A stretch of DNA of 64,000 nucleotides, from contig CAKOTD010000001.1 of assembly GCA_934120015.1 (NCBI GenBank), positions 836 to 64,835 on the forward strand, given 5' to 3'. Positions 1-64,000 of the stretch are shown here, in pieces. A program made the position numbers and the translations under genes. The notes under the pieces are model-generated. The model did not search any database, was not told the origin of the DNA, and worked only from the letters and a program-made list of their open reading frames with translations. How positions within the stretch are numbered: position 1 is the first letter of the stretch; every line of letters begins with the position of its first letter. Source of the DNA: an uncultured Bacilli bacterium (GTDB lineage Bacteria; Bacillota_I; Bacilli_A; RF39; UBA660).

Positions 1-726
1 CAAAAAATTTAACTCTTCTTTTAGGTAATACTCTTTTTTATAATAATTCATTATGGTTTTTAAGTTAATTAAAATATCAAATACTCTATAGTCCATTGTT
101 GTAGTTTCACTATTGCCATGAATAACATAATAATAATATGGTTTTTCAATTCTACCTATTAAGTTACTCTTTAATAAAGCTTTTGCTACAAATGGAAAAT
201 CCTCATACTTTATATTTTCTTCAAAATAAATATTATTTTTAATTAGCATCTCTCTTCTAAAAAACTTAGCACATGGACCATATTCAATTAAAAATAATAT
301 TTTAGGATTGGTTTTAACATTTCCTATTTTAAATTTACTACCTTTAAATTCAGTTATATTTCCATTTAAATCTTTATAATAAGTTCCTGTAACTAAATCC
401 ATATCATTCTTCTTAGCATATTTATAAAATTTTTCAAACATTTCTTTGTCTATATAATCATCACTATCTACAAATGTAATATATTCACCACTTGCTTTTG
501 AAATACCTATATTTCTTGATTTTCCAATACCTTCATTATGTTTATTTATAATAGTAATATTAGGATTTTTATTATATTCCTTAAGAATTTTTCTTGTATT
601 ATCGGTACTGCCATCATTAATTACAATTATCTCTATTTTATCTAATGTTTGATTAATAATAGAATCAAGACATTTTTTTATACTACTTTCAGCGTTATAT
701 ACAGGAATAATCACACTTACCTTCAT
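1..726 (-). CDS. Family 2 glycosyltransferase; N-terminal 242 codons in window, C-terminus runs off the left edge
   Basis: My own translation from the ATG at 726 gives MKVSVIIPVYNAESSIKKCLDSIINQT..VINDGSTD..FVDSDDY, a GT2 signature. The frame stays open to position 1 and a GGAGA RBS lies upstream. It is absent from the ORF track because no stop falls in the window. Confidence 0.85.
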   Translation of the reverse strand, partial: MKVSVIIPVYNAESSIKKCLDSIINQTLDKIEIIVINDGSTDNTRKILKEYNKNPNITIINKHNEGIGKSRNIGISKASGEYITFVDSDDYIDKEMFEKFYKYAKKNDMDLVTGTYYKDLNGNITEFKGSKFKIGNVKTNPKILFLIEYGPCAKFFRREMLIKNNIYFEENIKYEDFPFVAKALLKSNLIGRIEKPYYYYVIHGNSETTTMDYRVFDILINLKTIMNYYKKEYYLKEELNFL

Positions 727-743
727 AAATACAGTTCTCCAAT

Positions 744-2567
744 CTATAATTTTTGATCAAAACCACTTCTCTTAAATAGCCTTTCAAGATCATAATTAGA
801 ATAAAAAATAATTGTAGGTCTTCCATGAGGACAATTATAGGGATTATGGCATTTACGTAAATCACTAATTAAATTTTCCATTTCTTCCATTGTAATGTTT
901 TCATTTGCTTTTATTGACATTTTACAAGCCATCGTTGCTGCTACTTTATCATTAAATTTTGCTATATCAAAATCTTTTTCTTTTTGAATAACTAAATCTA
1001 ATATTTTCTTTATTGCTTCATCTTCATAACCCTTTGGAAGCCATGTAGGATGTTCTTTGACAATAATAGAATTTAAACCAAATTCTTCTATAGTAAAGCC
1101 CATATTCTTCAAAAATTCAAAATTTTCTTTTATAATTAGAAATTCAGTGCTTGTATATTCGATTGTCAAAGGAAAAAGCATTTGAATCATTACTTTAGAA
1201 GGATTAGATAATTTTTCACTACAAACTTCATAATTAATTCTTTCTTTAGCAGCGTGCTGATCAATTAAATACATTCCTTTTTCATTTTGACAAATGATAT
1301 AAGTTCCATGTACTAAACCCACCGGATATAGTTCTGGTATATCCTCTTTATCATCAGCCTTTTTTATATTTTCGTATACAGTTTCCTGGTCACTTACTCT
1401 TTCTAAGTTTAATGTGACTTTCTCATATTTATCCTTATCAGATTTTACCTCTTTAGTTTTATCTTGATTAAAATCTATCTCATCTATACTTTTAGTAATA
1501 GAGGGTTTTGTATCATAAATAGGATATTCTTCAACACCTTCACTTACAACTTCCATACTAACTTCTGGGATTAAAATTTTTTTATCAAGAGCCTTTTTAA
1601 TCATATTACTTATTAGTAATGTTAATTCCTCAAATTTACTAAATTTTATATCCATTTTAGTTGGGTGAACATTTACATCTACTAAACTTGGATCTAAGTT
1701 TATATTTAAAACTACTATAGGATATCTATTATCAGGTTTATATGAATGATAACTATCGTTTATTACTCTGTTTAAATCAATGTTCTTTACAATTCTTCCA
1801 TTAACTAAAGTAATAATATGATTTCTACTAGCTCTATGTACTTCTGGAAGTGTAATATAACCACTAATTATATAGTCACTATCTTCAGCCTTTACTTCAA
1901 TCATCTTTTTTACAACATCAATACCATATATACATGAAATTGTTTTTAATAAGTTATTAGTCCCATCTGTTTTTAGAATAACATTTCCATTATTAGATAA
2001 TGTAAATCTGATTTCTGGATGAGAAAGTGCTAATTTATTAATATATTCAGTTATATAAGCTAATTCAGCATATAAACTCTTTAAATGTTTAAGTCTAGCT
2101 GGGGTATTATAAAATAAATTCCTAACGGAAATTATAGTACCTTTTCTTAAATCTCCTCTTTCAACACTTTCAATTTTTCCACCATTTATTTTAATAATAG
2201 TACCCATATTTCCTTCAGATGTTTTTAATTCAATTTCACTGACACTAGCTATAGAAGCAAGTGCTTCACCCCTAAAACCTAAAGTATTTATATGAAATAA
2301 ATCATCTTCAGATAATAATTTACTAGTAGCATGCCTGCAAAAAGACAATTTAGCATCTTCTTCAGACATACCACAACCATTATCAGTTATTTTAATTTCT
2401 CTAGTTCCAGCATCTATTAACTCAATTTTAATTTCTGTACTTTTAGCATCTATACTATTTTCGGTAAGTTCCTTAACAACTGATGCACACCTCTCAACTA
2501 CCTCACCTGCTGCTATTTTATTAGCCAGCAATTCATCCATAACTTTTATTTTTGCCATACTTAACAC
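744..2567 (-). CDS. mutL: DNA mismatch repair protein MutL
   Basis: N-terminus IKVMDELLANKIAAGEVVERCASVVKELTENSIDA plus DNGCGM and GFRGEAL, the GHKL ATPase motifs of MutL. The length of 607 aa is typical. Confidence 0.95.
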   Translation of the reverse strand: MLSMAKIKVMDELLANKIAAGEVVERCASVVKELTENSIDAKSTEIKIELIDAGTREIKITDNGCGMSEEDAKLSFCRHATSKLLSEDDLFHINTLGFRGEALASIASVSEIELKTSEGNMGTIIKINGGKIESVERGDLRKGTIISVRNLFYNTPARLKHLKSLYAELAYITEYINKLALSHPEIRFTLSNNGNVILKTDGTNNLLKTISCIYGIDVVKKMIEVKAEDSDYIISGYITLPEVHRASRNHIITLVNGRIVKNIDLNRVINDSYHSYKPDNRYPIVVLNINLDPSLVDVNVHPTKMDIKFSKFEELTLLISNMIKKALDKKILIPEVSMEVVSEGVEEYPIYDTKPSITKSIDEIDFNQDKTKEVKSDKDKYEKVTLNLERVSDQETVYENIKKADDKEDIPELYPVGLVHGTYIICQNEKGMYLIDQHAAKERINYEVCSEKLSNPSKVMIQMLFPLTIEYTSTEFLIIKENFEFLKNMGFTIEEFGLNSIIVKEHPTWLPKGYEDEAIKKILDLVIQKEKDFDIAKFNDKVAATMACKMSIKANENITMEEMENLISDLRKCHNPYNCPHGRPTIIFYSNYDLERLFKRSGFDQKL

Positions 2568-2627
2568 CTCATTATAACTAATTATATCATTTTAAATTGC
2601 AAAAAAAAAGAAGTAGATTCTTTTTCT

Positions 2628-3317
2628 TTACTTGACTACACTTTTTAATCTTCTAATAACTTTCTTTTCAATTCGTGATATATATGATTGACTGATACCA
2701 AGTAAACTTGCAACATCTTTTTGTGTCATCTCATCATAATTATATAATCCATATCTTAGTACCATTATTTGCTTATCTCTATCATTTAATTTATTGATTT
2801 CTTTATACAGAAGTCCCTTGTTCGTTTCTTCCTCAATTCCTTTTGTTACAATATCTGATTCTGTCCCTAATATATCCTCAAGTCTAAGTTCATTACCCTC
2901 TGCATCATAACTTAAATTATCTTCAAAACTAACCTCACCTTTTCTTCTTTTGTTTTTTCTCAAATACATAAGAATTTCATTATCAATACACCTAGATGCA
3001 TATGTAGCTAATTTAATATTTTTATCCAATTTATATGTGTTTATACCTTTTATTAAGCCAATACTTCCAATACTAACTAAATCTTCCAAATCAAGTCCTG
3101 TATTTTCATATTTTTTAGATAAGAATACTACCAACCTAAGATTATGCTCAATTAACTTGTTTCTGGCCGTTTCATCACCATTAGTTGCAGCATCTACAAG
3201 TCTATATTCTTCTTCTCTTGACAAAGGTTCAGGTAATTTATCTGTACTTCCGACAAAGAAGATATCTTTGTCAAAATGAAAAAATTCTAAAATCTTTCTA
3301 ATCAAATTTTTTAACAT
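2628..3317 (-). CDS. sigE: Sporulation sigma factor SigE (pro-sigma-E)
   Basis: Sigma-70 regions 2-4 are present (NLRLVVFLSKKY, YASRCIDNEI, QKDVASLLGISQSYISRIEK). An N-terminal pro-sequence is present and the gene sits immediately downstream of spoIIGA. Confidence 0.9.
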   Translation of the reverse strand: MLKNLIRKILEFFHFDKDIFFVGSTDKLPEPLSREEEYRLVDAATNGDETARNKLIEHNLRLVVFLSKKYENTGLDLEDLVSIGSIGLIKGINTYKLDKNIKLATYASRCIDNEILMYLRKNKRRKGEVSFEDNLSYDAEGNELRLEDILGTESDIVTKGIEEETNKGLLYKEINKLNDRDKQIMVLRYGLYNYDEMTQKDVASLLGISQSYISRIEKKVIRRLKSVVK

Positions 3318-3318
3318 A

Positions 3319-4110
3319 TTATTCCTCCAATAATTTATTATTAATAATACAATCTACTCCATCTATACTAATATTAAAATCTAATAAGCCTACTAAAAAA
3401 TTAGTTTTTATACCTATTCCATCTATATCTACTTTTTTCACTTTTATACATTTTAATAAACCATCTCCATTTACAGTTTTATATGGAACTAAAACCATTT
3501 TAAATTCATTTATATCAAATAATATTTTTCTTTTATCAAGTAATATAATTGTTCTTTTTTTATAAGGATCTACAAGTTTATTACCTGTATCCAAAAATGC
3601 ATTAAGATTTAAAACTTCATTTTCATTTAGATATAAATTTAATTTATAATATTGGTTATAGTTTACCTTTAACAATTTATATTGTTTAATATAAATATAT
3701 AAAATAATTGGTGATACTATGATTAAAAAAACAATATTTATACTTAATCCATTGTGATAAAAAATAATTCCATTGTTTTTATATGAAAACTGAATATTCA
3801 AAAAATATAAAAAGCCTCCTAATACAATCCCTAATAAATATAAATAGAGAATGTTTTTTATTGTATATTTTATGTCTCTATACCCAAATGAAACAAGAAT
3901 CATAAAAATACTAATAATTACCTTAAAACAAAATAAAGTAAATGATGTCATCTTAATAAATAAACATAATATAGTAAAACTTCCAATAAATGCTCCTAAA
4001 ATAATTCTATTTACTTTTGTATTTCTTTTCAGGATTAGGGAAACACTAAGTAATAATAAAAAATCAAATATAAAATTTATTATTAATACCATATCTAAAT
4101 ATATTTTCAT
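3319..4110 (-). CDS. spoIIGA: Sigma-E processing aspartic peptidase SpoIIGA
   Basis: Five N-terminal TM helices and the FLDTGN aspartic protease motif. The start was moved to the ATG at 4110 (MKIYLDMVLIINF, like Bacillus MKIYLD) with a GGTGA RBS 5 nt upstream. The track start at 4119 is a GTG lying inside that RBS. Confidence 0.9.
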   Translation of the reverse strand: MKIYLDMVLIINFIFDFLLLLSVSLILKRNTKVNRIILGAFIGSFTILCLFIKMTSFTLFCFKVIISIFMILVSFGYRDIKYTIKNILYLYLLGIVLGGFLYFLNIQFSYKNNGIIFYHNGLSINIVFLIIVSPIILYIYIKQYKLLKVNYNQYYKLNLYLNENEVLNLNAFLDTGNKLVDPYKKRTIILLDKRKILFDINEFKMVLVPYKTVNGDGLLKCIKVKKVDIDGIGIKTNFLVGLLDFNISIDGVDCIINNKLLEE

Positions 4111-4131
4111 TTTTATCACCTAATATAGTAT

Positions 4132-4164
4132 AAAAAACTGACACATAAATTTGTGTCAGTTTTT
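4132..4164 (-). terminator. Perfect 8-bp hairpin (CTGACACA/TGTGTCAG) flanked by A6 and T5 runs; bidirectional-looking terminator after ftsZ
   Basis: Read directly as aaaaaaCTGACACAtaaattTGTGTCAGttttt, located 20 nt after the ftsZ stop. Confidence 0.7.
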
Positions 4165-4183
4165 AGTTTCAACTAAATTTTTT

Positions 4184-5260
4184 TTAAAATCCTCTTTTTC
4201 TTAAAAATGCAGGAATATCATCATCATCTGAACTATCACCATTATTATCATCTATAACTGGTTCTGCTTTATATTGTTCTCTTTTACCATAAGATTGATA
4301 AACAGGCTCTGTATTATCATCAAAACCAGTAGCAATAACGGTAACGATTATTTCGTCATTTAAATTTTCATTTATAACAGCTCCAAAAATAGTATTCATA
4401 TCAGTATTAGCAGATGTACGAATAATTTCAGCAGCTTCTTCTACTTCAAATAAAGTTAAATTAGAACCACCTGTTACATTTATAATGGCATCTGTTGCTC
4501 CACTAATGCTAGTTTCAAGAAGAGGACTTTCAACAGCTTGTTTAGCTGCATCGGCAGCCCTAGTTTCTCCTACGCCAATACCTATACCGATAAGAGCATT
4601 ACCTCTTTTTTGCATTACAGCTTTAACATCTGCAAAGTCCAAGTTAATAAGTCCAGCAACAGCAATTAAATCAGAAATTGATTGAACACCTCTTCTTAGT
4701 ACATTATCTACTTCTTTAAAAGATTCTAGAAGTGGTGTTGTCTTATCAATTAAATCTCTCAAACGATCATTTGGTATAACAATTAAAGTATCAACATGTT
4801 TCTTTAATTCTTCAAGCCCACTTATAGCTTGTTCCATTCTTTTTTTACCTTCAAAAGAAAATGGTTTAGTAACAATTCCAACTGTCAATGCACCCATCTC
4901 CTGAGCAATTTGAGCAATAACAGGAGAGGCACCTGTACCAGTTCCCCCACCCATACCACAGGTAACAAATACCATATCAGCACCTTCTAAGGCTTGTTCA
5001 ATTTCATTTTTTGACTCAAGAGCCGCTTCTTTACCAACATTAGGATTAGCACCTGCACCTAAACCATTAGTAAGTGCAGTCCCTATTTGGATTTTTACTG
5101 GTGCAAGCGATGAATTTAATACTTGCAAATCAGTATTGGCAACAATGAAATCCACTCCTTTAACTCCAGATTCAATCATCCTATTAACGGCATTACATCC
5201 ACCGCCACCTACACCAATTACTTTAATTTTTGCTAATTGATCCATTTCTAATTCAAACAT
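4184..5260 (-). CDS. ftsZ: Cell division GTPase FtsZ
   Basis: Tubulin signature [13 protein letters not shown]-terminal [17 protein letters not shown], and a C-terminal [11 protein letters not shown] peptide. Confidence 0.97.
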
Positions 5261-5271
5261 ACATATCCTCC

Positions 5272-6516
5272 TTATTCACCAAAAAAATATCCAAATACTT
5301 TACCTAACATTGTTTCATTAGAATTAGCATGACCTCTTTTTGTAGATGATAATTCATTTTCATCATCCCTAGTCATCATTGAATAATTATTTCCTTTTAA
5401 TTTTAATTTATTTATAAAATAAATAATATTACCTATAGCAGATGAATATTTATTATTTCGAACACCTATGACTCTAATATTACCAACTATTGTATCACCT
5501 AAAATTTCATTTGCTACAGCCTTAATATGTGGCATATTGCTTGTACCACCTGTTAATATTATATACTTAATTTCACGATTTGTTAAGATGTTAATTTGTT
5601 CTTTTACAAGTAACATTATTTGTTCAATTCTTGACATAACAATTTCTGATATTTCAAATTGATTAATTTTCTTTGTATTTCCATAAATATCAACAACTTC
5701 TCTAAACTCATTTGCACTTGCACCTTTTTTATGAGCAACAGCAAAATTTTCTTTTAAATCTCGAGCTACATTTGCATCAACTTTATACATATATGAAATA
5801 TCATTTTCAATACTTTTACCACCATACTGAATAATTGCATTTTTAACAGCAATACATTTATTATATAAAGTAACTGAAGTTATTTCAGAACCTATATTTA
5901 CAATTGCACCTACACTGCTTTCCATATCAGCATTTTTAAATGTATAAATATCTCCAATACCATTTAATGAAATGTCAACCACTTCAACTCCAAGATGTTC
6001 TATCAAGTTAGCAACAGAATAAATATTCTTTGTTGGTGTTGTAACCATTATTACTCTAGTTGCTAATGTATTGCCACTTAATCCTCTTGGATTACTTACC
6101 ATATCTCCATCATCAACTCTGAAATCAATAGGTACAATTGTCACCATCTCTCTATTAGGGGCTAAAGTAGAATGAACACATTTTTGAAATAAATCATTTA
6201 TTTCTTTGCTAGTTACGATTCCTTCGTCATTGTTGATATCAATGCTTTCTTCTATTTTGATATAGTCAGAAAAATAACTTGGAACTGAAGCAATAACTTT
6301 TTTAATTTTTACTCCAAGCATATCTTCAACATCAGAAAATGCTTTCTTTAAAGAAAATGCTGCTTCTTCAAAATCAACAATCAAACCTTTTTTTACACCT
6401 CTAGTTTTTGTTGAAGAAGCCGCTAGTAAATTGAGCTTATTCTTACATAATTCAAAAACAACTATTTTAATTGTATCCGAACCAATATCAACACTAGTAT
6501 AAATATGCTTCACCAT
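5272..6516 (-). CDS. ftsA: Cell division protein FtsA
   Basis: Actin-like ATPase with [11 protein letters not shown] and [11 protein letters not shown] motifs, lying immediately upstream of ftsZ. Confidence 0.93.
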
Positions 6517-6559
6517 ATCATCTCCTATAGTCTTATAGTAATTATACTATATAATAACT

Positions 6560-6592
6560 AAAAAAAAAAGAGAATTTTATGAAATTTCTCTT
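6560..6592 (-). terminator. Imperfect hairpin plus T9 run at the 3' end of the recX-like gene
   Basis: The minus strand reads GAGAAATTTcatAAAATTCTC followed by nine T. The hairpin overlaps the stop codon. Confidence 0.5.
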
Positions 6593-7344
6593 TTTTCCCA
6601 CTTTTCTGCTATATCTTCTCTAAAAAAACCCTTTTGCAATAACTTTCTAGTTATTACCTCTTTTAATTTAGCTTCATCATATTTTGAAGCATATTTTACA
6701 TATAATTTGTTAAATTCATGTGTTAAAGATATATCATCATCACAAGTTATATAATCATCTATATTAAAACTATCATAGCCTAGAAGATATAATTCATTGC
6801 TTATTTTTTTCTTTAACATATTTGTTGAATATTTATGGTTATTAGATGTTTTTTTTGAAACATAATTTTTAATTTTTTCATCGTAGATACTATGTTCAAT
6901 TAAACTTAATTCTTTTTCAATTATACTAGAATCCACATTTTTCTTTTCTAATTCTATCTTTATTTTATAAGGACCATCATTTGAAAATTTAAGCCTATCA
7001 TGGATATACGATTTTGCATACCTTTCATCATTGATTAAACCATTATTTTTAAGTTTGTTAATTATACTATCTATATTTATATCTGGTAAATTATAATCTA
7101 TAAGCTTTTTTCTTACTTCATACTCTGTTTTAAACTTCTTACTAATATCTTTCACTAATTTATCATATATTTCAAAAAAACTATTTTGTTTATTTATTGT
7201 TTCTAATAATTTATCATTAATTTCTTTTTCATATAATATATCATTATTTAAAATAACATCACCATATATATTAATAGATGATTTATCTTCTAACTCTAAT
7301 TTATATTTTCCATTTTTTTGTTTTTTGATTGCTTTTATTTTCAT
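6577..7344 (-). CDS. recX: RecX-like regulatory protein (tentative)
   Basis: Lys/Glu-rich helical-repeat protein of 255 aa. Segments such as ERYAKSYIHDRLKFSNDGPYKIKIELEKKNVD resemble RecX three-helix repeats. This is pattern recognition only. Confidence 0.45.
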   Translation of the reverse strand: MKIKAIKKQKNGKYKLELEDKSSINIYGDVILNNDILYEKEINDKLLETINKQNSFFEIYDKLVKDISKKFKTEYEVRKKLIDYNLPDINIDSIINKLKNNGLINDERYAKSYIHDRLKFSNDGPYKIKIELEKKNVDSSIIEKELSLIEHSIYDEKIKNYVSKKTSNNHKYSTNMLKKKISNELYLLGYDSFNIDDYITCDDDISLTHEFNKLYVKYASKYDEAKLKEVITRKLLQKGFFREDIAEKWEKREIS

Positions 7345-8119
7345 ATACTTCCTCCATATTAAATAACATATTTAATATATTATGATAATCTTCATCATCT
7401 GTACAAACAGCATCAAAATATTGCATATATGTATCTTTTTTACTGCCAGTATCATCTGTCAGAAAACCTATAGAATAAAGATTTTCATAACAGAAATTCT
7501 TTGATACATTTATATCTTCAATTTGATCACCAAAAACTAACAGGTTTCTAAAACACTTTAGATGATCTGGAAGAAAAATACTTTCTTTTTCCATACTAGT
7601 TATAATAGGACCATCTATTTTAAATAAACTATCTTCATAAATAATATTATTAGAAAAAATATAAATATTATCTAATAAATATCCTTTTTGATATAAAGAA
7701 TTTTTTATAATATTTCCAACTCCTGCTGATACAATGATTATTGGTATATTGTTTTTATTTGCAAAACTAAATAATTCGTAGATGCCTTTTTTAAAATCTA
7801 TAACCCCTTTTTGATTTATTACAGCATCAAATGTTTCTTCACTAATATTATACTTATTAAGAGCAAGAATTTGCTTTTTTACCCATTCTAGCATTTTCTT
7901 TCTTCTATAATTAAAATCTAAATTGTAATTAATCTCAATTTCACGATAAATTTTATATAGATTATCACTATTAACAATATAATCTTTACCAATTTTCTCA
8001 CTTATTTCAATTGCTTTCCAAGAAGTTACACTATTACTGGAAGTAATAGTCCTATCAAAATCAAAAACAAAACAGCAATCTTTTAATCCATTTTTATATT
8101 CATTATTAATATATATCAT
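7301..8119 (-). CDS. HAD-superfamily hydrolase, pyrimidine 5'-nucleotidase (UMPH-1)-like
   Basis: HAD motif I FVFDFDRTIT, motif SAG (IIIVSAGVGN) and a GD motif (LVFGDQIED). The start was moved to the ATG at 8119 (MIYINNEY), which has an AAAGGTGA RBS. Confidence 0.6.
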   Translation of the reverse strand: MIYINNEYKNGLKDCCFVFDFDRTITSSNSVTSWKAIEISEKIGKDYIVNSDNLYKIYREIEINYNLDFNYRRKKMLEWVKKQILALNKYNISEETFDAVINQKGVIDFKKGIYELFSFANKNNIPIIIVSAGVGNIIKNSLYQKGYLLDNIYIFSNNIIYEDSLFKIDGPIITSMEKESIFLPDHLKCFRNLLVFGDQIEDINVSKNFCYENLYSIGFLTDDTGSKKDTYMQYFDAVCTDDEDYHNILNMLFNMEEVYENKSNQKTKKWKI

Positions 8120-8306
8120 TTTATCACCTTTTTCTACATGCTTAATAATATGCACTTATTATCAGAGTTATCACCATCTTGGTAATATCAATTATATTGT
8201 ACCTATATACGAGTGTCAATAGATTTAATTATTTCTGTTCTTTCCTGATATATAAAAAATATGTAATATAGTATATTACATACTTTAAACAAATAGTTAG
8301 AAATAT

Positions 8307-8753
8307 TTAATTATTTTTTCTTTTACTATTATTTTTTAATATATCTCTAATTTCTTCAAGTAAAACTATATCTTCAGACTTTACATTTTGAGTAGCAGTC
8401 TCTTCTTTGATGTTTTCTTTCTTTTTGGTAATTTTGTTGACAATCTTAACCAAGAAAAAGACACAAAGAGCAACTATCAAAAAATCTATTATATTTTGGA
8501 TAAAATTACCATATTTAATAGTAGCCTCTCCAACCTTAATACTTAAATTAGAAAAATCAAGTCCACCTATTATCATTCCAATTAATGGCATTAAAATATC
8601 ATCTACAACTGATGAAACAATTTTTCCGAATGCTCCACCTATTATTACACCAACTGCAAGATCTATAACATTTCCTCTTGCAATAAATTGTTTAAATTCT
8701 CCTATTGTTTTATTTCCTGCACTAATTATTTCCTTTTTACTTACCTTTTTCAT
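8307..8753 (-). CDS. mscL: Large-conductance mechanosensitive channel MscL
   Basis: [40 protein letters not shown] is the canonical MscL TM1 region, and there are two TM helices. Confidence 0.92.
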
Positions 8754-8794
8754 ATAGCCTCCATAATCATTTTAACATATTAATTCATAAAAAA

Positions 8795-8956
8795 CTAGTG
8801 TTTAAAATGATTCAATTTTATTACTTTTTGTATTTTATGACTATTACTTTTATGAAATCTACGATAATATTCTAACATAATAGATTCATTTGACATTGCT
8901 TTTTCCTCATTCATTTTAACAATTGTTTCTTTTAAATTTTCAAGTTTTTCTTTCAT
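8795..8956 (-). CDS. Unlisted 53-aa ORF translationally coupled to the kinase-like gene
   Basis: My own translation gives MKEKLENLKETIVKMNEEKAMSNESIMLEYYRRFHKSNSHKIQKVIKLNHFKH. Its ATG starts 1 nt after the upstream TAG (TAGtATG). It is below the track size cut-off. Confidence 0.4.
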   Translation of the reverse strand: MKEKLENLKETIVKMNEEKAMSNESIMLEYYRRFHKSNSHKIQKVIKLNHFKH

Positions 8957-8957
8957 A

Positions 8958-9728
8958 CTATATCTCCTTTTTAACTAATATTTTATTATCAAAATCATGT
9001 GTGAAAACTAATTCATCAAAATATGGTAACTCATTTAAAACAGTTTGAACATCTTTTAAATCAAGTATAATATCCCTCAAGTTTTCAAGTGTTTTACCTT
9101 TCAAAAACAAATTATCATATTCTTCTATATTTATATCATCAATATCTCTTATACCTATAATTGATAAAAAAACAAATATTAGTGATAATTTATCCATATT
9201 TTTACTAAGAACAAAATTTAATTCTTTTCTTTTTAAATAATATGTATAAACTTTTTTATATATTGTATCAGCTGCATATTTACCAATTTGTACGCTATCA
9301 AAATCAACGATTCTAAAATCTAAGTTTCTATCAATTATTATATTTGCATCATTTAAATCACTAACAATAATATTTCTATCATCATTATGAATATCTCTTA
9401 ATGCTAAGCTTATCCTATAAAATAAGTTTATAATTTCTCCTAAATTCTTTCTAAAAACATACAAATCATAAAGTGGAACCATATCTGTCATATATTCCAT
9501 TTCATAACCTATAAATTTACCATTCCTATATATTTTTTTATCAGGCATAACTACATTTTCTAATTTATTTTGAGTAAGTAGACAATCTATTTTATTTTGT
9601 TTGTTTTCGATAATTCTCTCATTATCTGTTTTAAAAATCTTATACATTCTATTTTTACAATAAAACAAATTTCCTTCACTATGACAACCATAGTTATATG
9701 ATTTTAAATCTGACAAACTTTTATTCAT
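8958..9728 (-). CDS. Small protein-kinase-like (ePK-fold) protein
   Basis: Lys in MYKIFK (beta3-like), catalytic-loop-like IIVSDLNDANIII (D..N) and a VDFDS sequence in the DFG position. Confidence 0.5.
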   Translation of the reverse strand: MNKSLSDLKSYNYGCHSEGNLFYCKNRMYKIFKTDNERIIENKQNKIDCLLTQNKLENVVMPDKKIYRNGKFIGYEMEYMTDMVPLYDLYVFRKNLGEIINLFYRISLALRDIHNDDRNIIVSDLNDANIIIDRNLDFRIVDFDSVQIGKYAADTIYKKVYTYYLKRKELNFVLSKNMDKLSLIFVFLSIIGIRDIDDINIEEYDNLFLKGKTLENLRDIILDLKDVQTVLNELPYFDELVFTHDFDNKILVKKEI

Positions 9729-9807
9729 CTTAGCAACACCTCAAATGAGTACTATTCTATCACAAATAAAAATACAAAACAAGAAAAAAAGTATCAAGTG
9801 ATACTAT

Positions 9808-10725
9808 TTATTTGATTAAACTTATTTTATAACCTTTATTATCAAGAATATCAATAATACCGCTTTTGCCTACAACATGGGCGGCACCTACTACTACAAA
9901 AACATTTTTATCGTTTTTAAGGTATGATTCAATAGCGTTTGCCATAACAACATTTCTATCTTGAAGCATAGCATTGTTATATATTATTTCTTCTTCTGTC
10001 ATATTTTCTTCCGTCTGTTCCTCATTTAAAATATTAACAATCTTTTCTGGGTCTCCTGTTAAATATACTCTATATAGTTCCATTGATAATTCTTTTAATT
10101 TATCATAATTATCAATATTCTCTTCAAGCATTTTAATATATAATTCATCTGAATAATCTGTAAAAAATGCTAACTGGGATTCAAGTGTTTCAATCGAAAT
10201 GATTTCCTTATTCTCATTATGAGCAAGTTTTAAAAAATAAGAATCAACACCTTCATTCAACATTCCATTTTCTATATATGGTAAAAGAGAAATTACATCT
10301 ATAATAAATCCTGGTATATATTTTTTATATTGTTCATAAGGAAAAAATAGATGATTTTGTGAAAATTGTTCAAGTTTTTCTTTTAAAGATTCTGATATGT
10401 AGTCGTCCAATGTTTTATTATCAGAAATTAAAAACATTTTTTCATCTATTTTAGCATCTGTTGTGTCAACTTCCACAGCAAGAGCATCACTATCATTGTA
10501 AGCTTCTAATACAATACTATTAAATTTTTCGATTTTTTCATCACCTAGGTGCATTGATCCAACTAAATAATTACAATTATTATCATCACATACTTTATAC
10601 ATAATAGGTGTATAACTAAAATCTTTTTCTTTTTTACCATTTTTATTATTAAATAATAGCAAAGTAGTAATTATAAGGGTGAGTACTACTAAAAATATGC
10701 ATATACTAATTTTTTTTATTTTCAT
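9808..10725 (-). CDS. TraB/GumN family protein with N-terminal membrane anchor
   Basis: VGSMHLGDE near the N-terminus and VVGAAHVVGKSGII near the C-terminus are the hallmark TraB/GumN motifs. Confidence 0.7.
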   Translation of the reverse strand: MKIKKISICIFLVVLTLIITTLLLFNNKNGKKEKDFSYTPIMYKVCDDNNCNYLVGSMHLGDEKIEKFNSIVLEAYNDSDALAVEVDTTDAKIDEKMFLISDNKTLDDYISESLKEKLEQFSQNHLFFPYEQYKKYIPGFIIDVISLLPYIENGMLNEGVDSYFLKLAHNENKEIISIETLESQLAFFTDYSDELYIKMLEENIDNYDKLKELSMELYRVYLTGDPEKIVNILNEEQTEENMTEEEIIYNNAMLQDRNVVMANAIESYLKNDKNVFVVVGAAHVVGKSGIIDILDNKGYKISLIK

Positions 10726-10802
10726 AATTAATCACATCTTCCATACAAATATTATAACAAATAAAACAATAATTGTATATATGTTAATTATTTTGATTTA
10801 AC

Positions 10803-11394
10803 TTAATGTATTTTTGTAATGCTTAGTACAGCATTTATATTAGCGCCAAGTGTTAAGGTGGCTGCCTGTGGTGAGCTAACGTTTAAGGTTACGACATCTC
10901 CTTCAACCAGTGCTGCAATAATTGTATTACTAACATTATTTAATTAATGTGTTTGCACTCCAATTTACACCAATACTACTTCCTGCTAATAATACATTAT
11001 TACTCATTACATTTATTTTTAAATTACCATCTTGTTGCAAAGTTCCACTAAGATAATAAGAAATTTGATAAAATGCACTTTCTTTTACATCAATTGAAGT
11101 AGCTGTATCATAACTTGCATTAAATGCTGAACCCGTTTCTTCTAATGGGATAATTGTGTCAACATCTTGTTGTAATTGTAGTGCTTGTTGATTTGATATA
11201 GAATATCTCATAGCATAGGAAATTGTTGGTGTTGGTCCAACCGGTCCAATTGGTCCTTTTTCTCCATTCTCACCTTTAGGACCTGTTGGTCCTTGAATAT
11301 GACAAAATTTAATATTTTTATTTGCTTCTTCTATTTTCTTTTTTGCTTTTTCATAATTTGAACTACAATTAGATTTTTTTAATCCATCATTCAT
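10803..11394 (-). pseudogene. BclA-like collagen-repeat exosporium or surface protein, split by a frameshift at about 10936
   Basis: ORF 10936..11394 carries seven GXX triplets (GPTGPKGENGEKGPIGPVGPT) and about 95 aa of a C-terminal domain, then stops at NTLIK*. The next frame continues (L)NNVSNTIIAALVEGDVVTLNVSSPQAATLTLGANINAVLSITKIH* down to 10803. Together these give a C-terminal domain of about 140 aa. Confidence 0.65.
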
Positions 11395-11590
11395 ATATTA
11401 CCTCTTCATATAAATATTATGTAAAAACCATATAATTTTGCAAAATTATGTTTTATTTATATCATTGTAATAAATTAAATGAATTTAATTGTATACAAAA
11501 ACACTACCTTTATTTGATAGTGTTTTCTTCTTTTAATGTTATTTATAGAATACTTTTATTTTCATTTCAAATATCCTACTTATCATTAAA

Positions 11591-12622
11591 CTATTTTTCA
11601 ATATATCCACTGATTCCTTTTACATACATATCATCTGTTATGGATTTATACTTTTCACCATCATAATCATCTGTAAATCCATTATATGCTTTATATATGT
11701 CACCAGTATCTATATCATATACTCTTTCATATCCAAGAGTTGCATCACTTTGTTTTTGATTCATTATGTCATAACTAGCACTTCTTTTTTCCCAAGAGTC
11801 CATAATACCATCTGTTATTTGATTGCATATAGTTCTAATGTTTTGAAAGTTTCTCATTACTGCATCTTGTTCAATATTAAAACCACTTATAAAAGCATCT
11901 GTAAATTCTAAAGAAGAAGCAATAGTATTTAGAGGCTCCTCCCAATTTATGAATTCATCCTTTGGTGCTGTGATAAAAATAGTATCATAAACACTTAAAA
12001 AATATATATCTATTTGCTTACCAGTAGTTATACTATCAAAAACATAATATGGACCAGCATCATATACATAGGCAGTAAATAAGCCTTCTGCATCTTCTCC
12101 GTTTTCATCCTTGAATGATGCCCTTAATATATCTCCACCTAAAACTCCAGTACCTAAATTTTCAATAACCGTAAAGTCCGTTAAGCTTGGAAATTTAAAT
12201 GAACTTGTATTATTTAATGATCCAAGTTCATTAAATATTTTATAAAATCCTTCTGTAGTTTTATCTGCTATTACTGGATTTTTTGCAAATATATCATTTG
12301 GGTAATATCTTTGTTGAAATGCTTTTGCTTCTTCAGATTTGTTATATCCTTCAGTTTTTAAATTAAAGAAAAACTGATAACTTGGTCTTTGTGGATCATA
12401 TACTTTGATTGTATAGTGAATATAATCTCCAATTGCATCAACTTTCCATCCTTTTGGAACTTTCATTTTAAATAATCCATTATCAAAATCAGTATATGTA
12501 ATTGATTTAGTTTCAACCTCTCTAATTTTTACATTATCTTTTTTAGTTAAAGTATTCCCACATCCTGTTAATCCTATCATCAAAAAACCACAGATTAAAA
12601 TTGTTAATATTGTTCTTTTCAT
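11591..12622 (-). CDS. Lipoprotein of unknown function
   Basis: Signal peptide with lipobox (LMIGLTGC). No recognisable catalytic motif. Confidence 0.7.
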   Translation of the reverse strand: MKRTILTILICGFLMIGLTGCGNTLTKKDNVKIREVETKSITYTDFDNGLFKMKVPKGWKVDAIGDYIHYTIKVYDPQRPSYQFFFNLKTEGYNKSEEAKAFQQRYYPNDIFAKNPVIADKTTEGFYKIFNELGSLNNTSSFKFPSLTDFTVIENLGTGVLGGDILRASFKDENGEDAEGLFTAYVYDAGPYYVFDSITTGKQIDIYFLSVYDTIFITAPKDEFINWEEPLNTIASSLEFTDAFISGFNIEQDAVMRNFQNIRTICNQITDGIMDSWEKRSASYDIMNQKQSDATLGYERVYDIDTGDIYKAYNGFTDDYDGEKYKSITDDMYVKGISGYIEK

Positions 12623-12738
12623 AATTATTTCTCCTTTTTAATAAATTACTATTCATCAATTCAATTATAACACAAGAAAGGAATATTTGAAATTTTTAAT
12701 TTCATAATTTGCGTTCTATAATGCATCTATGCCTATTA

Positions 12739-14022
12739 TTAATATTCTGGTTTTGCACATTTAGATAAATCGACATTTATTGATTCGAGAAATTCATCAA
12801 GGTACTTATTTTTTTTGCCTTTCTCAACAGTAAGCATTAAAGAATTATATTGTTTCATATATTTTTCACCAAGATATATTTCATATTCCGGTAAATCATT
12901 CATATCATATACCTTATCATTGGCATTAGTACTAGAATTTAGAATTTTTTCAATATCATAGCTATATGTACCTTTTACCGACTTTGTATATTTTAACATT
13001 GATATACATATTCTACCAGGTTCACAATCTTTGTAGGAGGTAAATAATTCATATGTACCATTATCATAAACATTTAATGATACAGGTATATAATTTTTAT
13101 TACCAATATTTATACTTATTAATAGATTACCAGAATTCATTAATACATCTGACCCAACATCCTCTGGATAATTCAGACATTTATTACCAAGATTAATATT
13201 TTTAATTCCTGCTTCAAAAATAACTAAATCTGAATCAATTATTTTCTCTTTAAATTCTTTTTTTACTTCCTCATTTATTTCAACATAATTAACAACTATA
13301 CTATTTTTATAAATATCAATACCTACTGAATTAAAATTTTTTGGAGGTTGATTAGAAGTTAAATAATCATTTATTTTATTAAAAACTTCTTCAAGTTCAT
13401 TATAAGAATTTTTCACATATTCCACCTTAATAGAATCATCAATTGTAAACAATTCATTATAATAATAGAAATCCATAGTCCCTGCTTGATATATTTTATC
13501 TTTTACAATTTGGACTACTAAATTACGGGCATCATCACTTATATACATTCCACCATAATAATCAGGATACTTCCCATCATATCTATATCTTAAAAAAGCT
13601 TCAACATCTCGAGCTACAAATGTCATTTGATAATTTCTTTCATAATACTTTTCTAACTCATCTTCTCCATTTCTATAAATAAAACTAACTAAGATTATTA
13701 AAATAATAATAACTATTACAGATACTAAAAACACAAAATTTAATTTTTTCTTTGTTTTATTTTTCTCCTTAATAGTACTTAATATAGCCCTATCTTTTGC
13801 TTCTTCACTATTGTCCCTTTCTCCATTGATTAACTCTTCAATACTTATTTCTAATTCTTCACATAAAGATTTATATAAAGAAATATCTGGAAAACTTAAT
13901 CCACGTTCCCATTTGCTGACTGCATTTATGCTTACTCCCATTTTTTCTGCAAGTTGTTCCTGGGTCATATTTTTTTCTTTTCGTAATTTAGCAATAAACT
14001 TTCCTACTTTACCTTGATTCAT
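12739..14022 (-). CDS. XRE-family HTH regulator with TM helix and large extracytoplasmic domain
   Basis: Cro/C1 HTH region (NMTQEQLAEKMGVSINAVSKWERG) followed by one TM helix (FVFLVSVIVIIILIILVSFI). The start was moved to MNQGKVGKF at 14022. Confidence 0.8.
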   Translation of the reverse strand: MNQGKVGKFIAKLRKEKNMTQEQLAEKMGVSINAVSKWERGLSFPDISLYKSLCEELEISIEELINGERDNSEEAKDRAILSTIKEKNKTKKKLNFVFLVSVIVIIILIILVSFIYRNGEDELEKYYERNYQMTFVARDVEAFLRYRYDGKYPDYYGGMYISDDARNLVVQIVKDKIYQAGTMDFYYYNELFTIDDSIKVEYVKNSYNELEEVFNKINDYLTSNQPPKNFNSVGIDIYKNSIVVNYVEINEEVKKEFKEKIIDSDLVIFEAGIKNINLGNKCLNYPEDVGSDVLMNSGNLLISINIGNKNYIPVSLNVYDNGTYELFTSYKDCEPGRICISMLKYTKSVKGTYSYDIEKILNSSTNANDKVYDMNDLPEYEIYLGEKYMKQYNSLMLTVEKGKKNKYLDEFLESINVDLSKCAKPEY

Positions 14023-14401
14023 AATTATCCCTTCTTTCATGAATAATTTTATCATTTTATTTTTTTTGTTACACATACTATTGGTTTAATTTTTTAATAG
14101 TGCCTTTTGAAACTTTTTTTGATAATTAAAATCACTATATTAGTTCGTACAGACTTTTGATTTAGACTACCATTGATTTTTACTTTATCACAAGTTTAGA
14201 TATTTTCTTCTTATTTCTGGAAATAAATCATATAAATTATATCCTAATAAATTATTAAGATATTCTTTCAATTTATATGCTTCTGATTGTTTTATTTATA
14301 TCTACGCCTATACGCATTATTATCACCAAAATCATTATAACATTTAATACAAGCAAAATTTAATATAATTAAAAACGAACTATAAGTTCTGATGTGAACC
14401 T

Positions 14402-14505
14402 TTAAACAATATCATTTAATGCACTTGATAAATCTTGAGCTGTTTCTATTTCGTAATTTTCTTGTAATAATTTTAATATTTCTTTTCCTTATTATTTTTT
14501 TTCAT
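14402..14505 (-). mobile_element. Remnant of an IS256/Mutator-type transposase N-terminus (about 35 codons, frameshifted in an A8 run, then truncated)
   Basis: My own translation gives ATG-AAAAAAAA..(frameshift)..GKEILKLLQENYEIETAQDLSSALNDIV*. The pattern ..T.xDLxxALxD.. is typical of IS256-family N-termini (from memory). A GGAGAG RBS lies upstream. Confidence 0.4.
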
Positions 14506-14607
14506 AATAAAAATCTCTCCATTTCTTATATTTTATCATGGAAAGATTTATTATTTACACAAATTTATTTACAGACTCAGTTAAAAAGATAATTTTGATG
14601 AACTTTC

Positions 14608-14778
14608 TTTAACAATTAAATGTATTTATACCATAATTTATAATTTTAAATTTAATATCTTTTCTTCCACGTTAGAACTATATTTAGATATATATATATT
14701 CTTAATCATATTCTCATGTTCAGTTATAAAATTTTTCATAAAGATAAGAATATCTTTTTCATTAATTTTTACTAGATG
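14608..14778. repeat. Repeat copy A (3' end plus downstream flank of the 411-aa gene)
   Basis: About 170 nt aligns by eye to 17358..17520 with scattered substitutions and one 3-nt indel. Confidence 0.85.
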
Positions 14779-15873
14779 ATTTTTAAATCTATATTGAACT
14801 AAATCATCCACAAATTCTTTTACATAGCTAAATTTACCAAAATCAATATGACATGAGACATTCCCATCTTTTGAAGTATAAAATGTAATATTTTTTTCAA
14901 GGAAATGCTTTTCACATAATACTATTGCAAACCCATCTTGAACTAATTCATTAATTATATCTGTATGCTTATATAAACTATTGTAACATTTTTCTAGTTT
15001 ATCCTTTCTAACTATAATTTTTACTTTGTCTTCATAATCCTCCCAACAAATATCACCCATAACGCCACGCTCTATTCTTTTATATTTATGAGTGACTTTT
15101 TCATACATATATTCTTCATTTTCTACAACTGATATAATTTGTTGTATTGCTTTGCCAATTAAATCTATATCAAATGTTGAATATTTTTCAAATAATTTAT
15201 CAAAATCATTTAATTCTTTCCCAGCAGCAGTAATATCTTCATTGCACTTAGTTATTTCTGATTCATATGATAGAACAATTTTTGCCGCCGCAAGTTGAAT
15301 CTCCTTGTTTCTTTTGCATAAAATATTTTCATATGTTTGTTGTGATGTTTTATACTTGTCATGCAAATTAACAATCTCATCAAATAGTATTCTTGTTTCT
15401 GGTATTTTATTTTCAGCTTTCATAACTAACATTTTAGGTGCATTAAAAGGTAATCTTTGTAATTGTTGTTCCCATAAAAAATCATATGGAATTTCTAAAC
15501 CTGATACTTCAGCCTTAAAATAAAGTGTCCCAGAAACAACTTTTAACTCCCATAAAACTTTTTCTTCATTATTTTGTATTATAGATATTTTAGCATTTCG
15601 GCACGGAGTACCATTTAGTCCACTAAATCCATTATGTTGGTGAGGGTGCCATCTATCAAATTCTAGTTTTATAACTTGACCATTAATATTTGTAAACTTG
15701 ACTTTCCCCGATTCGTTATAAAAATGTTTACTTATTCCTGGGATTTCTGATTCTTCATATAAATAGTGCTGATGATTTTTATACATAAAACTTTTTTTAT
15801 CTTTTTTAGATAATACGATATTTTTAATTATATTATAAAGTTTTCCGCTTTTTTCATGTTGTATTTCAATCAT
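14638..15873 (-). CDS. Hypothetical 411-aa protein with no recognisable domain and a central coiled-coil-like region
   Basis: Long ORF with an AAGGAAG RBS. Divergent from the LysR gene. Its 3' end is duplicated at 17358..17520. Confidence 0.75.
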   Translation of the reverse strand: MIEIQHEKSGKLYNIIKNIVLSKKDKKSFMYKNHQHYLYEESEIPGISKHFYNESGKVKFTNINGQVIKLEFDRWHPHQHNGFSGLNGTPCRNAKISIIQNNEEKVLWELKVVSGTLYFKAEVSGLEIPYDFLWEQQLQRLPFNAPKMLVMKAENKIPETRILFDEIVNLHDKYKTSQQTYENILCKRNKEIQLAAAKIVLSYESEITKCNEDITAAGKELNDFDKLFEKYSTFDIDLIGKAIQQIISVVENEEYMYEKVTHKYKRIERGVMGDICWEDYEDKVKIIVRKDKLEKCYNSLYKHTDIINELVQDGFAIVLCEKHFLEKNITFYTSKDGNVSCHIDFGKFSYVKEFVDDLVQYRFKNHLVKINEKDILIFMKNFITEHENMIKNIYISKYSSNVEEKILNLKL

Positions 15874-15962
15874 AATTTCACTTCCTTAATTGAATTATAC
15901 AAGAAAATGTGATATAAGTATAATATATATTATTTATATCAATTATAAGGAGTGTTTATATT

Positions 15963-16853
15963 GTGAATATTAATTTAGATTTATACCGTATATTTTATGT
16001 AATTGCTAAAAATGGAAGTATATCTGCAGCAGCAGATGCCCTTTTCATTTCTCAACCAGCAATTACTTTTCAAATAAAGAAATTAGAAGATCAATTAGGA
16101 ATTAGTTTATTTACAAGAACAAAACATGGCGTTATATTAACAGATGAGGGTAAAGTTTTATTTGATTACGTAAAAAATGGAATTGAAAGTATTATAAATG
16201 GTGAAAACGCATTGTCTAACCTAAAAAATTTAGAAAGTGGTATTATCAGAATAGGTGCTTCAACTACAGTTTGTAGACATGTTGTAATGCCATATCTTGA
16301 AATATTTCATGAATTATACCCTAAAATTGATATTCAAATAGTTAATAATCTTACAAGTAATTTGCTTAAGGACTTAAGAAATGGAAACCTTGATATATTA
16401 TTTTTAAATATGCCAATGGATGAAAATAAAGATTTAAAAATAATACCTATAACTGATGTTCAGGATATCTTTGTGGGTAATAAAAAATATTATGATTTAA
16501 CAAATGGGAAGTTAAACTTAAATAATTTAAATTCTTTTCCCCTAATTTTTCAAAAATTACCTTCGAATACACGTGCATATCTAAATAATTATTTGAAAAA
16601 AAATAATGTAAATTTAAAACCACAATTGGAAGTCGTAAGTTACAATTTAATTATGGACTTAGTTAAAGCAGGATTTGGAATTGGGTATGCGACTAAAGAA
16701 TATATAGGGGATGCTATAAAGGATAAAAAGTTGTATGAATTAAAAATAAAAGAAAAAATACCTAGTAGATATATTGGGATAGCCCTATCTAAAAATCATA
16801 TACCTAATTTTAGTACCAAAAAACTTATTGAAATAATTAATAAAATAAAGTAA
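15963..16853 (+). CDS. LysR-family transcriptional regulator
   Basis: N-terminal HTH region (YRIFYVIAKNGSISAAADALFISQPAITFQIKKLEDQLG) and a C-terminal substrate-binding domain of typical length. Confidence 0.9.
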   Translation: MNINLDLYRIFYVIAKNGSISAAADALFISQPAITFQIKKLEDQLGISLFTRTKHGVILTDEGKVLFDYVKNGIESIINGENALSNLKNLESGIIRIGASTTVCRHVVMPYLEIFHELYPKIDIQIVNNLTSNLLKDLRNGNLDILFLNMPMDENKDLKIIPITDVQDIFVGNKKYYDLTNGKLNLNNLNSFPLIFQKLPSNTRAYLNNYLKKNNVNLKPQLEVVSYNLIMDLVKAGFGIGYATKEYIGDAIKDKKLYELKIKEKIPSRYIGIALSKNHIPNFSTKKLIEIINKIK

Positions 16854-16877
16854 AATATTCATAGGAGGTTTTGATTT

Positions 16878-17318
16878 ATGACTAAAACGCATGGTATAGA
16901 TGCTAGTACTGTTATTGGAAATGCATTCATTTCTACTAAGAGAAATAAGATGACTAGAGAAGAAATATATCAATTTTGGAAAATAGTAGATACCCTATTA
17001 CCAAATACTTATTATACAGTAGGCAGCTTTGATTCTTTCTTTGAATATTGGACCGTTATAACATTAGATAATGATACATGTTATGTTAACTGTGATACAA
17101 ACAAATTAATAAGATATTATAGAATTGGAATACGAACTGAAGTTATTAATATATTTGATATAGCCGGTACAAAATTTAATGAAATAAAAATGGAGGCAAC
17201 AAGGGAATTATCAAATAATGAAAACAATGGCCTTTCTTTAGGAGAATTAATAGACAAAAAAATAGAGGAATTAAAAAAGAATGATTTAGATAATAAAAGA
17301 TTGGTATTAAAAAAATAG
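16878..17318 (+). CDS. Hypothetical protein, 146 aa
   Basis: ORF with an AGGAGG RBS, lying 24 nt after the LysR stop. No recognisable motif. Confidence 0.55.
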   Translation: MTKTHGIDASTVIGNAFISTKRNKMTREEIYQFWKIVDTLLPNTYYTVGSFDSFFEYWTVITLDNDTCYVNCDTNKLIRYYRIGIRTEVINIFDIAGTKFNEIKMEATRELSNNENNGLSLGELIDKKIEELKKNDLDNKRLVLKK

Positions 17319-17388
17319 AGACTATTTAAGGTTAAAAAGTTAATTTCAATTAACTTTTTTTAATAATTAAATGTATTTATACCATACT

Positions 17389-17520
17389 TTATAATTTTAA
17401 ATTTAATATCTGTTCTTCCACGTTGGAATTATATTTAGATATATCCTTCATATTCTTATGTTCAGTTATAAAATTTTTCATAAAGACAAGAATATCTTTT
17501 TCATTTATTTTAACTAGATG
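17389..17520 (-). pseudogene. Truncated paralogue: last about 43 codons of a second copy of the 411-aa gene (repeat copy B)
   Basis: My own translation gives HLVKINEKDILVFMKNFITEHKNMKDISKYNSNVEEQILNLKL*, compared with HLVKINEKDILIFMKNFITEHENMIKNIYISKYSSNVEEKILNLKL* in the intact gene. Homology ends abruptly at 17520. Confidence 0.8.
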
Positions 17521-17775
17521 GTGTTAGTATAGATACATAAGCAACAAATTACAGTGTCAAAAAATTAATTGAAATAGTAACTAGAAACAATTAATAACTA
17601 TATGATAAAAATATTAAAATTTAATATGAAACTAAATAAAGAGACTTTATTTCACATACAATTAATGTATCAATCTATAATTCTGTTTCTAAGTTTACAA
17701 AATAAAACTACTTTCAAAGCAAATTGATAGTAGTTTTTATATTATTATCTCAAAAAAATTGAGTATCAGCCTATC

Positions 17776-17851
17776 TGGTGCCGAAAATAGGACTTGAACC
17801 TACGACCTGCTGATTACGAGACAGCTGCTCTACCTACTGAGCCATTTCGGC
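17776..17851 (-). tRNA. tRNA-Thr (anticodon CGT), CCA encoded
   Basis: Folded by hand. Acceptor GCCGAAA/TTTCGGC, D stem GCTC/GAGC, anticodon loop cTCGTaa with U33 and A37, T stem GTAGG/CCTAT with loop TTCAAGT, discriminator A, then CCA. Confidence 0.9.
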
Positions 17852-17866
17852 AAATTCAACAATATA

Positions 17867-17895
17867 ATTATATATTTTTTAATATTTTTTTTCAA
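17867..17895 (-). promoter_or_regulatory. Sigma-A type promoter for tRNA-Thr(CGT)
   Basis: On the minus strand, TTGAAA, a 17-nt spacer, then TATAAT. The -10 ends 15 nt before the tRNA 5' end. Confidence 0.6.
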
Positions 17896-17929
17896 TATTA
17901 AATTTTTTAATATTTTTTATAAAAAGTTA

Positions 17930-17958
17930 TTGACAAATTATGGTTTTTAGATTAGTAT
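17930..17958 (+). promoter_or_regulatory. Sigma-A type promoter facing away from the tRNA
   Basis: TTGACA (17930-35), a 17-nt spacer, then TAGTAT (17953-58). Confidence 0.55.
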
Positions 17959-17964
17959 AGTAAC

Positions 17965-18065
17965 TACCAATTCGGAATTAGGCGAATTGGTGCTAGTATC
18001 ACACTAGCCAACCCCTTTTTATTCTTTTATGGAACTGTTCTCAGGGGGACAGTTCTATTTTTTTT
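17965..18065 (+). ncRNA. Candidate small RNA of about 100 nt with two hairpins and an intrinsic terminator; class unknown
   Basis: Hairpin CCAATTCG(gaattagg)CGAATTGG, hairpin GCTAGT(atcac)ACTAGC, single-stranded CCCCTTTTTATTCTT, and terminator GAACTGT(tctcaggggg)ACAGTTC followed by TATTTTTTTT. There is no ORF and no plus-strand gene downstream. Confidence 0.35.
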
Positions 18066-18094
18066 GAAAAAAAAAAGAATGCTTAAGCATTCTC
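18066..18094 (-). terminator. Intrinsic terminator of the PFOR transcript
   Basis: The minus strand reads AGAATGCTTAAGCATTCT followed by T10. Confidence 0.75.
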
Positions 18095-18228
18095 TGGCCG
18101 AATTGATGCTTCCCACAGCATCCCTTTTTATTCTTAAGGAGGCATATCTGCTACCTTAAGAATATTATATTATAGTTTATTAAATAATTTCAACTAAATA
18201 ATTTTTTATAATGTAAATGTTTGTAAAG

Positions 18229-21200
18229 CTATTCTAAACTCTTAAGAATTTTTAATCTTTCTATTGCATTATTTTTATTTTCTTCTAATAATTTATCTGC
18301 ATATTCACTATTAACTTTATGTAACATTTTATATCTTGTTTGCTTATTTAAAAATTCATAATAAAGTTCAAAATCTATATCTTTACTATCTAAATAAAAC
18401 TTATTTTCCTCTGGATTTCTTCTAAATATTGGAAAATATCCACATTTAACAGCTAGTTTTTCCATCTCTACACTATTTTGCATTCCGCCTTCTATTCCAT
18501 GAGAAATACATGGTGTATAAGCTATTATAATTGATGGTCCTTTATGATTTTTGGCTTCAGTAAATGCTTTTATGGCCTGCATACCATTTGCACCTAAGGA
18601 TATTTGGGCAACATATGCATTTGGATAAACTAAAGCTATTCTTGCTAAATCTTTATTATTTTGATGTTTTCCAGATGAGGCAAAAGAAGCAATGGCACCC
18701 TTAGGACTAGCTTTAGATGCCTGACCACCTGTATTAGAATATACTTGTGTATCTAATACTAATATGTTTATATCCTCATCAGATGCAAGTATATGATCAA
18801 TTCCACTAAATCCTATATCATAAGCCCATCCATCTCCACCTATTATCCAAACATTAGCATAAGGAATATATTGTTTCAATTCTTTTAATTCTTTCGGGCA
18901 ATTATCATAATCAAGTTTATTATATACTTCGTTTGTAATTTCATAACTATTCATGTTACTAATCCATTTTTCAAACAACTCTTTATTGGATGTATTTATA
19001 TTATTCTCCATAATGTTTTTTATTCTATTCCTTATTTTATTTTGACCTAAATATATTCCAAATCCATATTCAGCATTATCTTCAAATAAGGAATTTGCCC
19101 ATGGAATGCTATATGGTGTTATTGGGGCACTACCACCATAAATTGATGAGCAACCAGTAGCATTTGCAATTATTAATTCTTTACCAAATAATTGAGTAAG
19201 TAATTTAATGTATGCTGTTTCCCCACAGCCACTGCAAGCACCACAGAATGAAAATTTAGGTTTTTCAAATTGACTACCTTTTATAGTGTTAATACCAAAT
19301 AGATTTTTATTACTAATATGTTCATTTAAATAATTAAACATACTCTGTTTATTTTCAGCAATTTCCTTAGTTAATTTTTGAGGTATTAAAGCTTTATTCT
19401 TGCTCATACAAGAATTTATACATACTCCGCAACCTGTACAATCTTTAACAGAAATAGCAATTATGTAATAATACTTTTCTCCTTTAATAATAACTTCTTT
19501 AGCTTCTTGTTTAATATTATCACTTGAAGCATAATATTCTTGTTCATTTAATAAAAATGGTCTAATTACACTATGTGGACATACAAAAGAACACATATTA
19601 CAAGTAATACAATTATCTTGTATATATTCTGGAACAATATCAGAAATTCCTCTTTTTTCTAATTTGCTTGTTCCTGCTGGGAAATGTCCATTATTTATTT
19701 TCAAGAAAGATGAAACAGGAAGTTCATTTCCTCTTCTCTTAGTCATCATGTCAAAAATACTATTTTCATCTACCTTTATTTCAAACGTTTGCTCATTATC
19801 AATATTTATTTTTTCTAAATAATTAATAGAATCTTCCATAGCTTTAATATTATTACTAACAATCTCATCACCCTTTTTAGAGAACTTATTAGTAACATAT
19901 TGTTTTAATTTATCAAATGCTTCATCAAAGTTAAGTATATTAAGTAATTTAGTAATAGCAGTTTCCAAAATTGTACTTATTTTATTTCCAAGTCCATTTT
20001 TACGAGCAATCTCGTAAGCATTTATTTTATAAACACTAATATTTCTTTCATTTATTATTTTTTTTGCGCTACTAGATAATATTTTATTAATTTCATTTTC
20101 AGTTTTCATTGTATTAATTAAGAAAACACCATTTTCTTTAATATCAGCCAGTATATTAAATTCTTTTAAATAACTATCTTTTGATAATATAACTAGTTTA
20201 GGATTCTGCACATAATAGGTTGATCTAATTTTTTCATCACTAAACCTTAAATGACTAATGGTAACGCCACCGGATTTTTTTGAATCATACTGAAAATAAC
20301 CTTGTACGTACTTATTAGTATTATTACCTATTAATTTAATTAATGTTTTTGAAGCACTAACCATTCCATCAGAACCATATCCATATATTATTATTTCATC
20401 ACTATTGCTAATCTTAAAACTATTATCAGTTTTCAAACTATGCATAGTAACATCATCATCTATACCAATAGTAAAATTATTATATGAATTATTTTCTAAC
20501 ATGTCATAAACACTCTTAATTTGGGCTGGAGTTGTATCTTTACTAGATAGGCCATATCTTCCACCAAATATTTCTATTTCTAAATCTTTTAGAGCAGCTA
20601 CTACATCTAAGTAAAGCGGTTCTCCAATACTGCCATGTTCTTTTGTACGATCAAGTACTGCTATTTTCCTCACTGTACTTGGTAATACATCGAGTAAATA
20701 TTTTATACTAAATGGTCTATATAAATGCACTTCTATTAAACCAATAGTATTATCATTTAAATAATCTATTGTTTCTTTTATTGTTTCACAAACAGAGCCC
20801 ATTGCAACTATAACTTTTGTAGCACTATTACTTCCATAATAATTAAATGGTTTATAAGAACTTCCAAGTTTTTCATTAACTTTTTCCATATAGTATGAAA
20901 CTATATCACTAACTTTTTCATAAATACTATTTTTAGCTTCCATATTTTGAAAATAAATATCATCATTTTCAGCCATTCCTTTAGAATATGGGGCATTAAT
21001 ATTTAATGAATTATTTCTAAATTTATTTATAGCTTCATAATCAATAATATCCAAAAAATCTTCTTTTTCTAAAATATCTATTTTTTGTATTTCATGACTT
21101 GTTCTAAAACCATCAAAAAAATGGAGAAATGGTAAACTTAGTTTGATAGCGGATAAATGAGCTATAGCGGAAATTACAGCAGTATCTTGTACAGAAGAAG

Positions 21201-21624
21201 AGGCAAGAATACAGAAACCTGTACTTCTTGTAGCATATACATCCTGATGATCTCCAAAAATCGAAAGAGCATGAGTTGCCAAACTACGTGCTGCAACATG
21301 AATAACGCAAGGAAGTAATTCTCCTGCCATTTTATACATATTAGGAATCATCAATAATAATCCTTGACTAGATGTAAATGTTGTTGTTAAAACACCTGAA
21401 CTAAGTGAACCATGAACTACGCCGGCTGCTCCAGCTTCACTTTGCATCTCAATTACCTTTACTGTATCATTAAAAATATTGGTATTATTTTTATTGCTCC
21501 ACTCATCTACATGTTCAGCCATAGGACTTGATGGAGTAATAGGATAGATTCCAGCTAGTTCTGTAAAATAGTAAGCTACTCTTGAGCAAGCTTCATTTCC
21601 ATCAACTGTTATAGTTTTCTTCAT
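18229..21624 (-). CDS. nifJ: Pyruvate:ferredoxin (flavodoxin) oxidoreductase
   Basis: 1131 aa. N-terminus TVDGNEACSRVAYYFTELAGIYPITPSSPMAE, two 4Fe-4S ferredoxin motifs (CITCNMCSFVCP and CTGCGVCINSC), and the TPP domain motif GGDGWAYDIGFSG. Confidence 0.95.
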   Translation of the reverse strand: MKKTITVDGNEACSRVAYYFTELAGIYPITPSSPMAEHVDEWSNKNNTNIFNDTVKVIEMQSEAGAAGVVHGSLSSGVLTTTFTSSQGLLLMIPNMYKMAGELLPCVIHVAARSLATHALSIFGDHQDVYATRSTGFCILASSSVQDTAVISAIAHLSAIKLSLPFLHFFDGFRTSHEIQKIDILEKEDFLDIIDYEAINKFRNNSLNINAPYSKGMAENDDIYFQNMEAKNSIYEKVSDIVSYYMEKVNEKLGSSYKPFNYYGSNSATKVIVAMGSVCETIKETIDYLNDNTIGLIEVHLYRPFSIKYLLDVLPSTVRKIAVLDRTKEHGSIGEPLYLDVVAALKDLEIEIFGGRYGLSSKDTTPAQIKSVYDMLENNSYNNFTIGIDDDVTMHSLKTDNSFKISNSDEIIIYGYGSDGMVSASKTLIKLIGNNTNKYVQGYFQYDSKKSGGVTISHLRFSDEKIRSTYYVQNPKLVILSKDSYLKEFNILADIKENGVFLINTMKTENEINKILSSSAKKIINERNISVYKINAYEIARKNGLGNKISTILETAITKLLNILNFDEAFDKLKQYVTNKFSKKGDEIVSNNIKAMEDSINYLEKINIDNEQTFEIKVDENSIFDMMTKRRGNELPVSSFLKINNGHFPAGTSKLEKRGISDIVPEYIQDNCITCNMCSFVCPHSVIRPFLLNEQEYYASSDNIKQEAKEVIIKGEKYYYIIAISVKDCTGCGVCINSCMSKNKALIPQKLTKEIAENKQSMFNYLNEHISNKNLFGINTIKGSQFEKPKFSFCGACSGCGETAYIKLLTQLFGKELIIANATGCSSIYGGSAPITPYSIPWANSLFEDNAEYGFGIYLGQNKIRNRIKNIMENNINTSNKELFEKWISNMNSYEITNEVYNKLDYDNCPKELKELKQYIPYANVWIIGGDGWAYDIGFSGIDHILASDEDINILVLDTQVYSNTGGQASKASPKGAIASFASSGKHQNNKDLARIALVYPNAYVAQISLGANGMQAIKAFTEAKNHKGPSIIIAYTPCISHGIEGGMQNSVEMEKLAVKCGYFPIFRRNPEENKFYLDSKDIDFELYYEFLNKQTRYKMLHKVNSEYADKLLEENKNNAIERLKILKSLE

Positions 21625-21648
21625 AATATCACCTCTTTTATTATAACA

Positions 21649-21674
21649 AATAACAAGACTTATGTCTTGTTATT
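21649..21674 (-). terminator. Hairpin AATAACAAGAC(ttat)GTCTTGTTATT between the ytxH-like gene and PFOR
   Basis: 11-bp stem read directly. It overlaps the ytxH-like stop and is followed by TTGTT on the minus strand. Confidence 0.5.
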
Positions 21675-22089
21675 TTTCACTTCCTTTTTCCAATCTTTTT
21701 AAAACTTCTTTTGTTACTACTATTGTTTTCTCACGAATTGCAGCTGCAGTTTTTTCTAAAACAGGAGTTCCTTTTTCAACCGCATAATTAAATAAATCTT
21801 CTGCTTTATCCCTCAACATTCCTGCTTTTTCTTTTGCAATTTTTAAAACTTTTTCTCTATCTAAATCTTCAAGTTCAGTTTTTATTTCATCAACTTTTTC
21901 TTCAATATTTTCTTTGACTTCTTGCATATCTAAATTTTTTGCTTTGTTAATCATTTCATCTAATTTGTTCTTTAATTCTTTTCTTGTTTCACTACCCTTT
22001 TTAGGTGCAAACAAAACTCCTAAAGTAGCACCAACTAATGCTCCAAGGACAAATTTTCCTTTAGAATTTTTTTTCTTATCTTTACTCAT
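21670..22089 (-). CDS. ytxH: YtxH-like general stress protein
   Basis: N-terminal TM helix followed by APKKGSETRKELKNKLDE, and a helical Lys/Glu-rich remainder. The start was moved to MSKDKKK at 22089 because the AAAGGAG RBS spacing fits that codon. Confidence 0.7.
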   Translation of the reverse strand: MSKDKKKNSKGKFVLGALVGATLGVLFAPKKGSETRKELKNKLDEMINKAKNLDMQEVKENIEEKVDEIKTELEDLDREKVLKIAKEKAGMLRDKAEDLFNYAVEKGTPVLEKTAAAIREKTIVVTKEVLKRLEKGSEK

Positions 22090-22384
22090 AATCATCTTCT
22101 CCTTTTTTATCTTTCTTACTTTTTCTTTTTTTAAATAAACTAGTAATACTATTTGTTACAAAGTTTACTATCTTATCACTACATGATGAAACAAAATCTG
22201 CTGCTGTATCTAAAAGTGAAACAGCTTTATCTAATTTTTCAATATTATTATTAACACTATCTATGGTTTTATTAATTCTTTTTACTGTAGATAATAATTT
22301 AATTAATAGTATTATTAGTACTACTACTAATATAATCAAAACAGCATATAATATGATAGGTAAAAGTGAATGTAAAAACTCCAT
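22082..22384 (-). CDS. DUF948-like (YtxG-type) membrane-anchored protein
   Basis: 100 aa with one N-terminal TM helix and a helical tail. It lies directly upstream of the ytxH-like gene, as in the Bacillus ytxGH arrangement. Confidence 0.55.
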   Translation of the reverse strand: MEFLHSLLPIILYAVLIILVVVLIILLIKLLSTVKRINKTIDSVNNNIEKLDKAVSLLDTAADFVSSCSDKIVNFVTNSITSLFKKRKSKKDKKGEDDYE

Positions 22385-23412
22385 TATTTTTCCTCCTTAT
22401 CGTACATTGAATCAATCAAATTAAATAGATCACTGTCATTTAAATCACTTGAATCATTATAGGCATTTTCTATTTCGGTACTTGAAACATTTATAGGAAG
22501 CTCAATATCTTCATCTTTCATTTCCTCATCCAAACCAATTGTACCAACTGTTTCTTCATCATTTAAATTATCATTAATAGAAACATTTTCTATTTCGTCC
22601 TCTAACGAAGAACTCTTTATATCATCTTTTTCATTTTTTACATTTCCTGTTTCATGTTTCTTAAACTCAAAAGCAGATTTAAATTCATCGTCTTTCAGTA
22701 ATGATTCAATATCAGATTTTAATCCATCTTTGGTTAAATCTCTCTTTTTGTCTTCCTCAATAGCATTGGCAAAGTCAAGTTCATTGAAAATTTCATTATC
22801 ATCCTCAAGCTTTCCATGTTTTGGAGTATTATCAAAGTTTTCATTAGATAAAAGTGTATTTTCCAAGTCATCTTCTAAAGTGCCAAAAGCTTTATTTCTA
22901 ACATCATCAATTGTGATAGGCTTATTTGATTCTTTATAAGAAGTTCTAGTAGTTGTTGTAACAACGATGTCTTCTTTATAATAATTTTTATCTAAAATAC
23001 CATATACTGGAGAAATAATTGGCGTAGGTTTGAAGACCTTTTTTTCTCTCGTTTCGATATTTTTCTTATTATTATATGCTTCTTTATAACTTTCCCTGTG
23101 ACCACCATTATCCTCATTTTTCTTTATAGGTTGCATTTCTTTTTTTGGCTGTACAACATTTTTCTTTTCTGTTTCCCTTTTTATTTCTTCAAAATCTTTA
23201 TCATCAAAATACACAGGAAAAACAAATTTTTCATCTTTTTTTGCTGGTTGTACAGGTTTTTCTTCTTCTTTTAACACCGGTGCCACAGGAGTAGACTTTG
23301 TTATATCAGGTTGCTCACTTCTCTTAATAGAAGTGAATTCTTTTTTTTCAGGAATTACTTCTTCCTCAACTTCTTCAACGAAGATATTTTTAAATTTTTG
23401 CAATAGTCCCAT
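22384..23412 (-). CDS. Acidic low-complexity protein with an N-terminal amphipathic helix and a K.FK.T..ISPVYG motif
   Basis: MGLLQKFKNIFVEE start, very Glu/Asp/Lys rich, and the motif KKVFKPTPIISPVYGILD. Start and stop overlap the neighbouring genes (TAATG junctions). Confidence 0.65.
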   Translation of the reverse strand: MGLLQKFKNIFVEEVEEEVIPEKKEFTSIKRSEQPDITKSTPVAPVLKEEEKPVQPAKKDEKFVFPVYFDDKDFEEIKRETEKKNVVQPKKEMQPIKKNEDNGGHRESYKEAYNNKKNIETREKKVFKPTPIISPVYGILDKNYYKEDIVVTTTTRTSYKESNKPITIDDVRNKAFGTLEDDLENTLLSNENFDNTPKHGKLEDDNEIFNELDFANAIEEDKKRDLTKDGLKSDIESLLKDDEFKSAFEFKKHETGNVKNEKDDIKSSSLEDEIENVSINDNLNDEETVGTIGLDEEMKDEDIELPINVSSTEIENAYNDSSDLNDSDLFNLIDSMYDKEEK

Positions 23413-24092
23413 TATTCCACCTCTTCTTTATTACTTTCTTGATTTTCTAAATCTACATTTTCTTTATTATCTTCCTCAATACTATTTCCATCATCACTTT
23501 TATAATCAATATGATTAGTAATAGTTTTTCTAGGAACAAATAAATCATAAATTTCTTCTTTATTTGTTAAATAATCTTCATTCAACATTAATTTTATAAC
23601 ATTATGATTAAATTTAATTGTCGAAAGAATGTATGAACAATTTAAAATTACATCATTTATTTCTTCTTCTTCAACAATGGTTTCAATTTTTGCATAATTA
23701 TAAACAAATGTTACTAAATATTTATTATCTTTTTTCTTTATTTCTAAATAGCCATCTCTACCATTTATATCAATTTTCTTTGAATAATATAAACTTTTAT
23801 CTTCGGTATATGAAATAGCTGTTTGATAATAATAGTTAATCGCATCTATATATAGATAATAATAATTACCATTTGAGTATAATTTATCATTTAATTCATC
23901 CGTATCAATATAAGTAACACCCCTTGGTATATAATACTTATATCCTTTACCAACTCTATTATAAAGTTTGTTTTCTTTAGATAATATTATACCTATAGTA
24001 TTATCAATATCTGTGGTATCTATGCGAACAATTGTACATCCACTAGTAAATAGTAGAATAAATAATATAAATATTTTTTTCATATTCACCAC
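23412..24092 (-). CDS. Lipoprotein of unknown function
   Basis: Signal peptide and lipobox (FILLFTSGC). The true start is possibly the ATG at 24083 (MKKIF). Confidence 0.65.
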   Translation of the reverse strand: MVNMKKIFILFILLFTSGCTIVRIDTTDIDNTIGIILSKENKLYNRVGKGYKYYIPRGVTYIDTDELNDKLYSNGNYYYLYIDAINYYYQTAISYTEDKSLYYSKKIDINGRDGYLEIKKKDNKYLVTFVYNYAKIETIVEEEEINDVILNCSYILSTIKFNHNVIKLMLNEDYLTNKEEIYDLFVPRKTITNHIDYKSDDGNSIEEDNKENVDLENQESNKEEVE

Positions 24093-24165
24093 TCTTATAA
24101 TAAGTATATCAAAAATAAAAAAGAAAAAAAAGCCTTTCTTTTCTTTCGTGTAAAGTTATGTATAA

Positions 24166-24795
24166 TTATTTCTGAACATCAACCATATATATAGGATTAC
24201 CAATCGAAGCAAATTTATGTTCATACTCGGTTTCTATATTTTCGATATAACCACTATTATGGAGATCTAAACTAATATCATTAATTTTATATTCATTATT
24301 AACAAATGACATAAGTGAAAATTCAAATAAGTTTCTATTATCAGTTTTCTGAATAATATGGTGATTTTCTTTAAACAAATTATCATATTTCTCTAAAAAA
24401 TTCTTACTAGTAAGCCTTCTATGCTCATGTCTTTTTTTAGGCCATGGATCAGAAAAGTTTAAATAAATTACATCTATTTCTGAAGAAAAAACATCTTCTA
24501 TTTTAGAAGCATCCATTCTTATTAATCTAATATTTGGAAGTTCGTAATTGTCTAGTTTTTCAATTGCTCTAACTATAACACTATCATATTTTTCAATACC
24601 AATAAAATTTATATTTGGGTATTTCATAGCCATCCCTATTAAGAAATCACCTTTTCCCATACCAATTTCAATATGTATTGGATTATTATTATTAAACACT
24701 TTTTTCCATATTCCCTTATAACAATTATAATTTAAAACAATATATTTAGAATTTTCAATTTTTATACCAGCACCTTTTACATGTTTTAGTCTCAT
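24166..24795 (-). CDS. trmB: tRNA (guanine46-N7)-methyltransferase TrmB
   Basis: IEIGMGKGDFL SAM-binding motif plus FSDPWPKKRHEHRRL, the TrmB hallmark. The start was moved to the ATG MRLKHVKG at 24795. Confidence 0.9.
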   Translation of the reverse strand: MRLKHVKGAGIKIENSKYIVLNYNCYKGIWKKVFNNNNPIHIEIGMGKGDFLIGMAMKYPNINFIGIEKYDSVIVRAIEKLDNYELPNIRLIRMDASKIEDVFSSEIDVIYLNFSDPWPKKRHEHRRLTSKNFLEKYDNLFKENHHIIQKTDNRNLFEFSLMSFVNNEYKINDISLDLHNSGYIENIETEYEHKFASIGNPIYMVDVQK

Positions 24796-24903
24796 AAATT
24801 CACCTTCTAGCACAAATAATATATCATAATTAATTACTTATAACAAGAACAAAATTGTGATAAATGCATATAATTAATTGAATAATCAAAAAGGAGTGAA
24901 ATT

Positions 24904-25191
24904 ATGAAAAAAGATAGAAATTGTGGAGCAACTCCATACCCTATATATAATAATTATCAAGCTATGCCAACTATGCCGATTCCAAATATGATGGGCCCTA
25001 TGCCAAATACTATGATGGCACCAATGTATACACAGCCAATAAGCCAAATGCAAAGTAATACTAGTGATTATACTAATTTAGAAAATCAAATAAATATGCT
25101 TGATAGAAGAGTTACAAAATTAGAAACCATGATTAATTCTACAAGTACATATAACAGCAATTTCAATGATTCAAATTATCATGTAATGTAA
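24904..25191 (+). CDS. Small Met/Pro/Asn-rich protein, 95 aa
   Basis: AAAGGAG RBS. PTMPIPNMMGPMPNTMMAPMYTQP low-complexity N-terminal half and a short coiled-coil-like C-terminal half. It has its own terminator. Confidence 0.6.
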   Translation: MKKDRNCGATPYPIYNNYQAMPTMPIPNMMGPMPNTMMAPMYTQPISQMQSNTSDYTNLENQINMLDRRVTKLETMINSTSTYNSNFNDSNYHVM

Positions 25192-25207
25192 GCCTTTAGG
25201 CTTTTTT
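25190..25207 (+). terminator. Short hairpin AAGCC(tttA)GGCTT plus T-run after the 95-aa gene
   Basis: Read directly. It overlaps the stop codon and lies 15 nt before the dapF ATG. Confidence 0.5.
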
Positions 25208-25222
25208 CTTATAGGAGGATTT

Positions 25223-26041
25223 ATGAATTTTTCCAAAATACATGGATTAGGAAATGATTATATATATTTTACAGATTTAAAAGAAGAGATAGTTAATTTT
25301 AGTGATTTATCAGCTAAACTATGTGATAGACATTTAGGAATTGGAGCAGATGGAATAATAATTCTTTGTAATTCAGCAATTGCAGATTATAAAATGAAGA
25401 TATATAATTCTGATGGTTCAGAAGCTGAAATGTGTGGAAATGGAATAAGAGGACTAGCAAAATATATCTATGAAAATGATTACTCAAATAAGAAGAAAAT
25501 AAATATAGAAACACTTGCTGGTATAAAGCAGTTATTACTTGATATAAAAAACAATCAGGTTATAAATGTTAAAGTTGATATGGGTAAAATTGACTTAAAC
25601 AATTATAATACTGGTACTATTAAAGTTGATAATAATGAATTAAGTTTTATTCATATAAATATAGGGAACCCTCATACAATAATATATACTAATAATTTAG
25701 ATAATTTAGACATAAAGTACTTAGGCCCTATTATTGAAAATTATAATTTATTTTCAAATAAAACTAATGTTGAATTTGTACAACTGATAGATCATAAGAA
25801 TATTATAATGAAAGTATGGGAACGTGGTAGTGGAGAAACATTATCATGTGGAACGGGTGCTACTGCTAGTGTAATAGCATGTATAATTTTAGGAAAAACA
25901 AATAATAATTGTAATGTCCATATGAAACATGGTATTTTAAATATTAATTATGATGAAAATAATAAACATATATACTTAACTGGGGAAACTCAAAAAGTAT
26001 TTGATGGAACAATAGAAAAAAAGTTATTTCGAAAAAAATAA
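25223..26041 (+). CDS. dapF: Diaminopimelate epimerase
   Basis: FSKIHGLGNDYIYF start, with catalytic Cys motifs EMCGNGIRG and LSCGTGATAS. Confidence 0.93.
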   Translation: MNFSKIHGLGNDYIYFTDLKEEIVNFSDLSAKLCDRHLGIGADGIIILCNSAIADYKMKIYNSDGSEAEMCGNGIRGLAKYIYENDYSNKKKINIETLAGIKQLLLDIKNNQVINVKVDMGKIDLNNYNTGTIKVDNNELSFIHINIGNPHTIIYTNNLDNLDIKYLGPIIENYNLFSNKTNVEFVQLIDHKNIIMKVWERGSGETLSCGTGATASVIACIILGKTNNNCNVHMKHGILNINYDENNKHIYLTGETQKVFDGTIEKKLFRKK

Positions 26042-26046
26042 CTTTT

Positions 26047-26586
26047 TTAATTTCTTTTTAATACTTTTTTGTGAATATATTTTTTGTTATCTTTATCAAT
26101 GAAGAATGCCCTATTACCTTTTTGAACCAAAGATAATCCATTTTCATCAAATTGTTTAGCATAATTGTAAGATGGATTAATTAAAAATTTAAAATCTTTG
26201 TCAATTAATCCATATTTATTATCAACAACAACCCAGGCTACTCCATTATGAAAGTCAGTAGCATACTCATAATAAGGGGAAACTTGATTACCATTTTTAT
26301 CAATATACATACATCCTAAACTCGGATCATACGTAAGAGCGTAACCTTCATGAAAATCACTTACTTCAAAATATTGTAATCGAATTACCTCATTGCCAAA
26401 TAAATCTACAAATCCCCAACCATTTTCATTTCCAACAGCTGCAAGATCTTCACTAAAATCATTAGCGCAAACATAAATAGGTTTGATAATAACATTTCCA
26501 AATTCATCTTTAAAACCTATATTTCTATTCTCATCAAAAAAAATATTTCTTTCTATTCTGTCATTATCTTTTACTGCATTTATCAA
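26047..26586 (-). CDS. WG-repeat (KWG-type) protein
   Basis: Repeated units of the type G(W/Y)G(F/L)(V/I)D..G..VI.P.Y, for example NENGWGFVDLFGNEVI and NKYGLIDKDFKFLINPSY. Confidence 0.7.
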   Translation of the reverse strand: MINAVKDNDRIERNIFFDENRNIGFKDEFGNVIIKPIYVCANDFSEDLAAVGNENGWGFVDLFGNEVIRLQYFEVSDFHEGYALTYDPSLGCMYIDKNGNQVSPYYEYATDFHNGVAWVVVDNKYGLIDKDFKFLINPSYNYAKQFDENGLSLVQKGNRAFFIDKDNKKYIHKKVLKRN

Positions 26587-26688
26587 TTTATACCTCCATA
26601 ATATCTACAACGTTCAATAAGGATATGATATCATAATTAAAATTCAATATCAATATATTATTTATTTTTTAATATAAACTTAAAGGTT

Positions 26689-27507
26689 CTATTTTTTTAT
26701 TTTATACTCAAATAATGCTGACGGTCTATGTCCACCACCCGTTTGCATTTTATTTGTCTTTATAACTTTACCTGCTATTATTCTCCTAAAAGCAGGGGCT
26801 AATAATTTTTTACCTAAAATTACTTCATAAACTTGTTGTAATTCACCTAAAGTAAAATATTTTGGCATCATATTAAATACAATGTCAGTATACTCTATTT
26901 TATTTTTTAGTCTTTCAATTCCACTTAATAAAACTCGATCATGATCAAAAGCAAGATAATCATTTTTATAAGTCAAAAAGTCATATCTATCTGTTGATTT
27001 GTCCCTTAATATCTTTTTTATTATGACCGTAAAATGCTCTATACCATTATCAAGTGTTATGTGTACACTTTGCTTATCTTCTAAGATAGTTATATTAAAC
27101 CATGATGTATTAGGAGCAAGAGCCACATTTAACTTATTTTTATCAATAAGTGACATATATGATGTTGAAACAATACGCATTCTAGGATCTCTTTTAGGAT
27201 CACTAAAAGTATATAATTGTTCTATATAAATATTTTCTAAGTTAGTTTCTTTTTTTAATATTCTTTTGGCAGCTGTTTCTAAATCTTCATCCATACCAAT
27301 AAAACCACCTGGTAGGCACCATTTATCTTTAAATGGAAAATCAGTTCTTTTTGTAAGTAATACACTAAATTTCTTTTCTGTTAGTTTACGATAATTACCT
27401 GTATTTTCACTTGATACACTAAGAATCAATATATCTGCAGTCATTGATAATTTTTCATAAATACTAGAATCATAATGTTTTAAAAACTCTTCTTCTGTTT
27501 TATACAT
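26689..27507 (-). CDS. nrtR: NrtR-like Nudix-related transcriptional regulator of NAD metabolism
   Basis: N-terminal Nudix fold with a degenerate Nudix box (GGFIGMDEDLETAAKRILKKETN, where the catalytic EE has become KE). C-terminal winged-helix segment FTLGELQQVYEVILGKKLLAPAFRRII. It is the last gene of the NAD operon. The start was moved to MYKTEEEF with a GAGGTG RBS. Confidence 0.7.
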   Translation of the reverse strand: MYKTEEEFLKHYDSSIYEKLSMTADILILSVSSENTGNYRKLTEKKFSVLLTKRTDFPFKDKWCLPGGFIGMDEDLETAAKRILKKETNLENIYIEQLYTFSDPKRDPRMRIVSTSYMSLIDKNKLNVALAPNTSWFNITILEDKQSVHITLDNGIEHFTVIIKKILRDKSTDRYDFLTYKNDYLAFDHDRVLLSGIERLKNKIEYTDIVFNMMPKYFTLGELQQVYEVILGKKLLAPAFRRIIAGKVIKTNKMQTGGGHRPSALFEYKIKK

Positions 27508-27557
27508 ATTACACCTCATATTAACAACTTAATTATATCATAAATATTTAAAAAGAA

Positions 27558-29054
27558 CTATTCTAAATTAGAAATAGCATCTTTTATTTTAATTGCACAA
27601 TTAATTATTTCATCACTATTCTTAGCAAAAGTAAATCTACCTACTAATTCATTTTTGTTAGGCCATGCAAAACTTTTACCTATTAAAAAGCGTAAATATA
27701 CAGTTTCATAAAAAAACATTAATAAATCTTCTTCTGTTTCTATTACTTTTCCATGGTATTTTTTACCTTTTAAACTAGTAAAATCAATAATCGTAAAGAA
27801 TCCTGCTTTCGGAATGATCTTAATACTTATATCATTAATGCCATTTACAATATCATAATCATAACAATATTTGGTTATCTCTGCTTCTACTTTTTCTTTA
27901 TATTTTATATCACATGTATTAATACCATCTATCAATGCCCTAAATAGATTAAAATTATATTCATACTTTTCTATTAACTTGGTAAAGTAATCATTATATT
28001 CTTTGTCATTTTTCTTAAATGCACCAACTAAAGCCTCACCTATTATAGCAGGTATAGCGTCCATCTCTCTAAAAATACGATTTATTACCTCCCTAATAAT
28101 AACTTCATCCGCAACGATAAAACCAGCTCTCAAACTAGCAAGACCATACGACTTTGATAAACCAAATAAGGATATAGTATTTCTAAATAAACCTGGTATG
28201 GTAGCAACAGGTAAAGATAAATTATTACTATTAAAACAAATATCACGATATATTAAATCATCTATAATAAATAATCCATATTTCTTACAAATATTACCTA
28301 TATTTAATAATAATTCATATTCATTTTTTCCCATAACATTGCCAAGTGGATTATTAGGATTACTATTGACAAGGGCTACAACCTTAGGTGTATAAGGCAA
28401 ATTCTTATACTTTTGTTGTAATTCATTATTTGTTTTTATAATAATATTTTCTAAATCTTTAGGATCTATAAAATAATTATTTTCTTTTTTTAGAGGAATT
28501 ATTTCTACATCAATATTTAATCTTTCTGGTTTAAAACTAAATAATCCATAATTTGGTGCTGTCATAAGGACAACATCATGCTTATGTGCAATTATATCTA
28601 AAACAATATTAAAAGCATGTGAAGTGGATACTGTTAAAGTTAAATTATTAAGGGATAAACCTTTTTCATCAATATCATTATAAGAATAAGCATCATTATT
28701 AATAAAGCCTATTCTCTCAACATATTCTAATAATATTTTTCTTACTCTGTCATCACCTTCAGAATAAGGATATTTATATAAATCATTCCCCAACAAATAC
28801 CCATTAATTTCCTCTAATATAGGTGGATATGTTTTATAATCCATTGGATTACCACTAGTCATATTAATATCTAAATCTTTATTATAATAATTATTTAATA
28901 TATCATCATAAATGGAAAAGGCATCTTTTACTTCCTGCACATAAGGAGAAAACGCCTTTTTATCCAATCTATTACCTATTTCAGGAAAACCAAATTTTCT
29001 TTCACTTAAATATGGAATTCTTTTTAATACTCTATCAATAGCACTATTTTGCAT
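27558..29054 (-). CDS. Class I/II PLP-dependent aminotransferase, long form (498 aa)
   Basis: PLP-lysine region LFGLSKSYGLASLRAGF and NPNNPLGNVM (the NP.NPTG-like motif). Confidence 0.8.
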   Translation of the reverse strand: MQNSAIDRVLKRIPYLSERKFGFPEIGNRLDKKAFSPYVQEVKDAFSIYDDILNNYYNKDLDINMTSGNPMDYKTYPPILEEINGYLLGNDLYKYPYSEGDDRVRKILLEYVERIGFINNDAYSYNDIDEKGLSLNNLTLTVSTSHAFNIVLDIIAHKHDVVLMTAPNYGLFSFKPERLNIDVEIIPLKKENNYFIDPKDLENIIIKTNNELQQKYKNLPYTPKVVALVNSNPNNPLGNVMGKNEYELLLNIGNICKKYGLFIIDDLIYRDICFNSNNLSLPVATIPGLFRNTISLFGLSKSYGLASLRAGFIVADEVIIREVINRIFREMDAIPAIIGEALVGAFKKNDKEYNDYFTKLIEKYEYNFNLFRALIDGINTCDIKYKEKVEAEITKYCYDYDIVNGINDISIKIIPKAGFFTIIDFTSLKGKKYHGKVIETEEDLLMFFYETVYLRFLIGKSFAWPNKNELVGRFTFAKNSDEIINCAIKIKDAISNLE

Positions 29055-29068
29055 ACCTACACCTATTT

Positions 29069-29863
29069 CTATTTTAAAAATTTTTCATTTATTTTCTTTA
29101 CAAAATTATAATCCTTATTTCTTAAACACTTTATTGTTTTTTGTTTAACAACCGTTTCTATTCTACTGACATTTGTATAAACATTATTTTCACCATCAAT
29201 AGTTATAATAACATTTCTAGTATTATCTGGAATAATAGTTATTTTTTTATTTTGCGGTAAAACTACAGAATTAATAAGGTTTCTATAACTACGATTATTT
29301 AACGGTGCAATGGGAGTTAGTTGAATAGAATGAAATGTATTATAAACTATACTTCCTCCAAAACTCAAATTATATGCGGTTGACCCAAACGATGTAGAAA
29401 CCAGTATTCCATCACCAACAAAATTTTCGAATAAAAAACCATCAATATATATACTAAGTTTAACAGTATTTAAATCTTTTTCCCTAATAACTATTTCATT
29501 TAAAGAATAAAATTTTGAATTAGATTCATTTGTATATATATCATTTTCCTGTACACCAAGTTCCTCAACTATAAAATTATTATTATTTAAATCATTAATA
29601 AAATCATCTATATTTTCTATAGAAATTTCTTGAGCAAAACCTAACGTACCAGCATTTATACCAATGTAGTATATATTGCTATTAAAGTTATTTTCTTTAA
29701 TCATTCGTAAAAAAGAACCATCTCCACCAATAGCAATACCTAAATCATGATCATTATCTACAATATTAATATTATTTGCTTTTAATTTATTAATTAATAA
29801 CTCTTTTATTTTTTGTGCCTTTTCACTATTATTAGAAAATAATTTTACTTTCTTAATATCCAT
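29069..29863 (-). CDS. nadK: NAD kinase
   Basis: GGDGSFLR motif together with STAYNLSFGGSIV. Confidence 0.92.
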   Translation of the reverse strand: MDIKKVKLFSNNSEKAQKIKELLINKLKANNINIVDNDHDLGIAIGGDGSFLRMIKENNFNSNIYYIGINAGTLGFAQEISIENIDDFINDLNNNNFIVEELGVQENDIYTNESNSKFYSLNEIVIREKDLNTVKLSIYIDGFLFENFVGDGILVSTSFGSTAYNLSFGGSIVYNTFHSIQLTPIAPLNNRSYRNLINSVVLPQNKKITIIPDNTRNVIITIDGENNVYTNVSRIETVVKQKTIKCLRNKDYNFVKKINEKFLK

Positions 29864-29866
29864 AAA

Positions 29867-30334
29867 CTATCCTATTATTTTCATAAAATTGTCTTTTATA
29901 TTATGAACAATATATTCTTTATTTTCGCGTCTTGTACCACTTGTACATCTAAGTGAAAAATCATAATAAATATTACTATCTTTATCATATATACAATAAA
30001 AGACCTGATTGTCATCACCACTTAAATTGTTTTTATCTACTCTATTTATCTTCCCAGTAATACCTATTCCATAATTACTAGATGCAAATAAAGAAATATT
30101 ATAGGCCATTTCTCTTGCAACTTCTTTACTATATACAGAATACTTATCAATTATTTCACTACTAACACCCATTTTAATTTTATACTCATTTGAATAAGTT
30201 ACAGCACTAAACTTTAAAACATCACTGGCGCCTTCAATATCTGTTATAGAACTTGCAACAAAGCCCCCTGTACAAGATTCCATTGTTGCTACGGTTTTAT
30301 TTAAATCTTTTAATCTATCTACTACTTTTTTCAT
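29867..30334 (-). CDS. pncC: Nicotinamide-nucleotide amidohydrolase (CinA C-terminal domain, PncC)
   Basis: TMESCTGGFVAS motif. 155 aa stand-alone CinA_C domain. Confidence 0.85.
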   Translation of the reverse strand: MKKVVDRLKDLNKTVATMESCTGGFVASSITDIEGASDVLKFSAVTYSNEYKIKMGVSSEIIDKYSVYSKEVAREMAYNISLFASSNYGIGITGKINRVDKNNLSGDDNQVFYCIYDKDSNIYYDFSLRCTSGTRRENKEYIVHNIKDNFMKIIG

Positions 30335-30372
30335 TATATTCCTCTTTTCATATATTATTATACTAACACATT

Positions 30373-30954
30373 TTAATATATAATAGAATTATTTTTTATA
30401 TATTTAAGAACATTTGCATCCATATTTTGTAATAAATATACATCATTATTTTTATGTAAATTTTCTCTAATTAATGTAGATGATACACTATTTTGTATAT
30501 CAGTAATACATATTATATTTTTATAATAAATAAGCAAATTATTTATCATTTTGTCTATATCATCATTATTTCTTCTAATAACAATTATTTTATAATTTCT
30601 TAAAATATAATCATACTTTCTCCACAAAATTATTTGTTTTAAATTATCTGATCCACATATAAAATATATATCATCATCTTTATAAATATTTTTAAAATAA
30701 TCAAGTGTTTCATATGTATAAGTTAGTTTATTAAATTCATAATCAGATACCTCTAAATTATCACAACCTTCAATCATTAACTTTACCATATTGTATCTAT
30801 CTTTTTGATTTAATAATCCATCTTTATTATATTTATCTCCAGTTGGCACAAATATAACTTTATCAAGATACCCCTTATTAATAAGCTTTAGAGCAATATT
30901 CTTATGCATATTATGTGGTGGATTAAAACTACCCCCAAATATTCCTATTTTCAT
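30373..30954 (-). CDS. nadD: Nicotinate-nucleotide adenylyltransferase
   Basis: GIFGGSFNPPHNMH (the (H/T)xGH-type motif) and the ISSTLIR-like VSSTLIRE. Confidence 0.92.
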   Translation of the reverse strand: MKIGIFGGSFNPPHNMHKNIALKLINKGYLDKVIFVPTGDKYNKDGLLNQKDRYNMVKLMIEGCDNLEVSDYEFNKLTYTYETLDYFKNIYKDDDIYFICGSDNLKQIILWRKYDYILRNYKIIVIRRNNDDIDKMINNLLIYYKNIICITDIQNSVSSTLIRENLHKNNDVYLLQNMDANVLKYIKNNSIIY

Positions 30955-32021
30955 AAATGATTTTTTACCTTATCTAATATATCCTGTTTATCATCATATA
31001 TAGGTTTTAATGATTCCTTTTTATTTAAAGTATTTATGATACGTGCAAGTCTTTTAGAACAATCTATTTCTTGATACCATGGCTCTTTTTTAATAATATC
31101 AGGTACATAAGATAAATTAGTTGAATAAAGTTTATCAAATAATTTATTTTTATATGCTTCTATAAATATTTCAGCACCTTCTGTAAGAAGAGAAAATGTA
31201 GCAACTAAATATATTTTATTGGCACCCTTTTCCCTTAGTTTTTTAGCAACATCAAGCATAGACTCACCACTTGCAATCATATCATCTACAACAATAATAT
31301 TTTTGTTAGATACATCTTCACCTAAATAGGCATGTTCAATAATAGGATTTTTACCATTTATGATTTTTGTTAAATCTCTTCGTTTATAAAATACACCAAC
31401 ATTACACATTAACATTTCAGCATAATATCTAGCACGTTCCATTGCACCCATATCAGGGCTTATAACAAGTAAATTATTAACATCTTCATTTTCTAATAAA
31501 CCATCTAAAATATCATGGGCAACAAAAACATTTTCAAATGGAAGATTGGGTATTGAATTAGCAACATTTGGATCATGAGCATCAAAAGTAATAATATGAT
31601 TAACACCAAGTCTTTCTAGTTCTTGAAGTGCAATAGCACAATCTAAAGATTCTTTACCCTTTCTTTTATGTTGTCTTGATTCATACAAAAGTGGCATAAT
31701 AAGAGTAATTTTATGCGCATATCCACTAATAGCCGATATAACTCTCTTTATATCTTGAAAATGTTCATCTGGTGACATATGTTCTATAATACCATGCATC
31801 TTATAAGTAATATCATAATTACCAACATCACTTAAAATATAAATATCCTTATCTCTAACAGTATCATTAATTTTAATCTTTCCCTCTCCATTGCTAAATC
31901 TACTTCTTGTGATAGGAATGATATAATCATTATCATTTTTATTTATTTGTTTTAAGTAGTCATTTGTTCTTTTTCCTAAGTCCCAAATATTATCTAAAAC
32001 AATTAATTTTAAATCTTCCAT
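30951..32021 (-). CDS. prs: Ribose-phosphate pyrophosphokinase (PRPP synthetase), long variant
   Basis: PLLYESRQHKR, FDAHDPNV, and the PRPP-binding loop IIVVDDMIASGESM. 356 aa, with insertions relative to classical Prs. Confidence 0.85.
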   Translation of the reverse strand: MEDLKLIVLDNIWDLGKRTNDYLKQINKNDNDYIIPITRSRFSNGEGKIKINDTVRDKDIYILSDVGNYDITYKMHGIIEHMSPDEHFQDIKRVISAISGYAHKITLIMPLLYESRQHKRKGKESLDCAIALQELERLGVNHIITFDAHDPNVANSIPNLPFENVFVAHDILDGLLENEDVNNLLVISPDMGAMERARYYAEMLMCNVGVFYKRRDLTKIINGKNPIIEHAYLGEDVSNKNIIVVDDMIASGESMLDVAKKLREKGANKIYLVATFSLLTEGAEIFIEAYKNKLFDKLYSTNLSYVPDIIKKEPWYQEIDCSKRLARIINTLNKKESLKPIYDDKQDILDKVKNHL

Positions 32022-32029
32022 AAATCCTC

Positions 32030-32785
32030 CTATTTTCTATATGTAGGTATACTAAACTTATGTTCATTTGCTTTATGTAATTTTTTTATTTTATTGCATA
32101 CTTCCTCGTCAACATTATCAGGATTTTCTATATATGCAGCAATCTCACTATATTTAACTCCTAATTTATCCTCATCACTCATATTAGATAAACCATCACT
32201 TGGTTTTTTATAAAGAACATCACTTGGTACCTTTAAATATTCTCCTATCTTAATAACTTCATCTACAGTCAAATCATTTAAAATACCAATATCATGTACA
32301 GAATCTCCACCTTTAGTAAAGTATCCAACATATAATTCACATTTATTACTTGTTCCTGCAACTAAATATGTTTTCCCTGTTTTAGCACTTAATAAGGCAG
32401 CCATATAGTATAATGAAGCCATCCTAAGTCTTGGTTTTAAGTTGATATCACTATTCTTTCTTTCATCTAAACTAAAGTTATCAATTTTTTCTGTTTCCAT
32501 GATAAATGCATCAAAAACATGTGTTAAATCTAAATTATATAATTTAAAACCATAATAATCACTAATCTTTTTAGCATCCTCTCTATCAAGACTATTAGAA
32601 TGACATGGTAGTGTTAAACCTACAACATTTTCTTTTCCAAGAGCCTTAGTAAATAACGCTGACACTACAGCACTATCTTTACCACCACTTATTCCGATAA
32701 CTGCTCCATCTAAATTATTTTTTTGATAATAATCCCTTATAAAATTAATAATTTTATTTGTTTGTTCTTCTACATTAAAATTCAT
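32030..32785 (-). CDS. nadE: Ammonia-dependent NAD+ synthetase
   Basis: PP-loop motif GISGGKDSAV and a 251-aa single-domain form. Confidence 0.9.
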   Translation of the reverse strand: MNFNVEEQTNKIINFIRDYYQKNNLDGAVIGISGGKDSAVVSALFTKALGKENVVGLTLPCHSNSLDREDAKKISDYYGFKLYNLDLTHVFDAFIMETEKIDNFSLDERKNSDINLKPRLRMASLYYMAALLSAKTGKTYLVAGTSNKCELYVGYFTKGGDSVHDIGILNDLTVDEVIKIGEYLKVPSDVLYKKPSDGLSNMSDEDKLGVKYSEIAAYIENPDNVDEEVCNKIKKLHKANEHKFSIPTYRK

Positions 32786-32792
32786 AATATCC

Positions 32793-33389
32793 CTACTTTC
32801 TTATATATTGTTTAGCTCTTTCAAAGGCTAAAACTGAATTTGTATCACAAACGTATCCTGAATTAATTAAATATTTTGCTTCATCATAATTACATATAAA
32901 ATATTTTATAAACTCACCATCATCTAAATTTTGACCCGCTTGTTTAACACAATCTAAACCTAAAATATATTCATTTAAGGCACTACTACAACCTTGATCT
33001 TGGTAAAAGGCCCCCAAATGGACATAATCCTTAAAAGTAAATCCCGTTTCTTCTAATAGTTCTCTTCTAGCAGCATCTATTCCTGTTTCACCTTTCTCAA
33101 TATATCCTGCAGGTAAATTAACGCAAACTTGGACTTTAGTAAATACTCTAGGCTCAACAGAAAAAATTATTTCACCTGTATCTTTGATAATTGGCATAAT
33201 AATTGATGCACTTCCATCACTTCTACCTTTTAATATTTTTTCTCTAGTTATGTTTTTCCCATTATTAAGTAAACACTTATACCTTTCAATATTTAAAAAT
33301 TTCCCATTATTATCTATATAATCCATTTTAATCGTTTTAAGTTCATTAATATAACTTTCTAATAATTCTATTTTTTCTTTTCTAATCAT
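32793..33389 (-). CDS. Nudix hydrolase, probably ADP-ribose pyrophosphatase
   Basis: Intact Nudix box GYIEKGETGIDAARRELLEETGF. The start was moved to MIRKEKIELL at 33389, which removes the 77-nt overlap with pncB. Confidence 0.75.
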   Translation of the reverse strand: MIRKEKIELLESYINELKTIKMDYIDNNGKFLNIERYKCLLNNGKNITREKILKGRSDGSASIIMPIIKDTGEIIFSVEPRVFTKVQVCVNLPAGYIEKGETGIDAARRELLEETGFTFKDYVHLGAFYQDQGCSSALNEYILGLDCVKQAGQNLDDGEFIKYFICNYDEAKYLINSGYVCDTNSVLAFERAKQYIRK

Positions 33390-33396
33390 ATAACAC

Positions 33397-34875
33397 CTAT
33401 ATTTTTTTAATTTTAACTCTTTCTTTTTCAATAACATTATCTTTATAAGCAAGATATTCCTCTGTAGTAGCAACTTGATATTTATGTGGCATTAAAGTTC
33501 TTTTTACTTCTTCATACAAAGTTTTCATTTGATTATGACAATATCTTGCAACCTCATCAATATCTAAATTATTTTCTTCATAAACTAAATTACCATTTTT
33601 AAAAATTGTTTTTTGAAGAGGTACTAAAGTAAAATCATTAATGACTCTTTTATTATTAGGATTTGATGGATCTATAATAAGTAATTCTTTTTGATCTAAT
33701 AATTTAGGGTTTAATTCAATAATATCAGCAATAGCATAACCTGTTTTATTATCGTAAGCACGATAAACCTTTTTAAAACCAGGATTAGTTATTTTCATAG
33801 TATCATTTGATAATTTAATTTTAGGCGTTAATTCACCATTTGTATTAAGTGCAACTTCCTTATATACACAACCCATTCTACCTTCTGGTTTAGATATATT
33901 ATCACCAACACCAAGCATATCAAACTTAGCACCTTGTATAATTAGATTTTCAATTGTTTCTGCTGTAAGACCATTACTTAAACATATTTTTGCTTGAGGG
34001 AAGCCTGCAGCATCAAGCATTTTTCTAGCCTCTTTAGAAAGATACGCTAAATCACCTGAGTCAATTCTTATACCAATATGATCAAGAGGCATGTTATTTT
34101 CTTTCATATATTTAAATACTCTAATAGCGTTTATAACTCCACTTTTTAAAGTATCATATGTATCAACAAGTAAAATACAATTATTTGGATAGTTTAATGC
34201 GTATGATAAAAAGGCATCATATTCACAATTAAAAGATTCAATATAACTATGTGCCATTGTTCCCATAGCCTTCTTATTTAACATATCAGCTGCTACCATA
34301 TTACTAGTACCTGTGCAACCAGCCATTATTCCATATATAGATGAATCTATGGCTGCTTCTGGGCCATCAGCTCTTCTAGCACCAAATTCCATAACACTAA
34401 CATTTTTAGGTGTTGCTTCTATTATTTTTCTAGCACCTGTTGCGTGCTCCATTGCCCCATTTATCATGGATAAGATTGCTGTTTCTACTATTTGTACTTC
34501 AATTAATGGAGCCTTTATAGTAATAAGTGGCTCATTAGGAAACACTGGTGTTCCATCCGGAATTGCATATATATCACCAGTAAATTTAAAATTTCGTAAA
34601 TAATTAACAAAATCTAAAGAGTAACCATTTCTCTTAAAATATTCTAATTCTTTTTCACCAAACTTTAAATTTTGTATATAAGAAATAACCTTATCAAGAC
34701 CCGCCATAATAGCATATCCACCATTATTAGGAATTTTTCTAAAAAATAAATCAAATGCTGCTTCTTCTTTTTCTTTATTATTTTGGAAATAACTATTTGC
34801 CATTGTAAATTCATATTCATCTGACATTAATGTATAATTTCTTGATAATCTTTCATAACCATTATATATTTTCAT
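33397..34875 (-). CDS. pncB: Nicotinate phosphoribosyltransferase
   Basis: 492 aa. YEFTMANSYF, GTMAHSYIESF and IRIDSGDL are the PncB signatures. Confidence 0.92.
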   Translation of the reverse strand: MKIYNGYERLSRNYTLMSDEYEFTMANSYFQNNKEKEEAAFDLFFRKIPNNGGYAIMAGLDKVISYIQNLKFGEKELEYFKRNGYSLDFVNYLRNFKFTGDIYAIPDGTPVFPNEPLITIKAPLIEVQIVETAILSMINGAMEHATGARKIIEATPKNVSVMEFGARRADGPEAAIDSSIYGIMAGCTGTSNMVAADMLNKKAMGTMAHSYIESFNCEYDAFLSYALNYPNNCILLVDTYDTLKSGVINAIRVFKYMKENNMPLDHIGIRIDSGDLAYLSKEARKMLDAAGFPQAKICLSNGLTAETIENLIIQGAKFDMLGVGDNISKPEGRMGCVYKEVALNTNGELTPKIKLSNDTMKITNPGFKKVYRAYDNKTGYAIADIIELNPKLLDQKELLIIDPSNPNNKRVINDFTLVPLQKTIFKNGNLVYEENNLDIDEVARYCHNQMKTLYEEVKRTLMPHKYQVATTEEYLAYKDNVIEKERVKIKKI

Positions 34876-34883
34876 ATTTTCAC

Positions 34884-35531
34884 CTATTTAAGAGTTAATT
34901 TTAACTCTTTTTCCTTTCTTTCTAAATCTTCTATATCAGGAACAATTATAATACCGGCTTGTTCCATTACCTTCCTAGCAATTTCTAACCATTCTACTCG
35001 GTTATGATTAGGTGCATCAAATGTATCAATTGCATTCTCAACAACAAATATTTTTGCTTCCTTATTTATTTCATCTAAATATCTAGAGTATGTTCTTGCA
35101 AAATCCATAACACATAAATCAGCACATACACCTTCAATAACAATTTCTTTTAAATTTTTAAGTTTCTTTATATCATCTTGAAGTTTATGATTAAGCATTC
35201 CATTAATGGAATTTTTATAATAAACCTCTGTTCTATCCTTATTTTGCTCACCTATAAATTCTGGTATTAAAGATGCTTCATCTGTTCCCATAATACAATG
35301 GTTAGGATATAAATTAAACTCGGTAGCGTCTTCTTTATGGCCCTCTAAAATAAAATTAACTAATTGATTTTCTCTTCTAAATTTATCAATCATCTTTAAT
35401 TGATATGGTACTATTTTATTATATTCTTGGTTAGCCATTGGTCCAAAATTAACAAAACCATTATTCATATCAATAATATAAAGGGCCTTTTTAATATCCT
35501 CATATTTTTCTTTAAATAAATCACTTTTCAT
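34884..35531 (-). CDS. pncA: Nicotinamidase / isochorismatase-family hydrolase
   Basis: Isochorismatase fold with IIDMNNGF, HCIMGTDE and the catalytic Cys context VIEGVCADLCV. It is the first gene of the NAD operon. Confidence 0.8.
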   Translation of the reverse strand: MKSDLFKEKYEDIKKALYIIDMNNGFVNFGPMANQEYNKIVPYQLKMIDKFRRENQLVNFILEGHKEDATEFNLYPNHCIMGTDEASLIPEFIGEQNKDRTEVYYKNSINGMLNHKLQDDIKKLKNLKEIVIEGVCADLCVMDFARTYSRYLDEINKEAKIFVVENAIDTFDAPNHNRVEWLEIARKVMEQAGIIIVPDIEDLERKEKELKLTLK

Positions 35532-35583
35532 ATTATCTCCTCTTTCTTATTAACAATTTATTAAAAACAAAAATTAATTTTTA

Positions 35584-35623
35584 AACAGATTTGTTCATCT
35601 GTTATTAACATTATATTAATAAC
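35584..35623 (-). promoter_or_regulatory. Two abutting inverted repeats (candidate NrtR operators) over the -10 and the transcription start
   Basis: GTTATTAA-N7-TTAATAAC straddles the TATAAT. AACAGAT-N6-ATCTGTT lies immediately downstream. Confidence 0.5.
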
Positions 35624-35638
35624 AATCATTTTTGTCAA
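35610..35638 (-). promoter_or_regulatory. Consensus sigma-A promoter of the NAD operon
   Basis: The minus strand reads TTGACA, the 17-nt spacer aaaatgattgttattaa, then TATAAT. Both hexamers match the consensus perfectly, about 75 nt upstream of the pncA ATG. Confidence 0.75.
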
Positions 35639-35687
35639 CACTTTTTTATAAATTTTTAAAATTTTAATATAATTAAGTGGTGACCAT

Positions 35688-36380
35688 ATGAAAAAGATTA
35701 TAATTTTTTTATGTATAATAAACATATTTTTATGCACACTTTATATCAAAAAAACTAACACTATATATAGCGTTAGTAAAACAGAACGAAATAATGAAAG
35801 CTCTATAAATAAAATTGATGAAATTCATAAAAGTAAAATAAAGATATATTTTCCTATTACTAATTATCAACTCTTAGATTCCAAAATAAACGACATAATT
35901 AAATATTACCTAAACGAATTTAATACTTCTATTTCTGAAAATAAGTTCCAAAGAGATACATTTTACACTTTGTATATCTTATATGATGAATATAACTATA
36001 AACAATATGCTTCATATATTTTATATATTGAGATGTTTACTGGTGGGGCTCATCCAAATCATTTTATTAAAACCATCATATATGATAAAAATGATGATAG
36101 ATTAATTAACATTGATGATTTGATTAATTATAATCAAAATATTTTAAATATTTTATCAGAAGAATCAAGAACTATTTTAAAAAGTAATCCAAAATTTACT
36201 AATGCATATTCACATGATATGTTATATGAAGGAACTGAACCAACAATAGAAAATTTTAGCAATTTTGTTTTTACTGATGATGGTATAAAAATATTTTTTG
36301 ATTATTATCAGATAGCTCCTTATTATTATGGTGTTACAGAAATTTTAATACCTTGGGATAAAATTTATAAAAAAAATTAA
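35688..36380 (+). CDS. DUF3298/DUF4163-type protein (RsiV/PdaC C-terminal-like), membrane anchored
   Basis: N-terminal TM helix. GGAHPNHFIKTIIYD and FFDYYQIAPYYYGVTEILIPW are typical of that family. Confidence 0.65.
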   Translation: MKKIIIFLCIINIFLCTLYIKKTNTIYSVSKTERNNESSINKIDEIHKSKIKIYFPITNYQLLDSKINDIIKYYLNEFNTSISENKFQRDTFYTLYILYDEYNYKQYASYILYIEMFTGGAHPNHFIKTIIYDKNDDRLINIDDLINYNQNILNILSEESRTILKSNPKFTNAYSHDMLYEGTEPTIENFSNFVFTDDGIKIFFDYYQIAPYYYGVTEILIPWDKIYKKN

Positions 36381-37159
36381 CTTATTTTATTAGTTAATTT
36401 TTTTAGTACCTTATTCTTAACATCAATTAGTTTTTGATTATTTATTTTATCCTGTTTTATAGAATATAAACAATCTCTCATCCATATAGGACAATCATCA
36501 ATTTTTACACACAGTTTTCTTAGTAAAGATTTCTCATTTTTTTCTAAATATTTAATAACATTATTACTTCTTCCAAAATATTTTTTTTGATGTTGTTTAT
36601 TTGTATAAAATATCATATTCACATTACTATGTCCATACAATAATCCATAATATAATTTAACAGAATCTAAGCCAATGTCAGCATATAACATAGTATTATC
36701 CACATTTATTCTTTTTGCATTTATATTTTCTATTTCATTAAAATATTTATAATAATTATATATATTATTTATTTGTTCTTTATAATTATCTATATCACCA
36801 TATAAATCAAGACCAGTACTATCCATAAGAATTATACTATCTATTTTCGTAAAATATATAGTTGCATTATTTTTATAATTATCTTGAAAATTTAAATATA
36901 TGGTATTGTCTTTATACTCACTATTCACAAAATATAAGTCTAAAGAATTTCCATAACACTTATTGAGAATATTAACTATTTTATTATCTAATAATTTTTT
37001 TTGCTTTCTTAATTTTTCACATAATATTAATATGTCATAAATAGAAATATAATTTAAATTATTATTTTCTTCTGATGACAAAATATAATTCATATCTTTA
37101 ATAAACATTTCATCAGTTAAAATCACTATATATCTTCCTTTCGTTGTTACTCTACACAT
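36377..37159 (-). CDS. Hypothetical protein (up to 260 aa; true start uncertain)
   Basis: Long ORF with Asn/Tyr/Ile-rich composition and no recognisable motif. Confidence 0.5.
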   Translation of the reverse strand: MCRVTTKGRYIVILTDEMFIKDMNYILSSEENNNLNYISIYDILILCEKLRKQKKLLDNKIVNILNKCYGNSLDLYFVNSEYKDNTIYLNFQDNYKNNATIYFTKIDSIILMDSTGLDLYGDIDNYKEQINNIYNYYKYFNEIENINAKRINVDNTMLYADIGLDSVKLYYGLLYGHSNVNMIFYTNKQHQKKYFGRSNNVIKYLEKNEKSLLRKLCVKIDDCPIWMRDCLYSIKQDKINNQKLIDVKNKVLKKLTNKIS

Positions 37160-37292
37160 AAATAAGTATTCATATTTTCAAATTTTAGAACATGAAAAAA
37201 TTTAAGCACATAGTATTTTATCATATCTAAAGAAGCATTACAATATAATTTTTCAAATAAATAAAAGAATTAAAATGCTTAATCTTAATTCT

Positions 37293-37790
37293 TTATTTTC
37301 TATTAATTTTCAATATTATTTCTTTTTCAATACCTAATTGTCTATAAGAAACTCCGCATTCATCAAATAATCGTTTGGATGCTACTACACTATCTGTATC
37401 TGCATACTTATCAGATAAGTATACTATTTCCTTTATCCCAACCTGAATAATTTCTTTAGCACATTCATTGCATGGAAATAAATCAACATATATTCTTGCT
37501 CCCAAAAAGTCTCTTCTATTACCTCTATAATTTAGGATTGCATTTCTTTCTGCATGAACAACATATAAATATTTAGTATCAAGTGGCTTTCCTTCTCTTT
37601 CCCATGGAAAATTACTGTCATCAAATCCATTTGGAGCTCCGTTATAGCCTACGGATAAAATTCTATTACTATCATCTACAATACAAGCCCCTACCTGAGT
37701 GTTAGGATCCTTGCTTCTTAATGCAGATAACTTAGCTATGCACATAAAATATTCATCCCAAGTTAAATAATCTTTTCTTGCACTGCTCAT
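37293..37790 (-). CDS. dCMP deaminase
   Basis: Zinc-binding motifs VHAERNAI and LFPCNECAK. 165 aa. Confidence 0.9.
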   Translation of the reverse strand: MSSARKDYLTWDEYFMCIAKLSALRSKDPNTQVGACIVDDSNRILSVGYNGAPNGFDDSNFPWEREGKPLDTKYLYVVHAERNAILNYRGNRRDFLGARIYVDLFPCNECAKEIIQVGIKEIVYLSDKYADTDSVVASKRLFDECGVSYRQLGIEKEIILKINRK

Positions 37791-37840
37791 ACTATCCCTC
37801 CATAAATAATTTACAACAAATTTAAAAAAAATACAACTAA

Positions 37841-38218
37841 TTAATTGAAAGCAATTTCAGTATCTATTTCATCATCCACAATAACAATACAAAGAAAAAT
37901 AATTCCACTTATTAAAACTAGGAGTGAGCCTATAAAAGAAGCATAATGTAGTACTTTTTTCTTTTGTGAATCATTATCATCCAAATCTTTTAAATCTTTA
38001 TAACTATCAAAAGTAAAATATGCATATATAATCACTAAAATAGAAAAAATTAATATCATAAGATTTTGGTATTCTTTTTTTGATTTTTCATCGTTATACA
38101 AAATAAATTTCTTTTCTTTACTATTTGCATACCAACTTAGTATTATTATACCAATGTATATAATCCAAACAAAATTTTCTATTCTAATATCCTCAAGTCT
38201 ATCTAGTTTATCATTCAT
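37841..38218 (-). CDS. Small integral membrane protein with 3 predicted TM helices
   Basis: Hydrophobic segments FVWIIYIGIIILSWY, LMILIFSILVIIYAYF and FIGSLLVLISGIIFLCIVIV. Confidence 0.55.
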   Translation of the reverse strand: MNDKLDRLEDIRIENFVWIIYIGIIILSWYANSKEKKFILYNDEKSKKEYQNLMILIFSILVIIYAYFTFDSYKDLKDLDDNDSQKKKVLHYASFIGSLLVLISGIIFLCIVIVDDEIDTEIAFN

Positions 38219-38311
38219 ACTATAATTTTATTATATAATTTATATTTTAGAAGATTTATATTTTTTTATTATAAATAACATATAACCAAAAATTATAAAT
38301 CATATTTATTA

Positions 38312-39514
38312 TTAAATTTTTCTAATTAATCTTTTACCTTCTATGAATTTACAATCTGCTGAACATTTAAAATCTGGAAATGTACATCTTGCTCCGTGGG
38401 AGTATTTTTCTATATTCTCAGCTAGATAACTATTTGATTCTTCCAAAGATTTTTTATACTTTAGTAAAGTTTTCCTAGTTTGAAGCATAATTTCAAGTTG
38501 AGCTCCAGTACATAATCTTTCTTTACACTTTAAAATAAAGTCTTCATATTTACCTGATTCACTAATTCTAACAAGTTCTCCTTGAGGATTAACCATACTT
38601 ACCATTTGCATGTCACCAAGCCACTCATCAACTAACATTTGATCATCAGCAATAATTGGTGGTATAAAATACTCTTTTTCATCTAACATTTCCATTTGAT
38701 AATCAAGGGTTCTATGCCTATGGGCTTGGGCAAGCTGGGCAAATGATCCTTTATATATACAAGAATAAACATCACCAAAATAGTCTTCTTTTTTATCCAA
38801 ACCCTTGCCGAATATAGATAAATTTCTATATTTCTCATTTTTTAATAATCCTTCTTCAAAAACATTTAAAGCATCAAGACATTCTAATAACTCCCTCATA
38901 GAAGATGACAACTTCTTTTCAAAAATACTACTCATATCAGCATTTTCAATATAATTTTGCATCCATGAAGCAATATAATTAATCTGCCTTAAAGTAGTTG
39001 AATAAATCATCTGAGTTGGCATAAATACTGTTACTAAATATCTTGCATTTTCTTGTGCCAATTTCTGTATTTTAGATTCGTTATAAATACTTCCATATTC
39101 TAATCTTATTTTTGTTTCAAATATCTTAATCCATTTATTATAAAGCTTCTCTTCTTCTTCTGTTATAACAGAATTTTCTTTTCTTACAACTTTAGTATAT
39201 CGTGCTGATTTCTCACTTGTTGTATATTGCTTTTCATTATTAAGTACCATGGCTAATATTTTAGGTACATTTTGTAGATTAAAATTAATAAAAATATGAT
39301 CATAAACACTATGATGTCCATTATCAAGTGTAATTTTAACTCTACGCATTGTTTTATCTAATGGTTCATTTAAAAGGTGCTCAAATCCTTCGGAGTCATA
39401 ACACACACCAGCAATTTTTCCGGCTAACTTAATTGCCGAATCTTTATCAAAAGTTCCATCTTTTTTTAAAAATTGGTTTGGTAAAATACTTACCTTCATA
39501 TTATATTGTTCCAT
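38312..39514 (-). CDS. thyX: ThyX-like (flavin-dependent thymidylate synthase-like) protein, long 400-aa two-lobed form
   Basis: GHHSVYDH followed by NEKQYTTSEKSARY, which aligns to the ThyX signature RHRxxSxxxxSxRY with the RHR lost. A separate AHRHRTLDY lies about 160 aa later. The gene is next to dCMP deaminase. Confidence 0.5.
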   Translation of the reverse strand: MEQYNMKVSILPNQFLKKDGTFDKDSAIKLAGKIAGVCYDSEGFEHLLNEPLDKTMRRVKITLDNGHHSVYDHIFINFNLQNVPKILAMVLNNEKQYTTSEKSARYTKVVRKENSVITEEEEKLYNKWIKIFETKIRLEYGSIYNESKIQKLAQENARYLVTVFMPTQMIYSTTLRQINYIASWMQNYIENADMSSIFEKKLSSSMRELLECLDALNVFEEGLLKNEKYRNLSIFGKGLDKKEDYFGDVYSCIYKGSFAQLAQAHRHRTLDYQMEMLDEKEYFIPPIIADDQMLVDEWLGDMQMVSMVNPQGELVRISESGKYEDFILKCKERLCTGAQLEIMLQTRKTLLKYKKSLEESNSYLAENIEKYSHGARCTFPDFKCSADCKFIEGKRLIRKI

Positions 39515-39658
39515 CTTTACCTCCTATTTTGTCCCCTTTTAAACTCTTGTTCTATACCTACCACACTACTTAAATAATTTATGATGCTAAAAAGTCCTAT
39601 AAGTCTTGTTAAAGACATTAAAAACTATTATACATTATTTATTTTATATATAGTTTTA

Positions 39659-41443
39659 TCATTTTTGCTCAGTGATATTTTCATTTGAAATAACACTTTC
39701 TTCAATTTTTTTATGTGAACTAGAATAATTATTAGTTTGTAAATCTATATAATATTCATTATCTTTCATAAGTTCATCATGAGATCCTTGGCCTACAATT
39801 TTTCCTTTATTTAATACAATAATTTTGTCGGCAATTTTCATGACATCTTTTTTATGTGTTATTATTATAATTGTATGATCTAATTTTAAATTTTCAAAAA
39901 TACTTTTTATTTTTTCAACTAGCAATGTATCTAATGAACTAGTTACCTCATCAAATATTAAAACTTCTGCTTTTGATAATAACGTTCTAGCAATTGCTAA
40001 TAATTGTTTTTGTCCACCTGAAAAATTAGTAGCATTTTCAGTTAATATAGTATTATATCCCTTTGGCAAACTCATAATATAATCATGAATTCCAACTCTT
40101 TTACAAGCCTCAATTTGATTTTCAACATTTGAATCAATTAAACTTAAATTTTTTCTTATACTCATATTAAATATAAATGGTGATTGATTAACACCAACTA
40201 CATTTGTAGAATATACCCTACTTGAATAATCATATATATTTTCATTATCAATTAAAATTTTACCATCATCAACTTTATATTTTCTTAGGATTAAATTTGT
40301 TATTGTCGTTTTTCCACTACCACTATGTCCTACTAAGGCTGTAATTTTATTAGGTTCTGCAGTAAAATTTATGTTTTCTATATTTCCTTTGTTTCGTGAT
40401 TTATAAGAAAAACTAACATCTTTAAATTCTACTAATCCACTTATATAATCATTTTCATTTAACCCAAATGTAATTTGCTGTTTACTAGAATAATTTAGAA
40501 TATTATTAATTCTTGATATTGATATTGACCATTCTCTAAGCTGCCTAGAATATCCCATTAATTCTTTAGTATTAGTAATAATATTTTCAAAATAAGTAAT
40601 TAATAAGACCAACATATTGACTTCATATTTTCCATTCAATACAAAATAAACTAATATCAAGTATAAAACTATTTTCCCAAAATGTATAATAAATGGTAAT
40701 AAACTTGCCCTAATATTTACATATTTTCTTTTCAGCATATATTGATCAGACCATTTATTTGCAATTACATAAAATTTATTTTTAATCTTATCATAGATAT
40801 TGAAAATTTTTATTTCTTCAAGCCCATTTAATATTTGAGATAAATTATCAGTTAGTTTATCTCTATATTTTTGTTGTCCCCTTAAATACTTTGTACTTTT
40901 AATATTACAATAATCAAATGATTTCAAATATATAATTTCTAATAATAATACCAATATTCCAATAAATAAATTACTTTTTAAAAATATAATAAGCATAATA
41001 ATAACCTTTACAAAAACCACGATAATTTCACAAACATTATCTATCATCTCTGATAAATTTGAAGTGTCTGTATTTATAGTATTCAAAATTGTACCTTTAG
41101 ATATATTATTAGAAAATTCAACATCATAGGTAAAAACCTTATCAATAATTTTTTCTCTTAAATTTTTATAACTATATTTGAAATTATGAGAATATGAAAC
41201 ATAATTTAAATACCAAAATAGATTATAAGCAATATAAGTGATTGCTAATAACAAAATATTAAAGTATGTTGCATTAGCATTTCTATTCGTTACTTCATAA
41301 ATAATATTTGAAGCAAACACAGGTATTAGTAGACTTAATAAGTGTGCCATTATAGAACCAAGAAACAAAAGAAATATCCATTTTTTGCTTCCTTTAGCTA
41401 ATTTAAAAAAATCTCTTATTATTTTTATATTATCTCTTATCAA
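39659..41443 (-). CDS. ABC exporter, fused permease and ATPase
   Basis: Six TM helices followed by Walker A GHSGSGKTT, signature FSGGQKQ and Walker B VLIFDEVTSSLD. The probable start is the TTG at 41443, which follows a GGTGA RBS. The track ORF extends to 41491 into the Fic fragment. Confidence 0.88.
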   Translation of the reverse strand: MIRDNIKIIRDFFKLAKGSKKWIFLLFLGSIMAHLLSLLIPVFASNIIYEVTNRNANATYFNILLLAITYIAYNLFWYLNYVSYSHNFKYSYKNLREKIIDKVFTYDVEFSNNISKGTILNTINTDTSNLSEMIDNVCEIIVVFVKVIIMLIIFLKSNLFIGILVLLLEIIYLKSFDYCNIKSTKYLRGQQKYRDKLTDNLSQILNGLEEIKIFNIYDKIKNKFYVIANKWSDQYMLKRKYVNIRASLLPFIIHFGKIVLYLILVYFVLNGKYEVNMLVLLITYFENIITNTKELMGYSRQLREWSISISRINNILNYSSKQQITFGLNENDYISGLVEFKDVSFSYKSRNKGNIENINFTAEPNKITALVGHSGSGKTTITNLILRKYKVDDGKILIDNENIYDYSSRVYSTNVVGVNQSPFIFNMSIRKNLSLIDSNVENQIEACKRVGIHDYIMSLPKGYNTILTENATNFSGGQKQLLAIARTLLSKAEVLIFDEVTSSLDTLLVEKIKSIFENLKLDHTIIIITHKKDVMKIADKIIVLNKGKIVGQGSHDELMKDNEYYIDLQTNNYSSSHKKIEESVISNENITEQK

Positions 41444-41463
41444 AGTTATCACCACTAGTTCAA

Positions 41464-41787
41464 TTATATCAAAATTGTTAAATACATACAATATTTAGAA
41501 TATTCAATAACTTTTTTTAAATTTTGTATTTCTAAATTATCATCTGTTTTAGGCATATATTTTAAATAGTACATGTGGTCTTGAGATATTTGTGTTCCTT
41601 CAATTTGTGTTGACTTTAAACTTTCACTTAAAATAATAGAGTCTAAAAAAATTTTTGAGTCGAACTGAATATTTTTTAGATTTGATTTGTATTCTCCGTA
41701 TTTTAAATTAGCTTCTGAAATTAAACTTATTAATTCTTTGTCAATTGTGTATTGAATTGGTAATTCTTCTACTTCAAATGGTTTCAT
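41464..41787 (-). pseudogene. Fic-family N-terminal fragment; the catalytic Fic domain is missing
   Basis: SESLKSTQIEGTQIS is the Fic_N SxxIEGxxx motif. The ORF ends after 107 aa without the HPFx(D/E)GNGR motif. Confidence 0.6.
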
Positions 41788-41924
41788 ATTATTTTACCTC
41801 GATAAAATTTTATCATAGTCCATGGTAAAAGCAAATAAAAATGCACAACACAATATATTAAAAATATTGTGCATTTTTGCATTTTTTAGACAATTTTTGC
41901 ACAATCATAGTGCATTTTAATTAT

Positions 41925-41945
41925 AAACTCGAACTTTTCGAGTTT
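41925..41945 (-). terminator. 9-bp hairpin AAACTCGAA(ctt)TTCGAGTTT 10 nt after the tRNA-Thr(GGT) 3' end
   Basis: Read directly. There is no strong T-run, so it is a weak terminator or a processing hairpin. Confidence 0.35.
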
Positions 41946-41955
41946 CCTATCAATC

Positions 41956-42029
41956 TGGTGCTGAATGACTGAATTGAACAGTCCTCTGATGCTTACCATG
42001 CATCTGTTTTACCACTAAACTAAATCAGC
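41956..42029 (-). tRNA. tRNA-Thr (anticodon GGT), CCA encoded
   Basis: Folded by hand. D stem GTTT/AAAC, anticodon stem GATGC/GCATC with loop aTGGTaa, T stem GACTG/CAGTC with loop TTCAATT. The acceptor stem has one T:T mismatch at 6:67. Confidence 0.85.
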
Positions 42030-42045
42030 AAATAACTATATACCT

Positions 42046-42074
42046 ATATTAGCATATATAAATAATAATTTCAA
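42046..42074 (-). promoter_or_regulatory. Promoter of tRNA-Thr(GGT)
   Basis: The minus strand reads TTGAAA, a 17-nt spacer ending in TGc, then TAATAT (an extended -10). Confidence 0.55.
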
Positions 42075-42215
42075 TCAAGAAATACTTTTAATTTTTATTA
42101 ACTTTTAGTATAATATTAATTGATAGATATATAATTAAAAAGGAAACCGTAATCCTACGAGTTTCCGCGTATTAAATTAATAATACATTTTATTATATGT
42201 AATAGGGGGAATTTT

Positions 42216-42746
42216 ATGAAACTTTTAATAAAAAATATACCTAACATTTTAACATCAATTAGAATATTACTAACACCTTTTATTTTATATTTTACAATTA
42301 AACAAGACATTAAAACAGCTGTTATACTTATTATAATTGCTTCCATCACTGATTTTTTTGATGGTTTGATAGCTAGAAATTTTAATTTAATTTCAAAATT
42401 TGGTGCAACACTTGATACAATATCTGATAAATTGTTTGCTGGATGTCTTATAATTGCATTAATATTTAAAAATAGTTTATTTCTTTTATCACTTATAGGT
42501 GAAATAATTATTAGTATTATCAATGTTTATGCTTTTGCTTTTAAAAAAAATCCAGCTACTAAATATATAGGAAAAATTAAAACAACATTACTATTTATTA
42601 CAATTAGTTTAGGATATATATCAATTATAAATAAAGATTTTATTATTTATACTAATATTTTAATTATTATTAGTTTCATCCTTCAATTATTTTCTATACT
42701 TACATATTTTAATCACACAATTAACTATAAAAAAGTAACACCTTAA
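42216..42746 (+). CDS. pgsA: CDP-diacylglycerol--glycerol-3-phosphate 3-phosphatidyltransferase (CDP-alcohol phosphatidyltransferase family)
   Basis: Exact family motif DG(x)2AR(x)8G(x)3D(x)3D, read as DFFDGLIARNFNLISKFGATLDTISD. Confidence 0.88.
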   Translation: MKLLIKNIPNILTSIRILLTPFILYFTIKQDIKTAVILIIIASITDFFDGLIARNFNLISKFGATLDTISDKLFAGCLIIALIFKNSLFLLSLIGEIIISIINVYAFAFKKNPATKYIGKIKTTLLFITISLGYISIINKDFIIYTNILIIISFILQLFSILTYFNHTINYKKVTP

Positions 42747-42769
42747 TTTTGCTAAGGTGTTATTTTATT
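42736..42769. terminator. Bidirectional terminator between convergent pgsA and the HAD gene
   Basis: 10-bp stem TAACACCTTA(attttgc)TAAGGTGTTA followed by TTTTATT. Confidence 0.7.
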
Positions 42770-43413
42770 ATATCAATTAATTTAGATACAGACTCAATGA
42801 ACTTACCATTATATTTTTTACTAATCATATATCCATCATAATACTCAATCATCTGAACATCATTAATATCATTACCTATTGTATATATTTGATAGCCTTT
42901 TAAATATTTTTCTAAATATTTAATTGCACTTAGTTTAGTAATTTTCTTATAAGATATATTTAACCAATTTTCACTTAAATATGAATTAATGCTTTCAAAG
43001 TGAGAATTAAGCTCCTCACTAATTTTCTTTTCTAAGTTTCTATCTTCACATTTCAAAAGTATTCTACTAACTAATTTTTGATCATTGCAAATAGATACAT
43101 TATTATCATATTTTAATTCCTTAATATTATAAATCTCTAAAAATTTGAGCACATCTACTTTTAAATTACGAGGCATATAACTAGAATATATACAATCATT
43201 GTTATTATTATATATGCATGCACCATCACTACAAATTAAAAAGTCAAATGGTATATTATAAGATTTCATCATTTTCAAAATACTTTCATATGTTCTACCA
43301 GTTGCTACTACAAAAATATTATTTTCTTTACAGAACTCCCTAATCTTTTCTATATTTTTTTCAAAATTACTATCATATAGTGTTCCATCAAAATCGGATA
43401 TTAAACATTTCAT
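42760..43413 (-). CDS. HAD-IIB (Cof-type) phosphatase
   Basis: Motif I LISDFDGTL, VATGR, and a C-terminal GNDINDVQM. Confidence 0.8.
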   Translation of the reverse strand: MKCLISDFDGTLYDSNFEKNIEKIREFCKENNIFVVATGRTYESILKMMKSYNIPFDFLICSDGACIYNNNNDCIYSSYMPRNLKVDVLKFLEIYNIKELKYDNNVSICNDQKLVSRILLKCEDRNLEKKISEELNSHFESINSYLSENWLNISYKKITKLSAIKYLEKYLKGYQIYTIGNDINDVQMIEYYDGYMISKKYNGKFIESVSKLIDIIK

Positions 43414-44042
43414 TCAGTTACAATAATTGTTCTATAAAGAGTTATTAATCTATCATTTTCTCTATTTGTTAAATTATAGCTTACTATATAATTACCAGCA
43501 ATTGATGTATCAATGCCTCCATTTTCTATTTCTAATATGTAGGAATTTGCATCATCTGAATTCATAAACTCAAGGCCCTCTTCAATATAACTATCTCCAA
43601 TTTCTATATATTCTAACACATCACCTATCAAATTAACTTTAGGATATGATATGTCATTACTTTTTAATTCTTCATCCAGATTAGAAAAATCAATTGTATA
43701 AATATATTTTTCACCATCTTTACTTATATTAATTTTTGAGGCACAAGGAAATAATTTATCAGTTTTAGGATTTGTAATATCTTTTTCTACATATGAATCT
43801 ATTTTTAATTGACATAATGATAGAGTTAATACTTCACCACTATTTTTAGGTAAATATCTTGGATTATCAGCAACCCAACTTTTTGCTGCATCTATTATGT
43901 TCTTTACCTGAGAATCATATAAATCATTTTTTGCATCTTTAATTGTTTTTTCAATTGTAGGAAAAATCAGTAAGCCAACTAAACCTAAAACAACTAAAAC
44001 TGCAAGTAACTCTGTAAGAGTAAATCCTCTATTTTTCTTCAC
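43410..44042 (-). CDS. Type IV pilin-like protein with a C-terminal Ig-like (DUF5011-type) domain
   Basis: Prepilin motif KKNRG/FTLTELLAVLVVLGLV (Gly-Phe cleavage site, Glu at +5). The C-terminus NLIGDVLEYIEIGDSYIEEGLEF...IDTSIAGNYIVSYNLTN...RTIIV fits the DUF5011 pattern. The start is set to the GTG at 44042 after an AGGGTGG RBS, because the track extension lacks an RBS. Confidence 0.75.
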   Translation of the reverse strand: MKKNRGFTLTELLAVLVVLGLVGLLIFPTIEKTIKDAKNDLYDSQVKNIIDAAKSWVADNPRYLPKNSGEVLTLSLCQLKIDSYVEKDITNPKTDKLFPCASKINISKDGEKYIYTIDFSNLDEELKSNDISYPKVNLIGDVLEYIEIGDSYIEEGLEFMNSDDANSYILEIENGGIDTSIAGNYIVSYNLTNRENDRLITLYRTIIVTE

Positions 44043-44090
44043 ATATACCACCCTACAATAAGTATACAGCAAAAATGATTTTAAGTAAAT

Positions 44091-44114
44091 AAAAAAGAGC
44101 ATTTGCTCTTTTTT
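44091..44114. terminator. Hairpin AAAAAGAGC(attt)GCTCTTTTT after the 51-aa ORF
   Basis: Read directly. A T-run follows on both strands. Confidence 0.5.
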
Positions 44115-44115
44115 A

Positions 44116-44271
44116 CTATTTCATCATATTTTCTAATTTTTTATCAGCCTTGTCCAAAGCTTTATTCATAGTTTTAGACATTTTCTTCATTACCGGCTTA
44201 CTATATTTTTGATAAGCTAAAACAGCTCCTGCACCAGCCATCATTAGTGCAATATTCTTAGTCATCTTCAT
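44116..44271 (-). CDS. Unlisted 51-aa ORF (small Lys/Met-rich protein with one hydrophobic segment)
   Basis: My own translation gives MKMTKNIALMMAGAGAVLAYQKYSKPVMKKMSKTMNKALDKADKKLENMMK*. A GAGGTG RBS lies 8 nt upstream and a terminator hairpin lies directly downstream. Confidence 0.5.
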   Translation of the reverse strand: MKMTKNIALMMAGAGAVLAYQKYSKPVMKKMSKTMNKALDKADKKLENMMK

Positions 44272-44341
44272 TATATATCACCTCATAGCAAATATGATAA
44301 ATTCGTATGCATAATATGCATACATTCATAATATTTACAAA

Positions 44342-46546
44342 TTAGTCAAAAATATGCATAATTTTTTCTTTTAAATTACTTTTTCTCATATATTCATAAT
44401 TATTTTGTATACCCTTAAGGTATGCACCAGGTTCACCTATAATAATCAATTTCTTTTTAGCTCTAGTTATACCAGTATATAACAACTTCTTATATAACAT
44501 TCTATTATAAGACATACAAATAGGAATTATAACAATATCAAATTCACTGCCTTGAGATTTATGAATACTAATAACATATCCATGTTTAATTTTAACTAAA
44601 TCCTTTGGTAAATATTTTACTATATTTCCTTCAAAATCAATATATATTTCTGTTTTCTTACTTTCACTTATATTGGCTAAAACAATTTTATCAATAACTC
44701 CTATATCTCCATTAAATACATTATCATCAGGTGAATTTACTAGTTGTAATACTTTATCACCTTCTCTATAAATGACATCTCCATAAGCATATTCATTTTT
44801 ATTATCACTTTTCGGATTAAATACAACTTGTAATTCCTTGTTGAGGGAATCTATCCCATTTAATCCTAAATAGGTTGGAGCCATTATTTGTACTTTAAAT
44901 CCATATCCTTTTTCAATTATTTGATTACAAAGATTACAAAGGTTTTTCTTTATACCATCTTGATTGCATTTTAAAAACGTATAATCATCATGTGTTTCTA
45001 AAAAATTATGTTCAATATTATTTCTTATATTATAGGCTAAAGTAGGTATAAATGAATTACTATTTTGCCTATATAATACATCAAGTTCAATAGTTTCAAG
45101 AATCTTACTTTCAATAAAATCCTTAAGTATTTGTCCTGGACCTACACTAGGTAACTGATTATAATCACCAACAAAAATAATTTGAATATTATCGAGAAGT
45201 CCCTTAAACAAGTTAGAAAGTAAATTAATATCTATCATACTAGTTTCATCAACAATAACTAATTTCACAGAACTTTTATTATATTCATTTATTGCAAACT
45301 GATTACCATCTTTATTCCATTTTAAAAAACGATGGATAGTATAACTACTTATTTGAGTTGCATCCATAAGTCTTTTACTAGCTCTACCTGTCGGTGATAG
45401 TAAGGCAATATAATCTTGATATTCATCTGGTTTTAACTTATTTAGTCTTATATAACATTCTGTGATTGCTTTTACTATAGTAGTTTTTCCAGTTCCTGGT
45501 CCACCAGTTATAATTGTTATTCTGTTTTCAAGCGCTTTTTTTATTGCTATTTTTTGTTTATCATTATATGTAATATTATTATCACATTCAATTTCCTCTA
45601 TTATTTTGTCAATATTTTTGTTTTTTATAATATCTTTGGACAAGATTCTTTTAATTTTATTTAAAATAACTAATTCTGCTTTATAAATATCAATTGTATA
45701 GTAGTTATCATTTTCAATATAAATTTTTCCTTCAAACTTAAGTTCATTTAAATAATCATTAAATAATTCATCATCTATTTCATAACCCAAATAGTCTAGA
45801 GTGGCACTTTTTATTTCATCATATATTAAATAAGTATCTCCATTTTTAAATAACAAGTTTTTCATAATATAAATAATACATGCTTTTACTCTATTAATTT
45901 CATCATAATTTTTTTCTTTTAGGGTTATTTCATCTACTTTTAAAAAGCTTATTTCATCAGTTTTTTCTAAAATATCATATATATTATGTTCAATCATCAT
46001 AATTGTTTCATTTTTGTAGATATTATAAATAATTAATGCATCACGCATAGTAAATCCTAAGGTAGTTAAATAAACTATAGTTTTATGGCTCTCTTCATAT
46101 TTTACTAAAGTTTCGTATATTACATTTGCTTTTTTTATGGAAAGTTTAGGAATTAATGATAAACAATTTTTATCTTCAATTATTTTATTTAATGCATCTT
46201 CACCTAATATATTAACAATTGAAGTTGCTAATTTCTCACCTATACCATTAAATAAATCACTACAAAGAAATTCTTTTACACCATCTATACCTTCTGGTTT
46301 CATTTTCTCATAATTTTCTACCTTATACTGAATCCCATATTTAGGGTGATTAACAATTTCTCCATACATTATATAAATTTCATTTTCTCTTAATTCATCA
46401 AAAAAACCTGTAAAAGTCATAATTTTACCAACATTTTCATCTAATTCATCATCATTTGTTTCTTTTATTAGAATATTACCTATTGTATAGCCATTATCAC
46501 TAATATAAATTGCTTTTTGAAAAATTCCTTTAATATATGTCTGCAT
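44342..46546 (-). CDS. recD2: RecD2-type SF1 5'-3' DNA helicase
   Basis: Walker A ITGGPGTGKTT, LVIVDETSM, VGDYNQLPSVGPG and ISIHKSQGSEF..TGITRAKKKL. The start was moved to the ATG at 46546, 8 nt after an AGGTGG RBS. Confidence 0.88.
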   Translation of the reverse strand: MQTYIKGIFQKAIYISDNGYTIGNILIKETNDDELDENVGKIMTFTGFFDELRENEIYIMYGEIVNHPKYGIQYKVENYEKMKPEGIDGVKEFLCSDLFNGIGEKLATSIVNILGEDALNKIIEDKNCLSLIPKLSIKKANVIYETLVKYEESHKTIVYLTTLGFTMRDALIIYNIYKNETIMMIEHNIYDILEKTDEISFLKVDEITLKEKNYDEINRVKACIIYIMKNLLFKNGDTYLIYDEIKSATLDYLGYEIDDELFNDYLNELKFEGKIYIENDNYYTIDIYKAELVILNKIKRILSKDIIKNKNIDKIIEEIECDNNITYNDKQKIAIKKALENRITIITGGPGTGKTTIVKAITECYIRLNKLKPDEYQDYIALLSPTGRASKRLMDATQISSYTIHRFLKWNKDGNQFAINEYNKSSVKLVIVDETSMIDINLLSNLFKGLLDNIQIIFVGDYNQLPSVGPGQILKDFIESKILETIELDVLYRQNSNSFIPTLAYNIRNNIEHNFLETHDDYTFLKCNQDGIKKNLCNLCNQIIEKGYGFKVQIMAPTYLGLNGIDSLNKELQVVFNPKSDNKNEYAYGDVIYREGDKVLQLVNSPDDNVFNGDIGVIDKIVLANISESKKTEIYIDFEGNIVKYLPKDLVKIKHGYVISIHKSQGSEFDIVIIPICMSYNRMLYKKLLYTGITRAKKKLIIIGEPGAYLKGIQNNYEYMRKSNLKEKIMHIFD

Positions 46547-46565
46547 TCCATCACCCACCTTTAAT

Positions 46566-47834
46566 TTAATTACAACTGCAATATGGATATTCTATACTTT
46601 GCACTATGCATGTCTTAAATTTATTAATATCATTAGGACTACCCTTAGTTTTTATCAATAAATAATTGTCAGTATGTCCTATAATATAACCATTATCATA
46701 TACCTCTGGCAACATTGTTACTTTTTTACCAATAAATTTTTCCATGTACTTTTCCTCGAGCATACGGGATAATTTTAAAAGTATATGTGTTCTCTTTTTC
46801 TTTTCTTCTTCAGATATTTGATTTGAAAACAAATCAGCCTTCGTACCACTTCTTCTTGAATAAGGAAAAACATGGATTTTTGCAAAACCAATAGTTTTAA
46901 TAAAATCTATAGTCTTATTAAAATCATCTATAGTCTCACCAGGAAAACCAGTTATAACATCTGTTGTAATAGATATTTCTGGTCTTATTTTTCTTATTTT
47001 ATCTATTTTATCTTTAAAATATTTTGTATCATATTTTCTATTCATAGAAGCTAAAATACTATCAGTTCCAGATTGAAGAGGAATATGTAAATGACTTACT
47101 AAAGTTGGAGTTTCTTCTAATACTTTTAAAAATTTATCATTTAATTCTGTTATTTCAATAGAAGAAATTCTCAATCTTTCAAGTCCTTTTATCAAGGTTA
47201 ATTCCTTAATAAGATCTGATAAATCATAATTATCAAATTCAAAGCCATAATGTCCAGTATGAATGCCTGTTAAAACAATTTCTTTGTGACCCTTACTAAT
47301 TAAATCTTTTACTTCGGCTATTATATCTTCTTTATTCCTACTTCTAACATTACCTCTTGTATAAGGTATTATACAATATGAGCAATAATTGTTGCATCCA
47401 TCTTGAATTTTAACAAAAGCTCTAGTTTTATCAAAATTTATCAGTTTCATAGTTTCAAATGATATATTTGAAATATCTCTAACATCTACAATTTGTTTCT
47501 GTTCTTGTTTATATTTATTGATATAGTCTATAATTTTACTTTTACCATAATTACCAATGACAATGGATACTCCATCTATTTTAAGTATATTTTCTTTGTA
47601 TATTTGTGAAGCACAACCACAAACAAGTATAATTGAATTTGGATTATTTCTAACTGCCTGTCTAATCATCTTTAAAGATTTATTGTTAGCTGTATTTGTA
47701 ACTGTACATGTGTTTATAATAACAACATCACTATTATCACCATAAGTATACCCTGAAGCTTTTAACAAATCTTCCATCATAGCTGATTCATAAGAATTCA
47801 CTTTACATCCTAAATTAATAATTTTGTATTTCAT
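46566..47834 (-). CDS. mtaB: tRNA t6A37 methylthiotransferase MtaB (radical SAM, MiaB-like)
   Basis: N-terminal UPF0004 Cys triad (GCKVN.., NTCTVT, GC) and the radical SAM motif CNNYCSYCIIPYTRG. Synteny with rsmE matches the Bacillus yqeU-yqeV arrangement. Confidence 0.85.
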   Translation of the reverse strand: MKYKIINLGCKVNSYESAMMEDLLKASGYTYGDNSDVVIINTCTVTNTANNKSLKMIRQAVRNNPNSIILVCGCASQIYKENILKIDGVSIVIGNYGKSKIIDYINKYKQEQKQIVDVRDISNISFETMKLINFDKTRAFVKIQDGCNNYCSYCIIPYTRGNVRSRNKEDIIAEVKDLISKGHKEIVLTGIHTGHYGFEFDNYDLSDLIKELTLIKGLERLRISSIEITELNDKFLKVLEETPTLVSHLHIPLQSGTDSILASMNRKYDTKYFKDKIDKIRKIRPEISITTDVITGFPGETIDDFNKTIDFIKTIGFAKIHVFPYSRRSGTKADLFSNQISEEEKKKRTHILLKLSRMLEEKYMEKFIGKKVTMLPEVYDNGYIIGHTDNYLLIKTKGSPNDINKFKTCIVQSIEYPYCSCN

Positions 47835-47862
47835 AAAACCTCCAAAAAAAAGCCATATAGGC

Positions 47863-48705
47863 TTATTCTAAATTTTTTCTAAACTCCTTTAAAGCTTTCA
47901 AGAAATCTTCATCTCTTCTTATTTCATCACTAAGTGGTTCTAAATTAAGAGTTTGTTCTAATTCAAATTTATTATAATTCTTAGCAGGCTGTCTAAACTC
48001 TTTCATATTTTGAACAGTCGGATATTGTATTTTAATATCTTGTCTTCCATATATTGGTGAAATAAACTCCGTTGCTTTGAATTTTCCTTTTGGTTCAGAA
48101 TTAACTATATCATCATCAAAGTCACCTGTTTTTATTGCATTTACAAATTCTTCTTTTTTATTTAATTTAGTTAAAGGAGATACTTCTGCTGTTTCCTCTT
48201 CAATTGCATTAACCAAATTATCTAATTCTAATTTACTATACTCATCAATTACATTTTCTTCTGGATCAGCTGATGTTTCAATTTCATTTAATATTTGATT
48301 AAAATTGGTATTATCAGATTGTAAATCGTCGTCAATGGCAATTTCCTTAATATTTTCTTCTTTTTTTGTACTATTTAACAATTCTTGATAGCTAATAACT
48401 GATTTTTCCTCTTGCTCATTTTCAAACTTTTCAACTACATCACTAGCTTTTGCATCCAAATCTTTCTGCATTTTTTCTATCATACTATCTAAATCAAGGG
48501 GTTTATTTGGATTTTTTTCTTTACTTTCAATAACCTCATCAAATAAAGAATTTTTACCATCTATTTTTTCATAATCAATTAGTTCTTCTTCATTATCCTT
48601 TTTTGCTTTTTTTAATAAAATTATTGTAACTATTACAAATAATATAATTGCTATAATACCATAAAATAATAATTTGTTATTATACAAATCAACTAAAAAA
48701 TTCAT
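47863..48705 (-). CDS. Membrane-anchored acidic protein with a K.FK.T..ISPIYG motif
   Basis: One TM helix (LLFYGIIAIILFVIVTIILL), a Glu/Asp-rich body and KGKFKATEFISPIYGRQD. The start was moved to MNFLVDLY at 48705 with a GGAGTGA RBS. Confidence 0.6.
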   Translation of the reverse strand: MNFLVDLYNNKLLFYGIIAIILFVIVTIILLKKAKKDNEEELIDYEKIDGKNSLFDEVIESKEKNPNKPLDLDSMIEKMQKDLDAKASDVVEKFENEQEEKSVISYQELLNSTKKEENIKEIAIDDDLQSDNTNFNQILNEIETSADPEENVIDEYSKLELDNLVNAIEEETAEVSPLTKLNKKEEFVNAIKTGDFDDDIVNSEPKGKFKATEFISPIYGRQDIKIQYPTVQNMKEFRQPAKNYNKFELEQTLNLEPLSDEIRRDEDFLKALKEFRKNLE

Positions 48706-48710
48706 AAATA

Positions 48711-49415
48711 TCACTCCATACAAACATAATTTAATATACTAAGTAAAAACATAGGTACTGTTTCTACTCTTAAAATACGATTACCTAAAGATACCTTCGT
48801 AAAGCCGGCTTCTTCAAATTTTCTTTCCTCTAAAATAGAAAATCCACCTTCAGGACCTACCGCTAATACAATTTTATCACATTTATTATGGGTTTGCAAA
48901 AAATTTTTAAGATTTTTATTTTTTTCAATTGTACTACACACTAACTTTACACCATCTATCTGTTTAAGTTCACAAATATTTGACAATTTATCTACAACTG
49001 GAACATTAACTCTTTTTGATTGTTCACTAGCTTCTTTGCATATTGTTTGCCATCTTTCTCTTTTTCTATTATACTTTTCTTCATCTATTCTAATAATGCT
49101 TCTTTCGGTGTTAATTGGAATTATCTTTGAAACTCCAAGCTCTGTACTTTTTTGAAAAATCAAATCCATTTTTTGTTCTTTTAACAAAGGTACAACTAAA
49201 ATAATTTCTGGAAAAGTAATTTTACTAGTTTCCATTGATAATACTTCAAAATAATTATCATCCAATGTTACTTTACATATATAAACTTTTTCATCAAAAA
49301 CAATTTCAATTTTATCTTTTTCAGTCATTCTCATAACTTTTCTAATATGATACAAATCATTTTCAGACAATCTAAACCCATTGTTTATTTTTTCTTTAGC
49401 AAAATATCTTTGCAT
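48711..49415 (-). CDS. rsmE: 16S rRNA (uracil1498-N3)-methyltransferase RsmE
   Basis: MQRYF start and HIRKVMRM (PUA-like N-terminus). C-terminal SPOUT motifs AVGPEGGFS and LGNRILRVETV. Confidence 0.9.
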   Translation of the reverse strand: MQRYFAKEKINNGFRLSENDLYHIRKVMRMTEKDKIEIVFDEKVYICKVTLDDNYFEVLSMETSKITFPEIILVVPLLKEQKMDLIFQKSTELGVSKIIPINTERSIIRIDEEKYNRKRERWQTICKEASEQSKRVNVPVVDKLSNICELKQIDGVKLVCSTIEKNKNLKNFLQTHNKCDKIVLAVGPEGGFSILEERKFEEAGFTKVSLGNRILRVETVPMFLLSILNYVCME

Positions 49416-49423
49416 AATATCAC

Positions 49424-49960
49424 CTAACTTACTATTAAATCACTTATTTTATCAGAGAATTTTTCTAATGAATCATTTATATAAAATAATTTATCACAAA
49501 TGATTTTATTATTACAATTGCTAACATCAATCCTTAGTAAAAAATACTCCCCCATATTATCATATTCAATGCTAGCTTTATATCTATTATATTTCTTTAT
49601 AATCTTTTGATAGTCATAGATATCATTTTTACCATATATATAAACTATTTTCTTATTTATATATATACTATCAGGAATAAATCTTGGAATATGACCTTTT
49701 ATATCAGAAATATTACATAGCATATAATCAATTTTTTTCTTTCCATAAAATTTTCTAAAATCTTTCATCATTAAATTCTTTTCTTTTTGTTTCTTTGTAT
49801 TGCCACCTTTTTTTTCAAAACAATTAAGTAAATCACAATATTTAATGCTTTTATTATTATCAAGCTTACCTAAGAGATATTCATCCATAGTACCTATACA
49901 AACGACTTTACCACTAAAATCTATAATAATTTTTTCTAACTCTTTTATAATCTTTTTCAT
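49424..49960 (-). CDS. Hypothetical protein, 178 aa
   Basis: The ORF overlaps the tcdA stop (ATGA junction). No recognisable motif. Confidence 0.55.
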   Translation of the reverse strand: MKKIIKELEKIIIDFSGKVVCIGTMDEYLLGKLDNNKSIKYCDLLNCFEKKGGNTKKQKEKNLMMKDFRKFYGKKKIDYMLCNISDIKGHIPRFIPDSIYINKKIVYIYGKNDIYDYQKIIKKYNRYKASIEYDNMGEYFLLRIDVSNCNNKIICDKLFYINDSLEKFSDKISDLIVS

Positions 49961-50640
49961 TCTTCACCTACTATTAAATTAAAAATATAATTTGCACATA
50001 AAATACCAGCTGTACTAGGTACAAAAATGCTAGATGCCACAACACTTCCTCTTATTTTTTTAGGTTCTTCTTTACTATAAACAACAGGAATCTTTCCTTT
50101 TACATTTTCATCTTTTAACATTTTTCTAAGTTTTTTTGCTATAGGATCATAACTAGTTTTTCGTAAATCACAAATGTTTAAAAATTCAGGGTGAAATTTT
50201 TTGCCTGTACCCATACAGGATATAAATTTAATGTTTTTATCTAGACATTTTTTAATTATTAATTTTTTAGTATTAATGGTATCACAAGCATCAATCACAT
50301 AATCAATATTTCTCTCAAACAATTTATCAATATTACTATCATCTATAAATTCTTTTATTTTAATAATTTGAGCTTTTTGATTTATTGAAGCAATTCTTTT
50401 TTCCCATTCATCTACCTTTTTATTGCCAATATTTTTCATACAAGAAACGATTTGTCTATTTAAATTAGATGTATCTATATCATCAAAATCAACAAGAATA
50501 AATCTTTCTATTCCACTTCTAACTAAACATTCAAGAGCTGTTCCACCTACACCACCAAGACCTATTATAAGGATAGTTTTATCCTTTAACATTGAAAATT
50601 TTTCACCAAGCAATAACTCTATTCTACTAAATTGATTCAT
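49957..50640 (-). CDS. tcdA: tRNA threonylcarbamoyladenosine dehydratase (ThiF/E1-like)
   Basis: IIGLGGVGGTALECLVRSGIERFILVDFDDIDTSNLNRQ. The start was moved to MNQFSRIELL. Confidence 0.85.
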   Translation of the reverse strand: MNQFSRIELLLGEKFSMLKDKTILIIGLGGVGGTALECLVRSGIERFILVDFDDIDTSNLNRQIVSCMKNIGNKKVDEWEKRIASINQKAQIIKIKEFIDDSNIDKLFERNIDYVIDACDTINTKKLIIKKCLDKNIKFISCMGTGKKFHPEFLNICDLRKTSYDPIAKKLRKMLKDENVKGKIPVVYSKEEPKKIRGSVVASSIFVPSTAGILCANYIFNLIVGEE

Positions 50641-50698
50641 AACATCACCATCATGTATATTATAGCATTTTTTCATACAAATTAACATATATTTAAAT

Positions 50699-51298
50699 AT
50701 GTTAATATCACATAGAGGAAATAATAATCATGACTATAAAGAAAACACACAGAGTGCTATTGCAACTGTACTAAAAGAAGATTATATTGATGGTGTAGAA
50801 TTTGATATTAGGTTAACTAAAGATAACAAAATAGTTTTATGCCATAACTTTATTCATAATGGAAAAATTATCAAATATACAAATGCTAAAGAACTTTCAT
50901 TAGATTTATTAACTATTGTTCTTAAGAATATTAATACAAGAAAAATAATTTTAATTGAAATAAAAGATAATAATAAGAAAATTGTTGATATATTATATAA
51001 AATTATTAAACGATATAATAATATAAATTTTTATTTCCAATCATTTTATAAAGAGGTACTAACATATCTAAAATCAAAAAATTCTGAGCTCAAAGTTGGG
51101 ATAGTCACATTTAATAGTAATGTAAATATTAAAGGATTAGACTTCATAAGTGTATATTTTAAAAACTATAAAAATAACAGATTAATGACATTTCTATGGA
51201 CGATAAACAATTTAAAAGAAATAAAAAAACATCAGCAATTATATATTATTACTGATGTTGCATACAAAATAAATACCCAAAAGACCGTTACTGACTAA
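50699..51298 (+). CDS. Glycerophosphodiester phosphodiesterase family protein
   Basis: ISHRGN, ENT and GVEFDIRLTKDNKIVLCHN are the GDPD catalytic motifs. Confidence 0.8.
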   Translation: MLISHRGNNNHDYKENTQSAIATVLKEDYIDGVEFDIRLTKDNKIVLCHNFIHNGKIIKYTNAKELSLDLLTIVLKNINTRKIILIEIKDNNKKIVDILYKIIKRYNNINFYFQSFYKEVLTYLKSKNSELKVGIVTFNSNVNIKGLDFISVYFKNYKNNRLMTFLWTINNLKEIKKHQQLYIITDVAYKINTQKTVTD

Positions 51299-51493
51299 CG
51301 ATAAAAACCTGATCTCCCAGGTGGGCATCACATTTTAAATTTTAGGATTCTTATCTATAAAATAAGCCTTCAACACCATTTAAAAATTAGATTCCCAATC
51401 GTTATAAATTAGTAGGTTTTTCTAAATGCCAGCTATCATATCTTCTAGGCAATATAATTGTAACATATATTTCTTCTTTTGACAATAGTAGCA

Positions 51494-52306
51494 CTACTTA
51501 TTATCATAATTATCTAAAAAACTAATTTCTCCTTCATGATTATGAGCCTTAAGAATTGTATTTAAATTAACATTACTAGTCGATTTAAATATATTTAAAT
51601 CTGCTTGAGGATAAATCTTTTTTAATTCATTAACCAAATCCTTAACCACTCTTCTTTTTCCACTTTTTTTCTCTGTTACAGAACATGCACAACCAATAAA
51701 TTCTAATCCATTATACTTAGACCAACTAATAATATCTTCTTCTTTGATAAAATATAACGGTCTTATAAGTTCCATACCTTCAAAGTTATCACTATGAAGT
51801 TTAGGCATCATACTAGAATATAATCCATTAAATAACATATTCATTAAAATAGTTTCAATAACATCATTAAAATGATGTCCCAAGGCAATTTTATTACATC
51901 CAAGTTCCTTGGCCTTATTATAAAGACAACCTCTACGCATACGAGCACACATATAACATGGATTTTCTTCATCCATTTTTTTTGATACTTCGAATATATT
52001 ACTATTAAATATAGTAGCCTTTATATTTAAGATTTTTAAATTTTCCTTTATCTTATTTAAATTTATCTCGTTATAACCAGGATCCATAACTATATACTCT
52101 AAATCAAATTTAAATTGTCCATGCCTTTTTAGTTCTTCAAGACACTTTGCAAGTAACATTGAATCCTTACCACCACTTATACAAACAGCAATTTTATCAT
52201 TTTCTTTAATTAATTCAAATTCTTTTATGGCCTTAACAAACTTACTCCAAATTTGTTTACGATATTTTTTTATTATACTCTTTTCTATTTCTCTTGTCTT
52301 TTCCAT
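51494..52306 (-). CDS. ttcA: tRNA 2-thiocytidine(32) synthetase TtcA-family PP-loop ATPase
   Basis: PP-loop motif CISGGKDS plus Cys motifs CYMCARMRRG and GCACS. Confidence 0.85.
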   Translation of the reverse strand: MEKTREIEKSIIKKYRKQIWSKFVKAIKEFELIKENDKIAVCISGGKDSMLLAKCLEELKRHGQFKFDLEYIVMDPGYNEINLNKIKENLKILNIKATIFNSNIFEVSKKMDEENPCYMCARMRRGCLYNKAKELGCNKIALGHHFNDVIETILMNMLFNGLYSSMMPKLHSDNFEGMELIRPLYFIKEEDIISWSKYNGLEFIGCACSVTEKKSGKRRVVKDLVNELKKIYPQADLNIFKSTSNVNLNTILKAHNHEGEISFLDNYDNK

Positions 52307-52352
52307 AACATCACCTAAATAAGTATATAATAAAATAGTTTATAAAACAAGA

Positions 52353-52376
52353 AATAACTGCATATGCAGTTATTTA
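52353..52376 (-). terminator. Palindromic hairpin AAATAACTGCATATGCAGTTATTT at the 3' end of the 139-aa gene
   Basis: Read directly. CTTGTTTT follows on the minus strand. Confidence 0.5.
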
Positions 52377-52789
52377 CTTAATTTTTTTGTTTTTTTAGAA
52401 GTATAACACTCTTTAAACACATATCTATTATTAGTATAATCATAGCTACCATTATATGACATATCAGCATTTTCTTTTAAAGTTATAATTATACTAGAAT
52501 AATCATCACTATAAAAGATATCTTCAATTGATGTAGTCTCTATTGTAATATATTCTACTTTTTCACTTACTTCATCTTCTGAAGTACCCATACATAATAA
52601 TAATAGATCTTTTTTCTGAATAGATTCAAGAGTTGGTTCTATAACTCCATCTGAAATTTTAACATCTGATGGATATTTACAACATTCAATATTTGTAGAT
52701 TTAGCCAAAGCACTAGTTTGCGCTAAAAAGCATCCACCTATTAATGCAGTAACTGCAGCAAAATAACAAATTGCACCTTTTTTTGTCAC
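52370..52789 (-). CDS. Secreted protein or lipoprotein of unknown function
   Basis: Signal peptide with a possible lipobox (ALIGGC). GTG start after an AAAGGAG RBS. Confidence 0.55.
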   Translation of the reverse strand: MTKKGAICYFAAVTALIGGCFLAQTSALAKSTNIECCKYPSDVKISDGVIEPTLESIQKKDLLLLCMGTSEDEVSEKVEYITIETTSIEDIFYSDDYSSIIITLKENADMSYNGSYDYTNNRYVFKECYTSKKTKKLSK

Positions 52790-52842
52790 ACTAAATCACT
52801 CCTTTTAGATGGGATATATATTAACACATTTAAAAAAATATG

Positions 52843-54489
52843 TCAAACCTCTTGCATAACAATTAAAATCATTGGATTACATTCAGTCTGCTGATATAAG
52901 TATTTACCTAATTTATCTCTGATACCAGCTTTAATTTTGTTGAATTCAATATAATTATCTTTTGTATTTTCTTTTATAACCTCTAAAGATATCTTTTCAG
53001 ATTCTTTAATTAAATCAACATTGTCTTTAACATAAATAAATCCCCTTGTAAGAATTTCAGGACCTGCTAGTACTTTTTTAGTTTGTTTATCAATACTAGC
53101 ACTTACAATTACTATTCCATTGTCACTAAGCATTTCACGATCTTTAATAACAAGTTCACCAACATCTCCAGATGTTTTACCATCAATTAAGATGTCATCA
53201 ACTTTCACTTTTTCACCAGTTTCCACTAAATTTCCATTTTCAAAGTTAACAACTTGACCATTTAATTTTAGTAAAATATTCTCTTCTGGAATACCTAGTG
53301 CCTTAGCAGCATTTGCATTTGCAACTTGATGACGATATTCACCAATTACTGGAAAATAATATTTTGGATTCATTAAGTTAATCATTAACATTAAATCTTC
53401 ACTTGAAGCATGATAGCCTAAATATTTTTTAGAAGCAATAATTACTAGATTAGCTCCAATTTGAGCAATTTTATCATATACTTTAGTGGCACTAAGTTCC
53501 ATACCATCATATACAGGTGAAGCAAATACAACTGTATCTTCAGGTGTTATTTTTACAAATTTGTCATAACCTTTTATAATTCTTGTAATATTTGAGAATG
53601 GTTTTTCCCTTTCATCAGAAACAACAATAACCGAATTATTATCACTTATATTTTTTAAACTACCAATTTTGTTTTTATCAAATTTTACATAATGCATATC
53701 AATTGCTTTTAAAATAATATTTTCAATTCTTTTTCCTAAAATTACAACTTTTCTATCAGTAGTAACAAGTTCATTGAACAATTCTTGTATACGACACAAT
53801 TGAGCTTGTGAAACATTGTAGATAATTCTACCTTCATACTTATTTAGTGTTTCTCTTAAAATAGAAGAAGTTCTGTGATTTGGTGAAGTAAATCCTTTCT
53901 TATCTGCATATAAAGATTCACTTAATAGGCAAAGAACACCTTGTTTTCCAACATATGCAAGTTTACCAATATCTGTCTTATAATTTCCTATCATTTTAGG
54001 ATCAAACATAAAATTTCCCGTATAAAAAATTGCCCCATCTTCTGTATACAAAACGTATCCTACTGCATCTGGAACTGAATGCGTTAAACTTATAGGGAAA
54101 ATACTATTTTTACCAAAACTGATTTTTTTGTGTGGAACAATATTAATTAAATTATTACTATTAATGTTATCAAAAGCAAGTTCTTCTTTGATAACTTCGA
54201 TGGTAAATGTTGTCCCATAAATTTTTATTTCTGGAATATCTTTTATAATATCTGGAACTGAACCCATTTGTTGATCATGCCCATGTGTTATAAATATTCC
54301 CTTTATTCTTTTTTTATTTTCCTTTAAGTAATCATAATTTGGCATAATATAATCTACACCAAGTAGTTTATCATCAGGATATTTTAATCCTGCATCAAAT
54401 ACAAATATATCATTGTCCACTTCAATAACATACATATTTTTTCCGATTTCGTTTAATCCACCAAGACTAAACATTTTTATTTTGCTCAT
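52843..54489 (-). CDS. rnj: Ribonuclease J homologue with degenerate catalytic motifs
   Basis: Full-length RNase J architecture is present: MBL, beta-CASP and C-terminal domains, from LGGLNEIGKNMYV to PMILIVMQEV. However the motifs read HGHDQQ (canonical HGHEDH), TGNFMFD (TGDFKFD), HASSED (HTSGH) and PVIGEY (P.HGEY). Confidence 0.85.
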   Translation of the reverse strand: MSKIKMFSLGGLNEIGKNMYVIEVDNDIFVFDAGLKYPDDKLLGVDYIMPNYDYLKENKKRIKGIFITHGHDQQMGSVPDIIKDIPEIKIYGTTFTIEVIKEELAFDNINSNNLINIVPHKKISFGKNSIFPISLTHSVPDAVGYVLYTEDGAIFYTGNFMFDPKMIGNYKTDIGKLAYVGKQGVLCLLSESLYADKKGFTSPNHRTSSILRETLNKYEGRIIYNVSQAQLCRIQELFNELVTTDRKVVILGKRIENIILKAIDMHYVKFDKNKIGSLKNISDNNSVIVVSDEREKPFSNITRIIKGYDKFVKITPEDTVVFASPVYDGMELSATKVYDKIAQIGANLVIIASKKYLGYHASSEDLMLMINLMNPKYYFPVIGEYRHQVANANAAKALGIPEENILLKLNGQVVNFENGNLVETGEKVKVDDILIDGKTSGDVGELVIKDREMLSDNGIVIVSASIDKQTKKVLAGPEILTRGFIYVKDNVDLIKESEKISLEVIKENTKDNYIEFNKIKAGIRDKLGKYLYQQTECNPMILIVMQEV

Positions 54490-54765
54490 ATTTACTCCTT
54501 TCTCTTTTTTTAAAGACTAGTTAATTATATCAAAAAAAACAAATTTAGTCTAGTATTCTTACATAATAAAAGTTTATAGCATCCTATAAACTTTTATCCA
54601 TTTATTTAAATATTTGTGAATATTGTAGTTATAAAGATATTATTTGTAATTTGAGGAGTATATTACAAATATATTATTTTTTCTATCTCATTTATCACCT
54701 CCACTATAAAAAGTATATAACTTAATTGTGGAAGTAATTTGATAATAAAATGGGAAAATATGTAA

Positions 54766-56190
54766 TTATACAAAAATAGCTACTATAATAATTACAAGAA
54801 TTGTTACTATAAATATTTCAAGTAATAATTTCCAAATATATTTAAACCATTCCTTAAACGATATCTTTAAATAAGATAATCCCATTACTAACATCATACT
54901 TGTTGGAATTATCAACATCATAATTCCGTGCATAGTTTGAACAATGAAACCAATTAATTGATATTTAGTTGTATCAGTGATTATATTTTCAGTTACACCA
55001 GATAAAATAGTTGCTAGACTATATAAATCTGGATAAAAAATAGCACCTATTAAGCTTACTAAAGGCATAAAAATTATTTTAGCACCATCAAAGAGAGTTA
55101 ATATAAAATTAGTAATAGTAAAGTAGATATTTTCACTCATCTGTAATCTATATAATGTAACAAATACTATATTTGCAAGTATTACATAAAAGGCAGGAAG
55201 TAACATTTGTTTAGCACCACTTACGTAACCTTCAAGAAAATCATCAAACTTAACACTATATAACCAACCTATACAAATTGTCATTAAAATGATTAAAATG
55301 GATACATCATATTGATTCCAAGCACCAAACTCATTTATAGAGCTTAATATATTAGCCATAATAGGATAATTTCCAATTTTTATTGCCATAAGATTATTAT
55401 ATAATTCAGAGAATATATTTATTTCAAATAATCCCCTCCAATTAATTGTACTAATTAATAGTATTAACATAAAAATAGTAAAAGTTACAATTAATGGTAA
55501 GATACTTTTTTTGGACTTAACATTTTCATATAATGGTATAAGTTCATCATTAGATTCTTTCTTATTCTTCTTATCTTTTTTATTAATACTTATATTATGC
55601 ATAACAAAACTTACAAATATAAATACAACAATTATAAAGAAAATTATCTTTGTAATTATCTCATCGTTAAGACTCAAATGAAATTTATCATTAATATAAT
55701 AACTTGTGCTACTACCATAAATAGCACATATATTACCAATTAAAATAGAACCAAATGTACTAACGAGTGCAACTATTTTACTAAATCCAAGTTCTAAAAT
55801 AACTGTTATTAAGAATGGAGCAATAATTAAAAATAGAGATTGAACTCCAATAAGTGCTGATAAGGTTGTTAATATTACCATTAAAGCTATTATAAATTTC
55901 TTTTCTTTACCATTTAGCTTATTTTTAATCTTTTCAACTAGATTGGCATATACTAAAGTTTTATTTAGTACCCCATAAAATCCACCTATTATTAATACTA
56001 ATAATCCATATTGAATCAAATTGGAAAAGGTTATAATAGGAACCCTGATAATATCAAATATTCCAACTGGTGATGTACCATTAGTAATAAAAGTCCCATT
56101 TTCATATCCACCAACCGGTATTAACCAAGTAAGCAGTAAAACAAATAAAAACATAAAACCAATTATTTTAAATAAATTATACTTTTTCAT
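54766..56190 (-). CDS. YfcC/DcuC-type polytopic transporter
   Basis: 474 aa with about 12 TM helices. The N-terminus FVLLLTWLIPVGGYENG resembles the YfcC family start. Confidence 0.55.
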   Translation of the reverse strand: MKKYNLFKIIGFMFLFVLLLTWLIPVGGYENGTFITNGTSPVGIFDIIRVPIITFSNLIQYGLLVLIIGGFYGVLNKTLVYANLVEKIKNKLNGKEKKFIIALMVILTTLSALIGVQSLFLIIAPFLITVILELGFSKIVALVSTFGSILIGNICAIYGSSTSYYINDKFHLSLNDEIITKIIFFIIVVFIFVSFVMHNISINKKDKKNKKESNDELIPLYENVKSKKSILPLIVTFTIFMLILLISTINWRGLFEINIFSELYNNLMAIKIGNYPIMANILSSINEFGAWNQYDVSILIILMTICIGWLYSVKFDDFLEGYVSGAKQMLLPAFYVILANIVFVTLYRLQMSENIYFTITNFILTLFDGAKIIFMPLVSLIGAIFYPDLYSLATILSGVTENIITDTTKYQLIGFIVQTMHGIMMLIIPTSMMLVMGLSYLKISFKEWFKYIWKLLLEIFIVTILVIIIVAIFV

Positions 56191-56242
56191 ATATCCCTCC
56201 TAGTTACATTATAATAAAAACAAAACAAATATACAACAAAAA

Positions 56243-58045
56243 TTACTCATTATTTTTATTAACAAGATAATAACACATACTAATTATTATAGGAATTTGA
56301 AATACAATACCTATTGCATATCTAAAATATGTATTTACAGGTGATGCAAAACAAACTAATATAAGAGAAATTGTTGGTGCTAACCAAATTAGATATTTAT
56401 ACTTTTTTATTTTTAAAACAATAAATACTACAAATAGGACAATCCAATTACAAAAAGCTATATTTACAATATACCCTAGTAAAGGAATATATTGGAATCC
56501 AACCCCATAACAACTAAGTATATTTCTAAGACCATTAAGATTATTATAGTGATAATTGATTCCATCATTAATTAGTCTTTCATCATATTTATAGTATATA
56601 TACCAAGAATGATTTGGATAAAAATAACCATATGTATTGTGCAATGTTGCTTCAATATAAACATTAGGATGTTTCACTAATCCTTTAAACCATACTTTAA
56701 AATAATCTTTTAAATCATCATTACTTGCATATTTATTAAAAGCATTTTTTACAGGATCAGCCTTTAAAGGATTATATCTACTTGCAAGATCATCAATCCC
56801 AAGCACCTTATCAATAACACCTTTATCATAATCACTCAATTCATTTTCATGATATTTTACATACCTAGCAGTTTGTTGAAATGGTATTGAAAGTACTTCC
56901 CTAATGCTACCCGGTGTTATTTTTAATGCAGGTAATAAAATATGAGCATATGATAAATAAATTGTAAGAGTTATAAGAGTTACAAATAAGCAATTCTTTC
57001 TAATTTTTTTCATAAAAACTATCATAAATGGCATTGCAAATAAAATTGCGTATATTCCATTATTTCTAAGCATTGTAACCAATAACATAATTATAACAAG
57101 TATAAATCCATTTTTAAAATTCAAATTTTCATCCTTGATTATATCAAATATTTTAATACAAAATAGAATAACGAAACAATTAAACATAACATCTTTTACA
57201 ACTGACATAGCATAAAAAGGAAAAACAGGAACTAAAGAATATATAATTAAACTTATTACTCTAATTATCGAAGGAGTATTAATTTTTTTCATATAATAAA
57301 TTGTATAACTAAGAGTTCCTACTAATGTGCAAATTTGAATGATACTATACATAAATATACCAACATTTACACTTCCAATTATATCTCCAACTTTAGCAAG
57401 TCCACCTAACAATACTGTATGAAGAACAGGATGATGATTAGTAATATAGACATTTGGATCAAGCAAAATAGAATAATCTAAATACTTAGTTTTTATATGA
57501 AAAAATTGTTTTATTTGATTACTTGGATCAGGAGATAAAATACCTGGATAAAAAGATATTATATATGGTAAATAACAAATAATAATTATAATAAAAGGTA
57601 ATATAAATGGATGTTTTTCAAAAATAAATTTATATACTTTATTACTATAACTTTTAAACTTATACTTATTAATAAATTCAAAAATAGTGTTAGTACTAAA
57701 CAAGAATAAATAATAAAAACCAATTAACTTTATTAAACTAATAAACAATAGTAATATGTTATGTACAATTATAGTAAAATTACCATTAACTTTAAAACTA
57801 TAACCAACAATCATAAATAATGCTAGTATAAGTGATAAAATTTTAAATGATTTCTTACTTTTGAAAATATTTTTTTGATAACAAAAGTATAAAATTATAA
57901 CTGAAATAAACAACGCAAAAAAATTAATAGAAATATTATAATTCTTATTAATCTTTAAACATAAAGATAGTGAACTAAACACCGATAATATTACACAAAG
58001 TATATTATTCATAAACATCTTATTTTTTTCTTTCATAAAGCTCAT
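56243..58045 (-). CDS. Large polytopic membrane protein, DUF6020-like (putative GT-C-type transferase)
   Basis: About 15 TM helices and a loop with ITNHHPVLHTVLLGG. The preferred start is the ATG at 58045 after a GAGGGA RBS. The track starts at a TTG at 58060. Confidence 0.6.
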   Translation of the reverse strand: MSFMKEKNKMFMNNILCVILSVFSSLSLCLKINKNYNISINFFALFISVIILYFCYQKNIFKSKKSFKILSLILALFMIVGYSFKVNGNFTIIVHNILLLFISLIKLIGFYYLFLFSTNTIFEFINKYKFKSYSNKVYKFIFEKHPFILPFIIIIICYLPYIISFYPGILSPDPSNQIKQFFHIKTKYLDYSILLDPNVYITNHHPVLHTVLLGGLAKVGDIIGSVNVGIFMYSIIQICTLVGTLSYTIYYMKKINTPSIIRVISLIIYSLVPVFPFYAMSVVKDVMFNCFVILFCIKIFDIIKDENLNFKNGFILVIIMLLVTMLRNNGIYAILFAMPFMIVFMKKIRKNCLFVTLITLTIYLSYAHILLPALKITPGSIREVLSIPFQQTARYVKYHENELSDYDKGVIDKVLGIDDLASRYNPLKADPVKNAFNKYASNDDLKDYFKVWFKGLVKHPNVYIEATLHNTYGYFYPNHSWYIYYKYDERLINDGINYHYNNLNGLRNILSCYGVGFQYIPLLGYIVNIAFCNWIVLFVVFIVLKIKKYKYLIWLAPTISLILVCFASPVNTYFRYAIGIVFQIPIIISMCYYLVNKNNE

Positions 58046-59489
58046 AAACAAATCCCTCAAATTCTTCTTTACTAATTAATCTATATTTTTTTAACCTTTT
58101 TTTAAAGTCTTTCTCATTCTTTTTTCTTCTTGTTACAACAAAATCAACTTTTCCATTTTTGATAACATCATCTTGAGAAGTACAATTATCACTGAATACC
58201 TTGCAAGCAATATTTTGTCTCATAAAGAATTTTGTCGTTGGAAGAATATCTGCAGCAAAATAAAATCCACCATCTAAAAAACGATAATTTAATAGAGTAG
58301 CATTATCTTTTTTATTAATTATGCTAGCAAATTTATACTGGACTAAATCTTCTTTTTTATATTTACTAAAATAATAATTAGGACTTTTAAATAAAGCAGC
58401 AATACTTAAAGTTATGGTAATTAATAAGACAATTAAATATATTTTTTTATTAATATACTTATCAATTAACATATAAATGGTTATTAACCCCAAAATACTA
58501 TATATAACTACATCTAAGTAATAATAAATATAATTTTTACCACCTATATATATTCCAAGAAGTAAAGCAAAGAAAGACAATATAATAGGAAGACGTTTCA
58601 AAAATAAGTTATTTTTGCAAGCTAGAAAACTCATTCCTACAATAATCAGAAACAATATATAGATATTATTTATCATTGATTTATAACAAATAAATACCAT
58701 ATAAAGTACTTTATAAATAATTGATTGTTTTTTAGCATATAAAAATATATTTGCAATAAAATAATTGTCAATAAAATCCAGTAATGCATTATTTAAAATA
58801 AAATATATCATAACTAATAATACAGGTATAGAAAAACCTAATAATAAATAAAAAACACAAAATAAAAATTCTCTATAATTTTTACTAACTAACTTTTTAA
58901 TCAAAATAGTCAAAACAAAAACTATCCAAAAACCAAGTAATGTATATTTAATTAGAGAAACTACTCCAATAATAATTCCTGTTACAAATAATGTTTTATT
59001 ATCAATAATATTCTTATCAATATATCTTATGAAATGATAAAATGAAATACATAGCAAAGGAAAAATAAATTCTTCTGCACTACCACCCAATGCAAAATAA
59101 TTTGACGTTAAAAAGAGGGTTGAAAATACTGGAATTATAACAAAAATATATTTCTTATTTAGAAAAATATTAATAGTTTTAGCAAGAAAATATAAGGAAA
59201 TTGTAAAAGAAATTATTTCTAAGAAATATACCCCAATAAAACTCTTATGTGATATTAGTGCACCAATTGTATAAATAAAATAAAGTATTGGTCCTTTCTG
59301 CTCAAATAAATCTCGGTATGGAACAAGCCCATTTAATATCCCCTTTGCAACAGTAAAAAATGCATTGGCATCAACCCACTTATTCATTGGATATAGAAAT
59401 GAACACTCAGAACAGATTGTAATTCCCATAAAAGAAATAAATAAACAAAATACTAATATAAAATACTTATTTTTAACAATTTTACTCAT
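58020..59489 (-). CDS. GT-C fold glycosyltransferase (ArnT/PMT, GT39/83-like)
   Basis: Multi-TM protein. The first extracytoplasmic loop WVDANAFFTVAKGILNGLVPYRDLFEQKGPILYF is typical of ArnT/PMT_2-type enzymes. The start was moved to MSKIVKNKYF at 59489. Confidence 0.65.
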   Translation of the reverse strand: MSKIVKNKYFILVFCLFISFMGITICSECSFLYPMNKWVDANAFFTVAKGILNGLVPYRDLFEQKGPILYFIYTIGALISHKSFIGVYFLEIISFTISLYFLAKTINIFLNKKYIFVIIPVFSTLFLTSNYFALGGSAEEFIFPLLCISFYHFIRYIDKNIIDNKTLFVTGIIIGVVSLIKYTLLGFWIVFVLTILIKKLVSKNYREFLFCVFYLLLGFSIPVLLVMIYFILNNALLDFIDNYFIANIFLYAKKQSIIYKVLYMVFICYKSMINNIYILFLIIVGMSFLACKNNLFLKRLPIILSFFALLLGIYIGGKNYIYYYLDVVIYSILGLITIYMLIDKYINKKIYLIVLLITITLSIAALFKSPNYYFSKYKKEDLVQYKFASIINKKDNATLLNYRFLDGGFYFAADILPTTKFFMRQNIACKVFSDNCTSQDDVIKNGKVDFVVTRRKKNEKDFKKRLKKYRLISKEEFEGFVYELYERKK

Positions 59490-59590
59490 ATAAAACTCCC
59501 ATAAACTATTTAAATTATATACCAAACAAACAAAATAGTAAACAAAAAGAGATAATATTATCTCTTATGAATAATCTAAATTTCTAACAC

Positions 59591-60058
59591 TTATTTAATA
59601 ATCTCATAAGTAATACTGGTTACATTACTTAAATCACTATCAAAATCTACATATAAAGTTTTTGTTGCTTTAGACTTTATTGTTCCAGAAACAGGAGCAA
59701 CTGCAAATCCTCCATCACCTAATACATTATTCCCATCTTTATCCTTTAAAATAACTTTAAAATAATCTATCGTTATATCTTCATCAGTATTATTAGTAGC
59801 TTCTATAGTAATTTTAGAACTATATGCAGTGCTTGTTAAATTTGTATTACTCAATGTAATTCCATCTACTATCTGTTCCTTTACCACTTCACTATTTTCA
59901 TTTTTTTCCTCTTTTAAGGTACCATCATCATTAATCTCTTCTTTTATTTTATTATCTTCAGGAGTGGGATTTTCATCTTTCTTATTTTTCTTTCCACATC
60001 CTGTCATTAGCATAAAACCAATCATTATAACTAAACTTGTACTTATTATCTTTTTCAT
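59591..60058 (-). CDS. Lipoprotein with an Ig-like (DUF4352-type) beta domain
   Basis: Lipobox LMTGC. The C-terminal half (ITIEATNNTDEDITIDYFKVILKDKDGN..TKTLYVDF) is beta-sandwich-like. A GGAGG RBS lies 30 nt after the giant gene stop. Confidence 0.65.
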   Translation of the reverse strand: MKKIISTSLVIMIGFMLMTGCGKKNKKDENPTPEDNKIKEEINDDGTLKEEKNENSEVVKEQIVDGITLSNTNLTSTAYSSKITIEATNNTDEDITIDYFKVILKDKDGNNVLGDGGFAVAPVSGTIKSKATKTLYVDFDSDLSNVTSITYEIIK

Positions 60059-60087
60059 AATGCCTCCATAATTTTAACAAACTGCTC

Positions 60088-63000
60088 CTAACAATTACCA
60101 TTACAACATGCATAACTATTTGCACAACTATTATAACAACTACTTGCACCACCAGTACTAGCACAATTAGCATTACATCGTGCAAAGGAATCAGCACAAC
60201 TGCTTCCACCACCACCACTACATGAACCTGTTGGAGAGGATCTAAATGTTCTTGATATCTCATTACCATCAACATCTCTACATACTGTATAAACACTACC
60301 AGATAATGAACCATTTGTACAAGTAACAGTATTTTCATCCTTACAGGTGATAGTCTTCATTGTAAATCCAAAAATTACATCATTACTTACCTTATTAGAA
60401 TTATTTGTACAATTTGCTGTAATAGATATTGGTATAGCATCAGTTATTGTACCACCATATTCAGAACAATCATATAAATTTGCTGATTCACAATAATCTT
60501 TACAACATGTTTTATATGTAGTTTCAGCTGTTGCAGTGCAATCACCCCTACCGCCTGAAGCTGATGAACAAGCATTACCTGCATTTTCAGCTCTTGCATC
60601 ACATTCACTTGGACAAGTAAATACTACATCTGAGGCCTGAATCGTAAAGGTATTGGTTGTTCCAGATTTAATTACACTTGTTCCTGCTTTAGCATTCCAT
60701 GAATATGATTTTACTCCAGATGATCCTGCACTACATCCTATTGTTATTGTATATGTTTCATCTTTAGCTACTATTGCACCATTTGTTACATTTGTTCCTG
60801 AACTTGTCTTTACAGTTATTGTTGCTGTTGGCGGTGCTGTATTTATTGTATATGTTTGATAATACCATCCCGAACCATTAACAGGGCTTTGATTTTGTAT
60901 ATTTCCTGCCTTATCATATACTTTTGCATATATTATCCATGAACCATCACTATCAAGTGGTACATCATAGTATGATGATGTTGTTGGATTTGCATTATTT
61001 GATATTGACTGAATTACTCCGTCTTTATATACATGTACATACATATATGAATAATTTGTGTCATTTGCTGTTACTCTTACGGTCTGTGCTGTATCATAAC
61101 TTCCTCCTGCTACACTATAACTTACTGTTGGCTTTGTTGTATCTACATCCCATACTGTTAGATGATTTCTACCTGCTGTTCCTATACTTATATTTCCTGC
61201 ATTATCTCTGGCAATTATATGTGGTATCCATCTTCCATCTTTTAACATTGGAATACTCCATTGATTATTCCCAATCGATACTGCATTATTTACCCATGTT
61301 CCATCTTTCCAAATAGATATTTGATTATTACTTGATAGACCACTTCCTCCTGTGTCTGTTAATGTTAGAGTTGGGGTTATTCCACTACTAAAGAAGCCCA
61401 TATAATATGATCCACCATACAAATCTGTTAATGATTGAGCATTATAATTATAGGATATTGTTGGAGCTATTTTATCTATTGAAATTATATGTGTTGGAGT
61501 TAGACCGCCAACATTTCCAGCTTTATCAACCGCTCTAAACCATATTCCTGTTCTAGTCGAATTTTCAATAGTAAAATTATTACCCGCAATATCAACAAAA
61601 GTTAATCCATTATATGTCATTTGATAATGGTCTACTCCACTTTCCGTGTCTGTAGATGATAAATATGCTGTTACTGATTGATTTGTCCACGTATCTGATT
61701 CATATATTTGCCCATCGGCAGTTTTATATACTACTGTTGTTAATGGCCCTGTTGTATCTATCATAGTTACATTCTTTGACGAACTTATTTCATTTATTCC
61801 ATCACTTACTTTTGCTTCTATATTTCCATTACTCTTTAATACTATTTTATCTGTTTTTCCACTTACTTCATACCATGTTCCATTTGTTATTATTGTTCCA
61901 TCTTCTTTTGTTGCTGTTCCATTTATTACTCTATATTTTTTTGTATAATTTCCGTCTGGATATGTTATTGTTACTATTTTACTTTGTGTCCATACTCCTG
62001 AATCTGTTACTGTAAAACTTGGTATCTTTATTTCTCCTGTTGTTCCTACTGTACTTGCTTCTGTACTATTTCCTGCTTCATCTGTACATTTTACTTTTAA
62101 GTTATATGTTCCTGTCTTCAAATTACTAAATGTATATATATTATTTGTTCCTGTTTTATAATTTAATCCATTATCACTACTATATTCATAACTTTTTATT
62201 CCTATGTTATCTGTGCATGTTGCTTTTACTTCTATCGAATTTGTTGTTGTATTTGTTATCTCTAATGTTGCTGTTGGTTTCTCTGTATCTATTTTATCTA
62301 TTATGAACATATATCCTTCTGATATATTCCCTACTAAATCTTTACTATATGCATAATATGTTCCATTACTATTTATTTCATATTTTCCTGTTTTTCCTGT
62401 TATACTTTCCCATGTACAATTTTCACTACTATTTTCGTTTGTTATACAATAATGGGTTACTCCTGATACTGCACTTCCATTTTCTTCTATATCATCTACT
62501 TCTATTGTTATTTCATCTTTTTTACTATATCCTTCATTTATATCTTTTACACTTATTATTGGTTTTGCATTATCTATATTTATTACTTTCTCTGTTTTAT
62601 CTACTACATTTGTTCCATCTGTTATTCTTCCTATTATAGTTGTATTATTTTCCGTTATTTTTATTATTCCTGTATATTCCCTAAATTCTCCATCATTTAG
62701 ACTATACATTATTTTAAATCCTTCTAACATTATTCCATCATAGCTTATTGTTGCTTCTTTTTCTTGTGCTAATCCTTTTGGCGTTACTTCTATTATTGGA
62801 GCCTTTAGTATTTCTGTTTTTACTTCTTTTATTTCTGATTCTATTGTTTCTATATTTTCTCTACAATTTTCTTTTTCTGTTAATCCATTATATACTCTTA
62901 CTTTTATTTGATATTTTGTATTGAACAACAAGTCTTTATATTCATATATATTATTTTGAGGATTTTCAGCTGTCTGCCATGTTATTCCTCCATCTTTACT

Positions 63001-63534
63001 ATATTCATATTTACTTATTCCACTTTCACTATCTTTGGCATTTACTACTATTTTTATTCTATTTAAAGTCACCGTATAACTAAAATCTACACTTTCTGGT
63101 GCAGTCATATCACATAGTACTCCTATATCATCACAATTTCCGCTCTTTACCTTTACTTTTGTATCATTATATGTCTTATATGCACACCATTTATTATTTG
63201 TATATCCTATTGCCTGGTTTCCTTCCCTATCTACATATGCATCTCCTACACCTGTTATTTCTCCTATATGCTTTGTACCTATTGGTTCTTCTTCAAAATA
63301 TATTTTTTGATCCTTTATTATATACATATCATTTTCTAATAATGATGTATATCCACTACTTGCCCTATCTAATTTTATTGTATTTAATATTCCTACTGCA
63401 CTTTGTCTAAATGCGGATTTTTCTGCTCTTCTTGTTATCCCATTTACTATTGGTACTGTTATTAATGCGATTATTGCTAGTACTACTATTACTGTTAATA
63501 ATTCTATTAATGTAAATCCTTTATTTTTATTCAT
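60088..63534 (-). CDS. Giant type IV pilin-like surface protein (1148 aa): prepilin N-terminus, multiple Ig/FN3-like modules and a Cys-rich C-terminal tail
   Basis: N-terminus MNKNKG/FTLIELLTVIVVLAIIALITVPIV (class III signal, Glu at +5). Repeated modules carry SG(I/V)xxYEYS and D.AGN motifs. The last 175 aa contain 21 Cys by my count. GAGGAG RBS. Confidence 0.85.
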   Translation of the reverse strand: MNKNKGFTLIELLTVIVVLAIIALITVPIVNGITRRAEKSAFRQSAVGILNTIKLDRASSGYTSLLENDMYIIKDQKIYFEEEPIGTKHIGEITGVGDAYVDREGNQAIGYTNNKWCAYKTYNDTKVKVKSGNCDDIGVLCDMTAPESVDFSYTVTLNRIKIVVNAKDSESGISKYEYSKDGGITWQTAENPQNNIYEYKDLLFNTKYQIKVRVYNGLTEKENCRENIETIESEIKEVKTEILKAPIIEVTPKGLAQEKEATISYDGIMLEGFKIMYSLNDGEFREYTGIIKITENNTTIIGRITDGTNVVDKTEKVINIDNAKPIISVKDINEGYSKKDEITIEVDDIEENGSAVSGVTHYCITNENSSENCTWESITGKTGKYEINSNGTYYAYSKDLVGNISEGYMFIIDKIDTEKPTATLEITNTTTNSIEVKATCTDNIGIKSYEYSSDNGLNYKTGTNNIYTFSNLKTGTYNLKVKCTDEAGNSTEASTVGTTGEIKIPSFTVTDSGVWTQSKIVTITYPDGNYTKKYRVINGTATKEDGTIITNGTWYEVSGKTDKIVLKSNGNIEAKVSDGINEISSSKNVTMIDTTGPLTTVVYKTADGQIYESDTWTNQSVTAYLSSTDTESGVDHYQMTYNGLTFVDIAGNNFTIENSTRTGIWFRAVDKAGNVGGLTPTHIISIDKIAPTISYNYNAQSLTDLYGGSYYMGFFSSGITPTLTLTDTGGSGLSSNNQISIWKDGTWVNNAVSIGNNQWSIPMLKDGRWIPHIIARDNAGNISIGTAGRNHLTVWDVDTTKPTVSYSVAGGSYDTAQTVRVTANDTNYSYMYVHVYKDGVIQSISNNANPTTSSYYDVPLDSDGSWIIYAKVYDKAGNIQNQSPVNGSGWYYQTYTINTAPPTATITVKTSSGTNVTNGAIVAKDETYTITIGCSAGSSGVKSYSWNAKAGTSVIKSGTTNTFTIQASDVVFTCPSECDARAENAGNACSSASGGRGDCTATAETTYKTCCKDYCESANLYDCSEYGGTITDAIPISITANCTNNSNKVSNDVIFGFTMKTITCKDENTVTCTNGSLSGSVYTVCRDVDGNEISRTFRSSPTGSCSGGGGSSCADSFARCNANCASTGGASSCYNSCANSYACCNGNC

Positions 63535-63565
63535 GAACTTACTCCTCTTCTATACTTATACCTAT

Positions 63566-63597
63566 AGTATACCCCCCCCCCCCTCGACAATTGTCAA
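63566..63597 (-). promoter_or_regulatory. Candidate promoter of the giant pilin-like gene with a G12 tract in the spacer
   Basis: The minus strand reads TTGACA (63597-63592), then attgtcga plus G12 (a 20-nt spacer), then TATACT (63571-63566), which ends 31 nt upstream of the ATG. Confidence 0.5.
63572..63583. repeat. Homopolymeric C12 (plus strand) / G12 (coding strand) tract
   Basis: Counted directly: nine C at 63572-63580 plus three C at 63581-63583. It is unique in this AT-rich window. Confidence 0.95.
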
Positions 63598-63619
63598 GGG
63601 GATGGTGGGGTATTTATCA

Positions 63620-63645
63620 AAAGAAAAGCAATCAATAATGATTGC
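63620..63645 (-). terminator. Terminator of the upstream 97-aa gene
   Basis: The minus strand reads GCAATCA(ttat)TGATTGC followed by TTTTCTTTT. Confidence 0.6.
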
Positions 63646-63650
63646 CTAAA

Positions 63651-63944
63651 TTACAAATTAAATTTTTTATTTTGATTTGAGATATGAATTCTTTTAGCTA
63701 AATCAATAAAATAAATTATGGATAAATTATCACTATCTAATGTATTGTTAATCATGATTTCCCACATTTTATCATTTCTAATATAGTCCAAACTTTCTAT
63801 ACCTTTAATATCAAGCCCAATGATTTTATTATTTAAATCTACTAGATGCTTTGTTCTATAATCATTTAGTTCTATCTGAATATAACCATTATCAGACAAA
63901 AAATTAAGTACATTTAAAATATCATCATTGCTATATTCCATCAA
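63651..63944 (-). CDS. Hypothetical protein, 97 aa
   Basis: ORF from the track with no recognisable motif. The upstream context is cut by the window edge. Confidence 0.45.
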   Translation of the reverse strand: MMEYSNDDILNVLNFLSDNGYIQIELNDYRTKHLVDLNNKIIGLDIKGIESLDYIRNDKMWEIMINNTLDSDNLSIIYFIDLAKRIHISNQNKKFNL

Positions 63945-64000
63945 TTTATTACATAAATCATCTACTAATAGATATCTATTATAAGGAATATTTTCACATT

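Follow-up and report, generated by a model that had tools for sequence, protein, structure and literature searches.

A giant modular pilin and its partner lipoprotein beside a putative envelope sugar-transferase gene pair in an uncultured Bacilli bacterium

Positions 56243-63534 of the 64-kb stretch of DNA analysed here (the window) hold four open reading frames, all on the minus strand, which raises the question of whether a giant pilin-like protein, a small lipoprotein and two polytopic membrane proteins form one functional unit. A sequence-only reading had proposed such a four-gene operon. Our open reading frames and HMM searches agree with that reading on the four genes and their domain families, whereas comparison across loci separates the region into two parts. 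Within the explanation that we favour, and which taken as a whole we judge likely, these are two separate units made neighbours by insertion rather than by function. Unit A (63597 to ~59540) would be a self-contained two-gene module of promoter, giant pilin, lipoprotein and terminator, and Unit B (59542-56243) a translationally coupled pair of GT-C (PMT_2/Ccs4_N family) and DUF6020 genes with its own conserved promoter.

Boundaries of the two units

63626..63647, minus strand: intrinsic terminator (9-bp stem, then T-tract) that ends the upstream DUF2513 gene and bounds the pilin transcription unit on its 5' side
60088..63534, minus strand: gene for the 1148-aa modular (giant) type IV pilin-like adhesin (ORF, domain searches, AlphaFold2 model)
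59591..60058, minus strand: gene for the conserved 155-aa partner lipoprotein (ORF, lipobox, family alignment, AlphaFold2)
59540..59566, minus strand: candidate AT-rich intrinsic terminator of the pilin-lipoprotein unit (hairpin 59547-59566 plus tail; AAGAGATAAT/ATTATCTCTT, then TTTTGTTT)
59514..59542, minus strand: GT-C/DUF6020 promoter, TTTACT-17 nt-TATAAT (promoter scan)
58020..59489, minus strand: gene for a 489-aa GT-C-type (PMT_2 / PF27757 Ccs4_N) polytopic glycosyltransferase (PMT_2, homologues, contexts L117-L119)
56243..58045, minus strand: gene for a 600-aa DUF6020 polytopic membrane protein (DUF6020 profile, start analysis, contexts)

The short gaps described earlier hold for the 29 nt between the pilin and lipoprotein genes, where a GGAGG RBS precedes the lipoprotein, and for the 26-nt overlap of the GT-C and DUF6020 genes, but the lipoprotein/GT-C gap, counted to the corrected GT-C start, is 101 nt and not 65. 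Nor does this gap lack an evident terminator, as had been thought: a perfect, AT-rich stem of 8–10 bp is followed by TTTTGTTT and then by the TTTACT-17 nt-TATAAT promoter. The hairpin was missed by a consensus terminator scanner because it has fewer than three G-C pairs. It is weak (centroid -7.2 kcal/mol; z = -0.33 against shuffles, not significant), and some read-through into the GT-C gene is therefore possible. L002 retains it, as does L003 even with 7 nt inserted; L117, which lacks the module, lacks the hairpin too. The DUF2513-gene terminator has a hairpin of -11.5 kcal/mol (z = -3.2).

Locus L117, from a related genome, carries the orthologous cluster in the order MBOAT-DHHW-GT-C-DUF6020-GT2-GtrA ... 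DcuC, with 48 nt from DHHW to GT-C and with no pilin, lipoprotein or DUF2513 gene; identities to the window are 78 % (MBOAT), 64 % (DHHW), 53 % (GT-C), 65 % (DUF6020) and 52 % (DcuC). The TTTACT and TATAAT hexamers and the distance between them do not differ among the window, L002, L003 and L117, even though DHHW lies upstream in L117. We favour two units because at each distant locus the pilin is accompanied by the lipoprotein and never by GT-C or DUF6020, because the L117 cluster is contiguous without the pilin module, because the GT-C promoter hexamers are invariant in these four aligned loci and the hairpin occurs only with the module, and because a strong terminator stands upstream of the pilin promoter. 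Gene order suggests that the pilin-lipoprotein module was inserted into what appears to be a polyprenyl-phosphate-sugar, multi-component envelope glycosylation cluster. The sugar-transfer gene pair would thus be older than the adjoining pilin module, and the MBOAT-DHHW pair upstream would be part of the same ancestral envelope-modification cluster.

The GT-C and DUF6020 genes

The PMT-like GT-C protein scores 27.9 bits against PMT_2 (cut-off 26.1) and has ~11 TM-like segments; its true start is the ATG at 59489, preceded by a GGGAG RBS, and the identical 489-aa sequence is present in public collections. It has 693 homologues, some fused to GT2. W38, D40, N42, D60, E63-Q-K-G66 and E139-E140 are invariant, with an invariant Asp in the first loop. 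The family is located in cell-wall polysaccharide clusters; its settings include an ABC-exporter polysaccharide cluster with GtrA, GT2, an STM0557-type GT-C and DUF2142. The DUF6020 gene starts at 58045 behind a GAGGG RBS, and the two genes are predicted to be translationally coupled. Its product, as previously described a polytopic protein of ~600 aa, matches DUF6020 at 214.8 bits and DUF2142 weakly, has ~13–15 TM-like segments and carries the family's invariant D173, H204-H205 and K284-D285. A membrane GT2 and a GtrA flippase follow DUF6020 in 13 of 20 reference loci; both are missing at this locus in this species, and these partners of Unit B would be encoded elsewhere in the genome. There is no profile-level similarity between DUF6020 and the PMT_2-type GT-C (hhalign probability 1.4 %), and neither protein has a PDB relative. 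Family and gene context support the assignment of both proteins as putative lipid-linked-sugar-type transferases, in line with the earlier proposal; for DUF6020 it is gene context by itself that suggests a catalytic role. PMC8035078 provides the reference framework for the function of Unit B.

The operon proposal went further: the pilin adhesin would be glycosylated on the outer side of the membrane by the GT-C and DUF6020 proteins, much as TfpW arabinosylates Pseudomonas group IV pilins or as PMT-type enzymes O-mannosylate proteins. Proteins can be substrates of PMT_2-type GT-C enzymes, and the GT-C TfpW, encoded beside a pilin gene, is a known precedent. The common strand and close spacing of the four genes, the weakness of the internal hairpin and a stalk that is indeed rich in Thr, Ser and Asn (~31 % T+S+N at residues 141-1000) are also compatible with this idea. 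We nevertheless consider it highly improbable, as the linkage of pilin, GT-C and DUF6020 is conserved in neither direction (on one side, seven pilin-lipoprotein settings without GT-C and DUF6020; on the other, 25 DUF6020 loci and the GT-C loci L117-L119, all without pilins), the L117 cluster is contiguous without a pilin, and the GT-C gene retains its own conserved promoter. The usual partners of GT-C and DUF6020 are GT2, GtrA and polysaccharide genes, so that their homologues are consistently linked to an unrelated pathway, an outcome that the sequence-only reading itself had named as telling against it, and nothing found here supports modification of the pilin by its neighbour.

The pilin promoter and its G tract

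63566..63597, minus strand: promoter of the pilin-lipoprotein module (-35 TTGACA 63597-63592, -10 TATACT 63571-63566)
63572..63583, minus strand: homopolymeric G12 tract (C12 on the plus strand), the sole G/C run of at least 7 nt in the 64-kb window
63572..63609, no strand assigned: imperfect palindrome, C-rich arm pairing with the G tract across the -35 (CCCCACCATCCCC-TTGACAATTGTCGA-G12)

Unit A would be transcribed from a promoter whose 20-nt spacer contains the G12 tract, in a window of ~25 % GC, and whose -10 ends 32 nt before the ATG. In L001, L002 and L003, each a sample of this species, the tract is G12, G11 and G10, so that the spacer measures 20, 19 and 18 nt; this comparison is between three consensus assemblies of different strains, and homopolymers are error-prone in sequencing. 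In L004, L005 and L007 the orthologous promoters have no G tract and read TTGCAA-17 nt-TATAAT/TATACT, equally far from the ATG. The tract is probably a slipped-strand phase-variation switch of the pilin module, as judged from promoter sequences: mispairing in the tract would shift the length of the -35/-10 spacer, with ~17–18 nt being on and 19–20 nt weak or off, and would yield stochastic on/off expression. The observed spacers of 18–20 nt all exceed the optimum, and a clear on state is seen in none of the three samples.

Similar tracts occur well beyond this species. In 1.29 Mb of independently fetched loci there are nine G/C runs of at least 8 nt, every one upstream of a prepilin gene (P about 1e-16), and a scan of reference genomes returned at least 119 further loci in which poly-G is followed by a prepilin gene, nearly all from uncultured gut Bacilli MAGs and up to 22 per genome; 123 of 134 G9+ runs precede a prepilin motif. 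Tract lengths run from 9 to 20 and vary within and between genomes. At 47 of these loci (type A) a TTGACA-like -35 and a -10 flank the tract, the spacer being 12–23 nt long, and at another 47 loci (type B) an inverted repeat and G-run are followed by CCTC and a T-run. A tract between good -35 and -10 hexamers is the classical promoter-switch design of Neisseria and Mycoplasma (PMC5084427). In this clade one and the same leader precedes adhesin modules of many unrelated kinds (LRR, TSP1, ALK-GRD, lectin, DUF285). Judged on these loci, the giant pilin seems to belong to a large family of surface proteins with pilin leaders that is probably phase-variable; the literature searched contains no description of it.

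Alternatively, the tract could be a neutral or structural promoter feature, such as a palindromic operator or DNA-structure element, with expression constitutive or conventionally regulated and with the length differences reflecting strain polymorphism or homopolymer sequencing error. The G tract does belong to an imperfect palindrome (inverted repeat I1, 24-nt arms, 83 % complementary) across the -35, and further type A loci, for example L131 and L163, likewise have a run of C immediately 5' of TTGACA. Type B loci do not fit a simple spacer model, the spacers here are supra-optimal in 3/3 samples, and the lengths come from three consensus sequences of diverged strains. We find this alternative unlikely, since G/C runs of at least 9 nt are otherwise absent from these ~25 % GC genomes and, in the data examined, almost exclusive to the promoters of one surface-protein class, their lengths vary, type A tracts sit exactly between good hexamers with spacers that straddle the functional range, and the orthologous promoters that lack a tract have 17-nt spacers.

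The giant pilin and its partner lipoprotein

63115..63534, minus strand: pilin module, ~aa 1-140 (profile match to solved pilins, AlphaFold2 secondary structure)
61495..63093, minus strand: stalk of ~six Ig/FN3-like beta-sandwich domains, aa 148-680 (AlphaFold2 pLDDT 80–91, Foldseek)
61480..61734, minus strand: swapped-cassette region, aa 601-685 (windowed identity, P0001/P0002/P0003)
60826..61479, minus strand: low-confidence region, aa 686-903 (pLDDT 26–48, gaps in P0003)
60091..60735, minus strand: Cys-rich allele-variable C-terminal region, aa 934-1148 (Cys positions, per-window identity)
43410..44045, minus strand: small orphan modular pilin gene, 211 aa, outside the locus (N_methyl and Bact_surface_Ig-like)

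The giant protein begins with a genuine class III (prepilin) signal peptide, which is followed by a pilin module and an extended Ig-like array. The type IV prepilin leader recognised earlier is borne out by N_methyl (30.8 bits, cut-off 21.2), by TIGR02532 above its cut-off and by the leader MNKNKG followed by FTLIE..., with Gly(-1), Phe(+1) and Glu(+5); G6, F7, T8, L9 and E11 are invariant among 19 clade members, and the family numbers 142 homologues. There is one TM-like segment (residues 12-30). AlphaFold2 models an alpha1 helix at aa 9-60 and a beta-sheet at aa 68-131, and a Cys117/Cys134 pair precedes a linker. The module's profile matches solved pilins (PilE1 8pfb, E = 1e-12; PilA 9laa; PilE 5kua; GspG 5wda) out to position 117. 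The proposed Ig-like modules are likewise found, as three OmpL47-type domains, a Big_13 and the modelled beta-sandwich stalk, whose best Foldseek matches are GhpA 'grappling hook' fragments and Ig/FN3 arrays (E = 1e-13 to 1e-10).

Between samples the flanking genes are 95–100 % identical, whereas the pilin is 79–86 % identical with a mosaic structure. Residues 601-685 share ~25 % identity between alleles and are bordered by sequence that is 98–100 % identical; residues 686-903 are absent from allele P0003, an indel of ~four domains. The presumed distal end, aa 934-1148, has 22 Cys and an RGD at 996-998. Diversifying selection on the pilin, as these allele comparisons suggest, is likely as part of the same overall explanation. 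An adhesin role may reasonably be inferred from the domains and models; the Ig-like stalk would carry the variable head past the cell wall, where it could adhere, and cassette swaps and indels in stalk and head would add antigenic variation.

No PilB, PilC, PilD or PilM-O is encoded within the 64-kb window, consistent with the earlier remark that such neighbours are lacking. The further statement that the locus matches no known pilus locus was too strong: modular pilins are a described, widespread class (PMC8179133), large pilins occur inside T4P operons (PilB/PilD) in L097 and L058, and related MAGs encode PilC and PilD (L048). A prepilin peptidase encoded elsewhere would cleave after Gly6, and the hydrophobic alpha1 helix with its invariant Glu5 would allow the protein to enter a type IV or Com-type filament; the tip, suggested before for modular pilins, is its most likely position there.

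A different view keeps the two units and places the giant protein outside filaments, its prepilin N-terminus serving as a cleavable signal-anchor only and its Ig-like 1000-residue stalk alone spanning the wall; it would be a free-standing, membrane-rooted adhesin that the lipoprotein helps to hold or organise. This gene and nearly all its clade relatives are orphans amid housekeeping genes with no pilus machinery near, the same leader heads many unrelated adhesin modules, genomes with up to 22 or more leader genes seemingly have more than a pilus tip needs, and a stalk of ~10 Ig domains could, from domain size, cross a Gram-positive wall. Several features weigh against this view, which we hold to be rather unlikely. 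Glu(+5), Phe(+1) and the entire alpha1 helix do not vary within the family, and pilins require Glu5 to pack their subunits into filaments, not to be cleaved or inserted into the membrane. The protein also keeps its globular pilin module with the Cys pair, large pilins occur within T4P operons, and related MAGs encode PilC and PilD.

In the preferred filament-docked reading, the lipoprotein probably acts on the pilin at the membrane, to which it would be tethered, by holding, chaperoning or docking it; no other step of the proposed mechanism is as uncertain as this one. As earlier described, it is a small lipoprotein, with a lipobox TGC, a disordered linker and a C-terminal 7-strand beta-sandwich (AlphaFold2 pLDDT 83.7) that has no significant PDB match; the T19-G20-C21-G22 lipobox is invariant across 24 clusters. 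It adjoins giant pilins in L004, L005/6, L007, L120 and L121/122, and a tblastn matrix, jackhmmer and gene contexts place the two together in at least six unrelated chromosomal contexts, in none of which GT-C or DUF6020 lies beside the pilin homologue. By these gene neighbourhoods, the lipoprotein is a conserved partner of the giant pilin. Elsewhere in the window, the small orphan modular pilin gene shows that the genome carries several pilin-leader genes.

The four genes, their signals and their products

The region probably holds a self-contained and hypervariable adhesin module, a pilin-lipoprotein pair likely to be phase variable, beside an envelope glycosylation cluster. The sequence-only reading had instead proposed a possible four-gene operon for pilin glycosylation. 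Its description of the genes was essentially correct: four minus-strand ORFs fill positions 56243-63534 of the window, which is ~25 % GC throughout, and profile matches confirmed their families. Simple hydropathy gives 1, 1, ~11, and ~13-15 TM-like segments for genes 1 to 4, respectively. Starts for the GT-C gene (59489) and the DUF6020 gene (58045) were set by gene callers and exact-sequence look-ups; with the starts so placed, the spacings are 29 nt between pilin and lipoprotein, 101 nt between lipoprotein and GT-C, and a 26-nt overlap between GT-C and DUF6020.

Features of the region, in order of transcription
63647-63626, minus strand: strong terminator after the upstream DUF2513 gene (z = -3.2)
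63572-63583, minus strand: G12 tract within the 20-nt promoter spacer TTGACA-ATTGTCGA-G12-TATACT
60088-63534, minus strand: gene 1, modular type IV pilin-like protein, 1148 aa (PF07963, 30.8 bits; cut-off 21.2)
59591-60058, minus strand: gene 2, lipoprotein, 155 aa (ORF with lipobox)
59566-59540, minus strand: hairpin after the lipoprotein stop, a perfect AT-rich palindrome AAGAGATAAT/ATTATCTCTT followed by TTTTGTTT
Start at 59489, minus strand: gene 3, GT-C, 489 aa (PMT_2, 27.9 bits; cut-off 26.1)
56243-58045, minus strand: gene 4, DUF6020 protein, 600 aa (DUF6020, 214.8 bits)

The pilin promoter lies downstream of the DUF2513 terminator and consists of a perfect TTGACA and a TATACT placed 32 nt before the ATG. 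A search of Rfam found no known RNA in 54000-64000, and the pilin promoter region is therefore not a known riboswitch or leader. The operon proposal had seen no evident internal terminator; between the lipoprotein and GT-C genes, however, there is a hairpin with a T-tract and, 3' of it, a TTTACT-17 nt-TATAAT promoter, followed by a GGGAG RBS ahead of the GT-C ATG. By itself the hairpin is weak (-7.2 kcal/mol, no significance against shuffles), and the case for separate signals ahead of GT-C is made by the intergenic alignment of four loci rather than by hairpin energy alone. The TTTACT and TATAAT hexamers and their spacing are invariant in all four aligned loci (the window, two further samples of the species, and L117, from a related species), and L117 keeps this promoter although its gene upstream of GT-C differs from that of the window. 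The hairpin is confined to those aligned loci that have the pilin-lipoprotein block, and is kept in L003, a sample of the window species, despite a 7-nt insertion. At the other end (54766-56243), no terminator lies 3' of the DUF6020 gene, and a DcuC/YfcC-type transporter gene, preceded by a TATAAT-like motif and an AGGAGG RBS, begins 52 nt downstream; a DcuC gene is also nearby in L117, and the transporter could be co-transcribed with GT-C and DUF6020.

The gene 1 leader reads MNKNKG/FTLIELLTVIVVLAIIALITVPIV, with Gly(-1), Phe(+1), and Glu(+5) at the cleavage site (MNKNKG/FTLIE), and scores above the curated thresholds, with 28.8 bits against TIGR02532 (cut-off 16.3). These three residues are invariant in 17 close and 19 broader relatives; G6, F7, T8, L9, and E11 are invariant in 19 relatives. 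Three OmpL47-type Ig-like domains and a Big_13 domain were identified by profile search. In a pilin fold, a small antiparallel beta-sheet packs against the long alpha1 helix at the N-terminus, and a disulfide near the C-terminus often closes the structure. The AlphaFold2 model of gene 1, run on a 40-sequence alignment, opens with a 52-residue helix (9-60) and a small beta-sheet (68-131), continues with about six confident beta-sandwich domains (aa 148-680, pLDDT 80-91), and ends with a poorly modelled stretch (686-903) and a Cys-rich C-terminus. A profile built from the first ~145 residues matches S. sanguinis PilE1 (8pfb, E = 1e-12, positions 7-98), PilA (9laa, 2-117), Neisseria PilE (5kua, 7-113), and also GspG, and these matches to solved pilins extend well past the helix. 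A conserved Cys117/Cys134 pair, just ahead of a TTPP-type linker, resembles the C-terminal disulfide loop of pilins, and Foldseek matches of the model are strings of Ig/FN3 domains, the top ones being segments of the Aureispira "grappling hook" protein GhpA. Because of its leader, the pilin-module profile matches, the predicted fold, and the fused Ig-like domains, the gene 1 product is a modular type IV pilin as Raynaud et al. 2021 use the term. An RGD tripeptide between two Cys residues in the allele-variable Cys-rich C-terminus (window 60541-60549, aa 996-998) may be fortuitous.

Between samples of the species, flanking genes are 95-100 % identical, whereas the pilin is just 79-86 % identical; each neighbouring protein forms one 90 % cluster (6-10 members), whereas clustering keeps the pilin alleles apart. 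The differences are mosaic: two alleles are 98-100 % identical over residues 1-600 and ~25 % identical over residues 601-685, a swapped cassette. The C-terminal Cys-rich region varies as well, and the third allele lacks approximately residues 686-900. We found no long repeat that could account for the deletion in allele P0003, the internal DNA repeats of the pilin gene being short and diverged. A mosaic pattern of this kind is what diversifying selection on a surface-exposed protein should produce.

The gene 2 product carries the lipobox L-M-T-G-C21, of which T19-G20-C21-G22 is invariant in 25 sequences, and has its one TM-like segment at the N-terminus. Its linker contains a conserved DGTLKE motif, and its domain a KDKDG motif. 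It is 57-65 % identical across genomes whose pilin is only 37-45 % identical. AlphaFold2 predicts a confident 7-strand beta-sandwich (pLDDT >90, residues 40-155) behind a disordered tether. Foldseek with this model gave no significant match, only generic beta-sandwiches (best E = 1.5e-3), the best rows being function-unknown lipoproteins (DUF1425, B. anthracis 4les, and YjhA 3cfu; E >=1.5e-3), and PDB sequence and profile searches with the lipoprotein returned nothing meaningful. Since the matches are generic, assignment as a PilP-type alignment lipoprotein is unsupported. Conceivably the protein might hold, chaperone, or dock the giant pilin at the membrane; it would be a new accessory factor for the largest pilin-leader proteins.

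Gene context across genomes

A search for pilin relatives detected 142 homologues, nearly all metagenomic, 600-1,900 aa long, and mostly with N_methyl. Loci L001-L003, from three human gut samples of the window species, are syntenic. In L004, L005/6, and L007 (pilin 45-62 % identity) and in the more distant L034 and L035, the neighbours are unrelated housekeeping genes, and neither GT-C, DUF6020, nor pilus machinery is found beside the pilin. The lipoprotein does accompany it: a tblastn matrix places the partner directly downstream in L007 (60 %), directly upstream in L005/6 (30 %), and ~9 kb downstream in L004 (59 %), past a Mob_Pre/serine-recombinase island. The island (~9 kb, L004 13731-22717) encodes a Mob_Pre relaxase, an AAA ATPase, HTH regulators, and a large serine recombinase, and its insertion point falls precisely between the genes for the giant pilin and the lipoprotein.

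An iterated search confined the lipoprotein family to L004, L005/6, and L007 among ~90 pilin-containing loci. The family, which comprises 24 clusters, led to further pairs: in L120, a 1334-aa N_methyl protein is followed after 11 nt by the lipoprotein, and in L121 and L122 an N_methyl protein of 1421 or 1603 aa is followed by two tandem lipoprotein paralogues. The last two are the same locus (L121 2294-6559, L122 1748-6559) and provide a second example of length-variable pilin alleles. Pilin-based and lipoprotein-based searches gave the same answer, and the pair occurs in at least six different chromosomal settings; none of seven distinct pilin-lipoprotein settings compared includes GT-C or DUF6020. 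Conversely, pilin and lipoprotein are absent from all 25 reference-genome DUF6020 loci, and the pilin is absent from the three GT-C loci L117-L119. Outside the window species, the linkage of the pilin with GT-C and DUF6020 is kept in no locus compared, and neither the four-gene operon nor glycosylation of the pilin by the neighbouring GT-C is supported.

The arrangement in L117 offers an account of the adjacency. There the genes run MBOAT (78 % identical to that of the window species), DHHW (64 %), a gap of 48 nt, GT-C (53 %), DUF6020 (65 %), GT2, GtrA, and, further on, DcuC (52 %). In the window species, DUF2513, pilin, and lipoprotein occupy ~4.5 kb between DHHW and GT-C, this segment has its own promoter and terminator, and GT2-GtrA is missing. 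Since the L117 cluster is contiguous without the pilin block, the neighbourhood probably arose when a two-gene module was inserted into an envelope-modification cluster that was already there. The sequence-only reading had itself said that it would be refuted if homologues of the two membrane proteins were consistently linked to unrelated pathways, and this is what the comparison shows: GT-C and DUF6020 homologues are linked to envelope and polysaccharide genes, and the cluster in L117 lacks the pilin. Same-strand adjacency and short gaps alone do not indicate an operon, as insertion of a mobile two-gene module can give the same picture. Among GTDB reference genomes, a set outside which the window species falls, we found no relative of the pilin protein or of GT-C; the nearest relative of the species in that set is UMGS1045 (DUF6020 62 %).

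Several genomes have, close to pilin-like genes, a DUF4358-MBOAT-DHHW set that may be a glycopolymer O-acylation system (L001 6497-9884, upstream of the window's end; L034 20541-22289; L054; L117 2-2138). Because the set is contiguous with GT-C and DUF6020 in L117, gene order suggests that the MBOAT-DHHW set, GT-C, and DUF6020 formed one ancestral envelope-modification cluster.

The GT-C protein has an invariant Asp in the first extracytoplasmic loop after TM1 (W38-x-D40-x-N42), as expected for GT-C enzymes that use polyprenyl-phosphate sugars (PMC8035078), followed by D60...E63-Q-K-G66 and E139-E140. Its family search returned 693 matches, and PF27757 (Ccs4_N) also matches. Three homologues of 735-758 aa (P0145, P0192, and P0196) are GT2-GT-C fusions with a Glycos_transf_2 domain, which would join the donor-making and transferring enzymes in one polypeptide. 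In L118 and L119, the GT-C gene is part of a polysaccharide cluster that also encodes an ABC-2 exporter, several GT2 proteins, GtrA, an STM0557-type GT-C, an acyltransferase, and DUF2142.

The DUF6020 protein has invariant D173 (LSPDP), H204-H205, and K284-D285 and a ~150-aa extracytoplasmic domain. Its only link to GT-C proteins is a DUF2142 match below the cut-off (E = 4.9e-4); hhalign found no profile similarity between DUF6020 and the PMT_2-type GT-C family (probability 1.4 %), PDB sequence and profile searches with GT-C and DUF6020 gave nothing meaningful, and the literature searched contained no paper on DUF6020. In 13 of 20 reference loci, the next genes after DUF6020, in the same orientation, encode a Glycos_transf_2 protein of ~310 aa that ends in TM helices and a GtrA-family protein of ~130 aa, and GT2 and GtrA are directly downstream of DUF6020 in L117 and L008 as well. 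The 64-kb window has neither a membrane-linked GT2 (C55-P-sugar synthase) nor a GtrA-type flippase; flippase and GT-A genes may be unlinked from GT-C, and a small GT-C enzyme may depend on a further protein to recognise its acceptor (PMC8035078). Gene context thus points to DUF6020 as a putative second polytopic component of a GtrA/GT2-type envelope glycosylation system, a conserved place that, if it holds, gives this family its first functional context. The acceptor of such a system might be teichoic acid or a wall polysaccharide.

The absence of pilus-machinery neighbours, also part of the sequence-only reading, was borne out: PilB/C/D/M-O are encoded nowhere in the 64-kb window. A Peptidase_A24 (PilD/ComC-type) gene is absent from the window, and PilB/PilC-type machinery is absent from it and from the 10-kb flanks of nine homologous loci. 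The sole PilM_2 match in the window is FtsA, below cut-off, and a second giant ORF (18229-21624), considered as a pilin paralogue, was rejected as pyruvate:ferredoxin oxidoreductase. Elsewhere, L097 has PilB, a 1140-aa pilin, and PilD together, and L058 has a 586-aa pilin inside a PilB/PilC/PilD operon; large pilins can thus be part of true pilus operons. PilC and PilD are also encoded in L048, from a related Bacillales MAG, and at 6305-10400 of this locus PilC, PilD, a 478-aa polytopic protein without a Pfam match, and a 121-aa pilin occur in a row; the polytopic protein might be a putative O-antigen-ligase-like pilin glycosylase.

Poly-G tracts ahead of pilin-leader genes

The G12 tract of the pilin promoter is the sole G/C run of at least 7 nt in the window. 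The other two samples of the species have G11 and G10, giving spacers of 19 and 18 nt, while the orthologous promoters of L004, L005, and L007 lack a tract and have their hexamers 17 nt apart. Two marks of promoter-spacer phase variation are present: a run of one nucleotide, ~9 nt or longer, that separates the -35 from the -10, and a length that differs between isolates. In 1.29 Mb of low-GC loci that had been fetched for other reasons, nine of nine G/C runs of at least 8 nt are on the coding strand and no more than 200 nt ahead of a prepilin motif; with 1.7 % of that sequence qualifying, the binomial P is ~1e-16, or ~1e-11 when the runs are collapsed to six independent loci.

We then scanned 185,579 reference genomes for G9 followed after 40-70 nt by K-G-F-T-L-I-E. 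At least 119 loci match, against a uniform-composition expectation of ~0.1. Among the matches listed, nearly all are in uncultured gut Bacilli/"Tenericutes" MAGs, with at least 22 loci in MGYG-HGUT-02248 and 9-10 in others; tract lengths are 9-19 nt (L217, a locus ending early, has G20), and most tracts end 34-43 nt ahead of the ATG. Of the G9+ runs among these matches, 123 of 134 precede a prepilin motif. Of the remaining 11, those in L134, L153, and L233 show the motif but reach the locus end, the L217 locus ends too early to tell, five precede other genes with hydrophobic, signal-anchor-like N-termini, and those in L191 and L234 have no obvious target. Ten downstream proteins were sampled; all score above threshold for N_methyl, and the modules behind the leader are lectin, Ig-like, DUF285, DUF6273, or unrecognised. 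Pilin-leader proteins in other loci carry BspA-type LRR, TSP1 repeats, or an ALK/LTK glycine-rich domain.

Two layouts, each represented by 47 loci among the matches listed, were distinguished. In type A, to which the window promoter belongs, the tract lies between a TTGACA-like -35 (39 perfect) and the -10; spacer lengths range over 12-23 nt, most often 16 or 19-20. In type B (L123, L126, L128, L133, L148, L150, L151, and others), a GTTTGC-N5-GCAAAC inverted repeat is followed by G9-10, by TATTTT...CCTCTTCTTTTTT, and then by an RBS. Type B does not fit a simple promoter-spacer switch; its G-run could pair with CCTC before the T-run, in a terminator- or attenuator-like manner.

Tract lengths were taken from consensus assemblies, and sequencing error in a homopolymer is possible for any single length. 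Such error cannot explain the apparent confinement of the tracts to one gene class across independent studies. By position and length, the pilin poly-G tract is a candidate phase-variation switch, and the module is probably phase variable. A JGI metagenome scan for further samples of the promoter gave only L033, an unrelated high-GC chance match. The literature provided precedents from Neisseria, Bifidobacterium, and C. difficile, and no description of poly-G/pilin phase variation in this lineage was found.

Poly-G tracts of G9-G20 lie directly 5' of prepilin-leader genes in the window, L038, L047, L049, L050, L054, L075, and L123-L241, and are all but absent elsewhere in the sequence examined. 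At 63572-63609, a C-rich stretch upstream pairs with the window tract in an imperfect palindrome of 24 nt that spans the -35, and C-runs just 5' of TTGACA are also present in L131, L163, and L217; the palindrome could act as an operator, form a cruciform, or promote slippage.

Relation to described systems

A modular pilin is a pilin module linked to one or more domains that are not T4P-specific (PMC8179133), a class set out in Raynaud et al. 2021 (PMC8179133) and in Shahin et al. 2023 (PMC9934059), with Streptococcus sanguinis PilB and PilC and ETEC CofB as examples (PMC8179133, PMC9934059). The class is described as widespread, with 264 architectures among >1,200 proteins; the longest member cited has 860 aa, and tip display has been proposed (PMC8179133). 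The window pilin shares the class III signal peptide, small pilin module, short linker, and non-pilin adhesion modules of this class; unlike its described members, it is larger (1148 aa, with relatives of 1,421-1,603 aa), and it is an orphan outside a pilus operon, with a lipoprotein partner and a promoter tract. The giant pilin itself is thus of a known kind, whereas three features go beyond the literature found: its conserved lipoprotein partner, the poly-G tract in its promoter, and the repertoire of such genes across the clade.

With regard to the tract, a mononucleotide run between the -35 and -10 of a surface-protein gene sets the spacer here as in the classical switches of Mycoplasma and Neisseria, and many such genes per genome are a further likeness to the Mycoplasma Vlp system and the Neisseria phasome. 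In Mycoplasma hyorhinis, the vlp genes undergo poly-A promoter phase variation, and homopolymeric tracts in promoter spacers do the same at Neisseria meningitidis porA/opc-type loci (PMC5084427). The differences lie in the host, an uncultured low-GC gut Bacilli, in the pilin-leader genes, and in the type B layout. In Bifidobacterium breve, likewise a gut commensal with a G tract at a pilus/adhesin locus, sortase-dependent pili are under poly-G slippage control (PMC9187656); the B. breve tract lies in the coding region of a sortase-pilus cluster, whereas that of the window lies in the promoter of a type IV pilin-like gene.

A polytopic GT-C-type enzyme encoded beside a pilin gene, as in the pilin-glycosylation proposal, has precedents. 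TfpW and TfpX arabinosylate Pseudomonas aeruginosa group IV pilins, and PglL/PilO carry out pilin O-glycosylation; in these systems the linkage is conserved with the pilin allele, whereas in the window it is limited to one species and explained by the putative insertion. GT-C and DUF6020 can be compared with Gram-positive multi-component glycosylation, as in Listeria GtlA/GtcA/GtlB and B. subtilis CsbB/GtcA/YfhO and YkcBC; in Listeria, the PMT_2-type GtlB galactosylates lipoteichoic acid (PMC8035078). Shared features are a PMT_2-type GT-C with a loop Asp and, in orthologous clusters, GT2 and GtrA; unlike these systems, the window couples two polytopic proteins, and GT2 and GtrA are absent at the locus.

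Taken further, the data give about an even chance to a clade-wide system in which gut Bacilli hold repertoires of pilin-leader adhesins, each gene behind a hypermutable poly-G tract that confers combinatorial on/off expression, with the lipoprotein as an accessory. On a pilin leader and pilin module are carried Ig, LRR, TSP1, lectin, DUF285, and unrecognised folds, with at least 22 such genes in one genome. The tracts would switch each gene separately, producing combinatorial on/off variation of the cell surface, and the repertoire would do with type IV pilins what the Vlp system does in Mycoplasma and the phasome in Neisseria. Because the tracts are almost exclusive to the pilin-leader class in the data examined, and number up to 22 or more per genome, they would point to large-scale stochastic surface variation in commensals. 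If this is true, an abundant uncultured lineage of the human and animal gut uses a pilin scaffold for adhesins of 300 to >1,600 residues, the largest of which come with a dedicated lipoprotein partner lacking a known counterpart, and the contingency system bears on colonisation, immune (IgA) evasion, and phage resistance. Type IV pilin biology has so far been built on few cultured pathogens.

Pilin-leader genes also occur in other arrangements. The window has a small orphan modular pilin of 211 aa (43410-44045, minus strand; N_methyl and Bact_surface_Ig-like), without a poly-G tract, flanked by genes for a RecD2 helicase and a HAD hydrolase. L094 has five tandem pilin-leader paralogues of ~685 aa with BspA-type LRR (3433-14194), and L034 has three tandem pilin-leader genes of ~750-795 aa with Ig-like or Laminin_G_3 domains (10001-17066). 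At 2628-4119 of the window, a sigma factor gene lies beside SpoIIGA (Peptidase_U4), so that this low-GC "Bacilli/Tenericutes-like" gut organism carries sporulation genes; its relatives have SpoVA, YabP, and YqfD (L005, L120).

What the first reader, a model, noticed from the sequence alone, without database searches (positions are those of the whole stretch)
60088..60617. Cys-rich (21 Cys in 175 aa) Gly/Ser/Ala/Asn tail at the C-terminus of the giant pilin-like protein
After the last Ig-like module the sequence changes abruptly. It begins CPSECDARAENAGNACSSASGGRGDCTATAETTYKTCCKDYCESANLYDC and ends GSCSGGGGSSCADSFARCNANCASTGGASSCYNSCANSYACCNGNC. That gives about 12% Cys, against roughly 1% in the preceding 970 aa, and includes CC doublets and C-x3-C / C-x4-C spacings. 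Such density is very unusual for an extracellular protein of an anaerobic Firmicute. It suggests a disulfide-knotted or metal-binding tip domain, or a substrate for thioether-type cross-linking. This segment is also visibly more GC-rich than its surroundings.
Basis: seen in the sequence. Interest (0 to 1): 0.62.

Follow-up and report, generated by a model that had tools for sequence, protein, structure and literature searches.

The report
Cysteine-stapled cap on giant pilin
The last 175 residues of a 1148-residue pilus-type surface protein from an uncultured gut bacterium form a real, conserved, fast-evolving cysteine-rich end module, most likely held together by disulfide bonds; it matches no described domain, but is one of many such caps on giant pilin-like proteins in this bacterial group.

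Summary
Residues 974-1148 (window 60091-60615, minus strand) carry 21 Cys in 175 aa, against 9 in the preceding 973. This is the most Cys-dense stretch in the genome's proteome.

It is not low-complexity drift:
- The tail is intact in two syntenic orthologues and in one paralogue lineage.
- 19 of 25 Cys columns are invariant, against 43% of the other columns.

The tail has three parts: a confidently predicted helix-loop-helix, a small beta module, and a second Cys/Gly/Ser/Ala/Asn-rich helix-loop-helix. CX3C spacing is about 3.4-fold enriched, whereas CXC and CX2C are depleted and no His is present. This favours disulfide-stapled helical hairpins (the "twin CX3C" pattern of alpha-hairpinins) over metal binding.

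Pfam, NCBIfam, PDB sequence search and Foldseek all found nothing. The family is extremely rare: two clusters among 1.84 billion representatives.

The host is an uncultured reduced-genome gut Bacilli with type IV pilus machinery and at least 11 prepilin-like genes. It has no DsbB or VKOR, only thioredoxin-fold exported proteins.

About a quarter of related giant pilins end in other, unrelated Cys-rich tails.

Verdict: an undescribed cap module on a modular type IV pilin, probably a variable adhesive or recognition tip. The disulfides and the function are inferred, not shown.

The parts
60088..63534 (-). Complete gene for the 1148-aa modular prepilin-type protein (stop codon 60088-60090)
   Evidence: ORF listing and translation. 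Pfam N_methyl 1.9e-7 and Ig-like Big_13/Big_7 hits. NCBIfam TIGR02532 7.2e-7 and OmpL47-type beta domain 1.2e-20.
63115..63534 (-). Class III signal peptide (MNKNKG|FTLIELL...) plus pilin module, aa 1-140, including the Cys117/Cys134 pair
   Evidence: Cys117 is present in 75 and Cys134 in 88 of 117 prepilin-type homologues. This block is 85% identical in DNA to the 5' end of the paralogue on G000:C24.
60616..63114 (-). Stalk of Ig/FN3-like modules, aa 141-973
   Evidence: Pfam Big_13, Big_7, Y_Y_Y and BNR hits and NCBIfam OmpL47-type domains. Divergence is mosaic: dS vs P0002 is 0.02-0.03 for aa 1-600 and 0.23 for aa 601-900.
60466..60615 (-). Tail part A, aa 974-1023. Cys-rich helix-loop-helix with 8 Cys: CX3C ... 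C ... C ... CCX3C ... C
   Evidence: AlphaFold2 predicts helices at tail residues 4-19 and 27-44, block pLDDT 78-91. Invariant in 4 sequences: C1, P2, C5, A12, G13, C16, C26, A30, C38, K39, C42, E43, C50. dS vs P0002 is 0.66.
60223..60465 (-). Tail part B, aa 1024-1104. Small beta module with 4 Cys (GGTI..IPISITANCTNN ... CTNGSLSGSVYTVCRD..G.EISR)
   Evidence: Predicted strands at tail residues 89-126, pLDDT 56-86. It is the best conserved part of the tail: 86% identity to P0002. BLASTP to the end of P0021 gives E 1e-5 over tail residues 64-122.
60091..60222 (-). Tail part C, aa 1105-1148. Terminal Cys/Gly/Ser/Ala/Asn-rich segment with 9 Cys and a twin CX3C motif (CNANC-x8-CYNSC)
   Evidence: Predicted helices at tail residues 140-152 and 158-167, but with low confidence (pLDDT 36-60). 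The twin CX3C motif is kept in P0002 and P0003 although identity is only 41-47%.
63566..63597 (-). Promoter-like TTGACA - 20 nt spacer containing G12 (63572-63583) - TATACT upstream of the gene
   Evidence: Read from the sequence. The G run is 12 here, 11 in the P0002 locus (L010) and 10 in the P0003 locus (L096).

Best explanation
The tail is the distal cap of a modular type IV pilin-like surface protein.

[quoted passage not shown] A stalk of Ig/FN3-like modules, about 830 residues long, projects outward. The last 175 residues fold into a compact three-part knob: an alpha-helical hairpin, a small beta module, and a second alpha-helical hairpin.

The Cys residues sit mostly in CX3C pairs on facing helices. 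They most likely form intrachain disulfide 'rungs', as in twin-CX3C proteins and alpha-hairpinins. The expected pairs in hairpin A are roughly C974-C1015, C978-C1011 and C989-C999. In hairpin C they are C1120-C1137 and C1124-C1133. Such rungs would make a small, protease-resistant scaffold.

The non-Cys surface of this scaffold changes quickly between strains. The tail is therefore probably the ligand- or partner-recognising tip, or the antigenically variable tip, of the protein.

Shown here:
- the composition;
- the conservation of Cys columns;
- the CX3C and twin-CX3C enrichment;
- the predicted helix hairpins;
- the pilin signal and the pilus machinery in the genome;
- the mosaic divergence along the gene.

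Inferred, not shown: that disulfides form, their connectivity, tip display on a pilus, and adhesion.
For: - **Real and conserved.** The tail is intact in P0002 (Hadza gut metagenome) and P0003, both in syntenic loci. It is also intact in the own-genome paralogue on C24 and its orthologue P0004. Thirteen Cys are invariant across the four sequences. Among the three orthologues, 19 of 25 Cys columns are invariant against 60 of 141 other columns (Fisher P = 0.002).
- **Spacing.** CX3C gaps number 22 against 6.4 expected in this family, and 26 against 7.9 in seven unrelated Cys-rich pilin tails; 0 of 500 shuffles reach these values. CC, CXC and CX2C fall below expectation.
- **Twin CX3C.** The pattern CX3C-X4-14-CX3C occurs 13 times in 11 tails against 0.46 expected.
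- **Structure prediction.** AlphaFold2 gives a helix-loop-helix for tail residues 4-44 with pLDDT 78-91. The invariant small residues A12, G13 and A30 lie on the same i+4 stripe as the Cys.
- **Known analogue.** In alpha-hairpinins, two CXXXC motifs on antiparallel helices pair Cys1-Cys4 and Cys2-Cys3 (PMC7191063).
- **Pilin context.** N_methyl/TIGR02532 hits; PilB-type ATPase; prepilin peptidase; PilC-type platform protein.
- **Other likely disulfide pairs in the family.** A Cys pair in the pilin module is conserved in most homologues.
- **Modular pilins are established.** They carry functional modules and are probably tip-located (PMC8179133).
- **Fast, mosaic divergence.** dS is 0.66-0.72 in the two hairpins against 0.02-0.03 in aa 1-600; tail dN/dS is 0.6-0.8.
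- **Candidate redox partners.** A secreted thioredoxin-fold domain (CPHC) is fused to a 6-helix membrane domain with invariant Cys. A second anchored Trx-like protein has CGFC.
Against: - No DsbB, VKOR or DsbA-type protein above cut-off was found in the roughly 90%-complete genome.
- The organism is a gut anaerobe, so an oxidant for 10-11 disulfides is not obvious.
- The exported proteome is generally Cys-poor: 34% of exported proteins have no Cys. It shows only a weak, non-significant bias toward even Cys counts (53 even vs 45 odd, against 307 vs 378 for cytoplasmic proteins; P = 0.10).
- The Trx-membrane fusion looks CcdA/DsbD-like, which is normally a reducing or isomerising pathway. It is also a widespread housekeeping-type gene (at least 7972 homologues), not specific to Cys-rich pilins.
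- An exact mirror-symmetry test of Cys positions was significant only for P0002 (P about 0.01).
- The paralogue lineage has an odd total number of Cys (29).
- There is no direct evidence that the protein is displayed on a pilus or that it binds anything.
Confidence: 0.6

Rival explanations
1. The tail is an extracellular metal-binding (Zn, Fe-S or Cu) thiolate cluster domain rather than a disulfide scaffold. In the anoxic gut the Cys would stay reduced and chelate metal, either for structure or for metal capture.
For: Cys density is very high and includes two CC doublets. The genome lacks DsbB and VKOR. The habitat is anaerobic. The same genome attaches a metallothionein-like Cys-rich extension (CSC, CTC, CCC motifs) to GrpE, so Cys-rich metal-type segments do occur in this lineage.
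Against: The tail contains no His. The spacings typical of metal sites (CXC, CX2C, CC) are depleted relative to shuffles, while CX3C is about 3.4-fold enriched. The predicted structure is regular helices and strands, not metallothionein-like coil. No Pfam or NCBIfam metal-binding family matched.
Confidence: 0.12
2. The Cys-rich segments are cross-linked by thioether bonds (sactionine, ranthionine or lanthionine type) installed by a radical-SAM/SPASM or similar maturase. This would make a RiPP-like stapled end on a large protein.
For: Two radical-SAM/SPASM proteins with no specific family assignment are encoded in the genome, at C4:44353-45198 and C16:13176-14243. The terminal segment is rich in Cys, Ser, Thr and Asn, like RiPP cores. 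Helical hairpins with CX3C-spaced Cys are also typical of some sactipeptides; this last point rests on my own knowledge and is a lead only.
Against: No maturase gene lies near the pilin gene in any of the three syntenic loci; the only radical-SAM gene there is a MiaB-type UPF0004/TRAM enzyme. There is no leader-peptide architecture, since the putative substrate is the C-terminus of a 1148-aa exported protein. NCBIfam gave no SCIFF or other RiPP hit for the segments. Cys occur on both helices in mirrored CX3C pairs, which fits Cys-Cys pairing better than Cys-to-backbone links.
Confidence: 0.05
3. The Cys mainly serve intermolecular bonding. They would give covalent disulfide exchange with partner proteins (other caps, host mucin Cys domains, other cells) or cross-linking of fibres into a matrix, rather than purely internal stapling.
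For: The tail has an odd Cys number (21), and the paralogue lineage has an odd total (29). Some Cys columns vary between orthologues (6 of 25). Cys-rich cross-linked surface layers exist in the same genome's gene set as a CotZ-like protein.
Against: The total Cys count is even in the three orthologues (30, 30, 32). Most Cys are invariant and lie in paired CX3C motifs that imply intramolecular partners. No partner protein has been identified; the downstream lipoprotein has only its lipobox Cys.
Confidence: 0.1
4. The tail is non-functional low-complexity drift, or an assembly or frameshift artefact at the 3' end of the gene.
For: The terminal 44 residues are compositionally simple (Cys, Gly, Ser, Ala, Asn) and poorly conserved in sequence (41-47% identity). 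No known domain matched.
Against: The frame is open and the tail is present in three independent assemblies plus a paralogue lineage. Cys columns are selectively conserved (P = 0.002). The twin-CX3C motif is kept despite sequence turnover. dN/dS stays below 1.
Confidence: 0.03

Closest known systems
Modular type IV pilins (Streptococcus sanguinis PilB with a vWA module and PilC with a lectin module; ETEC CofB); survey in Raynaud et al. 2021, PMC8179133
   Same: [quoted passage not shown] Tip display and ligand binding are proposed. The host is a monoderm. The pilus machinery genes lie elsewhere in the genome.
   Different: This protein is much larger (1148 aa, where the survey's extreme case was 860 aa), with a long Ig/FN3 stalk. 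The terminal module matches no known domain and is Cys-rich. The gene stands alone, away from pilus operons. It belongs to a repertoire of at least 11 prepilin-like genes in a 1.3-Mb genome.
Alpha-hairpinins of plants and twin-CX3C proteins (small Tim proteins of mitochondria)
   Same: Two CX3C motifs lie on two antiparallel helices joined by a short loop. In alpha-hairpinins these pair Cys1-Cys4 and Cys2-Cys3 (PMC7191063). Here the motif CX3C-X8-10-CX3C is conserved in the terminal segment, and a longer laddered version occurs in hairpin A.
   Different: No sequence or detectable fold homology was found. These are domains at the end of a giant bacterial protein, not free peptides. They carry more rungs and extra Cys (CC doublets). 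The disulfides are not demonstrated. This is a resemblance in how it would work, not family membership.
Bacillus subtilis ComGC pseudopilin stabilised by a disulfide made by BdbDC
   Same: It is a type IV pilin-like protein of a monoderm whose stability depends on an extracytoplasmic disulfide and thiol-disulfide oxidoreductases (PMC7212644 citing Meima et al. 2002).
   Different: ComGC has one disulfide in a small pilin, whereas up to 10-11 are inferred here in a cap module. No BdbC/DsbB or BdbD-type protein above cut-off is present here. Only Trx-fold exported proteins of unknown direction were found.
Phase-variable, hypervariable surface protein repertoires (e.g. Mycoplasma Vlp/Vsa-type genes with homopolymer tracts in promoters; own knowledge)
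   Same: The genome is reduced and host-associated, with many paralogous surface genes. A homopolymer (G10-12) sits in the promoter spacer and differs by one base between strains. The exposed end diverges quickly and in a mosaic pattern.
   Different: The carrier is a prepilin, not a lipoprotein. Variation affects a Cys-scaffolded cap rather than tandem repeats. Switching is not demonstrated.

Membership tests
Type IV pilin / modular pilin | Class III signal peptide: short basic leader ending in Gly, hydrophobic +1 residue, Glu at +5, and about 20 hydrophobic residues | tested here: met
   The sequence reads MNKNKG|FTLIELLTVIVVLAIIALITVPIV. Pfam N_methyl 1.9e-7; TIGR02532 7.2e-7.
Type IV pilin / modular pilin | Prepilin peptidase, assembly ATPase and platform protein encoded in the genome | tested here: met
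   Peptidase_A24 at C17:29972-30304, 7.1e-16. T2SSE at C4:27432-29186, 1.3e-129. T2SSF at C17:28633-29616, 4.9e-31.
Type IV pilin / modular pilin | Globular pilin fold after alpha-1, and incorporation into a filament | not testable with these tools
   The N-terminal module was not modelled. Only a conserved Cys117/Cys134 pair was seen. Filament incorporation needs experiment.
Alpha-hairpinin / twin-CX3C helical hairpin | Two CX3C motifs on two antiparallel helices joined by a loop | tested here: met
   CNANC-x8-CYNSC at aa 1120-1137. Thirteen twin-CX3C motifs occur in 11 tails against 0.46 expected. A helix-loop-helix is predicted, with pLDDT 78-91 for hairpin A and 36-60 for hairpin C.
Alpha-hairpinin / twin-CX3C helical hairpin | Disulfide connectivity Cys1-Cys4 and Cys2-Cys3 | not testable with these tools
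This needs a disulfide map.
Alpha-hairpinin / twin-CX3C helical hairpin | Sequence or fold homology to known members | tested here: not met
   No PDB sequence hit. No Foldseek hit with E <= 0.001 in PDB or BFVD. No Pfam or NCBIfam hit. This is analogy only.
Metallothionein / zinc-ribbon type metal-binding domain | CXC, CC or CX2C clusters, often with His ligands | tested here: not met
   Gaps 0, 1 and 2 are below the shuffled expectation: 5 vs 9.3, 2 vs 8.0, 3 vs 7.4. The tail has no His.
RiPP-type thioether peptides (SCIFF/ranthipeptide, sactipeptide) | Short leader-bearing precursor with an adjacent radical-SAM/SPASM maturase | tested here: not met
   No maturase lies in the three syntenic loci. 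Two orphan SPASM genes sit elsewhere, without a Cys-rich peptide neighbour. No SCIFF model hit.
Classical oxidative folding pathway (DsbA/DsbB or VKOR) in the host | A membrane oxidase (DsbB or VKOR) and a DsbA-type partner | tested here: not met
   PF02600: no match. PF07884: no match. PF13462: only 16.8 bits, below cut-off. The genome is about 90% complete, so absence is not absolute.

The most novel reading that the evidence does not exclude
Twin-CX3C disulfide-laddered helical hairpins may be a general, undescribed bacterial display scaffold. Uncultured reduced-genome gut Bacilli would keep repertoires of stand-alone, phase-variable giant pilin genes. Their interchangeable Cys-stapled caps would act as strain-specific adhesin or antigen tips.

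These caps would be oxidatively folded in a strict anaerobe that lacks DsbB and VKOR. The folding system would be new, built around the clade-wide thioredoxin(CPHC)-six-helix membrane fusion protein.
Probability: 0.15. Interest if true: 0.75.

Novelty: new variant of a known kind. Interest (0 to 1): 0.5.

Why it matters
RF39-like, reduced-genome Bacilli are common, uncultured gut residents, and how they attach to hosts or partner cells is unknown. A 1.3-Mb genome that keeps at least 11 pilin-like genes, several over 1000 aa, is investing heavily in surface fibres.

The Cys-scaffolded, fast-changing caps are the most plausible specificity determinants. They are therefore candidates for strain-specific colonisation factors and antigens.

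The finding also makes a question testable: how can a strict anaerobe without DsbB or VKOR fold a module with about 10 disulfides? Or are these Cys used in some other way?

Compact twin-CX3C scaffolds that tolerate rapid surface change are also of interest for protein engineering.

Tried and rejected
- **Known-domain searches on the tail.** Pfam, NCBIfam, PDB sequence search, and Foldseek against PDB and BFVD gave nothing significant.
- **Homologue searches.**
  - A profile search of 1.84 billion representatives found only the two related lineages and one spurious immunoglobulin-like hit.
  - A scan of GTDB genomes by pattern found none.
  - Sixty relatives, including three same-genus genomes, had none.
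- **Exact mirror-symmetry test of Cys positions.** It was meant as evidence for a disulfide ladder but was significant only for P0002, so I dropped it as a general argument.
- **Even/odd Cys bias of the exported proteome.** It was meant as a proxy for oxidative folding and was inconclusive (P = 0.10).
- **Functional link to the downstream GT-C-like genes (PMT_2, DUF6020).**
  - Synteny holds only in the three orthologous loci.
  - In eight other genera of the family whose loci were inspected, no DUF6020 homologue lies next to a prepilin gene. In two of them it sits beside GT2 and GtrA-like genes.
  - I therefore do not claim that the tail is glycosylated by these enzymes.
- **A regex for GspE-type ATPases.** It gave false positives (ABC transporters, FtsK, conjugation ATPases) and was replaced by HMM searches.
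- **Identity of the Trx-fusion membrane domain.** Pfam at E <= 10 and Foldseek identified only the thioredoxin fold.
Full report
**The observation**

The minus-strand ORF at window 60088-63534 encodes 1148 aa. It begins with a canonical prepilin signal, MNKNKG|FTLIELL. Pfam N_methyl scores 1.9e-7 and TIGR02532 scores 7.2e-7. Ig/FN3-like modules follow.

- From CPSEC (aa 974, window 60615) to the last residue (aa 1148, window 60091) there are 21 Cys in 175 aa, against 9 in the first 973.
- With a genome-wide Cys frequency of 1.18%, the binomial probability is 4e-15.
- This is the most Cys-dense 175-aa window among 912 ORFs of the genome.
- CC doublets (2) and CX3C spacings (5) are present.
- The tail is GC-richer than the window (35% vs 25%), but so is the whole 3' half of the gene. 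Third-position GC is not raised (8% vs 11%). The excess therefore reflects Gly, Ala, Cys and Ser codons.

**Organism and context**

The assembly is 1.31 Mb in 52 contigs, about 90% complete, with about 25% GC.

- Its RNase J is closest to MAGs labelled uncultured Bacilli, Tenericutes or Mollicutes, from rabbit, deer, mouse and Hadza human guts. One relative is Candidatus Fimihabitans, at 71% identity. This is a reduced-genome, RF39-like gut Bacilli; the order name is my inference.
- The genome encodes a PilB-type ATPase, a prepilin peptidase and a PilC-type platform protein next to that peptidase. It also has a Tad-like locus.
- At least 11 ORFs have prepilin N-termini. Several exceed 600 aa, and several sit at contig ends.

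The gene in question stands alone. In this genome and in the two orthologous loci the order is: DUF2513, giant pilin, 155-aa lipoprotein, PMT_2-like GT-C protein, DUF6020, DcuC, RNase J.

DUF6020 homologues occur in eight other genera of the family. In the loci inspected, none lies next to a prepilin gene. I therefore do not link the tail to these enzymes.

**Conservation**

A word-seeded search of 5.8 billion proteins restricted to the tail found only P0002 (1161 aa) and P0003 (953 aa). A profile search of 1.84 billion cluster representatives found only two related clusters: P0003, and P0004 (1080 aa), the orthologue of a paralogue on contig C24 of the same genome. A third weak hit was an unrelated animal immunoglobulin-like repeat protein. 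Sixty relatives, including three same-genus genomes, lack the tail.

- The tail is open and full-length in all of these proteins.
- Thirteen Cys are invariant across the four sequences.
- Among the three orthologues, 19 of 25 Cys columns are invariant, against 60 of 141 other columns (Fisher P = 0.002).

It is not met.

**Anatomy**

AlphaFold2 was run on the four-sequence alignment (mean pLDDT 70). It predicts three parts:
- Part A: a helix-loop-helix at tail residues 4-19 and 27-44, block pLDDT 78-91.
- Part B: a beta module at residues 89-126, pLDDT 56-86.
- Part C: a second helix pair at residues 140-152 and 158-167, low confidence (36-60).

In part A the invariant residues are C1, C5, A12, G13, C16 on helix 1 and C26, A30, C38, C42 on helix 2. 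They form i+4 stripes of Cys and small residues, as expected at a tight helix-helix interface.

P0002, P0003 and the paralogue carry one extra Cys on each arm near the loop. P0001 lacks both. This is compatible with gain or loss of a pair, but it is a single event.

**Spacing statistics**

| Measure | Set | Observed | Shuffled expectation |
|---|---|---|---|
| CX3C gaps | four family members | 22 | 6.4 |
| CX3C gaps | seven unrelated Cys-rich pilin tails | 26 | 7.9 |
| Twin CX3C (CX3C-X4-14-CX3C) | 11 tails | 13 | 0.46 |

- For both CX3C rows, 0 of 500 shuffles reach the observed value. CC, CXC and CX2C are depleted.
- For the twin-CX3C row, P < 0.001.
- The twin-CX3C unit is kept in part C of P0001, P0002 and P0003, although identity there is only 41-47%.

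This is the motif of alpha-hairpinins. There, two CXXXC motifs on antiparallel helices pair Cys1-Cys4 and Cys2-Cys3 (PMC7191063).

An exact mirror-symmetry test of Cys positions was significant only for P0002. I do not rely on it.

**No known family**

The following found nothing for the tail:
- Pfam and NCBIfam;
- PDB sequence search;
- Foldseek against PDB and BFVD.

**Evolution**

Between P0001 and P0002, divergence differs sharply along the gene:

| Region | dS |
|---|---|
| aa 1-600 | 0.02-0.03 |
| beta module (part B) | 0.14 |
| two hairpins (parts A and C) | 0.66 and 0.72 |

- The gene is therefore mosaic, and the two Cys-rich hairpins are its most diverged parts.
- Tail dN/dS is 0.6-0.8, so it is constrained but relaxed relative to the N-terminus.
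- The promoter-like TTGACA-N20-TATACT contains a G12 run. The run is G11 in the P0002 locus and G10 in the P0003 locus.

**A recurrent theme**

A search with the whole protein returned 142 hits, 121 of which were retrieved; 117 of those are prepilin-type homologues. Of the 117, 31 have at least 10 Cys in their last 175 residues. These fall into about 19 different tail types.

- P0021 shares the beta module (BLASTP E 1e-5).
- P0023, P0115, P0015, P0033 and P0043 have other CX3C-rich ends.
- Another group ends in YTCPNGGTLSGTxC repeats.
- A same-genus genome carries a 1442-aa prepilin with yet another CX3C-rich tail.

The tail is thus one member of a set of non-homologous Cys-rich caps on giant pilins of this clade.

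**Can the host make disulfides?**

- DsbB and VKOR are absent, and no DsbA-type protein passes its cut-off.
- There is an exported thioredoxin-fold domain with CPHC, fused to a six-helix membrane domain.
  - Cys43, Cys46, Cys170, Cys253 and Cys298 are invariant in 30 homologues.
  - The family has at least 7972 members.
  - One source names a member 'CcdA/glutaredoxin'.
  - Foldseek recognises only the Trx/Grx fold.
- A second anchored Trx-like protein (CGFC) lies near the Tad locus.
- Whether either protein oxidises or reduces is unknown.
- The exported proteome is generally Cys-poor, with only a weak even-number bias.
- A Cys pair in the pilin module is conserved in most homologues.
- A precedent exists: B. 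subtilis ComGC is a monoderm pseudopilin stabilised by a disulfide that needs BdbDC (PMC7212644).

**Thioether option**

Two radical-SAM/SPASM genes exist but are unassigned and unlinked. Neither has a Cys-rich neighbour. The only radical-SAM gene near the pilin loci is MiaB-like.

**Conclusion**

The best reading (confidence about 0.6) is a disulfide-stapled, three-part cap at the distal end of a modular type IV pilin (the concept is in PMC8179133). It probably serves as a variable recognition or adhesion tip.

- Rivals that remain open: metal binding (0.12), intermolecular cross-linking (0.10), thioether cross-links (0.05).
- Effectively excluded: low-complexity drift (0.03).
- Not shown: the disulfides, their connectivity, pilus display and ligand binding.

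Noticed in passing
window 63566-63597: Promoter-like TTGACA - 20 nt - TATACT with a G12 run (63572-63583) in the spacer of the giant pilin gene. The run is G11 in the P0002 locus (L010) and G10 in the P0003 locus (L096). The paralogue on C24 has no such run.
   Followed up: partly
G000:C29:10090-10743 (outside the window): GrpE (Pfam 7.5e-51) carries a roughly 50-aa N-terminal extension packed with CSC, CTC, CCC and CNC motifs (15 Cys). It looks metallothionein-like.
   Followed up: no
G000:C8:39938-40405 (outside the window): A 155-aa protein with 19 Cys matches Spore-coat_CotZ (Pfam 4.7e-13). This is unexpected in a 1.3-Mb reduced genome. Sporulation capacity was not examined.
   Followed up: no
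G000:C2:50401-52917 (outside the window): An 838-aa protein with a signal peptide and 38 Cys, including runs of CX3C (CRDDC, CFKSC, CVSIC, CFTSC). It has no Pfam hit. It is a second kind of Cys-rich exported protein in this genome.
   Followed up: partly
G000:C4:21255-22674 (outside the window): A small thioredoxin (WCPSC) is followed by a 385-aa protein. That protein has a signal peptide, a Trx fold with CPHC, and a six-helix membrane domain with invariant Cys in helices 1 and 4 and in a loop. The family has at least 7972 homologues, mostly unnamed, in uncultured Bacilli. It is a possible CcdA/DsbD-like redox relay.
   Followed up: partly
G000, several contigs (C2:1-2101, C3:105387-end, C6:51296-end, C9:39795-end, C19:3151-5097, C24:7630-10857, C34:5210-6220 and others): At least 11 prepilin-type ORFs occur in a 1.3-Mb genome. 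Four are cut by contig ends, and their conserved 5' blocks (71-87% DNA identity) probably break the assembly.
   Followed up: partly
window 60616-61730 versus L010 and L096: The gene is mosaic between strains. For aa 601-900, dS vs P0002 is 0.23 against 0.02-0.03 upstream. P0003 lacks about 200 aa of the stalk. Module gain, loss or replacement appears to be frequent.
   Followed up: partly
L110 and L115 (G008:C3, G010:C19): In these two other genera of the family, the DUF6020 homologue sits directly after a GT2 glycosyltransferase and a GtrA-like small membrane protein. This is the layout of three-component surface glycosylation systems, and it suggests what DUF6020 does.
   Followed up: no
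G000:C21:17400-22463 (outside the window): A Tad/Flp-like pilus locus (CpaF-like ATPase, CpaE-like protein, two T2SSF-domain proteins, TadE-like pseudopilins). A membrane-anchored Trx-like protein (CGFC) lies a few kb away at C21:13997-14761.
   Followed up: no

Follow-up and report, generated by a model that had tools for sequence, protein, structure and literature searches.

A length-variable poly-G tract in the promoter spacer of an orphan giant pilin-like gene: a candidate slippage switch in uncultured gut Bacilli

The window analysed here is a 64,000-nt stretch of DNA from an uncultured Bacilli bacterium, with a G+C content of 25%, and it matches a 130-kb human-gut metagenome scaffold (L001). 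Close to its end, the minus strand carries a gene (60088–63534) for a prepilin-type modular protein of 1148 aa. The protein starts with MNKNKG|FTLIELLTVIVVLAIIALITVP (MNKNKG|FTLIELL), a class III signal peptide with Glu at +5 that runs into a hydrophobic N-terminal helix, as in pilins and pseudopilins. The Pfam N_methyl match (1.9e-7) lies above the cutoff, and it is followed by Ig-like domains (Big_13) and a Cys-rich tail; structure comparison matched only the N-terminal helix, to a geopilin chain. This is the sole prepilin motif in the window, and among the scanned subset of window ORFs neither a prepilin peptidase nor genes for an assembly ATPase or platform were seen; the gene is classed as an orphan. 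A prophage origin was considered and rejected, as the protein had no phage match. The 3′ half of the gene (60088–62000, minus strand) has a G+C content of 0.33 against 0.25, and encodes a Gly/Ser/Thr/Cys-rich tail with many Cys residues that ends in SCANSYACCNGNC.

Downstream on the same strand lies a small lipoprotein gene (59591–60058, 155 aa, lipobox LMTGC). No terminator was predicted between the two genes, and a gene of 153–155 aa also follows the pilin homolog in five related contigs (L001–L003, L084 and L093), indicating that the lipoprotein gene is probably co-transcribed with the pilin-like gene. Two large polytopic membrane proteins, a PMT_2-type glycosyltransferase and a DUF6020 protein, are encoded further downstream (56243–59525, minus strand), again with no predicted terminator between them and the pilin–lipoprotein pair; their glycosylation substrate may be a protein or polymer of the cell surface. 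Elsewhere in the window are genes for the DNA mismatch repair endonuclease MutL (744–2567, minus strand; TIGR00585, 1e-166), whose closest named relatives are entries labelled 'MAG: Bacilli bacterium' at 66–67% identity, for a 6S RNA (51270–51454, minus strand; Rfam RF00013, 85 bits), and for two tRNAs (17779–17851 and 41959–42029). Contigs that carry a paralog or homologs of the pilin-like gene also encode SpoVA proteins, a sporulation-type sigma factor, YabP and YabG, and a description of the host as a spore-forming low-GC Firmicutes bacterium is therefore reasonable.

The region upstream of the pilin-like gene is compact, and all of its elements are read on the minus strand. The ATG at 63534 is preceded at a distance of 7 nt by a ribosome-binding site, GAGGAG (63542–63547), and at 31 nt by a −10 hexamer, TATACT (63566–63571). 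Next to the −10 hexamer is a homopolymer of 12 G (63572–63583; C12 on the plus strand), followed by an 8-nt non-repeat segment, ATTGTCGA (63584–63591), and a perfect −35 hexamer, TTGACA (63592–63597), which gives a spacer of 8 + 12 = 20 nt. The −35 hexamer and the non-repeat segment together form an imperfect palindrome, TTGACAATTGTCGA, and the G12 run is bracketed by this palindrome and TATACTATAGG. Beyond the −35 hexamer is a C-rich arm, ATACCCCACCATCCCC (63598–63613), that is predicted to pair with G12 plus TAT and thereby to enclose the −35. The intrinsic terminator of the upstream DUF2513 gene (63616–63647; a 9-pair stem, a 4-nt loop and a T-rich tail) insulates the pilin promoter from read-through. 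An initial sequence-only reading had described a G12 run between TTGACA and TATACT with a 20-nt spacer in an AT-rich window, and this layout was confirmed in every detail, as were the palindrome and the G-rich plus-strand segment that it had pointed out.

The tract is unique within the window. It is the sole G/C run of at least 6 nt, the next longest being 5 nt, and only about 1.8e-5 C12 runs are expected from the base composition. Perfect TTGACA hexamers are also sparse, with 28 occurrences on both strands together. A simple promoter scanner was uninformative in this AT-rich sequence, with 67 sites reported against a chance expectation of 58, and 20-nt spacers are invisible to it.

Comparison with related genes provided a more direct view of the promoter. 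A paralog on contig L092, which comes from the same sample as one of the contigs with an 11-G tract (G11), is nearly identical to the window gene over about 150 nt at the 5′ end of the coding sequence. In its upstream region, an AT-rich spacer of 17 nt separates TTGCAA from a TATACT that is located 31 nt 5′ of the ATG, as in the window. Moreover, three more distant homologs (L084, L085 and L093; 43–51% identity) carry TTGCAA, 17 nt and TATAAT, likewise with no tract. Because the paralog and the distant homologs keep the same distance from the −10 to the ATG together with a 17-nt spacer, the hexamers in the window are taken to be the promoter of the pilin-like gene, in agreement with their original assignment. 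The predicted ordinary promoters of this gene family thus use a 17-nt spacer, and the poly-G version is, by this comparison, the same promoter with its spacer replaced and lengthened by the G run. In an alignment of the tract-bearing promoters and the tract-less paralog, TATACT is invariant, and the tract is placed by the comparison between a functional −35 and −10. From this arrangement, transcription is predicted to start about 7 nt past TATACT, near 63557–63560.

The near-identity with the paralog covers the first ~150 nt of the coding sequence (window 63385–63534, minus strand, versus L092:3001–3150). The paralog product has 1080 aa, with different C-terminal domains behind an ordinary promoter, and the pilin alleles themselves vary in length among strains (1148, 1161, 953, 1082 and at least 882 aa). 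A constant N-terminus joined to exchangeable C-terminal modules may be a substrate for recombination. Contig breaks near the locus were considered as a sign of tract heterogeneity and were rejected, since the ~150-nt repeat shared with L092 explains them: within the coding sequence, four contigs (L087–L090) begin between +91 and +141, and the contigs that complement them (L096–L098) stop at about +66 to +84. In metagenomic work, consensus assemblies hide tract variation, and shared paralog 5′ ends break contigs.

Tract length was then compared across assemblies of the same locus. Using the pilin, the downstream partner and three DUF2513 protein variants, we found about 20 independent assemblies in which the intergenic region is complete; they derive from gut metagenomes of different studies and were made with metaSPAdes, MEGAHIT and Logan. 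A search of JGI metagenomes with an exact DNA pattern of the locus gave 0 matches. Both hexamers were invariant across the ~20 assemblies, whereas the tract was not: it had 11 G in 16–17 of them, 12 G in two (the window's own sample and L107) and 10 G in one, the more divergent L003. The G12 of the window is therefore a minority allele, and the mode, G11, corresponds to a 19-nt spacer. G12 occurred on two flank haplotypes, ATACCCCACCATCCCC and AAACTCCACCATTCCC, each of which was also found with G11, and a change in length must therefore have happened more than once. Calls of G11 versus G12 from short-read assemblies can be uncertain, but the existence of the tract is not in doubt. Invariance at 12 G across strains, which would have spoken against the proposed variability, was thus not observed at the level of assemblies. 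Most samples have G11 as their consensus, so that from one host to the next the tract seems rather stable. The sequence-only reading had further noted that the loss of three G would give the optimal 17-nt spacing; by count, a G9 allele does have a 17-nt spacer, but no such allele occurred among the ~20 assemblies of this locus. By the usual in-silico criteria, namely a repeat that is free of interruptions and long enough to slip (for G/C, about 8 nt or more), a position within the promoter spacer and inter-strain length differences on the same flanks, all of which are found here, the locus is putatively phase-variable.

The design is not confined to this locus. A contig scan by protein alignment was swamped by generic pilin N-termini and did not recover the species of the window, and it yielded an unbiased control set of 57 low-GC loci (433 kb) picked by protein similarity alone. 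In these 433 kb, all G/C runs of at least 7 nt precede a prepilin motif by 62–165 nt, and it is the coding strand that carries the G; the loci with runs include six from five other Bacilli MAGs. A targeted metagenome scan for G8 or more at 40–70 nt before a KGFTLIE-coding motif gave 52 loci, more than 40 of which are further cases. Within the 300 kb of low-GC sequence from these loci, 41 of 42 runs of at least 8 nt are pilin-associated, and the single exception, at the edge of a contig, also follows a promoter of this type. The design is shared by dozens of loci from human-gut metagenomes (Hadza samples included) and other metagenomes. The tract had at first been treated as an isolated oddity, a view that does not hold: the multi-locus scans reveal a design that is widespread in uncultured low-GC gut Bacilli. 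The pilin genes with poly-G promoters are orphans amid housekeeping genes, outside pilus operons.

Two promoter families account for many of these cases. In the TTGACA family, 15 distinct low-GC loci have a perfect TTGACA, 3–11 nt, G9–12 and a −10 hexamer at the tract or no more than 2 nt from it, in the form of TATACT, TATAAT, TACAAT, TAAAAT or a TATGCT/TATGAT variant; many cases from the targeted scan show TTGACA, 7–11 nt, G9–11 and a −10 hexamer, sometimes with several paralogs per contig. The 15 spacers measure 14, 15, 16, 18, 18, 19 (six loci) and 20 nt (four loci), and none is 17 nt. The second, large family has the form TTGCTA-tatgcaaac-G8–11-TATTTT, and its tandem paralogs each have their own tract. 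In genomes of ~25% GC, the run is kept uninterrupted across diverged flanks. Furthermore, in four of seven groups of loci with near-identical flanks the tract is polymorphic by one G, and paralogs on one contig differ in tract length (L126/L156).

Several members of these families deserve separate mention. On L125 (2645–4974, minus strand), two tandem pilin-like genes of 332 and 340 aa have ~230 N-terminal residues in common and different C-termini, and both are preceded by an identical TTTACTATATGCAAAC-G10-TATTTT promoter; a single metagenome assembly (OIZF01) contains about 20 similar loci, in several cases as pairs on the same contig. On L126 (3840–3860) the tract is interrupted, GGGAGGGGGGGGG, and looks like a longer run that was split by a point mutation, a change that would leave a shorter mutable part and the 20-nt spacer. 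L131 and L134, which belong to the same family as L017, have TTGACA-agt-G9/G10-TG-TATGCT/TATGAT with spacers of only 14–15 nt, and expansion rather than contraction would therefore be needed to reach 17 nt.

Taken together, we consider it likely that the G tract is a slipped-strand contingency switch in the promoter spacer of the orphan giant type IV pilin-like gene. According to this model, the tract would be the variable spacer part of a sigma-A promoter that drives the pilin-like gene and the small lipoprotein gene. Slipped-strand mispairing during replication would add or remove single G:C pairs, and each such indel would alter both the distance and the rotational phase between TTGACA and TATACT, so that promoter strength would change in steps, with spacers of 17 nt for G9, 18 nt for G10, 19 nt for G11 and 20 nt for G12. 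Spacers of 19–20 nt are over-long, and low expression is therefore predicted: the natural alleles (G11 as the mode, G12 in the window) would leave the gene low or off in most cells, and contraction would turn it up. The dependence of expression on tract length, switching and its high rate, and display of the protein on the surface are inferred parts of the model. The earlier suggestion of a candidate phase-variation switch has in this way gained support from the length polymorphism, the reality of the tract and the promoter comparison, making it a strong in-silico candidate.

The absence of 17-nt spacers can be read in either of two ways: the gene is off by default, or G-rich spacers follow another spacing rule, with a shifted optimum. 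One possible reason for the absence is that consensus populations are in a low or off state, as is typical of costly or immunogenic surface proteins. A fixed, tuned spacer was also considered, which would hold a promoter of consensus type at a low strength for good, or make it depend on supercoiling or a further factor, and in which the length differences would be drift. The G11 consensus in 16–17 of ~20 assemblies and the clustering of TTGACA-type spacers at 19–20 nt, never at 17 nt, are consistent with such a role; so is the presence of MutL, since with MutL encoded in the window mismatch repair is probably active and would lower slippage rates. However, a non-repetitive spacer would do the same with no mutational risk, and uninterrupted G9–12 is retained across diverged loci in ~25% GC genomes. 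The one-G differences on identical flanks in four of seven groups, the occurrence of G12 on two haplotypes and the unequal paralogs of L126/L156 also argue against a fixed length, and we regard this explanation as unlikely. An origin of the run by chance, or as an artefact of sequencing, assembly or polishing such as the poly-G of two-colour chemistry, is hardly credible. Homopolymers of 11–12 nt are indeed hard to size with short reads, and one related contig (L017) starts, and another (L106) ends, exactly at the tract, ends that are only hints of length heterogeneity. Nevertheless, the same unique flanks surround the tract in ~20 assemblies from different studies and assemblers, the tract is internal to contigs of up to 140 kb, the ~1.8e-5 expectation leaves little room for chance, and the position of the tract relative to the promoter hexamers is conserved across species. 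The possibility of an assembly or polishing artefact, raised at the outset, was in this way answered by the recurrence of the same tract and hexamers in independent assemblies.

A different role for the same sequence is a hairpin, a cruciform or a palindromic operator, in which the repeat formed by ATACCCCACCATCCCC and G12TAT, tipped by TTGACAATTGTCGA, would block the −35 either by extruding or by binding a dimeric regulator, the length of the G tract mattering mainly for stem length. The predicted single-stranded DNA fold is stable (−15.5 kcal/mol, z = −3.1 to −4.9) and is kept in all three haplotypes of the species, and in the unrelated promoter of L131/L134 the −35 is surrounded by an analogous inverted repeat, ATACACCC...GGGTGTAT. 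However, 9 of 11 poly-G promoters of the TTGACA type lack the structure, as does the TTGCTA family, and a covariation of C and G counts seen in three sequences was gone with 20. Moreover, the structure has no U-tail and no Rfam match, and the palindrome core GACAATTGTC is not above chance in the window. This reading therefore appears quite improbable as the primary function. The hairpin or cruciform that had been offered as an alternative to the switch thus stands as a genuine predicted fold in this species and falls short as an account of the related promoters. We regard it as an optional, lineage-specific overlay that might influence slippage or access to the −35.

Related structural candidates were also examined and set aside. 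The apparent covariation of C-arm and G tract (10/12, 9/11 and 8/10 in three sequences) was rejected because the same C-arm occurs with both G11 and G12 among the ~20 contigs, and the operator idea was rejected because GACAATTGTC recurs in the window no more often than by chance. The hairpin of C-arm and G tract is not a terminator, as it has no U-tail (T-tail), and a search of Rfam at the tract site gave no match near a gathering score. As for a G-quadruplex, G12 by itself could form two tetrads at most, and there are just three short G runs on the opposite strand.

The slippage switch proposed here has precedents. Promoter-repeat contingency loci are textbook examples in Neisseria, Haemophilus and Mycoplasma and are hardly documented in commensal Firmicutes. 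The porA and opc genes of Neisseria reportedly carry a G/C homopolymer within or next to the −35/−10 spacer, with expression graded with tract length (van der Ende 1995; Sarkari 1994). In porA this is a poly-G run inside the spacer, and at opc a poly-C run; common porA alleles include the optimal 17-bp spacing. The likeness to our locus is the G/C homopolymer between or beside the two hexamers; in contrast, those hosts are Gram-negative pathogens, their common porA alleles include 17 bp as against 18–20 nt here, and here the pilin-like gene itself is the target. Phase-variable promoter repeats in Neisseria have been reviewed (PMC5320596, PMC5953494), and the pilin-linked poly-G tracts of this genus, in pilC and pgtA, lie within coding regions (PMC2193922).

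In Mycoplasma hyorhinis, the vlp genes have poly-A in the promoter, and the Vmm system of M. mycoides has TA repeats in the promoter spacer; in the passages of PMC10502178 that describe them, citing Citti & Wise 1995 and Persson et al. 2002, a simple repeat occupies the promoter of each family member, each gene is its own transcription unit, and indels switch transcription. Our loci resemble these systems in having a repeat in the promoter of a surface-protein gene, in a constant N-terminal region combined with variable C-terminal parts, and in a low-GC host of the Bacilli/Mollicutes radiation. They differ in that the repeat is poly-G in a ~25% GC genome rather than poly-A or TA, that the encoded proteins are of the prepilin type, with a class III signal peptide, rather than lipoproteins, and that the hosts are walled, spore-forming gut commensals; furthermore, switching is reported there and inferred from sequence here. 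In the gut commensal Bifidobacterium breve, slippage of intragenic G tracts toggles the pili of sortase-dependent pilus clusters, as demonstrated by maximum-depth sequencing (PMC9187656). That case shares with ours the commensal host and G-tract slippage on pilus-type genes, but the tract is inside the coding sequence and acts by frameshift, and the pili are sortase-dependent and belong to a high-GC actinobacterium. Tract length also modulates the transcription of genes for surface proteins at the poly-G upstream of the promoter of Treponema pallidum tpr genes and at the intergenic T-tract of Spy1336/R28 in Streptococcus pyogenes M28 (PMC7864442, PMC7098570), the latter being a Firmicutes precedent for an intergenic homopolymer (PMC7098570). 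These differ from our loci in the position of the tract relative to the hexamers, and they are single loci or small families of pathogens, none of them type IV pilin-like. In the literature searched, poly-G promoter tracts had not been reported for any type IV pilin-like gene of a Gram-positive bacterium. The design is thus very probably of a known kind, in a lineage where it has not been described earlier, and its interest is in its breadth, its multi-paralog organisation and its default over-long spacers rather than in a new principle.

As the same design precedes many pilin-like genes, often several per genome, the lineage would probably vary pilin-type adhesins combinatorially. More tentatively, and with slightly less than even confidence, we propose a 'pilin phasome' in low-GC spore-forming gut and rumen Bacilli, in which scattered or tandem orphan pilin-like adhesin genes would each be default-off through a 19–20-nt poly-G spacer in a consensus sigma-A promoter and would be switched independently by slippage, giving Vlp-like combinatorial surface variation, with a cruciform of C-arm and G tract around the −35 as a second, structural layer of control in some lineages. 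If the tracts do switch, these uncultured bacteria would vary pilus-type adhesins stochastically within the host, which would matter for colonisation, for the evasion of immunity (IgA), for variation in phage receptors and for the tracking of strains. The systematic 19–20-nt spacing moreover poses a simple, testable question about G-rich spacers at sigma-A promoters.

In addition, some loci carry the tract over or just 5′ of the −35. Three of them (L150, L161 and L164) have G8–9 abutting the 5′ side of a TAGACA/TAGACT −35, and then a spacer of normal length (17–18 nt) and TATAAT/TAATAT; tract length cannot alter hexamer spacing in this arrangement, and the tract would therefore act through upstream contacts. 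On three unrelated contigs with a GC content of ~0.5 (L121, L122 and L144), G8–9 lies 2–5 nt before the start codon of a pilin-like gene, at the position of the ribosome-binding site, which may represent a translational variant of the same idea. L144 carries two inverted copies.
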